Positions 1 through 49,750 of a stretch of DNA of 49,750 nt are shown one piece after another (positions within the stretch are counted from its first letter, which is position 1; every line of letters begins with the position of its first letter). The DNA lies in contig MU008240.1 of the NCBI GenBank assembly GCA_010909165.1, positions 1 through 49,750 of the forward strand, read 5' to 3'. Source of the stretch: Anthoceros angustus. Taxonomy: Eukaryota > Plantae > Anthocerotophyta. The notes below the pieces were generated by a model. It saw only the letters and a list, made by a program, of their open reading frames with translations. It ran no database searches and had not been told where the DNA came from. The position numbers were made by a program, and so were the translations under genes.

Positions 1-39
1 GATGTGTGCCACGTGGCCCTTTCTCACCGTTGATGTTAG

Positions 40-2060
40 TTTCCTAATTTCCTTATACTAAAATACCATTTCCTATTTTCTAATTCTGAAAATTAGCCTC
101 TAATTTCTTAATTACCTATTTTGGCCTATTTATCTAGTCCACTAAAGACCCTATATATAGCAAGCCTATCACCTAAAACATAAGCTACTTTCCTTAGCAA
201 CCTATCTCCTACGTGGTAGGACATCCTCCTACCATGGTGGCGTTTTCCCTTTCTCCTACCACGGTGGGAGTTACTCTGGTGGGATACCTTCCTACCCTCT
301 CCTACCATGGTAGGAACTATTCCTACGGTAGGTGATCAAAACACTAGCGAGGTCATTCTCCTACGGTGGTAGGATCTCTCCTACCCTCGTCTACCATGGT
401 AGGAGTTTCTCCTCGGTGGTAGGACACCTCCTACCACTCATGTAGGTTACCTTTTCTCCTCACGGAAGGTCGTTTTGACCCGTTTCTTTTCCACATATCC
501 TCTTTGCCTTCCAGGCATGGTCCTACAACTCCCGCTCAAAAGGAGCAAAAATTTCCTTGCATGTCTTCACCAAACCATTTCTAGCAAAAGAGTGTGGGCC
601 CGTTTCAAAACAAACTCATTTAAGCTTGTTGCCCAAACTTTTTCGTTCCACAATGACCCTATGCCTGCCTTTTCTCTCCTCTCGAGGAGGAACCTTTGGC
701 GGCTCCTTCCTGCCTTTTCACTTCGAGGCATGGCGGCGCCTTCCTTTCCAAGTGTTTCGAGGAGTGGAAGAGATTATTTCCTAGTTCCAGACACTAGCAA
801 CCTCAGGCTTCGCTCCCAAGTGCTTCTCCTTCTCCAACTAGCAGTTAGGGCCGGTGAAACACCACAGCAGTCAATTCAGTCGGGTTTCTCGGCAGCTGCC
901 GTCGCCCTCTCGCTTCCTCCTTCCGAAGGCGTCTTCGGCAACCCAGCTCTGCGCTCCTCGCTAAGCTTCAATTTAAATTACCGTCACTCTTGGTGCTCCA
1001 TTTCGATGTCGACCCTCCTTGGCATTTTCCAGCAGCTCCTGGTGCTTTTCACGCTCCACAGCAACTGCCTCTTCTCCACCTCCTTTTCCTTTTCTTCTTC
1101 GCCAATTGCCCGGGGCTAGGGTTCCTTTCTAGCTTCCAACGCACACACAGTCCGTCCCCTTCTCGCGCGCCGCCTTCCTTCCTCTGGCGATGATGGCGAT
1201 GGCAGACTTCCTTCTCCCCTCTTGCGTTTACGCTCCAGCTCCAGTCTCGCGAAGTGAAGTTGGCTCAGTTCGAAGGGAAAGTTGGCCCTGCCCAAATTGC
1301 ACTTTGCCCTCTTTGGATCTGCCACACGCACGACCCTAGATACGGTCTATTATTCCAAAATCCTAATCCTACTTATGCTGCCTATTTCCTATTTTACCTA
1401 CTATCTCTAATTAATCGTTTTTAATTACTTTGTATATTTATTCCCCTATTGAGGAGCATATATAGTGGATATCCCCCTATTCTAATTTCCCTTTTTAGCG
1501 AGATTAGTGACCTACCACGGTGATACGACTTACATGATGATACGCTTTCTTTCTCAACTCTGGCGTAGTGTGGCGACCTACGGTGATGCTGCCGACTACC
1601 TCGAACCATTACGCGCCTTGCACGGGGAGTCGTTTTGACCCGTTCTTCTTCTTGGGATATCCTCTTAGCCTTCTAACAATATCCTACAACTCCAGCTTCA
1701 GATTCTCGAGAAAATTTCTGGCATGCTCTTCTTCAATCGTTCCTAGCCAAAAAAAAAATCAAACTTGGTGGTCTTACGGCTTCTTTGGGCTGGTTGCCCA
1801 AACTTTGCGTTCCTCACCCATGTAACGATTGCGCTGGCGTCTCATGGTGCCCCATTGCTTTCGCACAAGTCGCACCGAGGCCAGTGAGGCTGTCTGCGCG
1901 CACAAGTCGCAGCGCCTTCAGGGTGCCATGTGACCCGATCTTGCGCAGGCGCGCCTTGGCGTTGATGGGTCGGTGCACAAAGGCGCGCGCTTTATGCCCC
2001 CGGTCGCTGCTGAGGTCTATAACCCGGTCACGCAGCGCCTTTGAGAAGTAACCCGGTCGC
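40..2060 (-). mobile_element. Degenerate LTR-retrotransposon (Ty3/Gypsy-like gag-type) fragments, two related units in tandem (~40-1330 and ~1340-2060)
   Basis: Segments ~470-660 and ~1630-1820 are homologous (both start CGTTTTGACCCGTT, share GTTGCCCAAACTTT; minus strand reads KVWAT in both). Each unit has an AT-rich LTR-like block at its low-coordinate side. No intact ORF. Confidence 0.4.
205..445. repeat. Cluster of palindromic CCTACC-NN-GGTAGG motifs
   Basis: Perfect palindrome CCTACCATGGTAGG at 301-314 plus about eight variants (208-220, 228-240, 255-268, 322-332, 360-373, 391-403, 411-423). Confidence 0.85.
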
Positions 2061-2299
2061 CGAGGTCACCTCAACACCAGGTGCAAGCCCAATTGCGGCC
2101 TTTGGGGTCTGCTCACCAGTGCAAGCCCAGTGCAGCGCCGCGGGGTCACGATGCAGGCGCTGAGCCCTTGAGTGCCATGTGACCCCATGCGCGCCCTTGT
2201 GCGCGCCCTGGTGCATCTCCAAGCACCTGGTATAGGACATGGTGTCATCAGAAAAAAACTTGGGAAGCTCAGATCATCCTGGTCCACATACCTTGTCAC

Positions 2300-3200
2300 T
2301 TTTCATCTGCGTCCAGTCCACTGCGCAGGTCTTGAGTATTGCATTGCCTTGGAATCAGCTTGTCCGCACTTAAGACCAGCAGGCGATGACAGTTAGAATT
2401 CTTCAAAAAGAACTTCTCCTTCATTGTGCATATTAGAAGCTTCATTCTGAATTGCGACCGGACTTCATACTTCCAAGCCCATAGAATGTACCCAACTACA
2501 ATCTTCTACGTCCTCAATGCATCCATATACCCGTTCACCCAGAGCGCCGGAATAGGATCCAAATTCTGTTGGGTGGAGTCAGTTCCTTCTTCATGGATGC
2601 ACCATTCCTTGTCCGGGAGCCCCTGTTCTGATAGATCTGTACAAATTGCATTCAACACATTCTTCTCAACTGTAGTGAAAGGATTCTCCAAAGTGGTCCC
2701 TGGCACAATCCCGATATCATCGAACAATGTTGATGCGACATCGTCGGTAGCCTGATGCTCCCTTGGTTTACTGGGCCTTGTTGTGATGTCCCTTGGGAAG
2801 GCCCACTCTTCCCATCTGCTGCTCCTTGTGGTAGCAGTCGACTTCTGGTGTAGTGCGGATGTTGGTTGGTCATGACCACCACCCACAATCTTTGCCTCTT
2901 AGTTTCCGGAAGCTTCGTTCGACATTGACTTACATTGCTTTTGCGTTTTGGAGAGTTTGGGCTGTGGTGGAGGTTCAACCAAGTTGGCGTGTTTTGCACT
3001 TGCGATGGGATGGACATGTACATCAGAAGATGCACCACGTGAAGCATTAGAAATCGGAGCAAATCTGAGACCAAGGAAAACAAGGAAGGTTGAAGGTGTC
3101 TTGGTTTCATGGAACAAGCCAAATTATGGAGCAACAAACTGCTATTTGGGTTCTCTTTATATAGTATAAAGCGGACAGCCAACTCTTCTTGATAAGCCCA
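2300..3200 (-). other. Unidentified degenerate reading frame, probably TE-derived
   Basis: Overlapping minus-strand ORFs (2506-2886, 2899-3117, 2652-3221) with protein-like text (NLDPIPALWVNGYMD...VVGYILWAWKYEV); no family recognised. Confidence 0.2.
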
Positions 3201-4479
3201 TAGCCGTTGCCTTCTGATCAAAGTCTACCAGCACTTTGCCTAACCCTCATGGCTTTCTCAAGCGGACCCAAGCTGCTGCCTCAAATCGGTCCCCAAGCCT
3301 TGCCTCAAGCGGTCCCATGCCTACCAAAAAGCGGTCCCCGGCTTCACCTTAGCGAGACCCTCAACTACACGCCACGCGAACCTTAGGCTGCTGTCACAAT
3401 CAAACACCAAGGATGCACCACAAGCAACCACAGCTGCGGCCTGGCCGCGCACCAAAGTGCACACCACAAAACAACGGCGCCTGCACCAAGCGCACCGGCC
3501 GACTGCCCGGCGCACACACACACGAGTTGGGTGCACACACAGTGGCGAGGCTTCACTCGGATCTTGAATGTAGGTGACTCCACGCCCGTCGCGGATGCTG
3601 CGGCGCTCTTGCTCAGCCGCGAGCTGCCATAATCCTTGCACTCTTGCTGCGCCTTCGGCAGGCGCGCGATCACCACCGTCACTTGGGCGCTCGGCTGCCT
3701 CAAACCCGCAATCCGTATCGCTCTCGAAACATAAAGCGGCGCTCTGTGGGTTCCGACTTTCCAAGCGCTTGTTTCGAGGCTGCAATCTTGCGCAGATAAC
3801 CAGCTTGCTAACAGTGGTTAACTAACTGAGTTGAAGGTTAAGTCTAGGTTTAGATTATAGCCCTTATTTCAAGCGAGCGTTTGGTAATTAATATTGGCGG
3901 CTACTATAGCAGTTAAACCTTCCACCATAATCATGTATGGATATTTTAAGGTTCAAACCCGGATGGACAAGCTGCATACTCTTCTTCCTCTCGAGTTGCT
4001 TGACATTTTGTTGCAGTTTGAAGGCTAAAATGCCGCGCTTCTCCAACCTACTCTTGCGGTCGCGGGTCGGTGGAAGGCCATAGCGGCGATGGGCGAGTCT
4101 GGCGATAATGTATCACGCATGGATGTTTTGCGGTGGCGCCGCCTTCGTGTGCGTGCGTCGCGGAAGGTGGAGAAGGTGACGATCATGGACACCACTCCGA
4201 GGCATGGAAGGCATCGGAAGGTCTCTATCATCGATACAACTCCCGTTGGAGAAGGAGAGGATGTAGGCCAAGCATTGAGACCACGCCAATTCAGGATTAG
4301 GAGCAGGGGCGAAGATGGAGAGCGGACGGTGTGTTTCTTCATCGCTCTATGGAGGAGGTGGGGAATGATGGTACTGAATTATACGAGGCGAATGCGGGCG
4401 AGAGAACACCGCAGCGTAGCATCCGGTAGAGCCATTCACAGAAACGTCGATTGAACCTTGCCCGGTGAAGCGTAGACAT

Positions 4480-5160
4480 TATTCAAGCGGAGAATGAAGA
4501 GGACCATGAGTCTTTGCAGGAAATCTGAGCATGGTCTTCACATTGTAGCGTTCAGTTGTTTCTTTGCAATTGGGAAAGAAGAATATAGAGCACGAGTATC
4601 GCTTCTTGGGAATGCCTCGAGAACAACAGGAAATATATTTGCAAGGATTGCTCAAGGTAGAATAATCAAACTCTTGGTGAAATGTTCTCAATTTTCTCAC
4701 GGGAGGCAAGTTGCAATGTTGTGTCACAGTTTGGGAAAAGTGTTACGCATTGGATGGCGAAGGTATGAACATACGAAGCAGTACTAACAAACACACCATG
4801 GTCATCGAATTGAAGTTCCAAGGCATGGCGAAGATTATGTTGGAATGCATTGCTTGGATGGAAAAGTTTTTCAAGCTAACAGCTGAACGAATGCCCAATG
4901 TTTCTATTTTCAACTTGCCAGATTCATATACCAAAGGAGAGATATTCCAAGACTACAAACGGGAGGTTTCAAGAGTTGGCTTGACTAACGTCTCTCATTC
5001 TCACTTCTGTGCCTTATGGAAGAAACATTTTCCAAAAGTGAAGATACCAAAGTGTAGCCGTTTTTCAAAATGCGTCCAATGCGAAACGTTGAAGACATCC
5101 ATCGAGATGACCGGCAATCGACAAGACCAAGGTATTTCATTTACCGAGTTTTGTCTCTAA
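4480..5160 (+). pseudogene. N-terminal fragment of a DNA-transposon transposase (Sola-like/DUF7869-associated type, tentative)
   Basis: ORF 4711-5160: ERMPN...LPDSYTK..IF..Y...VSHSHF..LWKKHFPKVKIPKCSRFSKCVQC, a pattern recalled from such transposases. The DDE core is absent. Confidence 0.5.
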
Positions 5161-6172
5161 CTTCTATGGGTGGAGAGCACTCCAACTCCTCGGCACTTGT
5201 GCGCCTCACCCGACTGTCTTGTGTGCGCCTTGAAAGAATCGCCCGCGTGCGCCCACCCACCGGCGAATCCCAAGGTGGGGAAACGCCATATCTTCCTCTT
5301 GCTATTTACGATCCTTAGCGGCTGCGGAGAGCGATGACGCCGTCATCCAGGAGACGGAAGACAACATTCACCAAACTAGCTAAAAATATACACCATTGTC
5401 ATGTGTTGGAGACTGTTTAGATGTAAGTGCGCGCACAAGTTTGTCCACAAATACCGTGTCCAGTCTGAAGGAAAAAGCTGATCGTGAATGAGACTATATG
5501 GTTTTCCCTCGTACTTCCGATGTACAATGTGACATATCGTGTATCGCAACAATAATTGAAATGTTTGCGGGTGACATGTCCGGGGAGAAATACCAAAAAG
5601 GTTGATTCGGTGCAGTTTCCGGCGTGTGCAAAAGTCCGGTCGAAGCGTCCAGGTGTGCCAAAAGGGGTTCGGAGAAACCCTTTCTAAGCAGTATTTAAGC
5701 GGCTTACATCCACTCCACGCGCATCACCAACATAAACTAATTGAGGGTTTTTTTGCTTGTGATAAGTGGAGAAGAGCTGCCTGTTGTTGCAAATATGTGC
5801 CGTTGCTCCAGAGTCAACAAACCACGTGGAAGTGATCTCATGGAAAGAGGTCAGGCAAACTGTAAGTACAGAACTGCTACTCTTGTGTGTCAAATGAGAC
5901 TGCTGTCCATTGGATTTAGAATCCTTTGCTGTAACGTGAGCTTCAGGCCTTGCTTCCTTCTTAGGCTCACCTTGCTTCTTTTTCCTGCAGTCACGTTCCC
6001 AGTGACCCGGAATTTGGCACCAGTTACATCTCCCTTGGCGCTTAACAGATGGGGAAGAAGAAGTGTTACTCTGTCCACTGTTAGGTGAGAACTTCTTATT
6101 CTTTATTTTCCCCTTCCGGGGTCCTTTTGCTCTTGCAGCATAGAGGACCTTTTCATTGCGACCTGACTTATG

Positions 6173-6940
6173 TCAACTCTGCTCCTCTTGTAGAAGAGCA
6201 CCGACAACCTCATTAAGGCTAATGGTCGAAGGTTGTCCAGTAGCAACGGCTTTATAGGAGTCTCTAAGAGCAGCATTCTGACTAGACACAAAATTCTGAT
6301 ACGAAGAACGAAGGCTGGACAAAAGTTGGGCAGTCACATCCACCTCAGTCATACGGCTACCTAACGCGGCAAGCTGAGCCCGCAGGTACCGTAACTTGGT
6401 GACATGAGCCCCAACAAGGTCCCCTTCCTTCATCCGCAATCCAAAGAATTCATTACGTGTAGCAACAAGAGTAAGAATGTTCTGCACCTGATATGTGTCT
6501 ACCAGTTGTTTCCAGACCTCAGCTGCAGTGTCTAGAAACTCCACTTCTGTAACAGTGGTTTCATCTAATCCCAATAAGAGAATGGCAAACGCAACTTCAT
6601 TGCCCTTCTTCCACTTGTCTTTTTCATTTTGTGTAGGACCTGTTCCTCCAGAAAGAACCACAACCTGAGAGGGATCAGGCAATGATCCATCGACATATTC
6701 CCAAACATCACGGGCATTCAGAGTATCCTTCATTCTGGCTCGCCAGCTCTCAAACCGGGTAGGTTTTCCATCAAACCTATCCTTTTCTTTAAACTCACCA
6801 GAGTAAGAAGAGAAAGGAGAAGTGAGCGAAGAGGCTAAGATGGTTGCTAGATGTGGTGAGGACACATATGAGAGCCAAAGAGCATTCAGTGGGTCAAAGT
6901 TCATGACAAGGGAAGGCTGTCTAGAGCAAAAGGTGGGCAC
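6173..6940 (-). CDS. Copia Gag (Retrotran_gag_2/UBN2-type), 255 aa visible
   Basis: RFDG..FESWRARMKD.L...VWEYVDG...W...NEVAFAILLLGL...TAAEVWKQL..TY...RNEFFGLRMKEGD.V..HV..L..L..QL..LG...LLSSL..SY.NF is the typical Copia gag pattern. Confidence 0.85.
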   Translation of the reverse strand: MPTFCSRQPSLVMNFDPLNALWLSYVSSPHLATILASSLTSPFSSYSGEFKEKDRFDGKPTRFESWRARMKDTLNARDVWEYVDGSLPDPSQVVVLSGGTGPTQNEKDKWKKGNEVAFAILLLGLDETTVTEVEFLDTAAEVWKQLVDTYQVQNILTLVATRNEFFGLRMKEGDLVGAHVTKLRYLRAQLAALGSRMTEVDVTAQLLSSLRSSYQNFVSSQNAALRDSYKAVATGQPSTISLNEVVGALLQEEQS

Positions 6941-7269
6941 TCCATGAACAGTCGTGTAAGTTTTATGGCGAAACTACAGACTGATTCAAAACGAGGTGGC
7001 TAAGCTAGACTAACCTAAAAGAAATTCATGTGAACTGTGACTAAAAAACGGTTCAGTAACCTAATGCTCAGGAGGTGGAGAACTCAAGGGGCGTTTTGAT
7101 CAGTGGCACATAGAAGAAAACCAGCAACACTTGTACACCTTGAGGCTCCAGCCAACTGACACCTTGATCAGGGGTGTCGGTTGAGAGCTTGAAGGTGCAG
7201 GCTATGGCCCCTGGTGACAGTTGAAATCTGCGCCTTGAAACTTCACTGTGATCCTCTGCACGCTCTCTC

Positions 7270-7767
7270 TCAAGTTGGGATGAGAGAATCAAGGTATGGC
7301 ACTACGAGTTGAGCTAGAACATTGATGAGTTGATCTTGAAGAGACAATCTTGCAACACTCTCAGATAAGAATTGCAGCTCTCTTGAAAGAAGATCAATTC
7401 GTCCAGAAACTTCAGTGAAACAAACAGATTGCTGAGAGGAATATTGATGCAACAGATCCTCTAAATGTCTGCTGCGAGTGCAGCAACAAGGATGCTGTGA
7501 AGAATTCCTCAATGAGGAGTGCTGAAATCTTTCCAAGTTTCGAATTGAGTGCTGAAGTATCTGTGAGTTGCCTGTGTTCATCAGATTAAACGCATCCAGT
7601 AAAGATGAATGCCTCCCCTGTTGGTCAAATGGAACTTGTTCAAGAAATAGATTCGACCGCCTGGCCTGTTCCCTTAGTGCACTTGAAGGGTTTGACTGAT
7701 GCCTCCAAAATGTATTGCAGGAGTTCGCCCAAGTCGTACGAGGTCGACCCCTGCGAGGCATCTTCAA
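7270..7767 (-). CDS. Extra ORF in the 5' leader of Copia A (coiled-coil-like, ~163 aa from ATG)
   Basis: Uninterrupted sense ORF between PBS and gag with heptad pattern LEDLLHQ...IDLLSRELQFLSESVARLSLQDQL. Confidence 0.45.
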   Translation of the reverse strand: MKMPRRGRPRTTWANSCNTFWRHQSNPSSALREQARRSNLFLEQVPFDQQGRHSSLLDAFNLMNTGNSQILQHSIRNLERFQHSSLRNSSQHPCCCTRSRHLEDLLHQYSSQQSVCFTEVSGRIDLLSRELQFLSESVARLSLQDQLINVLAQLVVPYLDSLIPT

Positions 7768-8029
7768 ATTGTATACCTAAATCAAGTGCATATGCATTAT
7801 AGGCTAGATTACAAGTCATTCTAAGAAATGACAGTACATCCTAGTTTCACTAGACTGACATGTTGTAAGTGAGTGGCGGAACGAGGACTCCAACATAGCT
7901 CAGCCTTTTTTTTAAAGATAAAGACTGATTTTTTTTTTGTTGAAATCTCCGTTTCGCTAGTTGCGTACAATCATTCAGCTAGTAACTAGCATGGATTATG
8001 CAGCAGAAGTCTCAGAGCATCGTTTTTAT

Positions 8030-8041
8030 GCTCTGATACCA
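8030..8041 (-). promoter_or_regulatory. Primer-binding site (tRNA-iMet) of Copia A
   Basis: Plus strand GCTCTGATACCA followed by TG. Confidence 0.9.
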
Positions 8042-8559
8042 TGTAAATATATGAATAGACCTTGAGACACTTAGAGAGAACAAAGTGTACAAGAGTGAAT
8101 TAATTAAATGAAGAACAAAATTTGTCTTATATACAAAAGTCATTGTCTTAACCCTGAGTTGGGGAATCGTGGGTGGGCCTGCGTGGCCACGGACCTCCGC
8201 CGTTGTTCAACTAGGCCTCTCCGTCCGGGCTCCGCCGCCCCTCGAGATTCCGGCCCGGTCTCCGCGTGCTCGAGTGCATCCAGAAGCGTGGTCCCATCAT
8301 GCAGAGGAACAAGGGTCCACTGATGCAAATCACGCATATGCACACCACCACACGTTAGGGTCGTCACGGGACTGGATCGATCTCTCAAAGTTGTCTTGCA
8401 CTTTCGGTGACTCAGGACTCGCGCTAACGACGGACACCCAAGGGTCTACAAAGGCAGCGATTATCAACCCCAAAGAAGATGCTTTACTAGGCGGCGTCGC
8501 CCTCTTATACTACATACGAGGTGTCTTTGTGCCTCCTATTACGGTGATACCCATTTCGG

Positions 8560-10270
8560 TGTGCTAACCCAGCCCACTATCTCCCCCATCTTTCCTATCT
8601 TCGTCTCACAGTGGGAATGCCGAGATTCCTCCACAGCGGTGGCCCAATCCCAGCTGCCGGCAGTGGCGCGCAATCGGATGATCCTTGCAATCGACCGGGG
8701 CTCTCCCTCTTCCGAGACTCTGTCGGTGGAGCTCTTGGCGGTGGCACGACCCGCGTGACCACCAAGTCCTCCTCCTCGCCCCTTCGTTGGTGGGTCCACG
8801 CCTGCGGTCCACGAGCGGCTTCTGCACAGGTGGGCGGTGAGGTGATCCTCCTTCACCCTTCCCCACTCCTACGGCCGGACAGTGAAGTGTCAGGACCTCG
8901 GGGTTAATCGGCCTCGACTCAGGAGTTCGGACCTCGGTCAGGGCCTCGACTCGATCTGGACCTCAGTCGGCTGGACCTCCGGGAGTTCGGACCTCGAGGT
9001 CAGGGCCTCTCACCGACTCCAGTCAGGACCTCGGGGTCCGGCCTCGACTCAGTCCGGTGACCTCGGTCGAAGCCTCGACTCGGAATCCGGGACTCTCGGT
9101 CGGTCTCATGCCAAACCTCACAGGCATCCTTACACGGTCTTTTCGGGGCACGGTTCACCCACCGGGCCTCCTTCCCCTTGGCCCTCTTCTCCCTTGCTCT
9201 GCTCGGAGACCCCCTCTCCTTCCTCCCGGACAGTGCGTGACGGACTTACCTCTTATCGGGTGGTGTCCATCGCCTCCTTCTCGCTGGGGCTCTCCTTCTC
9301 ATTGCTGCTCTGGGTCCCCAAACAGGCGCCCTAGAGTTCCAAGTGGCGCACTGTCCCAGGGCCTTAGTCTCTCTCCCTCCTTCCAACTCTTGGTGGCCCT
9401 TCAATGCAGCCGGGGTGAGGCCGACCTTGGCCTTGAGGAGCTCCAGCGTGGTAGTGGCGAGTCAGTCGACTTCTTGGATAGCCTCCTCCACATGGGCGCG
9501 GGCACCGATGTTACCTCCTCAGTGCTGCAGTAATTGGGTGTCTTTGGGTGCTGCTGGGCCATCTCCGTAAGCCGAGTCCACTTGTGGTCTGGGCCCGGAG
9601 TCCAAGGCGGCCAGGCCGCCTCGCCACTCTGCGACCTCTGCTTCTGGCTCCTTGTCTCCTCCTCCCTCTGTCTCTACAGCTCGGCCAACTTATTGGCCAT
9701 GGCGCGACGTTCCCCTTCTGCCTTCCGCCGGACCAGCAACTTCTGCTCCTCCCTCAGAGCTCTCTCCCCGCCGTCCATTCTTGCCTAGAGGGCCACCATA
9801 TCCCTTTCCAGGCGATCCGGCAGCTCCGCCCGGCTCCTGGCTTCCTCCAAGTCCTTCTCCAACTCGGCGATGTCATGCTCCTTATTTCGCCGTCGACTTT
9901 CCTCCGCCCTCCAACAGAGCTGGAGTCGCTCTATCTCCCGCTTGTGGTCCGCGATTCTCCCTTGGAGAATGCGCCGCTCCTCCATATCCTGCAGCTGTGC
10001 TCGGAGGTCTTCCAGCTCTCTGGTGCTGGCCTCCCTCTCTTCTTCACGGCTTGCCCATGCTTGCTCACTGTGCACCTTTCGGCCTTGCGGCTACTCCCGC
10101 CACCTCCCTCCACCGGTTTCGATCTCGTCGGTAGTGGTCCCTGTCTATCTTGGCCGAAGCCTCCGCCTCCCGCGCCCCCTTCACCTATGCCTCCCAGCTT
10201 GGTCTTCTGCCAGCGGTTTCGGGGTCCGCCCTCTCACTTTGCCTTCTTGCCTCCTCTGCCTCCTCTTGGG
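8560..10270 (-). mobile_element. Degenerate retroelement-type accessory/gag-like region encoding charged coiled-coil protein pieces
   Basis: ORF 9785-10075 (REEEREASTRELEDLRAQLQDMEE...EKDLEEAR) and adjacent frames; GC-rich; abuts the truncated RNase H of Copia B. Confidence 0.35.
8890..9100. repeat. Imperfect ~30-35 bp tandem repeats (GGACCTCGG...GGCCTCGACTC)
   Basis: Motifs GGACCTC and CCTCGACTC recur about seven and four times. Confidence 0.75.
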
Positions 10271-12110
10271 CCACTCCTCTCCTCGAATGAAGTGATACTT
10301 CACATCCACATGTTTAGTCTTCTCATGAAACCTTTATTCTTTGCCAATTGGATAGCACTCGCTATCACAATGCAACTTTCTTGTGACTCAACCTTGATCC
10401 CCAAGTCTCCCACTAAGCGAGCAAGCCATATGGCTTCCTTGCAAGCCTCGATTCTTTTAACATACCACCTCTGTGGTAGATAGCATAATGCCTTGCAAGC
10501 AGAAATGGCCATGAGGCGCCCTCCATTGCACATGAAGACATAACCTGATGTGGACCTCCTTTTGTCCATATCCCCTGCATAATCAGCATCTATGTACCCA
10601 ACCACATGCATCTTCACTACCAAAACATATGCACAAAGCTTTTGTACCATTCATATACCTCATAACTTCTTTTACTGCCTCCCAATGCTTCTTGCCGAGG
10701 GTTTGACATAAACACACTAACCCTCCCCTTTGCAAAGGCAATGTCGGGGCGTGTAGCAATCATTGCATACATCAAACTCCCTATGAGTATGGGACCTTCT
10801 CCATTTCATCTTTGTCCTCCTCGAGCTTGGGCAATCCTTTGAAAGTTTCACATATGGGCAATGGAGTACCCAATGGCTTCCCCTTCTCCATGTTGAAGCG
10901 TTGAAGCACCACATTAATGTTGCGAGACAAATAAAGCGGATGCTTATGTCTATTCCGAATACACATGCCATGCCAATGTATGGCTCGCCTCTCCCAAGTC
11001 TGTCATTTCAAAGTGAGCATTCAACTTTGACTTCAACACTGAAATCTCATCCGTACTGTTTCCAGCAATTAGCATATCATCCACATAGAGGATCAAAATG
11101 AGTAAGCTTTGAACCTTAGCTTGCTTTGTATAGAGGCAATGATCCTCATCGCTACGTTTGTAGCCTTGAGAAAGCATAAATGAGTGGAACTTGTGATACC
11201 ACTCTCGTGCTGTTTCAAACCATAAAGGCTCTTCCTTAACACGCACGATTCTCTTTGCCCTTCTCAACAAAACCTTGGTTCTTTGCATGTAGACGTCCTC
11301 TTGAAGATCACCATGCAAGAATGCCGTCTTGACATCCATCTGCAAGTTCCATATCATTCCACGGCAACCAAAGCAAGAACGCCATAAGTTGTCATTTTGA
11401 CTCTTGGTGAGAAAATCTCATCAAAGTCAATGCCTTGTTGTTGCTTGAAACCCTTAGCAACCAATCGTGCCTTGTACTTTGGTTTGCCATCATGAGTATG
11501 ACCTTCATCTTGTACACCCTGCACGCAGAGTGCCTTCTTATCCTAGGCAAGCAACAACTCCCAAGTTTGGTACTTATGCAGTAATTCATTTCGATCGCAT
11601 GGCCTTCTCCCACTTTTTGTTACTCATTGACATGGCCTTTGTAAGAAGAGGGTTCCCCACAACTGTCAAAGATGACATAATCCGTAGATGGATCATACCC
11701 GTGAGGTCGTGTAATCCTCGCCTCGACTGACAAGCATTAATACTGTCCTCCTCTAAAGAAAAGTCTTCCCAAGTGGCATCTTGTTCTCATTGAAGAACAC
11801 GCCGTTAGTACGAACAACCTTTCTAGCCTCGGATCCCACAAACGGTATCCCATCTCACCACCATATAGCCAAGAAAAATACATTTCTTGGACTTAGGTGC
11901 CAACTTGTCCCAAACTCTTTGAACATGGCAAGATGCCTCATACCCAAACTCGCAGATGCTTGTAGGATGGTTCTTTCCGCACCATAGCTCCTCCGAACTC
12001 ATCAACAAATTTTTATTAGGAGATCTGTTAATAAGATGAACTGCAGACACGCCGCCCAAAACCCATTAGGCAATCCGTAGTTTGACAACAAAACCACGCA
12101 TCCTCTCCTC
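10270..12110 (-). mobile_element. Ty1/Copia element B pol remnant (integrase C-part, RT, RNase H; Tnt1/Tork-like)
   Basis: Frameshifted motifs: LPNGFWA (INT), [33 protein letters not shown] (RT), GYIDADYAGDMDKRRSTSGYVF, EACKEAIWL, HVDVKYHFIRE (RNase H). Confidence 0.92.
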
Positions 12111-15100
12111 GAATGGTTACCATCCGGCCGGTGGGAGAGGCGATCGGGGCTCCCGAGATGCACCCCAGCGGCCACACTTATCCCAATCGCTGCTTTCAGA
12201 CGCTTTGGTTTGTCCCATGAGACTTGGGGAACATAATCTTGAGAACCACACCACCAGCCACACACTACCTCAGCCTTCTAAACAAGCAAGGCGCCTCTCA
12301 CGCTCCTCTGCAGCTACACCGCGCTTCAGAACTCACCAAACCTCAACCTACAACGACACCACACAATTGCGTTACGTCAAAGAAGGTGTCTATCACGGCG
12401 CTGTGGGACCCCGACCCACACCGCAACCGTCCCTACTCCTAAGACACTCTTCTCCACACGGAGCGCCCTCTTACTTGCATTTGGGATTCGTCCCTTAGGC
12501 TCGCCTGTGGCCTCCGCTTTTCCTACACTCTAATCCTCCTCACAACTCTCTCAATCAACAACGCCTCTTCTTCTCTACTCATCTACCCTTCCTTCCTCCA
12601 CAATCTCCTACTCTAACACCAATTGCTGGCTCATTAATTCCAACTCGCCCTTACGGCACAATCGCTGGGGTCCGTCCGGAAATTAACGAGTTCTTCCTTG
12701 GGCGGTTGCTATGTGGTTTGCACCATGAGAACCTCCGAGTCTTCCCAGTCTACCCTCAAGCCGAGAGTTCCTTGAGCATCGCCACACACTCAAAGCAAAA
12801 CAATTCACCGGCAACCATTCACAAGGGGAGCTAGGGGCGCTGCAAGAGCAAGCCCTCCACCGACTGACCGCCGCGTTCTCTACCAGAGACCTGCGTTGCG
12901 CCGCACGAAATTCTGCACACAAAGTGAAGGACTCGGGAGGATGGGAGCGCAAGACACGATAATTTTACTTCAAGCTCCCTCCTTTTATAGGGAGGTCCTC
13001 ATCTGACCTCCCACGCGCCCTCACAGCCTTGCCTCCTCCTTATTTTAGTGTATCCTATTGTCGACTTTAAGTTCGACATCCAAGCATCTTGGGTAAAATT
13101 CTATTCTAGCAAAATTCACCTATGTGAGCCTTAATGGCTCTGCCAACATTCCTATCTAGCTAGTCAACACACTCTCTTGGGTGACAAGCATTAATGCCTC
13201 CTCCTCTAAAGAAAAGTCTTCCCAAGTGGCATCTTGCCCCATGTCTTCAAGCTAATTTAAGGACTTCTTATGAATCCCTTCCTTATCTTGATGCCTATCT
13301 TGAGTTCCTTCCTCCAATAAAATAGCCCGGCTCTCTTAGCCAGCTCATCCTCGCCTTCTCCTCTTCCTCTCACTTGTGGAGCAAGTGAGCCCTTGCTCTG
13401 CACCCATGTTAGGAGGTTGGTCTTCTCCTTGTGATTCTTGCTCCATTCGCAAGATCAACCCCTCTTCCTTCTTTCTGCAAGGGCCAAGGTACTCGCCTCC
13501 TTGCCGTCAAATCCATGCTAGCAGCCTTTGAATCCGCTTCTTCCGGCCTCCTACCATGGTAGGACCTTCTCCTACTAGGAGTCCCCACCAGTAGGAACTC
13601 CTCCTACCACGGTAGGAGTTCCTACCGTGCTTCTTCCTTACCCCTTCTCCGGGTGATTCTCTCCACTGTCTGCTTCCCCGCTTTCGCTTCTCACTGGCGA
13701 GTTTCTCACCCTGTTGCTTGGACACTCTCCAAGTCTAAGGCTTCCGGTTGGACATGCATGAGGGCCTCCCATGGTCATGAGGTCCCAACATCCTCCTCAG
13801 CAAGTCGCAACAACTCGTTAGTGGCCTTGAGCACCTTGTTGTGAAGATGGGCTGCAAATCGTTGTTGTGCCATCTCCAATTCTTAAATCCTCAAGCCATA
13901 CTCCATGCTCACACTTGCTTTTGTAAGCATCTCGCTCAAGGCCAGCTCACCGGTCTTGACATGGAGAGCCACATTCTCCGTCCTCTCATTCTCGGTTGGC
14001 GGATCAATCTCTCTTGTAGGGCATAATCACCAAATCTCCTCCCTCACCGCCAACATATGCTGCACCGCCTCATGACGGCCTTTCTCCTTTGCCATTTCTT
14101 CCTCCAACTCCCCTATCCTCCTAGGGAGTTGTGCATTCTGTTCTGGACTTCTCGTTCCATTTCCAATCTTTGGACAAAATGTGTCCGTTCTTCCAGCTCT
14201 TCTTCCTTCAATTCCAGCCTCCGATTTCTCAGCTCCTTTTCCATGTCACTAATCTTCACGGCTGTGTGGCTATGACCACGCTCATGTCGCCTACTTGCCT
14301 TTGTCTTTGTCCTCATTTCTTTGATTGCTCTCGTCTTGACCTTTCCTCCATTAGCGCACTTGCTTGTCTTAGCCTTCTTTTCCCATGCGCCATGTGAGCA
14401 AGTTGCTCCACCTTCTCTCCTCTCGGCCAATTGCTTGGTAAGAGCCTTGTTCTCCGAATAGTTGTTTGCCTGTAGCCTTGTTTCAAGACTCTTTTCCAAG
14501 TGCTCACTTGAGCCTCCATCCTCATAACATCCTCACCCTTTGGGTTTCCGCTTGCCTACGCAATTTCCCTTGCTTGGTAGGTCCTTGTCTTCTCCGCCTC
14601 CGTCTTCAATTCCACTCTCCTCTTGGCGGCTCCTACATCTACCTTCTTGAACATCTCCCCTATGCGCAGCATCTCCTCCAACATGTCTAAGTCTCCTTTC
14701 TTTGCCTCAGGAGACTCAAGGCCTTTGCCTTGTTCATGGGATCTTACATCCCTTGCTTCCCTATGATGGGCTCCCGCTCATCACTCGGTGGGGCAACTCC
14801 TCCCAAGTGACTCCATCCGCTCGCCCACCTAGCAGGGCCGATTGCCTTCTTATCTCCCGGCAGGAGCTTCCAAACCGTGACTTCCTTTCCCTCCTACCGT
14901 GGTAGGAGGTGCTCCAGTGGACTACTTCCCTACGTGGTAGGACTAATTCTGCCTGTAGGCCTTGTCATGAGAGGCGAAGGGGTCCCAAAGCCATGGGAAC
15001 ACCTCCCACCCTCGCAGATTCACCATGGTAGGATCTATCCTACCTTCCATCTCCGCATCCTCCAGCGGTCCAAACTTCAAATCCCCTACAACTTCTCCTT

Positions 15101-16184
15101 GCAAGTCCTCCTGCCCATCCTCGGCCTATCTTTGGAGGATTCCTTCCGGCAATAATGTCCCGGTGGTCTTCGGCACCTCCTTTACCTCAAGCACCAAGCA
15201 CTCCTTGTCCCTCTCCACATAAGTACACAGTTAAAGGGATGCTTGGAATCATCCAACTCCTTACTTGTGGTAGCCCCTCTACTTCCCACAAATGCACTAG
15301 ATAAGTGCTAAGATAGCATGGCCTTGGTGTCTTCATCCGCGTTGGGTTTGACAACTTCTCCGGTGGTAGGTGTATGCTTCATGATGAGCCCCAATCGGCC
15401 CGCTCCTTGGTGATCTTCCATAGAAAATGGAGGAAGGTAGTGCTGAAATATGACACTTGGATTGCTCACCAAGCCCAAAACAATTCTTGTGAACAATCTC
15501 ACTTGGGCTCAAGATTTGGTCCGTCCGCCAACCATTCTTAGACTTAGCCTTCATGCCTCCTTGCATAAGGTAAGGGCTCCCTTGTGTGGTGTGGATTGTG
15601 TCCGAGGGGCACCGGTCCACATTCACCCTCAATGTCGTTGTAGGCTTAGGATTCGCTCCCAAGGGAATGGTTTGTGCCAAGAGGCTAACTTCTATCGCTC
15701 GACCTTCACCTAAGTCAAGACTTACGCTATTACTCCTCTTACCTATCTACTCAACCACTACTACCCCCCGACTTGTCCTACCACGGCTCTTATTCCACGA
15801 CCGCAAATCTCATTCCACGACCGGGGCTCTCAGGGTAGTTGCTTGACCACCGAGGTGGGTCCACACCCAAACCCTAGCGACTTATTCGGCGCCGCAGCGC
15901 GCGGATCACCGCAGGCGTCCGCGTACTGCGGATCGGCCTGCACTCCACACTTCATGCACACACACACCGATTCCTAGGGACCTAAATTCCACAAATCTCC
16001 TCACGCTCCACACACACACAAGGCGCCACACTCACACAACTTTACAAGGGCTTTCCCCTTACTTCCACCTGACGGTTTGGTTTCTTTTGGATTCACACAA
16101 ATCTCCCTGCTAGCCTCTCAATTAGTTCCCTTCTCAACTCTCTCTCACACCTCGCGCCAGCGTCTGTTTAGTCACTCCTTCACC

Positions 16185-16190
<6 letters not shown>

Positions 16191-16218
<28 letters not shown>
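16191..16218. repeat. (TC)14 microsatellite
   Basis: Direct reading. Confidence 0.95.
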
Positions 16219-16221
<3 letters not shown>

Positions 16222-16552
16222 TCGCCTGGGCTTCCAACCATCCACTCAACACTTCTCTCTCAATTTGAACACAACTAGGGGACAAGTGTGAAGGAAAGAA
16301 AACCCAGGCGATTAGTCACATTGTCCCATCCTTGTCGTTCACCAAGAGTCGTATTTTCCCTTGTAATGCTCCTTCCGTTGCTCCATGGCAACTAACTTCT
16401 TCGTAGGAGGTCCTTCTCGTCTTCAAGGTCCCACGGGCCTTGCCAGAATCTTGCCTCCTCCTTGCTCGATGTGTCCTACCCTTGCTAGGTAGCTTCCAAC
16501 TTTCTTACGCCTCCTTCTGGCCAACTCGGCCCTCTTGGCTGATTTTGCCTCT

Positions 16553-18006
16553 GTCCTAAGATGGCTATCGGAAGGCGCCCACAATTGGGCGATCCTAGGT
16601 CGATGACATCCTAACCAAATTATCTTTAGGTTGCTACCACCTCACCTCGCTGCTCTGCGCGCCCTACCTCGGCTGCAGCCTCGTCCTCCATTCGCCGAGC
16701 TCTCTCACCTTGCCGGGTCGGAGTTCTCCACACTACTTCCACCTCATCGCTGCTGGAATTTGAGGTGTACCACCTTACAGGGCTTCGCATCTTCGGCCTA
16801 TTCTTGAGGATTATTCGGCTCCTCGTCCACCCAAGCTGGACCTCCTCCTCGCTCAACTCCTCCAAAGTCGCCTCCACCGCATAGCCAACCCCCACGCGTG
16901 GTAGAAGTATGCCGGGTCCTCACTTGCGATGGTAGGCCACGATCCCTCCTATTTCCACACATTCACCAACTTGGTGGTCATCTGTCGCGCTCTTTGGCGG
17001 ATCTAGCACGGAGTGTTGCTTCTGAGGTGGTTTTGAGCTCCTCTCAATTTCTTCTCGGCATCCTCCGGCTCCTTTCGTAGGTCTCGAGTTCGGCCACGAA
17101 CTTGGTCACCTCCGACACGGTCCACTAGGGCGTCCATAGATCCTGCGCCCACTTCCTTCGGCCAACTACCCTCAGAGGATGCCGGTTCTCAACACTTCCC
17201 TCGCTCCTCCCGTTGGTGCGTGGTCACCAGCTCCTCGGCGTTCTTCTCCACGCCTCTTGTTACTACTTCTTGGTAGGAGGTAAAGCTCCTACCGTAGGTC
17301 CTCCGTCCTCCACAGGTCCTCTGTAGAGGTTCACTCCCTACCAGGTGTTGTCGGCCTTCCAATCCTCAACCCCTCCGGTAGGTGGTCTCGTATCCTTCCT
17401 CCTCCTTTGTCGGCAAGATTGCTTTCACCCCTCCTCCCGTGCGGAGCAAGCTCTCGACCACCCCTAGGGCGTCTCGCGCACCTCTCAATCGGACGTCTCC
17501 AACCAGCCACACGCGTGGGGATCTCAACCGGGAGTGCTCGGCGTGAGGGACCTAGTCGCCCCTCTTATACATCGGTGGGCACCACCCCCGGATTTTAGGT
17601 CCTAAGATGGCTATCGGAAGGCGCCCACAATTGGGCGATCCTAGGTCGATGACATCCTAACCAAATTATCTTTAGGTTGCTACCACCTCACCTCGCTGCT
17701 CTGCGCGCCCTACCTCGGCTGCAGCCTCGTCCTCCATTCGCCGAGCTCTCTCACCTTGCCGGGTCGGAGTTCTCCACACTACTTCCACCTCATCGCTGCT
17801 GGAATTTGAGGTGTACCACCTTACAGGGCTTCGCATCTTCGGCCTATTCTTGAGGATTATTCGGCTCCTCGTCCACCCAAGCTGGACCTCCTCCTCGCTC
17901 AACTCCTCCAAAGTCGCCTCCACCGCATAGCCAACCCCCACGCGTGGTAGAAGTATGCCGGGTCCTCACTTGCGATGGTAGGCCACGATCCCTCCTATTT
18001 CCACAC
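16553..18006 (+). repeat. 408-bp identical direct duplication (16553-16960 = 17599-18006)
   Basis: Offset 1046 bp; identical ORFs 16626-16895 and 17672-17941; flanks differ immediately. Confidence 0.95.
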
Positions 18007-18448
18007 GCACATGGGCGGTGAGGTTAAGCCGCGTTCTCCATTCACATATAGACCGGACAGTTTCCTCATCCATGTGCCGTAATAATAGGACCCCTACTGC
18101 GGTGAGGTGCTTACCCCTCCTCCGTAGGCTACAGTTGCAGCCTATGTCCTCGCGGGCGCCACGTCGCATCCGCGCCCGCCACCGCACCTTGGGTTGGTTG
18201 CGCCAATGTCGGTGGCGGTTTCGACTACGCGTAGTGGACTCCGGCCGTCGTTCAAACAACCGGTGAGGTTCGGCTACCTCGGTTCTTTGCTTCCCCTTCG
18301 GTGGGCCCTTCCGCTACCGATCGTGGTCACGCTACCTTCCCCTTCCCTTTCTCTTGTTGGGTTCTCGATCCACGAGGCCTCATGTTGGTTCATGGGCGTG
18401 GCGGTCTCTTGCCCGGGGCCTCTCCTCTCTTCATCCTCCAGGGGCGAT

Positions 18449-18449
18449 N
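18449..18449. other. Assembly gap/ambiguous base (N)
   Basis: Single n; the sequence type changes abruptly across it. Confidence 0.9.
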
Positions 18450-18904
18450 AGATCGGCGTAATGCGCTAGAACTACTACCTCGATCTGCTAATTTCTATAG
18501 AAAGCGGGAAAAAAAATACAAAACATTTTCTTGATGTATATATTGTGTTCTTGATTTAATTAGTATTTCTAATCAAGAAACAACAAAACATATACAAAAT
18601 GCACATTTCAGATCGCAATTTTATGTGCATCACCTAGGATGCAACCTACATCGAAATGCTCGATACCATAACAAATGTAAGGTTGATGTAGATCAATTAC
18701 CATTTAGTAATTACATATTTCATTGAGTATCAAGAAAAGAACTTAAATGCTTATCTTTGAAAAGACACTATCTAGAACTTAAAAGACATAAGCATTGGTA
18801 AGGGTCGTAACCCTATTGAGCGGGTACTTCTAATATATTTATTTCAGCTACCCTTATAATAGCATATATAATTAATCTGACCTAATTCACGGATATGCTC
18901 AACA
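18450..18904 (-). mobile_element. Copia 5' LTR (18669-18904), PBS (18658-18668) and start of leader; same family as elements C and D
   Basis: Minus strand TGTTGAGC...TAATTGATCTACAT...TTGTTA then TGGTATCGAGC; shares TAGGGTTACG, GTCTTTTCA, TTCTTGAT, TAATTGATCTACAT and leader TGTAGGTTGCAT with 39301-39600. Truncated at the N. Confidence 0.75.
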
Positions 18905-19379
18905 CTATCCTTTAACATGATTGATTGGGTATTTGATGGCGAGATCATGGGCGTCATTGCGCAGTCGGGCAAGGTATGGATTTCACAAACAACGGTGATT
19001 TCAAAGAAGCGTGCGGCGTCCATTAAATCGAGGCAGGCGAGATCAATACAATCAAAGTTTCCTAATCTCCCGCTAGGAAGGCTATATGTTAAACCCACGA
19101 GATAAAAGCGGCCGGTGTCGAAGATGACAATGGATGTCATGTGACAATCCAACTTGAAACACAACGATGTTCAAGCTGCTTTCACGAGATAGGCACTAAC
19201 ACCGCCTTTCGGTACACACATGTAGCGATGACTTTCTCCAATTTTATCCTTGACCACGGTAAGTACACTGGACATGTCGGTGCTCCTTTGCCCTCCATAC
19301 CATTGCTCCAACCCGTTAGTGGAATCCGGTGTTGATCAACACGTTACCAGCGATGTCACGAGTTTGCACCGACTCCGCC

Positions 19380-19700
19380 TCAACCGAGAAATTCCTTAAG
19401 GACCAATGAAGCGAGGGGATCACTCCAGGCGTGCTTGAAAGGAACTTTCCCATGTTGTGATTGCCACAGCTGCGGTCAACTTCCAATTTCCATCGCCCAT
19501 GTGGAATTCTCGTTTGATGGTCGGTACATCGGGAGGTGAGGTCTCCATCGCATGCAAATATTCGAGGCGGTGGCAAGCCACTTCCAAGCGATTTGCGGTC
19601 GCGGCTCATGGTGTCTGAGACATGAGCGATGGCGGTCCAATCTTCCTCCACTCCCGCCCGACATTGGGCGGAGATGCAAGGTTTATGCATAGAACGTCCG
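19380..19700 (-). mobile_element. Ty3/Gypsy integrase C-terminal (GPY/F) remnant
   Basis: KREFHMGD and SPRFIGP in shifted frames. Confidence 0.5.
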
Positions 19701-20224
19701 GTGCCACCGACCCTCCCACTAATGTAGAGGGGTGACCATGACGTGGACACCACCAACACATGTGGACTTTCCATTGCTGCTTGCATTTTTGTTGTCCATA
19801 CAAAGTTGCCCGATTTTCAACACGCGTTATAGGCAATGCACCCAATGGTTAGCCAAACTATATGAGAGATGAGGACATACAAAACACGGAAAATGTATCC
19901 CTCTATGATTTGTCTTAGGTCTGGGTGGTTTTTTTAATGAAATCAAGAAAACATGGTTTTGGTAGCTTTCAGTATACCTTTCGACCCAGTACACCCTTCC
20001 AACTAGTGACCGGTGAGCCACCATCCCAGGAGACCTTGTTCTAAGTGTTACCTTCCTTAGTTTTAGCTCACATTTATGCAACCATCCAATTCGCCACTAA
20101 GGGCCATCCTCGAGCTAGGACGACCTTTTCCGTCGCACGAGGTAAGCACCTAATTCATATAAGCACTTCCTCAATTAACAACCAAGCAAACAAACTGACA
20201 CGTGAGTACGTGTAGTGCAACTAA

Positions 20225-20829
20225 TAACAACAGGAGGAGTAGCTCGCACGCTGGCACAAACACACCTCCAACAACAACACGCAAATTCCTCACACATCGC
20301 CTGAGTCATAGCTGGCCTCCTCACACACGCCTCAGACAGAGATCTGAGGACAAGCTATGATCCGAGCTTGTCTCAATGGAAGGGTCTATATATACTAGAC
20401 CGCATCGGCATATTCCTAAGATATCCTATTGGCATCAAAGATATGCCTAAATATCCTAAGAATACACTATAATATGCAAGGAATACGCCAAGCATATTAC
20501 TGCCAGCATATTATCGAGCTTATCCACTTAGCTATTGTATCCTAAGAATACACTATAATATGCATGCCAAAGCATATTACTCGAGCTTATCCACTTAGCT
20601 ATTGCTAACTATGTTAATTAACACTAATCAATGCTTAATTAGCATAAGCTACATGTTTAATTAACACTAATCAATGCTTAATTAACATAAGCACATTAGA
20701 TTAATTAACACTAATCAATGCTTAATTAACATAAGCACTTAGATTAATTAACACTAATTACTTACTTAAAGATAAGTAATTAGATTAATTAATGCTAATC
20801 AAACACTAAACCCAAGTGCGATTAGTATC
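20225..20829 (-). mobile_element. LTR 'Y' copy 1 (probably a solo LTR, flanked by ACTAA)
   Basis: Highly similar to 27994-28584; ACTAA at 20220-20224 and 20830-20834; TATA-like TATATATAG; internal ~70-bp and ~42-bp AT-rich tandem subrepeats. Confidence 0.75.
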
Positions 20830-20933
20830 ACTAAGATGACATGCCGCAGGTAAGCACTTGAATTCATATAAGCACTTCCTCGACCAACAACCAAGCAAAC
20901 AAATCTAATACGCAGTATATAGGTGCAAACCAA

Positions 20934-20942
20934 TCCCCCCCT
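20934..20942 (-). promoter_or_regulatory. Polypurine tract of the DNMT/PHD Gypsy
   Basis: AGGGGGGGA followed by T-TGGTTTGCAC (probable 3' LTR start at 20932). Confidence 0.75.
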
Positions 20943-21001
20943 GATAATGTGAGACTCCAAGTCAAAACATTATCATTAGTAGGACTACATACGTACGCAC
21001 C

Positions 21002-21150
21002 TCATGTAGTGCATTGTGCACAAAACCAATCTTCCTCGGGAATGTCGTCAAGAGGTGGTTGAACACAAAACATGTGGTATCCCCTATTGCACCGATCACA
21101 AAGAAGCATTACATCATCATCATCGACGTCCACAAAACCCGACACTCCAA
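21002..21150 (-). pseudogene. PHD finger at the C-terminus of the integrase
   Basis: Not in the ORF track. Minus strand: LECRV(C, after indel)..VDDDDVMLLCDRCNRGYHMFCVQPPLDDIPEEDWFCAQCTT* = C4HC3; stop TGA at 21002-21004. Confidence 0.93.
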
Positions 21151-21299
21151 GTCTTTGGGTGGACGCCACATATCAGTAGTTGAGGGTCCAAATTGGGTAA
21201 GTGGCATGTGCGCAGTTCTTGAGGTGATCCTTCCATCTTCGGCCATCGGATCCTTCGAGCTCAAGCACTCCATCTTTGCCTACTCGCACGACCCGCAAG

Positions 21300-22350
21300 A
21301 TGACTCACGGTGGATACCTCCAAGGTGTTGCTCGCTTCCGGCGGTAGACATAATCTCCAACTTCGAACTTGCGCACCTTGGGTTTCCATGTCCCTCCTCG
21401 TGTAAGCATAGCGCAGCTTGATCCTGTGTTGCGCTATGGCAAGGTTCTCCATTGCCATGGGCATGATCCGTTTGAAAAGCTCCCGCCTTTCGGTCTAGGC
21501 AATCATCCGCGCGCCAATCCACGTGCTTGTAGCCTTGCTTGCCTCACGTTTGGCAAAATGGTTGTCGCCCATACAACAAGTAGTATGGTGAAAAATTGCT
21601 CAAGGCTTGATTGCTCACCCCGCACTAGCACTAGGTATGGCATCCCTTCATCCCATGTCTTGGTCATTTGTGAGACAATATTTGCGCAAGGCCCGCTTGA
21701 AGGTCCGCAAGCGCTCAGAAGTCCATCGGCTTGAGGATGATCTCGACGACGTCGATGATCAATCAAGCTCTGTCAAGCAAGTCTTGAAATTCCCACGAAT
21801 TCTTTGCCCGGTGAGAACCTCGCACATGCTCCATATCGACTAAGAACGGAAGCCAAGAACGCCTTGGTAAGCCGAGAGTCACGCTTGGGTAAGATGGCAA
21901 CCTCGCACCACTTGAAATGCTCCACCATTAGCATGACATGCTTGTTTCGACGGCCTCGCATGTCCGGCATGAGATCCACACTCCACTGTAGAAGAGTCCT
22001 CGGATCGGCAGAGAGTGAAGCACAACATCATTGGTGTGAACCTTGCCTTCACTCGATCGCACTCTACATTCTGCGACCAGCCTTTCCACATCTCCATACA
22101 TCCTTGCCCAGAAGTGTGTGGGCCTGAGCATGCTGTAGGTGCGCTTAGCACCAAAATGCCCTAAGCCTTCATGCACCTGGGTGATGAGTCTCACCCGGTC
22201 CTCCGGCTTGGGTACAATTCTATCTCCCGCAGAATCACGGACATACATTATGTCCTCCTTCCAATAGTACCGAGCCACCTTCTCGCGTAGCTTGGCCTGC
22301 TTCTGAGATGAAAGCCCTTGTGGCAATTCCCCAGACCTTAGGAAGGTCAC
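21300..22350 (-). pseudogene. Gypsy integrase (H2C2 zinc-binding domain and core)
   Basis: IVPKPEDRVRLITQVHEGLGHFGAKRTY...W..MYGDVERLVAECRV; LPIRGLFY; VLMMVEHFKWCEVA; LSRYGAC; WDEGMPYL; MAMENLAIAQHR. Confidence 0.92.
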
Positions 22351-22559
22351 CGCTATTGCATCCGCCCAGATGTCCCTGACGGACTACAAAGCGATGAGTG
22401 GAGGCTCTTGATCCTCATGCGATGGCCAACATGGTATCTCGGACTACTCTCCCCGGCTGGTTCGTCATCCGAATCTTGCCCGGCCCCGTAGTGTCTTCGA
22501 CGGTAGAGAGGATTCCTTGACAACCCATCGATTAGAGTGAACTCTACCGCCGGTGTTCG

Positions 22560-22940
22560 ATGACAAAGTCATACTCGGAGAATGAGAGCCCACCGCCGCC
22601 TTTCCTGTAAGCTTGGCGCCATCAACCAATGCAAGGGTTGATGGTCGGTGATTAGTCGAAATTGATGTCCAAACAAGTACGGACGAAAGTGTCCGACGCC
22701 CACACGCAAGACATTCTCCTTCATAGGCGAGTAGTTGGACTCACTGGTTGTTGCTCCGACCGCATAGGCAATGACATGTTCCTCTTCCTTGTCATTGATC
22801 TGCGCCAAGATCGCCTATGCGCCGATTTGCTCCAATCGAAAGTACGAACGGCCATCAAGTTTGGATGACCAAGAATTGGCGAGCTCATGAGTCTACCCTT
22901 CAACTCCATGAAAGCGACTCCTCTTGAGTCCAACGCCAAG
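22560..22940 (-). pseudogene. Gypsy RNase H
   Basis: AFMELKGRLMSSPILGHP, EEHVIAYA, ESNYS, HFRPYLFGHQFRLITDHQPLHWLM. Confidence 0.92.
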
Positions 22941-23049
22941 TCACCAACTTCTTCAACAAGTCATTCAATGGCCGCAATCTCGCTCATCCGTGGAATGAAC
23001 TTCTAGTAACCGCCAAACCCAAGAATGCCCTCAACTCGAGATGTCGTTT

Positions 23050-23700
23050 GGCTCGAATGCGCGATTGCCTCCACCTTGGTGGCATGCGGCGAGATCCACG
23101 CGTGATCCAATGACCCAAGTACAACACCTTATCCTCTCAAATCGACACTTCTGGATGGGCCTTCAACCCAAGCCAGCCTAGCAAAGACTTTCAAGATGTT
23201 GTAGATGCTCCTCAAAGGTATTGCTGAAGATGATGACGTCATCAATGTAGCACTTGGCGAAATGCAAGTCCTTGAGCTCATTGTCCATGTACCTTTGAAC
23301 TGCGTTGGCGTCTTCAACCCAAATGGCATGTAATTCCACTCGTACAAGCAATCTCCCAACGCCGCTTTTGTCTTCTTGGCGATCTCTACTTGGTGAAACC
23401 CTAGCCTCAAGTCCAATGTTGAGAAGAACTTGTGACCCAATGGTGTCGAAGATCTCTTACCGTCGGCATGGGATAGTGGTCATGTGGGATTCTGCTCAAC
23501 GGCCGATAGTCACCACACATTCTCCTCTCCGTCCACAATCCATTCTCATCCTTCTTTTCGAAGAATCGCCGCATGCGTCATGCGAGTTAGATCGTCGAAT
23601 CACCCTAGCTTGAGAAGCTCTTGGCATCGATTCTCAACCAAATCCCACTCATTTTGCCGAGCCTGCGCCTGAACACCGGGTTCATCTGTCTATGTGGAAC
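23050..23700 (-). pseudogene. Gypsy reverse transcriptase
   Basis: KFFSTLDLRLGFHQV, YEWNYMPFGLK, CYIDDVIIFS (YIDD at 23238-23249). Confidence 0.95.
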
Positions 23701-23959
23701 TTCCCTTTGGTGTACTTCCCCATCTCCGCAAGCGTGAAAGCAAACACATGTCGCGATGCCTCCAACAACTCCTTTAGCCGACGCCGCTGATTGCTCTTCA
23801 ACTCGACGTTAACCACTCATGTGGTGTGGCTCGATGGCTTGCACGCTTCCTCACGTGCTCGCTCTCCTTGCCTCCAAACTCGCCTTCTCCGCTGAGATGC
23901 GATAATGTCCTTCACCCACCGAACCCGCCGCTCAACCCCGCCTTCGGTTTCGGTTGGTT

Positions 23960-24835
23960 TCCGCTAAACAACCGTCATCATGTTCACGCCAAATGCTTGC
24001 CCAAGCAGACATTCCTTCTGGCCACTCCCTTGTCTCTGTCGATCAAATCCATGGCCAACTCCTCGTGGTGTTGGCTCTCCCAAGGCCTCGCCATGTCTCC
24101 ACCACAACGGGGGCCATGGTTCTGGCGTAAGACTTGGACTTAGACACAAAGGTTGGCCAAGCCGCCATGGGGTGTCCAGTGTTCCAGTGGAAGTGCCTTG
24201 TCACCTTGATGACTTGTTGGGCATGCCTTCATGCTAGCACATCCTTGACAACATGATTAGGTCGCTTGGTGAACGACAAGACACTTCAAATGTTCCAAGG
24301 GAGCAAGGTTAGTCCACATGGACCTCAACCTATGAGCCCTCGAACCAAATTGAGTGCATCCAATAGAAGCTCCCGACCCAACACTCCTCGGATCGTGGCA
24401 AAGTCCTGAACTTGCTTCTTCACGCTCATGCCGGGCACATTCTCCAACATGTATCCACAAGGCCTTTCTTGCCCTTTCCGGATCAAGCGCAAGATCCTCA
24501 TCGTCATAGAACAATGTGCGTGGATCCTTGACCTTGACCCTTGCCCAGAGGATAGTCCTTGACACTCCCAACCCCGCGATGACAAGGTCCACCGGCTTGC
24601 CCAAGACAACTCAAATGGGACAACCCTATCATGCGAACATCCATCGGCGCCTTCCGGTAACCCTTCACCGACTCCCACGCCGGAGGTTAGGTACTCCCCA
24701 TCAAGTCTCTTACGCTCTGACACAATCCTTGCTTTTGGATCCGGGTCACAATGCACGATCTTCGCACTTTGATGCCACACTTTAGCACCGCCCAAGCCGA
24801 TCGATGCCTCCAAAGAGTTCCACGAGCACTATGCC
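23960..24835 (-). pseudogene. C5 cytosine DNA methyltransferase domain (DNMT3/DRM-like catalytic fold, non-permuted motif order) inside Gypsy pol
   Basis: Reassembled across 1-bp frameshifts: I VLVELFGGI (24803-24829); II VHCDPDPKAR; III PMDVR; IV PVDLVIAG-WECQGLS (Cys 24562-24564); V KDPRT.LFYD; VI YMLENVP (24436-24444); VIII QFGSRAHRLRSMWTNL (~24306-24350); IX EPTP.EELAM; X LLGQAFGVNMM (~23979-24008). Confidence 0.9.
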
Positions 24836-25199
24836 GCCTTCCGAGGTCGCCATGTGATGACTGGTGTTTAGGTCACAAACAGCTCAACCCTAGGCAAGAA
24901 CTTACAGCCTCCGCTCATAGGGCACCGGGTCCTCTTGCACCATCCTCCATGCCTTTTGCACGGCTCATTGCTGCAGTCACCACCCGGTGACTTGAAGAAC
25001 CTCCGAGGGTGGTTGCAACCCTAGCTTGTTTTCCTCCTCGCCGAAATCCTCCATCGTATGTTGTTAGACGCACAAGAGGTTCAAGCACGTATGGCGTGTC
25101 CTTCACTACGCCAAACACCGGGTAGACGCTGCTGGCAATGAGGTTCTCATGATCCTTGCCATGCAGAGAGGGATGCGGGCAATCCGCTACTCTGCTCAG

Positions 25200-25560
25200 C
25201 CTTCTCCACTGGGTCGATAGTAGACTGCCTCCGCCCACAAATCCACCATGACCTGTGTTTGTACAAAGCCCGCTCCCAAAGAAGACATCAAAAGTGTCTC
25301 GTGACTGACTGCAAAGGTACCTCGACAAAGGTGAAGTCTGCTTCTTGGTTTGAATGAAACCTTCAGCTTGTACCTTGTCACCCCAACACATGCTCCGTGG
25401 TCCCATGGGTCCGGATCTTCCACTTGGTTTCCTTCAACCTTTCTTGGTGGAGACCCAACGCCTTCCTTCACTCTTCTTCCAACGATCACCCGTGCTCTTG
25501 TCAATCAACACCTCCTTGGTGCGAATCCATTGATTTCAATGTGCCTCCCGATTGTTGACC
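25200..25560 (-). pseudogene. Aspartic protease domain
   Basis: IEINGFAPRRCLID (Asp codon 25500-25502) then, after a frameshift, GARVIVG...LLMSSLGAGFVQTQVMVDLWAEAVYYRP. Confidence 0.65.
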
Positions 25561-25910
25561 AAAGCCACTCCCACTGCAAAGATTCCGCGAGATGCTTGGC
25601 TCGAGGTCAAGAATGACATCATTGCCACTGCACATTGTCGACACTTGCTTCGCCTTCAAGGGTTGTCAACATCCGCCGAGTCAAACCCCTCGACTTCCTT
25701 CACGCCAACCCCATGTCTTGTAGGTCAAACATGGCATCTCCGAAGCTTTTGTGCCATCGCTCCGAACTGCATGGGTTTCTCCACATCGCCCACACTGACT
25801 TTGATGTTGCTCCCACATTGCTCGCTGGCAATGGCTCAAACGACTTTGGCATCTTGGCATAGGTTCGGAAGAGGATCCCAAGCTTCCTTCCGTGTCTTCC
25901 GACACCGGTG

Positions 25911-27200
25911 TCAAGACATCCTCTTCTTCCTCCGAGCTATCTTCTCTCGTAGCCGCCAGAGGTTTCTTCCCTTGCCCCTTGATCCGGTCACCGCCATGTA
26001 TCCAAGCTTGTGCTCATCTTCTTCGCCCCTCCGATGATGAACCGCCGCTCTCCTTGATCTTCGCCCGCACCAACTTCCAGTTTGCAAGGCGCACGAGCCG
26101 CCCATCGCCTTCTTTGATGCTTCCCGCTTTTGTCCACGGACTTCGCCTCCTCCACTCGCGCCTTTGCTCTTCGATTTTGTGGATGAGGTTGACGCAGATG
26201 CATTGGCCGGGGTTGTTGCCGATAACCCGAGGCCGCAATTCGGATGCTTCTCCCAACATGCCGCTTCATTGTGCCCTGCACTCCCACACCTAGGGCATGG
26301 CCTCACCCTTGACTCAATGCATGCTCGCACTCATGAGGGAATGGTCCGTCCTCGGCACCTCACGCAGGGGCTCACTCACTTGGGTGGGCGGCTTGTCTCG
26401 CCGAGCTCCTCCACTGACCTCCGCTCATGTCGCCCACCACCTACTTGTGCCGGAGTAATCACTTGCAAAGACGAGAAAGTGTCACGGGCCCTATCTTGCC
26501 CATCTCGTACACTTCCTTGAGGTGTAGCTTTCTTGCACGCTGTTTGTTGCATGCCTTCAGGCATATGGCAATGCCTGCAAGTATTTCTCGCAGCCTCGGT
26601 CACTCATGATCTTGGTGTCACGCACTAACCGGTCGATTCTTCGATAAGCCATCTTCAGCCTCGCCGACTTCATCTTGAAGTGTGTCACCGAGATCTTCTC
26701 ATCCGTGCTTGCGAAACTCCACCGAAGATGTCAAACATCTCTTCGATGGGATCGTGCCCACTTGCCACCGCCTCCGTCACCGGTTCCTTCGGAGCTTGAA
26801 TCGCTACTCATCGGTCCTCCACCGCTCAACAACGCCTTTTGGCGATAGCACGCCAATGCTTCATCCCCAAGTACTGACATTTGGATGATCGCTGTATCCG
26901 GCCTTCAATTCCATCTCCGCACACACCGCACTGCATTTCTCGATGAAGTCCTCCTGGCAAGCAGCCCGCCCGTGAACAACTCCATTCGATCCTTGTCTCC
27001 TCCCATCTTGACGACTCCAAGAGACAAGTCCTCCTCGCCGCTACCGAGTTGTCCGGCAAAGACTAACGTGTCTTGTGTGTTGCCACCATGATCCTTCAAA
27101 GATTGTTGATTGTGTCGCTGGGTTCCTCCGCCCTTCTGGTACCAAAATCGAGGTGTCGCACTTCTCCTCTTGGTGGACTTCACCGCCTCGATGGACTTGG
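25911..27200 (-). pseudogene. Gypsy gag with CCHC zinc knuckle (26256-26297)
   Basis: PCPRCGSAGHNEAACWEKHP = CX2CX4HX4C in ORF 25911-26330. Confidence 0.8.
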
Positions 27201-27379
27201 TTGGTAGCTCCGTCCGGATCGAGTGTGTGCATGCACTGTGTTAGTGGCTAGATCAAACCCTTAATCAAGGTTAACACACCCGCTATCTTAGATCGTGATT
27301 AGTGAAACCTCTAAGTATCTATGCATGTTAAAATCGCATAGAAATACTGCAGGCTACATTTCAAAAATGTGAGCTGGGT

Positions 27380-27830
27380 GAGTTGGATAGCAAAGGCAGG
27401 AACTCAGAGCATTGGGTGGATCAAGTATGGGGTGCCACACTGGAGTTTTGGACAGAAAGTGAAATCACATGGACGATGACATACCCATGTTCATCCGCTT
27501 CCCCTTATCCCTTGAATCCGGGGCCCAAGAGTAAAATACTTGTTTCTCCCTTGGTTGGCCTTAAAAGGCCAGCCCCTTGTGGAGGCCTCATTCCTCCCTT
27601 GGTAGGGGCTTCGCCCGCCTCCTCCTTGGCTTGGCCTTGGCCTCCTCCCTGGCCTTGGGCTTGGGCTTCCTCTCTCCTTGGCCTTGACTTGGGCTTCTTC
27701 GCCTCTCCTTGGCCTTGACTGGGCTTCTTCCTCCCTCGGCCTTGGCTTGGGCTTCTCCTCCCTCCTTCGCCTCACTTGGTCCCCTCTAGGCCTCAAGCCT
27801 GGGCACACTTAGAGTCCCTGCCTACTTGCT
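27380..27830 (-). mobile_element. Low-complexity R/P/E/K-rich gag-like fragment with possible decayed zinc knuckle
   Basis: ORF 27491-27808 (RREEKPKPRPREEEAQ repeats), followed by C..PC...FCPKL-like residues. Confidence 0.35.
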
Positions 27831-27855
27831 TAAAGAGCGAGCCGCCTCACAGAGC

Positions 27856-27961
27856 CTCGCCTAGCGCAAGATCGCCCAGCATCGCCTAGCACCTAGCATC
27901 GCCTAGCTCACCCAAGCATCGCCTAGCATCGCCTAGCATCGCCTAGCACACCAAGCCTAGC
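27856..27961. repeat. Tandem CATCGCCTAG (10-mer) repeats
   Basis: At least five exact and several degenerate copies. Confidence 0.85.
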
Positions 27962-27993
27962 ACGCCTATCTAGCCACACACGAGATCATAGCT

Positions 27994-28584
27994 TGAACAA
28001 CAGGAGGAGTAGCTCGTGCGGCACAAACACACCTCCCAGAACAACACGCAAATTCCTCACACATCGCCTCCTGAGTCATAGCTTTGGCCTCCTCACAACG
28101 CTCAGATCATATCTAGAGGACAAGCTATGATCCGAGCTTCTCAATGGAAGGGTCTATATATACTAGACTCGCAAGATATTCCTAAGATATCCTATCAAAG
28201 ATACGGAAATATCCTAAGAATACACTATAATATGCAAGGAATATGCCAAAGCATATTACCGAGCTTATCCACTTAGCTATTGTATCCTAAGAATACACTA
28301 TAATATGCAAGGAATATGCCAAAGCATATTACTTGAGCTTATCCACTTAGCTATTGCTAACCATGTTTAATTAACACTAATCAATGCTTAATATAAGCAT
28401 TAGATTAATTAACACTAATCAATGCTTAATTAGCATAAGCACATTAGATTAATTAACACTAATCAATGCTTAATTAGCATAAGCACCTTAGATTAATTAA
28501 CACTAATTACTTACTTAAAGATAAGTAATTAGATTAACTAATGCTAATCAAACACTAAACCCAAGTGCATAGATTAGTATCACA
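27994..28584 (-). mobile_element. LTR 'Y' copy 2 (TG...CA termini)
   Basis: Minus strand TGTGATAC...TGTTGTTCA; homologous to 20225-20829; no TSD or standard PBS seen. Confidence 0.8.
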
Positions 28585-29267
28585 CGGCATGACACCTCCA
28601 CACAAATCACATTTGACATCTATCGCTTTCTATCTTTGCGGCTCACAGCATATCGCGTTCAAGGAAGTAGGATGCCCATGTACCGTTTTCGCCCTTGCTG
28701 CGCACGTACCATATTTAGAGCATGCCTCTCAACCATGACCCCACCGTCATGAGGGAAAACAAGGCCGGGCAAACTTACAAGACGTTTGTTCACCCAGTAT
28801 GACTTAATAATAAGTATAGATTTAAACCTTTAGCGCCTAGAAAGGAAGATTAGTGATTAGTCTTTTTCAATTCCGATATTTAGAGGATGGGAGAAAATTT
28901 CTTGGTGTGCGATAGAGTGGGCTGTTTAGAACTTTGGAGGGAATTCGTAGCCCCAAACGCAGCCTGTTAGGAGGAGTGGGTTGCTAGTGCTTAAAGTATT
29001 GGCTTGGGGTGCTAGTGCTGCCAGCATTGGCATAGGTTGCTTGACAAGGGTTGCTGGAGGATGTTTGTGATATCAAAGAACCTTTGAGTGTATCCTTGGC
29101 TACACTTTATTTAGATTCACTAATCTTTGTATTCTTGTTAACTCACCATAGAAGTGTCACTATAAAATAATACCTTATATGAAGAGAGAAAAGGGGTAAC
29201 CTCCTCTATTTGTCATGTGGGTGCCTAGGCACTAGTCTGGTGCCTAATGGACCAAGCTACAGGCAAT

Positions 29268-29369
29268 TGAAGTCTCCACCTTGCTTAGAACATAGATGTC
29301 TTGTGGAGCATGTGCCTCCATTCCGCTCCTTTCAGGCCTCTCTTGGTGAAACACTGCAGTGAATAGGCC
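29268..29369 (-). repeat. Degenerate tandem copy of the 3' part of YUC exon 4
   Basis: Matches 29401-29497 (TGAAGTCTCCA...CTCTCTTGGTGAAAC...GTGAATAGGCC); translates [14 protein letters not shown]...SKVETS. Confidence 0.85.
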
Positions 29370-29394
29370 AATTCAACTATGAAATGGAGACTTT

Positions 29395-31351
29395 CTAGAA
29401 TGAAGTCTCCAGCTTGCTCAGATGCTCTGCGATACACCGTGCGTCCATTCCTGCTCCCTTGAGACCTCTCTTGGTGAAACCTGCGGTGAATAGGCCTCTG
29501 TCCCCTTTCCAGTTATGAGGGAAAGATAAATTTGGAATTCCATCGGATCAAATGTTGAGTCATCCCAGTATCATACATGCATATAACAAGATAAGGTTAC
29601 CAAATGATCACGTTTGAAATATTTGATGAAACATAAAACATATCAATTGCAACAAAATTTATTTGTTCAGGTTTCACACTAATAGATAAAAAAATTTGAA
29701 TGTGCAGACCAACAATGCCAACAAAACTCATTCCGTAAATTTCACATCCCAGACCCTGAGTACAGAAGTTAGGACATCCCAGGCCTGAGCAAAGGAGTTA
29801 AAACACCCCAGGCCCGAGCACATAGGTTAAAAATCCAAGGCCCTGAGCTCACAAGCAAACTATATTACTCCAACAAGTTAGCGCAAAATTACCCGAAGCC
29901 AATTGGGCACGTTGCTTCTAAACCCAGTAGCAAAGATGATACAGTCGAATTCTCGGAAAGAACCATCATCAAAGATCGCTCCTGTCGCAGTGATTTCGTT
30001 CACACCTTTCACGACCTTGCAGGAAGTAGTCAAGGAGTCAACACAAAAGCTGAATGCAAATGCCTCGTCTCGAGGCGGCATCATACACCTATTGTAATTC
30101 AACCTGCCAAGATACAGACAGAATTGCAGGCAGGCACGATCTCGAGCAGAAGGCTGCATCAGCAGGCAGGCCTGTATGCGTAGAGTAATGCCAATACACC
30201 AGGTACACTTTGAACATCAAAAGTTACCGTGATATGGCCGGTTTGAATCATCTTGAGTGTGCCAACATCCAGAACAGGAGTGATGCCCTCCTTGTCCTTG
30301 CGCTCAAGAGGCCCCAGCGAGGGCCTCGGGATGCCCCACTTAGCTGTGTCTCCCATCACGAAACGGGCATACAGAAGCAGCAGCATGTCGGTGTATCGAT
30401 AGGACAGGTAACGCAAGAGTGTGGTAGCCACCACAAAAGTTGAGATCCCAAACATCTCCCGAGGGAGAACGTGCATCTGCAGCACATGAACAAGATCAAC
30501 ATATTACCAATGAGATCTTTGTCATGATCGTCAGGGAATTCAAAGGTGACAAGAGATGAAGAGAGACAATGAAGAGAGGCAAGTGTTGCAAAGCAGCAAT
30601 TTGGGAGTGCATCAAATACAGAGTAGCTCACCGGGCTCCGCACAACGAGGCTCGTTCGGGCGCCATGTTGCGCCAGGTCCAGCGACACTTCGAACCCGGA
30701 GTTTCCACTGCCCACCACTAGCACCTTCTTGCCAGACCACTCCCGGCCGTTGCGGTACTGACTGCTGTGGAGCGCTCTCCCACAAAACACAGGTATGCCT
30801 GCAATTGATGGGGTGACTGGATCCGCATTCTCTCCTGTTGCGACCACCAGCCATCTCGTGAGATAAACAGATCTTTTCCATTTTGGATGGATGCCGGTGT
30901 TGGCGACTTCGCATGAGGACGTCACAACTCGCCACATCTGGATACTCTCCAGGTATGATGCGTCAACGACGCTGTGGTTAAACAGCGGGCGGATGGCAAA
31001 TTCCTCAGCGTAATGTTCCAAGTAAGCTTGGAACTGCTTACGCGATGGGTAGGCGGGGTAATCCGCAGGGAACTTCATATAAGGAAGCTCTGAGTGGTCC
31101 TTGGGTATGTGGAGGTGAAGACGGTCGTACGTCTTATTCTTCCAGAGCGAGCCGACGCAGTCAGCCCGCTCTAGGATCATATAGGGTATTCCGCGCTGCG
31201 TCAGGCACGCAGCCGTGGCCAGTCCGGCAGGGCCGGCTCCCACAATGACGGCACCCCGCACAAAGGTAGCCCCACGCGTCACGGATTCAAGCTGGAAATC
31301 CCGTGGAGCAAAGCCATAGGGTCCATCAGCTCTGGCAGCAGAAGAAGCCAT
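29395..31351 (-). CDS. YUC: YUCCA flavin-containing monooxygenase (indole-3-pyruvate monooxygenase), ~420 aa. Exons 30632-31351, 30228-30476, 29893-30015, 29395-29564
   Basis: GAGPAG (FAD), [26 protein letters not shown] (FMO motif), GSGNSG (NADPH), [37 protein letters not shown]. Phase-0 introns at conserved YUC positions (GT..AG for introns 1 and 2). Exon 4 as assembled has a GG acceptor and a 1-nt deletion. Alternative upstream ATG at 31393. Confidence 0.95.
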
Positions 31352-31770
31352 TGTCACAAACCTGTCAACAAGCAAGACCCACTGTAAGAACATACTTGGC
31401 GACCAAGCTAGCTCTCACTCAAGCTATTCACGTTGTGGAGTCAGGATCTGAGAAACAGCTCTCCACCAATGTGTGAGGCTGCCCAGATCTATCCTTAGCT
31501 CCAGCTAGGAGCAGAAGCTACCTACAGCTACAGCAATCAGACACAGCAGCAATGTCAAGTTTGGAAGTTGGAGGCACATGCTACCACTAGCTTTCGCGCG
31601 TTACTGATGAAAGATGAGAGATTTTGGAAGCCTCTCTTCACAGAGAGCATGACCGAAGAGAGGTTTCCCAGGTCACTCCTTGCCTCAACCGAGGCGCAAC
31701 AGCGTCATGCACAGCAGAAAATCAAAGGTTGTAGGGTCGCTTTTGATGATGATCACCTACACGCAGTCTA

Positions 31771-32020
31771 CGAAGTCGCCTCTAGAGAGCAGAGGTGCTA
31801 AGAATGAGCTTTGCGACCCACCACCAGAGCGGAACAGCGGAACCGGGCAGACGGCAACGAGGAGGCAGTGGGGCAGCTAGGGGAGGAGACGAGGTCGCCG
31901 CTACAGAGCAGAGGTGCGAAGCACGAACTTTGCCACGCTCACCACCAGATGGTGGCACCACCAGATCGGAACTGGGCAGACGGCAATGAGGAGGCTCGAG
32001 GCAGCCCCAGCTAGGGGAGG
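31771..32020 (+). repeat. ~120-130 bp imperfect tandem duplication upstream of YUC, in a decayed ORF
   Basis: AGAGCAGAGGTGC...CACCACCAGA...GGGCAGACGGCAA.GAGGAGG...CAGCTAGGGGAGG occurs twice. Confidence 0.8.
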
Positions 32021-32362
32021 CGAGGGGAGGAGAGGAGAGGAGAGGAGACGAATGCGCAGCCAACTGGCTCTCTTAAGAACGTGGCAATGAGGCCGCGCTG
32101 AGGTCAGGAAACCCGCCTCGTACCGCTAACCTGAAATATGTAAATATGTAAGAACGGACAAGTGGACACCCCGGACACACCCAGCTCATCCTTGTCCCAT
32201 AACCATTAAAACTAATGCTACACACTTACATATATAGCCTTCATCATGTTTTTATCTTTTATTTTTATTATATATTTATCAAATTTATTTAACACTTTTG
32301 ACTTGACAAGTTGATACTAGGAGCGACTACATGGTCGATATTTGGGGAAACAAAAAATTGCA

Positions 32363-32486
32363 GATATCATGAAAACAACGCTAATAGTGCAGAAGCCTCA
32401 TATGTACTTAACCTTGGCTTTCAGGTGATATCATGAAAACAATGCTAATAGTGCAAAAGCCTCATATGTACTTAACCTTGGCTTTC
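32363..32486 (+). repeat. 60-bp tandem duplication (period 64)
   Basis: GATATCATGAAAACAA.GCTAATAGTGCA.AAGCCTCATATGTACTTAACCTTGGCTTTC twice. Confidence 0.92.
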
Positions 32487-35116
32487 TGACAAAAGGATTG
32501 TGCGGAAACATAAATCCAATCATGTAGACAATGTAGGTACTTTTTAACCGGGGTCTCACGAGGGCCTATGTACCACACTGTGAAATCTAAGCGCGTACAT
32601 AATTCTTTTGCTTGCCGCCACACTTTGGTCCTTTGGGCAACATGATTGTGCTAAAGTCTAACTTGTACCTATGTATGTACTTTTGAATCCAATTGTACAA
32701 GACGCAGGCAATCTAACTTTCAAACAGATCTATATCGCCTAGTCAGCGGATCTATGTACTAGTGCGGCATATTTATGTACTTTCGCTAGTGCGACAGATC
32801 TATGTACTTTCGTTAGTGCGGCACTTTGATGGCGGGGAACGAGAATGAAATATGTACATATTGTAAGTACTATACATAGGTATATTTCGGTTGTACGTCT
32901 TACATGTAAGGATTTACCAGAGTATGATATGTACTAAGTACATATATGCGCCACCGTGACAAGTTGCTACCGGAAATATATACAATAGCGTGTCGTATGT
33001 AGACACTTTTCAAGTTTGGTTGTACAAGTCTTGTGTACAAGGGTATGCTACACTTTGATATGTGCCGCCGCCGCCGCTTCACTGTGGCGGCGGACCGGAA
33101 TCAAAAGGGTTTTGAAGAAAACACTCCTATTTGTACGTATCTTTTCGAGAGAAGATTATACACAACATTCTAAGAGTTCCTAAAATTACATATGTTCCAA
33201 ATAGTTTTCTTATGTTGGCATGTAGGAATAAAGTTTATTATATATGTATATGTATCGAATATAATATATATATGAAAAGACCTAAAATTTAAATAGCTTT
33301 AATTACTGTATATTGCTGATGTGAATATTATTTTAGGAGAATTTGATTTAAAACTAAGATCGAGCAAGTTTTGCTTGGAGTGGTCGGATCATTGCAACCG
33401 CCGATGACCCATCCAAATGTGCAAAGAAGAAGCGGCTCTTTCATAGTGTTTCGGAGCGGTGCAGGCTACGGTGCCACCGCAAACCGTGCTGAATCGGGTC
33501 CAGGAAGATTTGGCTAAGATGACATCCAATACGCAGGGGATTGTGGTTTGCGGTTTGGAATGGCACGAGGACCATTCTTCCCGGTGCTGGAGGGACAGGA
33601 TCAGGGGAAAAGGTTCCAGCTCTGTCGCTGCGGCTGGGCTATCCCAAAGCCCACAATTGGATCAGCGCAGCGAGAGCAGCAACGAGGAAGTCTTTCGACT
33701 TCCAGTATATTGCTGTATACTCGGCACACGGATACTTCGTATTCTTATAAACCTAGCCCAGGTGTTTGTCACTGGGCTGGCCGACAACAAGTGTCCTACC
33801 AGAGGGCAAAGAAAGGCGCTGAGACGAGAGCTGTGATTTTGCAGTGAGCTGCCCGGGCCCAGGGTGTGCTGAAGCCCTGGGTGAAGGCGACGGCACCTCA
33901 CCCGCCGCCCCTTCAAGTACCTAGGGCCTGCTCCACGGCCCAGGCCAGGCCTACCATAATTCTCTCAACTCCTGAAGTTTGTATGCTAGCTGGACGCAAG
34001 CGACCGAGAACTTGAAAGGAGGAAACTCCGGCGAAGCGGGGCAGTGAGACTGCCAGGCAACGGCATGCCAGGATGAGCACGAGGTTGCTATCGCCCATGG
34101 CCCGCGTGCGCTCGCTCACAAATTGGCGAGCAGCCGAGGAGTTGACGTTATTCGCAGGTCCCACACGCCAACCTGCAAGCGTAACGGCATTTCACCGTCG
34201 CATGGGCGGATTGCGACGCTCGCACTTATGTGCACATTCTGTCACTGGCATGCTGGTACTGCCACCTCACGGCGGCTCCGGTCCCGCCCACTTAATGCTT
34301 CTGCAGGCTCCAGGGCGCAATTCAATCAAGTTTGCGAGCGAGTTGGAACCAGTTCCGGACCCGGATTCCCCGGGCCACCTTGAATCCTCTGCGATTGTGG
34401 CCAATCAGAGGAAGCCGCTGCACCGATGCCGGCCCGGCCCCGCGGGCTGCCAGATTGGTGTCCTTTGAAGCGGCAGCACGAATTCATGAACAGTGGACCC
34501 ACAGGGAGCAGTGGCATCGGAAACAGCTCATCGGCCGGCCTAGCCTTCAGACCGCCCACAGGGCGGCGCCCAGTACTGCAGTTGTAGGTGAGGTCAATTG
34601 GCAGTAGTAGCCGAGTGACATTCCCCAGCTCTGCAGCCAGTGGCGTAAGACGCCGTAAGTCCTGGCTGGCTCTGGGCCAGTGGCAATCAGCAGCATCAGG
34701 GTGCACGGCTCATGCAGCAGCAGCAGTTAAACAGTCCGAAGGGCGCCAGTGTTGGTAGGTGTTTGTAGGTGGGTACCCTACGGTACAATGGTATCAGTGG
34801 GGTTGCTGACCATGGATTGTGATCCACTCCAGGGCCAGGCTGCGGCTCCATGTTTCCAATTTTGAGACAGCCTAGGCTAGCTTCATCTCTGTAGTTGGCT
34901 GTTGACAGCAGCGAGCCAAGAGACTGGATATTCGTGAACCAGAACTTTCCAACACGGCAATTGAGGACTCCGCATTGGACATGTATACATACCAATTAAG
35001 TGTTCCAAATAAGTGCAGGGTTCTTACAAGTAGATAATGCAAGCACCGTTGCAGCCATGGATGCCAGCTCGCTCTATCCTTGAGTCACGCATCGAAGCCG
35101 CGCATCCTTGACACGA

Positions 35117-35226
35117 GAATAGATGTGCGACCAGCAGGATGGATGCCCAAAGAAAACCCTAGGCCTGTATATGCGGGAATAGATGGGTGCCCAGCAAGAT
35201 GGATGTCCATAGAAAACCCTAGGCCT
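35117..35226 (+). repeat. ~50-bp tandem duplication (period 60)
   Basis: GAATAGATG...CCAGCA.GATGGATG.CCA.AGAAAACCCTAGGCCT twice. Confidence 0.88.
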
Positions 35227-35711
35227 CTATACCCCAAGGGGGATAAGGTTTTGGGCACCCCTCCGACGAAAAGGTTTTTTTTAACAGAAGGTAAAATTTC
35301 AACATGTATCAAAATAATTTTAGAGTTTTTCTAATTAAAAATATAATATTTTTATTAAATTAGATAAAATTAAGTGCTTAATACCTATATGGGCCTTATT
35401 TTTCTTCAATAGATAAGACCTATATATTATTAGTTTATATTTTACAGTTTTAAAATCTTATTTGTATAAATTAAATTAATAAACTATTCAAAAACTCAAC
35501 AAAGTGTTTAGGTCTAGAAGACTACCTACTTCTAAGTCTCTTCAAAACATTGTCATTCTTGGGCATACTTGCTTACCAAAGATGGCTAACACTAAGCAAC
35601 CATTGATTATGTCCAAATAGGTGTGTAAAAAAAGAGCAGTACTAAGAAACCAAAGCATTTCCAACAATTGCCAATGCTTCAATTTTACGCCCCAAGCCAC
35701 TCAAAAAGCTA

Positions 35712-36330
35712 TTGAAGGTCAAGAAGTACCAATTGCAAGCTTCTTTTTGTATGGATGCATCAACACGAGCCTTGAAGAGAAGGGTCAAGCAAGAAGGGGA
35801 CAACACTTCCAAAAAAGCAAGAGTAGGGAAGGAGAGGGGAAAATACACGAATTGGTTCAGTGCAAAGCTTTGGCTTCATATTACATCGCTATGAAGACCC
35901 ACAAGAGCTTTATAAATGCCATATCCTACTTGAAGAGAGTCCATAAGAAACCAAGAATGAGTGTTAGTCCATATGAACGTTTGACTAGGGGAACTATGTA
36001 CTCATGGTTTACAAAGCGAGGAGAGTTACTGCCAAAAGATGCTAGGGCTGTTGAGGATGGGTACTCAGCACATCGTAGGATGGAATATCTTGATGTCGTA
36101 GTTGGCAAACTAGAGTTGATAAAGGAGTTTGTGGCAGCATTGAAAGGAATTCGAACAAGTGGCGCACCTCTTTCTAGTCCCATTGTCCAGCCTATTCTCT
36201 ATGAGATTGTAGCTTCTCGAGTTCCTGAGTTGTTGATAGAAACAGAAGGGAAAGGTGGTTTCAAGGTGACAATAAGATGGGCAAGGCAGTTTATCAAGAG
36301 ATACTTATGTTGGTATGGACAAGGGACGAA
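35712..36330 (+). pseudogene. Pogo/Tigger-like (Tc1-mariner superfamily) transposase N-terminal DNA-binding region, truncated
   Basis: RGKYTNWFSAKLWLHI...SFINAISYL...LTRGTMYSWF...LKGIRTSG.PL...IVQPIL..IV....PEL...GFKVTIRWARQFIKRYLCW fits a CENP-B-type HTH; no DDE core. Confidence 0.55.
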
Positions 36331-38599
36331 TGCTTTGATCTCCCCTCTAAACAATTTCGTAGGGGTTTCTATTTTTCTGTGAGGATTTGTGTGTTGAATA
36401 AGAGGTCGGCGGAACCTTGGATTACATTCAAGCATATGCATAGACGACACATGAGTCGGAACATGATGGAAGGACAAGAGGAAGTACGAAATTTGTGCGG
36501 CTAAATATCCCACAAACATGTCCAAGTCGCCTCTCTATTTGGAGTACATGTCACAGCTCATACACCACCCCCCACGCGGGTAAATGGATTCCAGCCTTTG
36601 ACAGTGTAAACAGGGTACAAGTTTATCATGACAATAAAATGTAGTTTTCTTGACTTCCATCGTTCCATCGGATCGAGTGTTGGCAGATTCGTGGATCCCA
36701 GCATGTAAGGCCATGATTTTGTTGTATCTCTGTTTTGGCCTGTTTTTACAAGAAAAATTGGTTTGTTTTGCATAAAAGCCCAAAATAGCGGAATAAGCCG
36801 TTTTTCCCTAGACACTGTTAAATCTCCCCCCCCCTCTTTAGCAGCAAACGACAGGTGATCAGATTATGAGCAGCAAATGGCAGGTGATCAGATTTAAGCA
36901 TGAGTAGCAAACAGCAAACCTGAAATCCATGAGTGAGAAATCTGGTGCGAAAAACCCAGCACACAGCACTCTGTCGAAGGGCCTTGTTCCATAAACACAA
37001 TCTAAAGAAAAAGCATTGTTTTGCCCTTCTTGCAGTTTGGTTTTTGTATTGTAATGGGTCCCTTTAGCACCTTAGGATGCTTTGTTGCGCCGCAACCAGC
37101 AACAATACATCATTCCAATGGCGCAATGTTGCATGCATGCATCGCCCAAAGCAGGATGCTCCCTTGGCCTCCTCCTCGACCTCTGCCTTGCCACCATCTT
37201 CCCATCTCTTCCGCACGCTGCTTTTGAAGCTCTCGCAGCTCAGCTTGGAGCCCACAGCTCAGGCTGCGACCTCTAGGCTAGGCTACGGGACGCCATTGCA
37301 GAAGCGTGGATCTGACCTTTCAAGCGTGCCAGTGAAAAACCAATTCCCATCACGTGCGCCATATTCCTCTTCTTCCTCTTCACGCTGTGCGCAATTGGAA
37401 GAGAGCTTGTAGAGCATAACCTGATCAAGATGTCGTCCTCCTCTGAGGATGCGAACCCCGCTTGACCAAAGACGAGAGGCCACCTTCCTGAGGAAGGCGG
37501 CTAATGCAAAGTGTCTCTGGATAGGGGTTATTCTCCATTAAAGAGGTTGGGGTCCTGAACTGAAATGACCCCGAAACGGACCAAAATGCATCGTCTTAAG
37601 GAAAACCACTCTTTAGACAAGTACTGAAAGACATTGACCATGTTATTTTCTCGCAAACACTTATGCTAATAGGGTTTAAGCCGAAGAAGGTTCGTAGATT
37701 TCACCTTCACGCAAAAGAAGCAACTCGCAAGATGAAAAGAAGCAACTGCGCCGGACGTCCAGCGCAATTGTGAGAGAACAATAACCGATACCCTGATTAT
37801 GGCCATCTCGAGAGGAACAAACTATGACTCTAGAAAGTACCACTGGACCTCTGGAGCATTGTGAGTACACACCCCTGGGATCTCCATTGTTAGAGTCAAA
37901 AACAGAGGAAGGAATTGGAGCAATGCGCCGGATGTTTGGCACATTGGCGCGAGTCTGCTAAAGCCTGCGCCAGACATCCGGTGCCTTTCCTGGAGACCCC
38001 AATCTTGCGGGCATCTAGCACGATGGAAGTGGTGGAGTGGATGCGCCAAGACGTCCGGTGCAAATGTATACGTGTTTGTTTCTATCTAGCATTTGCTTGG
38101 TAAAGGTGTAGATAGACCAAGTGGCATAAGAACTCTAGGGTTAAGCACTCTTGGGTCGGATCAGTGGTTTGCTTGTTTTTGGTGCTTTGAAAACTTTGTA
38201 AGAACTCCACTGTTAAGCAAGCTAGGGGCGGATCAGTACCGGGATGAGGTGTTCATTTTTAGTGGTTTGAAAAACTTGTAAATCATCTCGGTATCTAAGC
38301 GTAAAGTCATGAATATTATTTTTGAAAATCATTTGTTGGTTGACGTTATGTTCTCACATTCGATTTGTATACAACATGTAAAACCTTTTCGCCTACCTAT
38401 GACTTGGTTGGATCTTTTCGATTGGTGTGCCAAATGTCCGGCTCATTTGAGTTTGATGCACGTATAGATGCATGGGCCTTGGTTTCTAGATGAGCTACAT
38501 TTTCCAAAATTTGACATGTATAATGTTGGTTTCTTATGGCCAACCTTTTGAAGACGACAATGTTTCACAGGGAATGTTTTGCAGAGAAGCAAGAAAATA

Positions 38600-39170
38600 A
38601 AGAGAATAGATGATTTGTCCTAGAGTAATGAAAGCCTGTCGGATGCAATCCGCTGAAAACAGTGAAATGAAACATGCGCATTTCTAGATGGTTGGGGCCA
38701 AAATGGGGTTGGGAGACAAATCCCTATGTTGAGAGACACTGTTGCTAGGACAAGTGCCTCTTCTGTTGCTTGCAAGGGATCGGTTGTGAATGCTACTACG
38801 AGAAGCTCAGAACCGCCCAAGAAGCGTGGACGCTCTCCTAGCACAATGCGGGAGGTGTTGAGGCTAGGCGAGGACATAATTGCGAGATTGCTGGTGGAGA
38901 GTTCCACGTCACGCCATCAACCGCTATAATAAGTGACACGAGTTCTCCTTTTGTGTCTCGCCTCCTACTTCCACTTGCTCTAAAGCTATCTAATTGTTTT
39001 GATTTGTCTTGGTTGTAGGGTCTACAGAGAATTGAGGAGGATGTTGTTGTTCCTCCACGAGATTATGTCCAATGAGGACTCTAATGCTACAAAGGCCTCC
39101 ACTAGTCCCAACAACTCAGAGAATATGAAGGAAGAGTCCTCGATAGCCAAAACTGAAATGGATTAGGTAG
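38600..39170 (+). pseudogene. Antisense spliced accessory gene of Copia D (intron 38929-39018)
   Basis: QEAW(D)ALLAQC (38818-38848), RDCWWRVPRHAINRY, donor ATAAGT (G>A), acceptor TTGTAG, then RIEED; homologous to 44750-45700. Confidence 0.6.
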
Positions 39171-39300
39171 CAGGGCATGTAGGCTAGTTGGGGTTAGATA
39201 GGAAAGTTCCAAACTCTCCTAACCCCAGACCTTTGACATGCTTAAAGCTCTTTTGAAAGGGCTTTCGTTAATATATTGCTGGATTCTCCTGAGGCATATA

Positions 39301-39552
39301 TAATGATATACAATGTTGATATCATAGTTAGGGTTTAGGGGTTTAAGTTATCCATATATTATATGAAGATATAGGGTTTACTAGATATGGTGTCGTTTCA
39401 TTAGGTTACGTCTCTAAGTGAATAGATACAACGTTTCATTAAGTTTAGTTTTAGTTGTCTTTTCATGCATAAGCAACTTACTTCTTTCTTGATCCAACAA
39501 TGTAATTATTCTATAATGTTTAATTGATCTACATTAGTCCATAAAATCTTCA
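39301..39552 (+). repeat. 5' LTR of Copia C (TA...CA)
   Basis: Near-identical to 45757-46012; followed by TGGTATCAGAGC. Confidence 0.95.
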
Positions 39553-39564
39553 TGGTATCAGAGC
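39553..39564 (+). promoter_or_regulatory. PBS (tRNA-iMet) of Copia C
   Basis: TGGTATCAGAGC. Confidence 0.95.
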
Positions 39565-42500
39565 TGACCTAGTGTAGGTTGCATTCAAATGAATGCACAT
39601 TGAAATTGTGCATCAGAAAATATGCACAATGCTTTCTTTGATTGTTTTCTTGTTTTATAAATAAGTTAAAATCAAGAAACATAAGATAGAAAAGAATGGG
39701 TGCATTCTGTTTTATTCTATTTTATTTTGATGAATTCATATAGATTACGCAAGATCAGCAGAGTCTAGCGCACTTCCATTGAGTTGCTACTTGAGCAATT
39801 CAATGGAGGCACACTAGAGCACGTGGGCAAAATTATATATGTAAAAATCATATAAAGAAAACAGAAAATGCAGAATGCATTGTATATACAATCGTGGCAC
39901 ATAGCCATGGAAAATTATATCTACCATAATCCCGGTGAATCCTAGGAGGAACAATCAAAATCCAAGGCGGGATCGCAGAATGCCGAGACAAACCCCGCAC
40001 ATCAATTACATGGGCGCATCCTAGTGGAGCAACTTGCCCAAATCAAGCACAAGGAGACACATTGCAGGAGCCTTCAACACACTTCTCGAATTGTTGCTCC
40101 CAACAGAGCTTGACTTGACATTCACATTGTAAATACAGGCAACATCGCCCACTACGAGAACATACACCAACGCTGCTTCCTCAAAGTGTACAATCTGTAG
40201 GTGTAAACACAATTGTTCAGCGTCTTGAGGCTAACAATAGGAATGTTGAAAACAGATGTCGTCAGATTTCAGGTCATGTCGCTTCGGCTAGCATTGATCT
40301 GCAGGATTTGAAAGAGCAGCTAACACACTTAGATTACAAGCTTGTAATGTTGCTGAAACCAGAGTTGTTGGCCAACCCAGCATTCAGAGGTACAGCATGC
40401 AAGCACGTAAGTAAAACTAAGCATGAAAGGAAGTTTGATACACCTAACTCTTGCCCTTCATGCTCCACTTACGCATTCAATAAGTTTGAGATGAGAAACT
40501 CTAAGATAGTCGCGCATAGCTTTTGGGAACAAACCATAGCGCACGCAGAGTGCACGGAGCAACCACAAAACCAACACGCATTGTAAGTAGAATGTATGGA
40601 TGGTGAGAATAGTACAGCAGTGCATGATAGTGTTCATGCTAGTGACCGTGAAGAAGACACATTAGAAAGCTTCTTCAATCAGAGGACAAACTCTTAGGAG
40701 TTCAGAACCCAAAATGGGTGACACATCCTCTACACATAATTTTGAAGGTGAGTCCTTCAAGGAGAAGGACGAGTTCAACTGAAATGACTTGACATCCGGC
40801 TTATAAGAATGGAGGCGTTCTCGAAATGAGAGGCCTCCTCAAACATGCTCTTGGAAAAGTAGTGAAACCAGACGAGGATCTTCGGGAGAGGAAGAATGGT
40901 TAGCTAAGGACAGGAGCCAACCTCATACGCAGTGGCGACAACCGAGATGTTGAGGCGGCGGGTGAATACTTCCGAAATCATGAATCGCCTAAAGGAACTC
41001 TACGAGCGAACATGGTAAGCGCAATGACTCTAAGGAATTTTGAACCTAAGGATGAAGGACGGTGACTCGGTGGAGAAACACGTGAGTACCTTGAGGACCC
41101 TAGCCTCACGGCGTGGTGCCTCAAAGTTGCCATTGGAGATGATGAGATGGTGATGAGGCTCCTTCTTTCGCCCAGAGTCATGGTCACATTTCGTGACTTC
41201 TCATCTGTTTCAAACACAAGCTACGTTGTTAGCTAAAAGCAAGAGAGATGCGAAATGAGCTTCACAGCTCGTGAGTTCCATTTGAAGAAGCCAAGGACCA
41301 ACCATAAGAAAGCAGGGAAACAGCCTGACACCTCACAACAAGGACGAGGAGGAAGAAGCCCTTCTCCAAAGGAGGTGGTGGAAACTCTTCGGGGAGGTAG
41401 CTCGGATCCTCACCCGGAAGAAAAAGAAGCTGTGAACTCGCAATCGGTGCAAGCCGCGCCATTGGGAAAAGAGTGCAAAAAGCGGTGGAGTTCCTCGCAA
41501 GGAGGGAACCACTCAATCAAATGTTGTGGTAAAAAGGTTAATACCCCATCTCTTACTTGGGACTAGGAGTTTGCTAGTCCATTCTTTCCCACTTGTCTTT
41601 CCTCCAAAGTGAATCAAACCAACATGAATGGTTCTTAGATACGTGCTTGCACATATCTGCTTTGATAGGAATGAATTTAAAACATCTGATCGGGATCAAT
41701 ATGTTTACCTTGGGACGATAGGTCTCTAGTCTCACTCGTGGCAGGAGTTAATAGTTCCACTGGAAACACACTCAAGTTAAGATGTCTACCATGTGCCCGA
41801 GATGACTAGAAACCCGATCTCCGTTAGAAGATTGAATCACATAATACCATGTCGTGTTCACAAGAGCATTGCGTAATCATAGATGCATTTGACCCTAGAA
41901 AGGTACTTGCGCATGGGTCTTGGACCATGATCCGCTCCGCTCCATTTGCAGTGGAGTAGTCCCACCGACACAAGACGCCTCCCTTGCATCCGCACAACAA
42001 ACGAAAGGCTCGGGTGGCATGCACGCCTAGGTCATCCTCACATGGCAAAGCTACAAAAATTGGCTATGAGTGACTGTATCAAGATGGACCTATTGGCCCT
42101 TGACTCCTATACCCTTATGTGAGGCTTGTGTTTTGTCGAAGAAACACCAAGTTGCCTTCAAGAACAAAGCACCTCACCGTGCATGTACTTGAGCTTGTAC
42201 ATCGATTTGTGTGGACCCTTATCTCAAGCGTCCATTGGTGGTGGGCGTTATTTCTTAACGCTTACGATGACAAAAGTAGATTTGTCACCACCTACATCCT
42301 CAAGAACAAGAGCGAATGTTTCTCCTATTTCAAGGAATACATCAAGTTCAACGCGTTGGTGGAAAGCCAAGACACTAAGATCGAGAATGAATGGGAATTC
42401 ACCTCTAATGAATTCCAGCAGCCTGTAAAGATGAAGGCATTGGGCGTCAACTCACGGTGGTATACACTCCCCAGAATGGAGTGGCGAGCGTTTGAATCTC

Positions 42501-44749
42501 ACTCGGAGATGGTCTCCTCATTGTCGCATGATGCTCAAGCGCCTTTACCATCGAGGCTTTGATGACCTCAACCTTTCTAACAGTTACCCACCACAAGGCA
42601 AAACTCCTTATGAAGCTTTCACAGGTAAAGCCATCCATCCAAAGACTTGAGGACGCTTTTGCCTTGCATATGCCTTCATACTGGATGGCGAACCAAGCTT
42701 TCAGAGGTCGCAGTTGCTCATGTTGGGATACGGGATAAAAGCATATAAACTATATGATGTTCCTTCTAACAAGGTCATTTATGCTCAAGTGTTACCTTGA
42801 TGAAACAAAGACTTGGGCTTGGTGGGAGCACATGTTCATGCTCCCGACGCCGAGGATAGTCTTGAGCTTTCTCATTATGATCCGATGATCATGGTACTCG
42901 AGCGCTGATGAAAATGTTCTGCAGGAGGGAAAATCGGGTGTTTGAAGAAGAACGAACCGAAATTCCACTTGACATGCCAGCCAGATGTAGGATCACATTC
43001 CTCAACCGGATCAAGCACTTGCTGCAACAAATGAAGTGTCGAGTAATGCAACCGACGAGGAAGAAGATTGTTTAACCCTCAACTTGAACAAGAACTCGAG
43101 CGAGCTTGCTCGACGTTACCCTACTCGAACGCCGACCTCCGACATTATCGTGCCCCGATTATCGTATTTCCTCTTCACATGTGAAAGCATATGCTACTAA
43201 CCTCGACCTGAGAACCAGCCTTATGCCGAGGCTTTGAGCAGACTGATCACAAGGAGTGGGAGAAAGCTATAAAATCGAATATGACTCATTGATTGAGAAC
43301 GGCACATGGAGTTGTCAAAATTACCTCGCGTAAAAATGGTGTCTTGTAAGTGGGTCTTCAAATTGAAAGTCAAGGCTGATGGTACCTTGATAGGTACAAG
43401 GCAAGACTAGTGGCTCGTGGATTTTCACAAGTTCGTGGACTATTTGGAGACATTCGCCCGCCAGTGAAACGCCAACCATACGAGCATTATGTGCAATACC
43501 TACAAGGACTATGAGCAAATGTTTGATGTCAAACAAAGATTCTTGAATGGCAAGCTTGACATGAAATATACATGTGCAGCCTCGCTATGTAGTCAAAGGA
43601 AAGGAGGATTATGTATAAACTTATCAAGACTCAGACGGTTGAAGCGCAATGGCTTGGAACGCAGAACTTGATGCTGAGCTTTTAGTATTAGGTTTCACCA
43701 AAAGCCGAGGATGGATGGTAGCCTCACATCTACAAGAAAGGTGACATCGTCTGCTACCTAGCGCCTATGTAGATGACCGATCTTGTCAAGTAACGATGCG
43801 GTTTTATCAAAAGATTACCGACCGCTTGCAACTAAGTTTAAGATGTCCAGCCTTGGTGATCTTGAGTTGTCTTGGTATACATGTTCGCAGAAACGCAGGT
43901 TATCACTCTCACAACCAAGATACATACCGAAAGTGCCTAGGTTTGAAGGATGCAAAGCTACACCCCTACCAAGTGGAATCAAGCTAAGTTCATAAATGTC
44001 CCCACAAACAGAGAGAAGGAAAGGATGTTAGCCGTACCTTATAGGCATTGGAAAGCTCATATATGCAAAGAAACACTACTCGCATGGAAGTTGCCTTTGC
44101 TACTAGCGCCTCTCACTCGGAGAACCCGGGCCAAGAAATCGGACAAGCATTAAAAGAGTCTTTAGATACTTGAAGGGGACACCACATCGAGGATAAAATA
44201 TTGCCACACACCGAGAACTTGAACTTGAGGTCTTCACCGATTCGACTATGTGGAAACGTGGACAATGAGAGATCTGCTTCGTTACGTTGAGCATAGCGTG
44301 GACCGATTTGCTGGATGAGCAAAAAAAGCCAGCTTGCTCTCTCCGAGTCAAGAATGTCCTTACAGTGCTTGCAAAGAGATCATTTGGTGCAAACTACTCC
44401 TTAGCGAAATGGGTACCTACATGTACGCTCATAAGGACCGACCGAGGCTCCATGTCACTTGCTCGAACCCGGTATTTCATGCAAGGACAAAGCATATCGA
44501 GGTTGAGTATCATTTTATCGAGACCTAATCAAGGGTAAAATCAACCTCGAGTATGTGGCAACGCAAGACAATCCAGCAGACATATTGACTAAGGCTCTAG
44601 GAAAAGAGCTTCGAGAAACATGTTAAAAGTCTTGGCCTTGAGACTCCTCGAGTTCCTTGGCAGATGCAAAGTAAAATCCATGCTGCGAGAACTCTAACTG
44701 ACCAGAAGGAAGAGTGTTCATCATCCGTGTAGTCATTAAAAGAGTCTCA

Positions 44750-45700
44750 TCACGAGACACGAGAGTATGAGTCCCCACAGACTGACTCACCATGCAGGCT
44801 TTGACTCTCATCTTCCTCCTCTTCAGAAGGATCGGGACTGTCCAAGGAACGGTGGGTCTTCTCCCACTGCCTTCTTGCCTTGCCTGAGATTCTGTCTTCA
44901 GACTGGAGGTCAGACTCTTCTTCGATGCGTATGTTAGATCCTGCACAAACAGTGGGAGCTAGGTTAGCTCCACACACACACACACAAAACAGTAAACATG
45001 CTGCAACAGGAATGGAATTTGGGACTTACTATACGTGCTAACAACATGGTGAGGATACGCCCAGCAATCTTCAACTTTGATACGGCGATCACTTTTAGTC
45101 GCCACATGAACCCTATACCACATAGGGGTGCGAGGGTGCTTCAGTGAGGAGACAATTTGGGTTTCCTTGAACAGTCTCAGGGCTTGGGAAAGCTTGGTCC
45201 TCACAAGGGTTCGTAAAAAGCCAAAATGTGGTGAACATGTGCGGATTTGCTTTTACTCTTGCCGCTCTTGGCCTAAAGGAGTGACACGCACCAAGAAGGG
45301 CCGCCCATGTTTCTTGTTTAGCTGAGCTCTGTCGCAGAAACTCCTTGGTGGTTCCTTTGGGCGCCACGTTCTCTCTTCACGCCCCTTTAACCGCAGGAAG
45401 TTGGAAGTCTCCTCTGTCGCAGTACCGCCTAGCAACCGCCTAGAGCATTTCCTGCCGGTTTCTTGGGCAAAGTACCGGACTGAAGAGTGACGCCATCTCG
45501 ATATGGCTCAGATCGAAACCTTCTCTCAAGGCGATCGATGCATATGAGGCAAAAGAGCGTAAAGGAGAATTATAAAGGGAGCCAACGTACTCACCGGTGC
45601 TTCACAGTACAACAGATTCCATAGTGTCCGTAGTAAAGACATGAAGATGGGGCGAAAGCTCTACCACCACAATATGGCAAACCAAGATTGAAAACCCGAG
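44750..45700 (-). pseudogene. Antisense spliced accessory gene of Copia C (intron 44941-45029)
   Basis: QETWAALLGAC (45281-45316) ... VEDCWAYPHHVVSTY | GTAAGT...TTTGTGCAG | RSNIRIEEESD...acidic tail; splicing keeps the frame. The 5' boundary is approximate. Confidence 0.7.
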
Positions 45701-45756
45701 CTCAACTCCGCAGCTAGCCTCACAAGGGACATCTAACTATTTACAACAAGTGGGAG

Positions 45757-46012
45757 TAATGATATACAATGTTGATATCATAGTTAGGGTTTAGGGTTTA
45801 AGTTATCCATATATTACCAAGATATGATAAGCTAGGGTTTACTAGATATGGTGTCGTTTCATTAGGGTTACGTCTAAGTGAATAGATACAACGTTTCATT
45901 AAGTTTAGTTTTAGTTGTCTTTTCATGCATAAGCAACTTACTTCTTTCTTGATCCAACAATGTAATTATTCTATAATGTTTAATTGATCTACATTAGTCC
46001 ATAAAATCTTCA
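45757..46012 (+). repeat. 3' LTR of Copia C (TA...CA)
   Basis: Follows PPT AAGTGGGAG; followed by TSD ATATA. Confidence 0.95.
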
Positions 46013-49000
46013 ATATACTCCAACGCACTGCTCCAATCGCTACTAGGCCTTGAATACAATGATATTCAACCCCATCATGCTTTGTGTGAGTGTGGAATAC
46101 AGGCTCTGGCTAACGCTATGGAACCATGATTATCCGTCTTGATAGTGCAAGTGTTGGCAATAGCAAACCAAGTTCTTGAAACAAAGAATTCACACCAAAC
46201 AACTTCCTTTACAGCCATGTAAGCATCAGATTTTTGCCTCAGGCAGCCTAGATAAAGCGATCGACATGTTGGTTGCTTCTTGCTTGACCAGCATATAGGT
46301 CCTCCTGTATGCTAACTACATAGCCAAACACTAACTTTATGGTATCTATATCTAAGTCTCGGATACACAGATCGAGGGCTTGTTCCTTCCGTAATGTGAT
46401 TTGATCCTCTCTATTTGTGTGCCCTTGAGGTATCTAAACACTCTTTTAACACAAGTTCAGTGTTCTTGACATGGATTTTCCAGATACTCTGAAAGGACAC
46501 TTGTAGCTTAAGGTATCTTTGGATGTGTGGTGTTGGCTGCATAGATCAGTTTACCAACAGCCTATCGGTGAAGGATCTTCACCATGTGTTCTTTCTCAAA
46601 ATGTGTTTTAGGAGACATGCTCTTGCTTTGAGCCCACTTGGTGGGCGCTATTGGGTTGGCTTTTCATTCCCCTCAACCACACCGCCAAGATATCGAGTTT
46701 GAGTTAAAGTTATAACACGTTTCTGTCAATTTCGCTGAATATGAATGCCGAGACAGCTCTGAAGTGGTCCAAGATTTGACATCTTGAACTTAGTAGCAAG
46801 CATGTCTATGATGTTGTTAATGAACTCTTGGTGTTGCTTGACAGGATCAAATTGTCAATGTAGACTGCCAAGAAACACACTACTTTCCCTTTAATGTAGA
46901 TGTATAAGTCCCATCAGCTTGGCTTTTCACGAAACCAAGGGCTAGTAATTCCTCATCTAGCACTACGTTCTATTCTATAGCTGACTATTTCAACCCCATA
47001 GAGTTTTGATGAGCTTGCACTATAGTCTTCTTTGCCTTTGACCTCATAGCCGGAGACTGCAAATAGATTGGATCAAGCTTTCCATACAAGAAAGGTTCAC
47101 ATCGAACATATAGTTTACAGTCCTTATATGCTCATACGGCATATATGGTCACAAGGTGGCAAGCTTCACGATGGGAGCGAAGGTTTCTAGATAGTCCAAA
47201 CCTGAAACTTGGGAGAATCCTCGCCACCACGCTTTGTATCTATCAAAAGTACCATCGACTTTTGACTTTCCAATTGAAGACCCATTTACAGGACACCATC
47301 TTGACTGGAGGTAACTTGGCCAGCTCCAAGTACCATTTTCAATGAGAGAGTCATATTCTCACCGAATAGCTTTCTCCTATTCTTTATGGGTCGCCCACGC
47401 AATGCCTCCTCATAGGATTAAGGGTCCAATGGGATCCAAGGCATGCATCACCGAATGAGACGAAGATGCAAGGAAATCTGGAGCACTGTAGTAATCTGGG
47501 GGTCTTCAATCATGAGTGGGATTACGACGAACAGGCTAGGGCTTAGGATCTGCAGCAGGAAGAAGATCAGCATTCTGGCCAATATCAACACCAAAGAAAG
47601 AGTTAAAATTAAAGTCGAGTAGCATCAACTGTACTAGAGGATATTGGTTCTACATAGCAAGCGGAGTGGCCTGTTCAAGTTCAGGGTCAACAAGTATTGC
47701 ATCATTAGCTAAAATGGTTGCATCATCCCCACCTATAGGAATTACAATATCCTCAATGGGGGCTAGAGTGCCACGACCAGTAGAGTCAAAATGGGACACA
47801 TCAGGGAGAAAAGCACTATCCTCAAAGTCATCAGCGACTGAAGAAAATGGAGTCACTCCCATTGTAGCCCAAGGACGATGTTTGTCAAAGGTAACACTCC
47901 GAGCATATGTCACCTTGTTACTTGGAACATCGTACGGTTTATAAGCCTTGATGCCTTATGTGTACCCTAACATAAGGAGCTTTCTAGTCTTGTCTGACAA
48001 TTTCTTACGCTGTTCCTTAGGGATAAAAGCAGAAGCCAAGCATCCAAAAGTCCAAAGATGAAAAATTGAAGGCTTGTGGCTAGTGAAAGCTTCATAGGGT
48101 GTCATGCCTACAAACCGAGGTGGTAGGTAACTGATTCTTGAGATAAGTGGAAGTCATGAGGGCTTCAAACCAATAAGGCAAGAAAAACTGAGCTTGATGA
48201 AGCAGATACTAGGAGGTCATCTCTTGCAAAGTTAAATTCAAGCGCTTAGAAACTTTGTTCTGTTACGAAGTATAAACAACTGTAAGTTGTCTCCCTATCC
48301 TTCCTCGGCACAAAAAGATTGGAATTCCTTCAAGGTGAATTGGCCTCCATTGTCAAATCAAAGAGTCTTAAGTTATTTTCCAGTCCATTTCTCTACATAC
48401 TTGATGTAAGTCTTGAAATGGGCAAAACACTCACTTTGTTTCTCAAAATATAAGAGGTGACAAAGTGTGTATTCATTGTGTATTCATCAAGAAAAGAAGT
48501 TAAATTATGTCTGAATGAAAAGACAACTTAAACTAAAATGAAAAGATATGTCTATTCATCTAGGGATGTAACATTAGTTAGTCAGAAGGGTACACCTATT
48601 AAATAATCAACTATCCCAATGATAACGTATTTAATGTCTTATATGGTCGATAAACACAAGTATACTTCTTCGTGAACAAGATGAACACTTTGAGGCGGCA
48701 ATATAAAGCGGAGGCTAAGAAGCTCACAATTGGGGTGTATGCTTATGAATGGGTATTTTGAGAGGCCATGGATACATTCATGAATGACAATCCTAAGGTA
48801 TATGAATAATGTATATCATACAAGATTGCCATCTCCCTTGTCATTGAAGGTGATAGCAATTGTCATGCTTGCATATGCAACCTCTCCCAAAGACCTTGCC
48901 GACTAGGTGCTTTCCACCAAACCCTAGAAACATGAGCTCCGTCCCTTGACCGCTTAAACTACACACGCAGCCATAACCAACATTACGAAAGAACTTATCA

Positions 49001-49483
49001 TATTAATTGTGAAAGAATCATCATAATATAAGTGAAGATAATGAATTAAAAAGTTATTATGAAAATATCTTGAACATAGCCCAAAGAGCCAAAGAAAACC
49101 CTAACTTCATCCATGGCCAAAAACTCGAGCAACCCCGACGACGCAAGTATGGGCACACAAGGAAATGAAACCGGGATGCCGGGTTCCCAGAACTAGTGTA
49201 TATTGAGTAGCCCGGGTCGGCCCCGCGATGGACCGGGCACAGGGCTTACCCATATGCTGGAAGGGAAAAACCCTGACTCCATGTAAACACTACTTCAGAC
49301 GCCCGGCCGAGGAAACGTCAGGCTCCCCTCCACTCTCTCAACAAATGGAGCCCAAATTCGCTCATAAAATATGAGTATAAGTCATAATGCAGCCAATACC
49401 GTATCTTTCTCGACGAAGGCCAGTTGAGGACCGCTCGAAGCTAGTGGGAAGCTGGCTGTCCCGTACAGTAGAAGCTTCCAGAG

Positions 49484-49750
49484 TCAGAATGCAATGCCAC
49501 TGCAACACCTATAAAGATCCCGGTTTCTTTCAGCAGAAACACCTGAAGTTGCGATAACGGAACCATTCATCTTGATGGAATGGATTTGCTGAAAGAGAAA
49601 GATGCAGTCCGACAAACACTTGGATACCTTCCACAGGAATTCGGACTTTATCCTAAATCCAGGGCGGAAGACCTGCTCAATTACTTCGCCGTTTTGAAAG
49701 GCATTACTTCCAACCCAAAGAAAAGAGGTCGTGGAATCCTGCTGATACAA
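49484..49750 (-). CDS. Possible 3' end of an unidentified ORF running off the window
   Basis: Open frame of 88 codons to the window edge; no motif recognised. Confidence 0.15.
   Translation of the reverse strand: MYQQDSTTSFLWVGSNAFQNGEVIEQVFRPGFRIKSEFLWKVSKCLSDCIFLFQQIHSIKMNGSVIATSGVSAERNRDLYRCCSGIAF

Follow-up and report, generated by a model that had tools for sequence, protein, structure and literature searches.

The window (i.e., the whole stretch of 49,750 nucleotides analysed here) carries a whole Ty3/gypsy retrotransposon of the Gypsy-DNMT3 kind, which holds a DNMT3-like C5 cytosine methyltransferase (DNMT) and, as its last Pol domain, a PHD finger. Direct observations are the order of its domains, its catalytic residues, its split repeats and conservation across a large clade. 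On balance, we think that the two domains probably do separate jobs within a single replication cycle and do not form a coupled reader-writer.

Architecture and state of the element

The element exceeds the span 20140..27240 proposed in an earlier note on this DNA (Table 1). Its domains follow the order gag, protease, DNMT, RT-RNase H, integrase, SH3-like domain, and PHD, and thus include the PR-RT-RNaseH-integrase succession that is the hallmark of Ty3/gypsy elements. Its terminal direct repeats take a split form, A-coding-B-A-B. The two copies of repeat A show 559 matches, 16 substitutions and 25 gap events, and those of repeat B show 74 matches and 9 substitutions. Among 31 related loci with enough flanking sequence, B-A-B was found in 17 and the full A-coding-B-A-B form in 8. 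No target-site duplication is readable in the window; 4-bp target duplications could be read by eye in four of the eight full-length related loci, which fits insertion by an integrase. The window has no Pfam Chromo match, and a local single-sequence chromodomain profile found none in the window or in 80 loci. Searching for a second (amino) methyltransferase, we found that a profile of the amino-methyltransferase-like tail of the algal relatives matches nothing in the window.

Table 1. Features of the retrotransposon, with positions in the window.
Feature	Position	Strand	Remarks
Whole Ty3/gypsy retrotransposon, split direct repeats A-coding-B-A-B	20140..28594	(-)
Repeat A, 5' copy	27996..28594	(-)	TG at start on minus strand; repeat comparison
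Gag-like region	26256..26670	(-)	weak match to gag of relative L009 at 26670-26569 (tblastn E 0.009)
CCHC zinc knuckle in gag-like region	26297-26256	(-)	read from sequence
Aspartic protease-like domain	25211..25552	(-)	~6 frameshifts; 44 bits vs shuffle maximum 16
DNMT3-like C5 cytosine methyltransferase	23967..24829	(-)	~9 frameshifts + 1 stop; profile from relatives
DNMT motif I	24820-24803	(-)
DNMT motif IV with catalytic Cys	24573-24556	(-)
DNMT ENV	24453-24433	(-)
DNMT motif VIII	24346-24305	(-)
DNMT motif X	24008-23988	(-)
Reverse transcriptase + RNase H	22506..23804	(-)	18 frameshifts + 1 stop; YIDD at 23249-23238
Integrase, HHCC zinc domain + core	21400..22311	(-)
SH3-like integrase C-terminal region + linker	21151..21400	(-)	limits approximate; "SH3-like" is our label
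PHD finger C4HC3, last Pol domain	21005..21150	(-)	unmodified-H3K4-reader type by sequence
G-run directly before repeat B, likely polypurine tract	20935..20941	(-)	relatives L009 and L015 have one at the same position
Repeat B, first copy	20848..20934	(-)	repeat comparison
Repeat A, 3' copy	20226..20841	(-)	repeat comparison
Repeat B, second copy, 3' end of element	20140..20225	(-)	repeat comparison

The RT and integrase of the window copy contain 33 frameshifts against 2 stops, whereas those of 10 related loci contain 0-3 frameshifts against 2-10 stops. The breaks are mostly small indels, and in the window copy they are not enriched at homopolymer runs. A large part of them probably stems from an unpolished long-read assembly; genuine decay of the copy may also be a source. 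The earlier note had placed both domains in one polyprotein. Both are indeed in the element, but no open reading frame in it exceeds 172 aa, and the single polyprotein is inferred from relatives, in which protease, DNMT-RT and integrase-PHD share one frame (L009) and single called proteins contain both DNMT and PHD. In base composition, CWG (o/e 0.44) is depleted more than CpG (o/e 0.78), as expected from host CHG methylation; the element thus gives no sign of escaping silencing. In run X1, contigs reached greater depth at the protease-DNMT part (~600-1500) and at the PHD end than at RT-integrase (~140-490); contig depth is not a copy number, so these values are no evidence for non-autonomous DNMT-bearing derivatives.

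Identity and conservation of the two domains

Pfam PF00145 gave no match in the window. Direct PDB searches with two frames of the window DNMT region returned no methyltransferase, word-indexed searches with window fragments found no homolog among 1351 and 356 candidates (0 in each), and an Atlas search with the DNMT fragment gave no usable match; these homolog, Atlas and PDB searches failed because of the frameshifts. A profile built from relatives matches the window DNMT in a single frame (41 bits, iE 5e-14), and the frameshift-aware score reaches 112 bits, whereas 30 shuffles gave at most 21 and 94 further 1-kb pieces of the window at most 22. Once extended, the profile spans motifs I-X, and the catalytic Cys, ENV and RxR are kept. 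The motifs are unrearranged. A rearranged enzyme of the DRM type was rejected, and so was a host DNMT3 gene lying there fortuitously: Pfam scans revealed no DUF3444, and intact relatives contain no introns. When the PDB was searched with L009, DNMT3A/B/C took the top 29 of 47 rows, ahead of DRM2 and M.HhaI; phage C5 methylases match L009 (E 5e-9, 24% identity) about as well as DNMT3A does (E 3e-8, from another program).

Among 120 DNMT-bearing relatives, whose organism labels, where present, are green algae, the domain does not look like that of a dead enzyme: the Cys is kept in 117/120, EN in 117/120 and HRxR in 111/120. Most members have W-E-C, not S-P-C, in motif IV. Of 32 algal-type proteins, all 32 retain Cys, E, N and the second Arg of motif VIII. 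In these relatives, the DNMT is under purifying selection and is conserved like RT. Mean identities among the 32 proteins are 0.45 for DNMT, 0.47 for RT and 0.48 for integrase, and pairwise dN/dS in 20 decayed loci is 0.42-0.47 for DNMT, 0.34-0.36 for RT and 0.37-0.38 for PHD.

The PHD finger is matched by Pfam PF00628 (E 2.2e-11) in a frame read through stops, its first C-x2-C pair sitting in a different frame from the remainder in this assembly. Its best PDB matches are ATXR5, KMT2D, UHRF2, CHD4, BAZ2A and KDM5B/A, and the ADD of DNMT3 or ATRX is not among the 60 matches listed of 66. An ADD (i.e., a GATA-like finger with an atypical PHD) is ruled out, the finger being a canonical C4HC3 PHD. 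An acidic residue precedes Cys1, a hydrophobic residue precedes Cys3, and the cage Trp is absent, all features of H3K4me0 readers (PMC3241642). Judging from these residues, the finger is predicted to prefer unmethylated H3K4.

Separate tools or a coupled reader and writer

DNMT and PHD occur together in 106/120 DNMT-bearing relatives (11 proteins end early); neither the independent distribution nor the dead DNMT named as refutations in the earlier note holds outright. They also occur together in 24/63 metagenome locus clusters, the others being uncovered or incomplete, with no clean single loss. The pairing is not strict. P0167, a complete gag-to-integrase ORF (DNMT E 1e-12), lacks the PHD, as do the DNMT-bearing P0250 and P0273. 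Conversely, in P0075 and P0140 the PHD is intact but the DNMT has neither the motif IV Cys nor ENV, P0072 has a PHD and an RNaseH-integrase slot without DNMT, and P0103 has a PHD alongside a lost or degenerate DNMT. All the relatives with both domains belong to one clade, so that their co-occurrence reflects descent and is not independent evidence. In this clade, the PHD always follows the integrase; the DNMT takes one of two places, ahead of RT or in the RNase H-integrase interval. DNMT and PHD are ~940 aa apart in the window-type layout, RT, RNase H and integrase filling the interval, and ~500 aa apart in the algal layout, where the DNMT lies a median of 89 aa before the integrase.

According to the reading that we favor, the protease would cut Pol at putative sites, and the DNMT would go with or beside RT in the particle. 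There, its predicted activity could methylate freshly made cDNA, leading to camouflage or pre-silencing, and both self-methylation and camouflage had previously been proposed for such elements (PMC5890265). The PHD would remain on the integrase, in the slot occupied by the chromodomain in chromoviruses, and may guide new copies into nucleosomes whose H3K4 is unmethylated, keeping them off active promoters. On the other hand, the very high co-occurrence of the two domains also fits interdependence, a point against this reading; so do the lack of methylation by the Klebsormidium enzyme in yeast, a result its authors call inconclusive, and the CWG depletion of the window element weigh against it.

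In animal DNMT3A, binding of H3 relieves autoinhibition. Coupling of this type, to which the parallel drawn in the earlier note points, would have the PHD read H3K4me0 and recruit or switch on the DNMT, so that the new copy and its flanks become methylated at the integration site; we consider it unlikely. Besides the frequent co-occurrence and the H3K4me0-type features of the finger, the short algal spacing argues for it, as DNMT-integrase-PHD could there remain one chain. Moreover, RT and integrase are able to stay associated after cleavage. Yet the intervening ~940 aa include the whole of RT-RNaseH-integrase (and ~500 aa still intervene in algae), the finger is not an ADD, and each domain has been lost alone in some lineages. 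DNMT-PHD distances are uncorrelated in the 32 algal-type proteins (rho -0.01; RT-DNMT 0.42, IN-PHD 0.20), a weak test because the PHD is short. Complex prediction of the P0113 DNMT and PHD, without alignment, scored 0.19 (mark 0.34) and weighs neither for nor against coupling. The animal enzymes DNMT3A/3L also combine a DNMT3-type catalytic domain and an H3K4me0-type zinc finger (predicted here) in one translation product (PMC12344493, PMC3241642), but their ADD adjoins the catalytic domain N-terminally in one stable chain (PMC12344493), whereas the canonical PHD of the window element lies on the integrase C-terminus, past probable protease cuts, with the DNMT in either of two positions in the clade. 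The parallel was therefore overstated. A broader version is just as unlikely. It holds that a single old Gypsy clade, present in chlorophytes as well as in streptophytes including land plants, reassembled the logic of DNMT3A from distinct modules: the PHD on the integrase would read unmethylated H3K4 and draw the DNMT3-like enzyme of the element to where it inserts, each new copy writing RdDM-independent methylation on itself and its flanks. The lineage may then still hold active copies, and the algal branch would contribute a Tudor-like reader together with another methyltransferase, of the amino type.

Self-restraint, in which the DNMT would act independently of the PHD, methylating the integrated repeats of its element or other copies and limiting copy number or seeding host heterochromatin, appears quite doubtful. 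It is one option raised in PMC5890265, host plant DNMT3b provides RdDM-independent de novo CG/CHH methylation (PMC6453930), and eight related loci are strongly CpG-depleted (o/e 0.34-0.65). However, host enzymes explain this CpG loss equally well, the window copy lost CWG rather than CG, and, by reasoning, selection against an element's own spread is difficult to sustain. We find it improbable that the DNMT fold serves another function in the particle (RNA or RNA:DNA hybrid binding or modification, or protection of cDNA from deaminases) instead of genomic CG marking. The authors of PMC5890265 considered RNA and anti-deaminase roles, and there the Klebsormidium enzyme gave no DNA methylation in yeast, a result that its authors call inconclusive, and the W-E-C form of motif IV points the same way; but related SymbioDIRS Dnmt3 domains methylate CG (PMC5890265), and every catalytic residue for C5 methylation is retained. 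Finally, the degenerate or missing state of the DNMT in P0072, P0075, P0140 and P0103 might suggest a neutral passenger within a Gypsy clade that bears a PHD; this reading is largely refuted and highly improbable, given the RT- and integrase-like conservation of the DNMT across lineages ~45% identical and its near-invariant catalytic residues.

Known elements and significance of the clade

Algae were already known to harbor Gypsy elements with a methyltransferase. One of them, KnitGypsy-Dnmt3 of Klebsormidium nitens (de Mendoza et al. 2018, PMC5890265), is, like the window element, a Gypsy LTR element whose Pol encloses an unrearranged Dnmt3-like domain with its catalytic residues preserved, and it has DIRS-like A-coding-B-A-B repeats. 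The hosts differ, that of the window element being likely a land plant. The likeness follows the published description, as no Klebsormidium-labelled sequence was among our matches; a PHD has 0 occurrences in the text and supplements searched of that paper, whose Fig. 4c may show one. LTR retrotransposons joining a DNA methyltransferase to a histone-mark reader are also already described in a 2026 preprint on the EpiLTRs of Cymbomonas and Euglena (bioRxiv 10.64898/2026.05.21.726589), which use a chromodomain reader, a DAM and a DNMT4-sister enzyme, whereas the window element combines a PHD reader with a DNMT3-like enzyme and apparently has no DAM. Gypsy-7a_cRei-type PHD elements and chromoviruses likewise carry in Pol a chromatin reader proposed to steer insertion off genes (bioRxiv 10.1101/2022.06.16.496473, PMC6673714), a chromodomain in chromoviruses instead of a PHD. 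No DNMT figures among the domains listed for Gypsy-7a_cRei, and its PHD is listed between RNase H and integrase (bioRxiv 10.1101/2022.06.16.496473). PHD fingers are common in retrotransposons without a reported DNMT (PMC6673714). No PHD-plus-DNMT3 Gypsy was described in the titles and abstract beginnings searched, a coverage that leaves out most subscription journals.

Published Gypsy-DNMT3 elements come from a single charophyte alga (PMC5890265). From our data, such elements seem to form a large, conserved clade that includes named chlorophytes and, in the window, a probable land-plant lineage, whose RT shares only ~45% identity with that of the nearest relatives sampled. Almost every member of this clade combines the DNMT with a predicted H3K4me0 reader. 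The intact algal members, the two natural DNMT positions and the single-domain losses make self-methylation of cDNA and the linkage of reading and writing testable. Hundreds of such DNMT domains, mostly missed by Pfam, are also relevant to DNMT counts in plant and algal genomes.

Structure and surroundings of the element

A single retrotransposon occupies positions 28594 to 20140 on the minus strand; its two repeats are laid out in the order A-coding-B-A-B, and a G-run directly precedes the first repeat B. Its longest ORF does not exceed 172 aa. In three frames read through stops, Pfam recovered a PHD finger (E 2.2e-11), RNase H, the zinc domain of the integrase and, weakly, RT, with no match to DNA_methylase; the protease lies upstream of the methyltransferase (DNMT) described below.

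Features of the window
Feature	Position	Strand	Basis or remark
Repeat A, two copies	27996-28594 and 20226-20841	-	Repeat comparison
Repeat B, two copies	20848-20934 and 20140-20225	-	Repeat comparison
DNMT, motifs I to X	24829-23967	-	Extended DNMT profile
FMO-like exon	30356-31414	-	Pfam FMO-like ORF; unbroken frame ~260 aa
Copia gag, protease-region and RT remnants	5684-6973 and 10950-11417	-	
Exact 408-nt duplication	16553-16960 and 17599-18006		Very recent, or an assembly artefact
Dispersed repeats, direct	39301-39552 and 45757-46012		95%
Dispersed repeats, inverted	43248-43886 and 46737-47388		67%

The RT-RNaseH part contains 18 frameshifts and one stop, and the integrase-PHD part 15 frameshifts and one stop; under identical scoring, frameshifts number 0-3 and stops 2-10 in ten related loci. 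Comparison of the two A copies gives 16 substitutions and 25 gap events, against 24 substitutions and no gap event for those of the related metagenome locus L009. Between the window and the contigs of run X1, 190 indels and 113 substitutions are listed. These patterns point to, rather than prove, a fairly young copy carrying unpolished long-read errors. Another metagenome locus (L070:3113-7564) keeps its two A copies together with RT, integrase and PHD, with only ~600 nt for gag, protease and DNMT, and is an internally deleted derivative.

CWG o/e is 0.34-0.57 across 17 kb (10001-27500), against ~1.3 near the FMO-like gene, which we take to be similar to the YUCCA auxin genes and which points to a land plant as the likely host. 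The low CWG values suggest a repeat block with strong CHG methylation, the sequence at 12-20 kb included.

The DNMT domain and the PHD finger

The DNMT search started from a library query whose frame consisted mostly of fragments of RT, RNase H and integrase, without PHD, and which matched 3276 proteins, 150 of them listed. A DNMT profile seeded from seven of these 150 matches 18 of them and scores 41 bits against a single frame of the window. Scored in a frameshift-aware manner, the window reaches 112 bits, whereas 30 shuffles give no more than 21 and 94 other pieces of the window no more than 22. The element does contain a DNMT, as the earlier note had stated. Motif I still has its glycine loop, motif IV its Cys and motif VIII both arginines, and ENV is present as well. 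The loss of Cys and ENV, named in the earlier note as a sign of a dead enzyme, is not seen here. When the stop-free DNMT of L009 was compared with the PDB, DNMT3A/B/C occupied the first 29 of 47 rows (best E 2.6e-8), and phage C5 methylases matched about equally weakly (E 5e-9). The putative label "DNMT3-like" draws on this ranking, on the motif VIII sequence and on a published tree, rather than on a rooted tree of our own. Among loci L009-L080, many carry W, Q, C or H at the motif VIII catalytic arginines, each of which is kept in 7 of 20 loci; these changes have the pattern of post-insertion CpG decay.

Pol is closed, ~940 aa after the DNMT end, by a canonical C4HC3 PHD finger, whose best PDB matches are ATXR5, KMT2D, UHRF2, CHD4, BAZ2A and KDM5, with no ADD among the 60 rows listed of 66. 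An Asp stands three residues ahead of Cys1 in 19 of 23 loci and in 14 of 32 algal-type proteins; a Leu precedes Cys3 and the cage Trp is missing. These three features fit the description of unmodified-H3K4 readers in PMC3241642, and such a preference is predicted here from sequence. The DNMT3-like putative writer and the predicted reader do occur in one element, but the predicted reader is a PHD and not an ADD. Plant host DNMT3s themselves have DUF3444, not ADD, according to PMC6453930 and PMC12344493.

Association of the two domains among relatives

An RT-RNaseH tree was built with FastTree from 142 proteins and the window, after dropping proteins that aligned over <280 columns and most of the duplicates within clusters. 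The window falls within a clade (support 1.0) containing all the DNMT-bearing and all the post-integrase-PHD proteins of the tree, 11 of the 12 profile seeds having been drawn from this clade, a possible bias; two proteins outside it carry a PHD after RNase H. Within the clade, the DNMT lies either before RT (the window, the related protein P0167 and the metagenome loci) or between RNase H and integrase. Trees with 54 rows, for which 33 of the 81 eligible proteins were taken and three short rows discarded, place the before-RT layout in one group for RT (1.0), integrase (1.0) and DNMT (0.94). It follows that the DNMT travelled with RT. With 45% RT and 34% DNMT identity to the loci, the window is a distinct lineage within the clade.

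The DNMT of P0113, one of the related proteins, gave 147 matches, 120 of them listed, with Monoraphidium, Chromochloris and Haematococcus as named labels; each of the 120 either does not have the before-RT layout or begins too far downstream for RT to be seen. A PHD is present in 106 of them, 11 stop before its site, and three extend through the whole SH3-like region with no PHD after it, one of these stopping 7 aa on. The best 80 of 446 metagenome loci, retrieved by RNase H patterns, collapsed into 63 clusters: 24 with both domains, 26 without cover on one or both sides (L040, scored there, carries both) and 13 truncated. None of the 63 keeps the protease without the DNMT. The co-occurrence foreseen in an RT-defined clade is frequent among the listed matches, but single losses exist: DNMT without PHD in P0167, P0250 and P0273, and a PHD beside a DNMT that is degenerate or absent in P0075, P0140, P0072 and, by eye, P0103. 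These exceptions show that the two domains are separable. Several PHD-only proteins begin just before RT and may or may not carry a DNMT ahead of it.

After the PHD, green-algal-type relatives (P0039, P0196, P0253 and others) add two further domains: a region that we label Tudor-like, in 95 of 108 tails, and a fold resembling amino-methyltransferases, often with degenerate motifs, in 65 of 108 (59 of the 60 tails of at least 300 aa). Among the Atlas feature matches, at 0.94-0.95, are clusters annotated with N6_Mtase, in 65% of members, and with MTS, in 26%. This would be a toolkit of DNMT3, PHD, Tudor and a second methyltransferase; neither addition occurs in the window or the 80 loci. In P0250 and P0273, the Tudor-like region directly follows the SH3-like domain, possibly one reader swapped for another.

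Possible use of the two domains, and known systems

In Gypsy elements, processing of Pol normally separates RT-RNaseH from the integrase. Throughout the clade, the PHD stays on the integrase tail, the slot of the chromovirus chromodomain, and the DNMT position shifts. On the simplest reading, the DNMT and the PHD are likely two tools used consecutively: the DNMT would methylate newly made cDNA, and the PHD would direct the integrase to H3K4-unmethylated chromatin. Methylation of cDNA is proposed for SymbioDIRS-Dnmt3 (PMC5890265), and insertion steering for other PHD elements (PMC6673714; bioRxiv 10.1101/2022.06.16.496473). Allosteric coupling after the DNMT3A manner may occur, mainly in the algal layout, where the DNMT lies a median 89 aa ahead of the integrase, but none of the present data demonstrates the coupling that the earlier note had envisaged. 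Two observations speak against camouflage: the element is more strongly depleted in CWG (o/e 0.44) than in CpG (o/e 0.78), the pattern that CHG methylation by the host would leave, and the enzyme from Klebsormidium showed no activity in yeast, a result that its authors call inconclusive (PMC5890265).

In the literature searched, no report of a Gypsy element with PHD and DNMT3 was found, the sources being available in part and Fig. 4c of PMC5890265 possibly showing a PHD; nor were chlorophyte or land-plant members of the Gypsy-DNMT3 kind. KnitGypsy-Dnmt3 of Klebsormidium nitens (PMC5890265) shares the DNMT in Pol and the split repeats, and in EpiLTRs (bioRxiv 10.64898/2026.05.21.726589) methyltransferases are already joined to a reader. 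The Anthoceros element is real, and is a variant within the known Gypsy-DNMT3 kind.

Follow-up and report, generated by a model that had tools for sequence, protein, structure and literature searches.

Does a plant Ty3/Gypsy element carry, at the C-terminus of its integrase, a histone reader other than a chromodomain, and what would such a reader do for the element? Chromodomains are the textbook case of retrotransposons reading histone marks to choose a landing site. The question is raised by an element in the window, by which we mean the whole 49,750-nucleotide stretch of the Anthoceros angustus contig analyzed here. A sequence-only reading of this DNA had placed a PHD finger at the integrase C-terminus and had assigned it to the readers of histone H3 unmethylated at Lys 4 (H3K4).

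The PHD finger and the element that carries it

On the minus strand of the window, positions 21005–21172 form an open stretch whose C-terminus reads ...VMLLCDRCNRGYHMFCVQPPLDDIPEEDWFCAQCTT, directly followed by a TGA codon. A Pfam profile search with the minus-strand translation, the check suggested by the sequence-only reading, matched PF00628 over the final 38 residues with 50.6 bits (E 1.9e-13), the cut-off being 24 bits. The score is far above chance, and the PHD finger is genuine. As assembled, Cys1 (codon at 21144), Cys2 and the remainder of the finger are each read in a different frame, and no single open frame holds both the finger and the integrase. The C4HC3 finger originally described thus stands, but its continuous reading does not, as that peptide had been spliced from the three frames. 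Frame-aware alignment to an intact relative, P0173, makes seven of the eight zinc ligands readable, with Cys2 lost at a break. Aligned in this way, the window is collinear with the single ORF of P0173 from the reverse transcriptase (RT) to the PHD finger (53% identity over 851 residues), and nothing interrupts the order between RT and the final Cys of the finger. The stop codon follows the finger as had been read; the polypurine tract does not adjoin it, the G7 run lying about 60 nt past the stop.

The element spans approximately 20131–28594 on the minus strand and encodes a gag CCHC knuckle, a C5 DNA methyltransferase (DNMT), RT, RNase H (RH), integrase (INT) and the PHD finger (Table 1). Alignment to relatives gave no gag-PR match, and no protease was detected in the window.

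Table 1. Features of the PHD-bearing element, from its start to its end; positions are those of the window
Feature	Position	Strand	Basis
Repeat A, left copy (element start, TGTCATG...)	27996..28594	-	blastn and alignment with right copy
gag CCHC zinc knuckle	26256..26297	-	read in translation
C5 DNA methyltransferase, upstream of RT, frameshifted as assembled	23967..24867	-	alignment with the P0201 DNMT (39% identity, 293 residues)
Reverse transcriptase and RNase H	22520..23813	-	P0152 and P0173, by frame-aware alignment
Integrase: HHCC zinc domain, catalytic core, long helix, C-terminal barrel	21200..22383	-	PF17921 E 4.4e-12; alignments
PHD finger (C4HC3), KDM5-PHD1-like, final pol domain	21005..21150	-	PF00628 E 1.9e-13, PDB matches, family alignment
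Stop codon TGA	21002..21004	-	direct reading
Polypurine tract G7	20935..20941	-	G-run at the same place in related loci
Repeat B, first copy	20842..20934	-	alignment with second copy; repeat family D17
Repeat A, right copy	20226..20841	-	alignment with left copy
Repeat B, second copy (element end, approximate)	20131..20225	-	alignment with first copy

Of the Ty3/Gypsy hallmarks, the RT-RH-INT order, a Gypsy-type integrase and a polypurine tract are all present; two canonical LTRs with a tRNA primer site were not found. The best PDB sequence match of a relative, P0002, is Ty3 Gag-Pol. Within the window's integrase, the first Asp and the Glu of the DDE triad are readable and the middle Asp falls at a break; no GPY/F motif is recognizable in its C-terminal domain (CTD) barrel. 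The DNMT displays motifs I (ELFGG), IV (GWEC) and VI (ENV) plus an AHRxR..WTNL stretch, and its motif VIII stretch is one that we take to be DNMT3-like. Against PF00145, the DNMT of P0201 scores above the cut-off and the window fragment alone reaches E 0.03. The repeats do not form two plain LTRs but follow the layout A-coding-PPT-B-A-B, and no tRNA primer site was evident by eye after the left repeat. Among 80 related metagenome loci, eight likewise have the complete A-coding-B-A-B arrangement, with two duplicates among the eight. The seven complete loci inspected have TG...CA ends and a 4-bp target duplication that is exact in four and agrees at three of the four positions in the other three. 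With a DNMT in pol and split repeats, the element matches the Gypsy-DNMT3 type of Ty3/Gypsy elements. None of the features tested makes it a variant of the chromoviruses.

Two details of this architecture deserve mention in their own right. At the B|A joint of the window (20842/20841), right-end sequence meets left-end sequence, CA being directly followed by TG in the manner of a circle junction; at the corresponding B1|A2 joint of L003, L027, L028, L036, L049, L056 and L057, two letters separate CA from TG. For an element with a DDE integrase, its reverse transcription and integration may depart from the canonical modes. In addition, an NC(A/S)PCHL motif (21200–21210 on the minus strand, and in relatives) ends the CTD barrel just before the linker to the finger; one of its Cys residues is invariant in 36 relatives, and the motif could form an extra metal site.

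The broken frames raise the question of whether this copy is decayed or poorly assembled. Relative to P0173, frame-aware alignment reveals 38 frameshifts in the window's pol, all of them deletions (missing bases) with no insertions, together with three stops. The same procedure applied to 17 related loci gave 0–5 frameshifts and 0–20 stops; natural decay in this PHD-Gypsy family yields stops, not deletions. Short-read contigs from three organisms (runs X1, X2 and X4, from three studies) cover 30 of 30 bins of 20800–25000; X1 may come from the same source as the window. Gaps outnumber other letters in six of the eight X1 pieces listed, and X1 record 3 aligns with the window over 207 nt with 12 gaps and 0 other letters. 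A further run, X7, contributed just five short pieces and has no bearing on expression. The left and right copies of repeat A agree at 558 of 577 aligned positions (19 mismatches), though with 24 gap events. Since the breaks are exclusively deletions, relatives decay by stops and the X1 contigs differ mainly by gaps, we infer that the copy is most likely young and that its breaks are very probably assembly errors. An old, degenerate copy was considered and appears unlikely on two of these grounds, the kind of change that decayed relatives gather and the similarity of the A repeats. Among the short-read pieces listed, none bridges the integrase core to the PHD finger, and for this copy we infer the integrase–PHD frame.

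Several other features share the window. A gene for a YUCCA-like flavin monooxygenase (29881–31414, minus strand; FMO-like, E 1.1e-18) has an unbroken frame of 351 aa; unique DNA is seemingly better polished than the repeats. Its end lies about 1.3 kb from the left end of the element, a single site that carries no weight either way on targeting. A 408-bp duplication with 100% identity (16553–16960 and 17599–18006, 1046 bp apart) falls in an otherwise error-rich stretch and is possibly an assembly or polishing artefact. Copia-type elements are represented by gag and Pol_BBD at 5687–6973 and by RVT_2 at 10953–11417, both on the minus strand. A direct repeat pair (250 bp, 95%; 39301–39552 and 45757–46012, 6.46 kb apart) contains TTTAGGG-like words, and an inverted pair (650 bp, 67%) occupies 43248–43886 and 46737–47388; the direct and inverted repeats of 39301–47388 probably represent a further mobile element.

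The integrase–PHD fusion in relatives

How typical is the finger among relatives of this integrase? An integrase-only HMMER query against 1.84 billion protein representatives returned 847 matches, the best 150 of which were examined; word-index protein searches with window fragments gave no matches, which is weak evidence. The integrase match could be located in 148 of the 150, and 65 of these extend at least 340 residues further. In 59 of the 65, a PHD finger lies 283–306 aa downstream of the integrase, as detected with a family PHD profile built from the same set of relatives; Pfam confirms the finger in 18 of the 23 proteins scanned. The six remaining long relatives comprise P0038, which ends inside the finger, four multi-stretch matches, and P0123, in which the PHD finger precedes the integrase and the C-terminus is a GPY motif. 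A second search, biased in that its query included the finger, listed 120 proteins, 117 of them with PF00628. No chromodomain family was detected among these 120 proteins or among the Pfam-scanned relatives. The sequence-only reading had allowed that other copies of the family might lack the finger or carry it out of frame with the integrase; instead, the PHD finger is family-wide, and its fusion to the integrase is a family trait. Named members come from Haematococcus, Volvox, Pleodorina and Scenedesmus. Unnamed PHD clusters in the ESM Atlas, commonest in Chlorophyta (0.93 and 0.92), offer a lead only, and IMG/VR yielded one weak match.

Single intact RT-RH-INT-PHD ORFs are present in many relatives, and P0195 has DNMT-RT-RH-INT-PHD in one ORF. 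In the metagenome, the finger directly follows the CTD in 73 of 80 loci, which are mostly decayed copies of one family and hence not independent; 15 of these 73 are unbroken from the CTD to the end of the finger. The dead copies among L001–L077 carry mainly Cys-to-Tyr and Gln-to-stop changes, as expected under heavy cytosine methylation.

Two layouts follow the RT tree, a quick tree whose rows are relatives and the window's element. The first, that of the window's group (37 rows, SH-aLRT 88), is DNMT-RT-RH-INT-PHD-stop; the second (SH-aLRT 95) is RT-RH-DNMT-INT-PHD plus a long extension. The DNMT thus precedes RT in one clade and stands between RNase H and integrase in the other. The window itself sits on a long end branch inside the 37-row group, in no starred group. 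The extension, seen in the chlorophyte-containing clade (P0005, P0058, P0076, P0124 and others), measures 100–500 residues, often about 300–360, and those scanned had no Pfam match at E 1e-5. In P0047, P0097 and P0123, the PHD finger lies between RNase H and integrase, at least one of them having a GPY-type C-terminus; these fingers are possibly an independent capture.

The first six zinc ligands of the finger are retained in all 59 relatives, the seventh in 58 and the eighth in 57. An alignment of 36 relatives shows no variation at the DDE residues or at six of the PHD ligands. Near-intact pairs of loci reveal purifying selection on the PHD finger (L065/L067, pS 0.139 and pN 0.019; L065/L069, pS 0.95 and pN 0.17), similar in strength to that on the integrase CTD. 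We relied on these pairs because the pooled dN/dS of 51 mostly decayed loci (0.33 for the PHD finger, 0.28 for the integrase core) mixes post-insertion decay with selection.

The AlphaFold model of P0002 comprises the N-terminal domain, core, long helix and SH3-like β-barrel CTD of an integrase and then, across a linker of about 22 residues, a PHD finger that folds as a unit of its own (pLDDT 84–90). The model was built from 36 sequences with mean pLDDT 73.7 and pTM 0.43, a value at which the relative placement of domains is unreliable. By structure comparison, its integrase part matches the PFV and Ty3 intasomes. The location of the finger 22 residues past the barrel bears out its placement at the integrase C-terminus.

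Reader type and proposed role of the finger

Which state of the H3 tail would such a finger read? Compared with solved structures in the PDB, the finger of an intact relative best matches the PHD1 fingers of KDM5A, Lid, KDM5B and KDM5D, and BAZ2B and ATXR5; the first matches of the window's partial finger are KMT2D, CHD4, KMT2C, ATXR5, UHRF2, WSTF and BAZ2A. The PHD fingers of UHRF1 and UHRF2 are close matches as well, and UHRF1 PHDs mainly read R2. Two residues before the zinc-binding His, Trp occurs in none of the 59 relatives (Gly in 52, Ala in 6, Met in 1), and the window has Gly. The equivalents of KDM5B D328 (the Asp after Cys3) and W351 (the terminal Trp) are present in the window and in 54 and 56 of the 59 relatives, respectively, and the two positions of the LL pair are Leu in 45 and 38. 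At the position of KDM5B D308, four residues before Cys1, the window has Lys, with Asp one residue closer, at Cys1-3; across the family, that neighboring position is Asp in 30 of 59 and Glu in six, an acid being its commonest state. Met occupies Cys3-3 in 44 of the 59. We take this to be the position of ING2 M226 relative to Cys3; in ING2, that Met is reported to form one wall of the H3K4me3 cage.

In KDM5B PHD1, D328 is reported to bind R2, E321 to bind T3 and D308, before Cys1, to bind K4; W351 and L325 are needed for binding, and affinity drops more than 15-fold on K4me3, H3K4me3 readers using a Trp cage instead (PMC4225485). The assignment to unmethylated-H3K4 readers is supported by the nearest structures, which are readers of unmodified H3, and by the absence of Trp at the position two residues ahead of the zinc-binding His. 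The acidic run before LLCD, previously taken as a sign of this specificity, is a weaker sign than it seemed, as the KDM5B acids around LLCD bind T3 and R2 (PMC4225485). Because the K4-binding acid of KDM5B precedes Cys1, an Asp run before LLCD is not by itself proof of selectivity for unmethylated K4. Judged from these sequence comparisons, the finger is likely a reader of the unmodified H3 N-terminus, and it likely discriminates at K4 methylation. The Lys at the D308 position and the frequent Met at Cys3-3 speak against calling this firmly.

We propose, with about an even chance of being right, that the mature integrase retains the PHD finger, binds unmodified H3 tails and thereby avoids H3K4me3 promoters. 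The finger would remain on the integrase after protease cleavage and would bind the free H3 N-terminal tail (A1, R2 and unmethylated K4), tethering the integration complex to nucleosomes. By discriminating against K4 methylation, it would bias insertion away from promoters marked with H3K4me2/3. Because most chromatin lacks H3K4me3, the predicted effect is less that of a precise homing mechanism than of a promoter-avoiding filter combined with nucleosome capture. The element's DNMT is a module of its own. A role with the integrase is favored because the place of the finger is fixed beside it while the DNMT moves within pol.

Other roles can be envisaged. The finger might tether the integrase to A1 and R2 of the free H3 N-terminus with little regard to K4 methylation, raising integration into nucleosomes without promoter avoidance. 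Its best-kept residues, the D328 and W351 equivalents, are indeed those that serve A1 and R2, the acid before Cys1 is variable (30/59), and the UHRF1 and UHRF2 fingers are close matches. However, the top matches belong to the KDM5 PHD1 group, which binds K4me3 more than 15-fold more weakly, and an acid, Asp or Glu, still prevails at Cys1-3 (36/59); we consider this reading unlikely, though not negligible. Could the finger serve the DNMT rather than the integrase? The ADD domain of host DNMT3 reads H3 unmethylated at K4, and the finger might stand in for it within the polyprotein or the integration complex, linking H3K4-unmethylated chromatin to methylation of a newly inserted copy or of the DNA beside it. 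DNMT and PHD finger do occur together in both major clades, and retrotransposon DNMTs are reported to methylate CG de novo (PMC5890265). Yet the DNMT changes place and the finger does not leave the integrase, the two are separated in the window's clade by about 1,000 residues with RT and RNase H between them, and P0019 (2106 aa) has INT-PHD with no DNMT match, all of which makes this role rather improbable.

A similarly small chance is left for a finger that binds a non-histone host protein or is structural, acting in intasome assembly or nuclear import, unrelated to histone marks. Integrase tails often target through host proteins, as illustrated by the Ty3 intasome with TFIIIB, and the surface residues of the finger vary widely across relatives; the residues that are kept, however, correspond to the H3-binding groove of KDM5B PHD1. 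Finally, it is very improbable that the finger is a captured host fragment or an artefact that has no function and shares no frame with the integrase. The frameshift between the two in the window assembly and the small share of related loci unbroken from CTD to finger end would fit, but intact single ORFs exist in many relatives, the broken loci are decayed copies in which the integrase is disrupted as well, and fixed spacing together with purifying selection largely refutes this explanation.

Returning to an integrase tethered by its PHD finger, a broader scheme can be put forward tentatively, as possible but doubtful. A green-lineage-wide, non-chromovirus Gypsy clade would combine its own tether to unmethylated H3K4 with a captured DNMT3-type writer, a host-like reader–writer logic of landing on silent-compatible chromatin and then methylating it; it may also integrate via an internal end-to-end junction and not via canonical LTR ends. 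If promoter avoidance is true, it would account for the spread of a high-copy family through gene-bearing chromatin in algae and early-diverging plants at little cost to promoters, and the 50-residue domain would provide a compact, portable tool for directing integration elsewhere than to promoters.

Comparison with known systems

Retrotransposon PHD fingers, a PHD-bearing Gypsy element with an intergenic bias and a Gypsy-DNMT3 family are already in print; the present contribution lies in an INT-PHD fusion that is fixed across the family, in the type of reader and in the combination with a DNMT. In the literature searched, as listings or as open text, we found no description of this clade's C-terminal PHD finger, its reader type or the DNMT pairing; the fusion may already appear in published figures, in subscription papers or in Repbase.

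On the methyltransferase side, KnitGypsy-Dnmt3 of Klebsormidium nitens is described as having a Dnmt3-type methyltransferase in a Gypsy pol and repeats arranged as in DIRS elements, A-coding-B-A-B (de Mendoza et al. 2018, PMC5890265). Compared by description, it has both the DNMT in pol and the repeat layout in common with the window's element. A PHD finger is unmentioned in the text and searchable supplements of that paper, and likewise in the available text on the streptophyte elements named Gypsy-DNMT3 (bioRxiv 10.64898/2026.05.21.726589). The consulted part of REXdb (PMC6317226) mentions no PHD domain either; its Phygy and Selgy elements, considered as counterparts, were set aside, as they are given with tRNA primer sites and no extra domain is listed there.

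Retrotransposon-encoded PHD fingers have been called widespread (PMC6673714). A green-lineage example is Gypsy-7a_cRei of Chlamydomonas reinhardtii, a 15.4-kb element with LTR sub-parts and a PHD finger in Gag-Pol, but with no DNMT listed (Craig et al. 2023, PMC9940879). Its new insertions are reported to be intergenic 2.6 times more often than expected by chance, for which its authors proposed targeting, while noting that selection is possibly responsible (PMC9940879). Its legend lists PHD ahead of INT, so that this finger possibly lies on the N-terminal side of the integrase, the position seen in P0047, P0097 and P0123. In animals, Ginger1-9_HM is described with a PHD finger C-terminal to a Gypsy-like integrase, but it is a DNA transposon that also has Ulp1 (PMC2836005); the TE-PHD fusions described in cnidarians (bioRxiv 10.1101/2021.11.30.470311) are likewise animal elements, and their fingers are PYGO-like readers of methylated H3K4.

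The closest solved fingers by sequence are those of KDM5A/B PHD1, ATXR5 and BAZ2A/B (PDB 7klo, 2mny, 5vab, 4qf3). They share with the element the Asp of LLCD, the terminal Trp and the absence of a cage Trp, but belong to host chromatin enzymes, and in the element family the counterpart of the K4-contacting Asp 308 of KDM5B either lies one residue away or is missing.

By the accounts consulted, chromoviruses (MAGGY, Tcn1, Chlamyvir; PMC6317226) likewise have a histone reader at the C-terminus of a Ty3/Gypsy integrase, with guidance of insertion proposed or shown. Theirs is a chromodomain that reads H3K9me, whereas the window, in which no chromodomain was found, has a pol that ends with a PHD finger predicted to read unmodified H3; the split repeats and the DNMT are not chromovirus features. 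If the proposed role is correct, a PHD finger that avoids H3K4me3 would be a second, independent solution beside the chromodomain.

Follow-up and report, generated by a model that had tools for sequence, protein, structure and literature searches.

Does the window analyzed here (the whole stretch of DNA, 49,750 nucleotides) hold a cytosine methyltransferase that belongs to a retrotransposon, and is the host of that retrotransposon a land plant? An earlier note, made from the sequence alone, had placed a DNMT3-like methyltransferase at 23960..24835, embedded in a Gypsy polyprotein. We find on the minus strand, from 28594 to approximately 20135, a Ty3/Gypsy retrotransposon (herein referred to as the source element) that encodes protease, a DNMT3-like methyltransferase, RT, RNase H, integrase, and a PHD finger, and whose repeats follow the layout A-coding-B-A-B, with no B copy beside the first A. 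On balance we judge it probable that this Ty3/Gypsy element with its pol-borne DNMT3 is a likely land-plant member of the Gypsy-DNMT3 group known from Klebsormidium, and that its methyltransferase is packaged and methylates the element's own cDNA, probably at CG. The features of the element and of the gene beside it are as follows:

29413..31351, minus strand: host gene for a YUCCA flavin monooxygenase, its four exons intact, outside the element (Pfam and homologue alignment)
27996..28594, minus strand: repeat A1, the 5' terminal repeat, first bases TGTCAT (alignment to A2)
26600..27200, minus strand: putative gag region (position only)
25150..25570, minus strand: aspartic protease domain (colinear with the protease of the relatives P0116 and P0152; score 42 with L015, shuffle maximum 26)
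23967..24871, minus strand: DNMT3-like C5 cytosine methyltransferase, motifs I-X unpermuted (frameshift-aware alignment scores against controls)
22509..23765, minus strand: RT (YIDD at 23249-23238) and RNase H (Pfam on fragments; 339 bits when read through)
21175..22377, minus strand: DDE integrase with H2C2 zinc finger and C-terminal extension (Pfam Integrase_H2C2, E 5e-12)
21005..21172, minus strand: PHD finger at the pol terminus (Pfam PHD, E 2e-13)
20935..20943, minus strand: polypurine tract, a G run directly before B1 (read from the sequence)
20842..20934, minus strand: repeat B1, about 92 nt, its CA end abutting A2 (alignment to B2)
20226..20841, minus strand: repeat A2 (alignment to A1)
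20135..20225, minus strand: repeat B2, the 3' end of the element, last base approximate (alignment reaching 20140)

The order protease, RT, RNase H, integrase, together with an RVT_1-type RT and a DDE integrase, identifies the source element as Ty3/Gypsy; on fragments, Pfam recognizes RVT_1 (E 1e-3) and RT_RNaseH (E 3e-14), and integrase and PHD finger together score 473 bits in frameshift-aware alignment. The positions earlier given for the protease aspartate and for the YIDD motif of RT are both borne out, with the catalytic Asp codon at 25502-25500 and the next two codons struck by a break. Pfam searches with the protease fragments and with the gag region gave no match, and the gag alignments to two relatives score 27.7 and 33.7, not significantly above the shuffle maxima of 27.9 and 32.8. 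The ends of the element depart from the plain two-LTR plan with primer binding site (PBS) and target-site duplication: the repeats run A-B-A-B (the alignment of B1 to B2 scores 96, and that to the sequences flanking A1 16-17), a polypurine tract is present, no tRNA-type PBS was seen by eye after A1, and inspection of the flanks of the element gave no clean target-site duplication. A DIRS or other tyrosine-recombinase element is ruled out by the H2C2 finger and DDE integrase, and Pfam matched no tyrosine recombinase among 57 element frames. Short tandem repeats, made up of 10-nt CGATGCTAGG-like units and purine-rich units, lie between A1 and the coding region (27490-27960, minus strand), at the site expected for a PBS. 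An Rfam search gave no match.

The claim at the center of this locus was that stitching shifted minus-strand frames yields the motifs of a C5 methyltransferase in order. We recover these motifs on the minus strand in the order claimed, across three shifted frames:

24820-24806, minus strand: motif I, ELFGG (frameshift-aware alignment)
24753-24739, minus strand: HCDPD (frameshift-aware alignment)
24644-24633, minus strand: MDVR (frameshift-aware alignment)
24573-24559, minus strand: motif IV, GWECQ, which includes the catalytic Cys (frameshift-aware alignment)
24447-24436, minus strand: motif VI, LENV (frameshift-aware alignment)
24337-24305, minus strand: motif VIII, AHRLR..WTNL (frameshift-aware alignment)
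about 24008-23991, minus strand: motif X, LLGQAF (sequence reading and alignment)

The catalytic Cys, the Glu of ENV, and both Arg residues of RxR are all present in the methyltransferase of the source element. Its location agrees with the 23960..24835 first proposed, and the start needs a small correction, to slightly earlier, near 24871. Unstitched, the signal is weak (Pfam DNA_methylase in 1 of 60 stop-to-stop frames, E 0.031, under the curated cut-off). Frameshift-aware alignment, the check that had been suggested, places the domain far above shuffled controls, with 152 bits for a profile of 14 relatives (shuffles 16.3 ± 1.6, n = 25, maximum 18.8) and 180 bits for a second profile of 23 locus sequences (shuffles 15.8 ± 1.8, n = 20); with the 14-relative profile, none of the 45 window tiles (of 46) lying clear of the region scores above 19.1. 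Both profiles were built from proteins initially chosen for resemblance to the region, and Pfam independently assigns DNA_methylase to 22 of the 23 sequences behind the second profile. The C-terminal third of the domain (24124-23967) aligns only under a laxer frameshift penalty. Word-indexed homologue searches with the methyltransferase fragment and with the integrase fragment returned nothing, a PDB search with the raw 167-aa frame returned chance matches only, and the three matches from an ESM Atlas search (0.81) are too low for use.

The coding region of the source element is interrupted by 47 frameshifts (44 of them deletions) and two stops in 1099 aligned codons, which amounts to a break every 60-70 nt across all of its domains; the exons of the neighboring YUCCA gene show none. 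A pattern so rich in frameshifts and so poor in stops is what noisy long reads would be expected to give where repeats stay unpolished. We therefore regard sequencing error as the likely cause of the breaks and infer that the real genome holds one reading frame, in which case the copy may be young. A less favorable explanation is that the copy is truly dead, an old relic with real deletions in a genome of strong deletion bias; it would fit the density of breaks in every domain beside intact YUCCA exons, the related loci that are dead copies, and the real-looking substitutions between B1 and B2. We consider it unlikely: 13 decayed related loci (some of them near-duplicates) show the opposite balance, with 18 frameshifts and 104 stops, and the gaps between A1 and A2 exceed the substitutions (25 gap events and 16 substitutions over 640 alignment columns, compared with none and 34 for the repeat A pair of the related locus L008). 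Moreover, if polishing had repaired single-copy genes and left repeats untouched, the same contrast with YUCCA would be expected. Nevertheless, the differences between B1 and B2 are of C-to-T type, and some ageing of the source element is real.

The methyltransferase could also be foreign to the element, either as a fragment of a host DNMT3 captured a single time or as an assembly mis-join, and the assembly is indeed error-rich and contains an exact 408-nt duplication. Relatives make this extremely improbable. The protein P0116 is a single frame of 2188 amino acids with the order gag-PR-DNMT-RT-RH-IN, and the source element is colinear with it across both the PR-DNMT and the DNMT-RT joins, which supports the placement of the methyltransferase inside pol, between protease and RT, that had been read from the broken frames. 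Absence of the segment from other family members had been named as grounds for doubt; the same order recurs in P0116 and in 10 of 44 loci found by a motif scan of metagenomes (the others being 18 with DNMT after RNase H, eight DNMT-integrase loci without RT in view, and eight with DNMT only). Furthermore, the methyltransferase is intronless, it is 25-40% identical to element methyltransferases (vs. 19-22% between the family and DNMT3A/B), and no repeat of at least 40 nt lies at its borders. In the assembled sequence and its relatives, none of the outcomes earlier named as refuting was seen.

These relatives with the order PR-DNMT-RT (P0116 and the loci L001, L002, L004, L006, L008, L012, L015, L018, L036, and L042) share with the source element its domain order, the join motif W-x(3-4)-G-x-x-L-L-[DE]-LF (common to the source element, P0116, and L001), and the branch on which its methyltransferase falls; in 2 of the 10 DNMT-before-RT metagenome loci a protease match lies upstream. 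However, their identity to the source element is only 35-38% in the methyltransferase and 44-49% in RT, the loci are decayed by stops, and no PHD match was seen by domain search in P0116 and P0152, unlike in the source element. L008 and its near-duplicate L012 have the DNMT ahead of RT and further resemble the source element in their A-B-A-B repeats, in the G run preceding B1, and in starting with the same TGTCATG; this full layout occurs in 2 of the 23 loci checked, most of the others being too short or decayed. A 650-nt repeat, approximately 73% identical between copies and probably a nested element, breaks up some of the DNMT-first elements (L004:2438-3077 and 4811-5457; L042:2028-2678 and 10952-11595). 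Other scans gave 0 of 18 candidates (metagenomes, P0116 only), 0 of 115 (prokaryote genomes, methyltransferase alignment), and one distant locus (viral contigs). A viral contig, L045:10001-10837, encodes a methyltransferase with an HRxRxWTNL motif that is 23% identical to the element methyltransferase.

Which kind of methyltransferase the family carries was judged from the family profile and from the stop-free relative L001 rather than from the broken copy in the window. Against solved structures, the profile ranks DNMT3A/3B/3C best (E 3e-21), followed by DRM (6e-11), M.HhaI (1e-8), and DNMT2, with neither DNMT1 nor CMT among its 56 structure matches. A model of the L001 domain (23 sequences, pLDDT 88) matches the fold of DNMT3A/3B (Foldseek E 1.6e-19, TM 0.70/0.80). 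The single sequence of P0116 gave a contrary result, with DRM ranked slightly above DNMT3A. The motif order of the source element is, as had been argued, not circularly permuted, so the enzyme is not a DRM; DRM aligns as two swapped pieces. Taken together, these comparisons uphold the likeness to DNMT3 that had been noticed in motifs VIII and X, and they support an assignment of the methyltransferase as DNMT3-like and unpermuted. The host DNMT3 and DRM enzymes of plants have the DNMT3-family fold in common with the element enzyme but are encoded by multi-exon, free-standing genes, and DRM is circularly permuted. Land-plant DNMT3 is further described as bearing an additional domain of unknown function (PMC12344493, accessible part).

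Motif IV of the source element reads EC instead of PC, a trait shared by 18 of the 49 rows of the family alignment that counts somewhat against assuming activity. Of these 49 rows, 48 retain the catalytic Cys, 47 the Glu of ENV, and 46 and 45 the two Arg residues of RxR, in each case including the source element. The DNMT-first lineages are only 35-39% identical in the methyltransferase (44-49% in RT), and retention of the catalytic Cys despite such divergence points to long retention of the enzyme.

With the integrase fragment as query, 150 proteins were retrieved (22-53% identity over the best stretch), 48 of which carry a methyltransferase by the family profile. Two architectures occur. In the second, unlike in the source element, the methyltransferase follows RNase H and precedes integrase; 23 of the 150 proteins and the 18 loci counted above have this order. 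Gypsy elements of this RT-RH-DNMT-IN-PHD type, such as P0059 (the pol of Scenedesmus sp. PABB004, KAF8056149.1), have a homologous methyltransferase, a related integrase, and a C-terminal PHD finger, and are mostly intact single frames; P0059 and the loci L010-L039 include many intact frames of 5-8 kb. In P0036 (1184-1223) and P0089 (1534-1569), a G-patch domain lies between methyltransferase and integrase. Two hosts of related elements are named, both of them chlorophytes: Scenedesmus sp. PABB004, whose P0059 has the DNMT after RNase H, and Haematococcus lacustris, in whose P0001 no DNMT was seen. The accessible parts of the literature examined do not describe Gypsy elements of DNMT3 type from chlorophytes.

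Near-duplicates, partial domains, and two proteins with tandem domains were left out of our trees. There, the DNMT-first methyltransferases group on a single starred branch that holds 10 rows (97 in the quick tree; a 99/98 split in the careful tree, from which nine further rows were dropped and whose bootstrap is not yet settled). The RTs of 26 elements with DNMT after RNase H form one separate starred branch. The RT of the source element lies on the other side, in an open fork shared by DNMT-first elements and by PHD Gypsies that lack a DNMT, so that the DNMT-first RTs make no resolved clade; its nearest RT by identity is P0114 (52%), a sequence that begins at RT. Thus one DNMT module occupies two pol positions on two RT lineages. 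The direction of the change depends on the root: midpoint rooting nests the DNMT-first group inside the other, and a single long viral outgroup gives the reverse.

The identity of the host is read from the YUCCA gene, whose 3' end lies 0.8 kb from A1. Among the best 120 matches (of the 8000 best candidates scored), all that carry names are land-plant proteins, mostly 50-59% identical, and the exon borders map without break onto the Riccia and Cryptomeria proteins; the land-plant origin proposed earlier is accordingly likely. A tree of 43 rows, with no algal outgroup, places the gene on a deep branch with one sister protein, outside both the Riccia group and that of the seed plants. From the YUCCA sequence, we hold that the host is very probably a land plant, and likely a non-seed land plant. 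If instead the gene were a YUCCA-like one of a streptophyte alga, or the contig were chimeric, the known algal range of such elements would be unchanged. We think this quite improbable, even though no sequence retrieved exceeds 59% identity to the gene, YUC homologues are reported from some streptophyte algae (PMC10015382, accessible part), the YUCCA tree has no algal outgroup, and the two named element relatives are chlorophytes. Weighing against it are the land-plant origin of all named matches in the best 120, an identity of at most 23% between sister-YUCs and YUCs (PMC12659883), and the branching of algal sequences below both groups (PMC10015382), the latter two as given in the available portions of those papers. 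Further points against it are the unbroken exon mapping and the lack of any N between YUCCA and the element, the only N of the window being at 18449.

Gypsy elements bearing a DNMT are already known from Klebsormidium (PMC5890265), and in print, as far as the accessible sources extend, they have so far come from algae only. KnitGypsy-Dnmt3 of Klebsormidium nitens carries, like the source element, an intronless, unpermuted DNMT3-related domain in a Gypsy pol, and its DIRS-like A-coding-B-A-B repeats with Gypsy domains (Fig. 4c legend, PMC5890265) match those described here; its host is a charophyte alga, whereas that of the source element is likely a land plant, and the two are compared by published description. 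The source element thus shows two features of the streptophyte Gypsy-DNMT3 elements, namely an intronless DNMT3 in a Gypsy pol (a single frame seen in P0116 and presumed for the source element) and split direct repeats. SymbioDIRS-Dnmt3 (PMC5890265, accessible part) likewise combines a pol-fused cytosine methyltransferase, with CG activity shown for SymbioDIRS, with the same repeat layout, but it has a tyrosine recombinase where the source element has a DDE integrase. EpiLTRs (bioRxiv 10.64898/2026.05.21.726589, accessible part) also have a cytosine methyltransferase fused into pol; unlike that of the source element, it is sister to DNMT4 and accompanied by an adenine methylase and a chromodomain. 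The idea that Selgy elements, too, carry a PHD finger found no support in the part of PMC6317226 that was available.

Gypsy-DNMT3 elements are cited for "streptophytes," with no species named in the accessible text, in a 2026 preprint and in PMC12344493, and methylase-encoding transposons are described as absent from land plants such as tracheophytes (PMC6338049, accessible part). We found no report of a land-plant Gypsy-DNMT3 in the literature searched, whose coverage leaves out most subscription journals, and the accessible parts of PMC6673714, PMC8557442, PMC10952607, PMC6317226, PMC11244446, and PMC9940879 contain nothing relevant to it. What is new here is a deeply diverged lineage with complete ends, a likely young copy, and the picture of two architectures. 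A land-plant member with the same repeats, together with chlorophyte relatives whose DNMT occupies another position in pol, implies that the group is older and wider than described. Elements of this kind may also be mis-annotated as host DNMT3 genes.

We hypothesize that the enzyme acts on the element's own DNA. By analogy with general Ty3 biology, the protease would release the methyltransferase from pol, and the released enzyme would be carried in the particle with RT and integrase, where it would methylate the new cDNA in cis, probably at CG. Action on cDNA is argued in the discussion of PMC5890265 (accessible part), which also shows that retrotransposon DNMT3s of Symbiodinium (SymbioDIRS) methylate CG de novo in yeast; we rate such activity in cis as about evenly balanced. 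The PHD finger, in turn, would guide insertion into chromatin without H3K4 methylation, a proposal that we hold more tentatively and put somewhat below even. Structure matches of the PHD finger include KMT2D, KMT2C, CHD4, ATXR5, BAZ2A, UHRF1/2, and KDM5, with ING, BPTF, and TAF3 appearing by name nowhere among the 59. Most of the top matches (KMT2C/D, CHD4, ATXR5, BAZ2A, UHRF1, and KDM5) are readers of the H3 tail unmethylated at K4; if the element's PHD finger reads it likewise, insertion would be steered to silent chromatin. A new copy would thus arrive pre-methylated in a matching chromatin setting.

The composition of the elements bears on this in several ways. In favor of CG as the target, CG is depleted at codon joins in 9 of 11 intact DNMT-bearing relatives (z below -4, with no DNMT-less control), a loss that can also stem from host enzymes. 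Against it, CG observed/expected in the source element is 0.68-0.94, exceeding the 0.45-0.46 of two Copia fragments in the window, and the more depleted context is CHG (0.52-0.55 in pol). Unlike most relatives, the intact element L010:3-5993 is depleted in CHG (0.34 of expected) and not in CG.

The enzyme might have another job, acting after integration or in trans (by silencing rivals or host defence loci, or by damping its own family) or mainly binding DNA. In yeast, the DNMT3 of KnitGypsy-Dnmt3 gave no methylation, a result its authors call inconclusive; the same paper leaves the role open and lists a benefit to the host among the options (all PMC5890265, accessible part). The inactivity in yeast and this open role leave room for such a job, as does the occurrence of the methyltransferase at two positions in pol, which means that a fixed contact with RT is not required. 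In the intact frames observed, however, the methyltransferase without exception forms part of a pol that also holds RT or integrase, a constancy that favors action on the element's own intermediates, and its catalytic residues are conserved. We regard another job as rather unlikely and prefer the packaged enzyme acting on its own cDNA. If the copy is young, a culturable plant would allow a test of what a transposon gains from carrying its host's silencing enzyme. A bolder synthesis, to which we give limited credence, is that the source element represents a young, intact, and mobile self-methylating Gypsy lineage in early-diverging land plants, part of a group spanning the green lineage whose single DNMT3 module has moved between two RT lineages and two pol positions, and that the pairing of PHD finger and DNMT3 rebuilds, within a transposon, the H3K4-reading logic of animal DNMT3.

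The remainder of the contig holds further repeats. The exact 408-nt duplication (16553-16960 and 17599-18006) lies beside the only N and is probably an assembly join. Two Copia fragments on the minus strand (5687-6973 and 10953-12065) contain gag and protease, RVT_2, and SH3 by Pfam, and what looks by eye like a piece of Copia integrase lies at 42104-42559 (plus strand), where Pfam gave no match. Two open frames on the plus strand, 35621-36379 (253 aa) and 4681-5157 (159 aa), have no meaningful Pfam match; they resemble DNA-transposon proteins common in bryophyte genomes. A direct repeat, 95% identical and 6.4 kb apart (39301-39552 and 45757-46012), may mark the ends of another element, and 43248-43886 and 46737-47388 form an inverted pair that is 67% identical.
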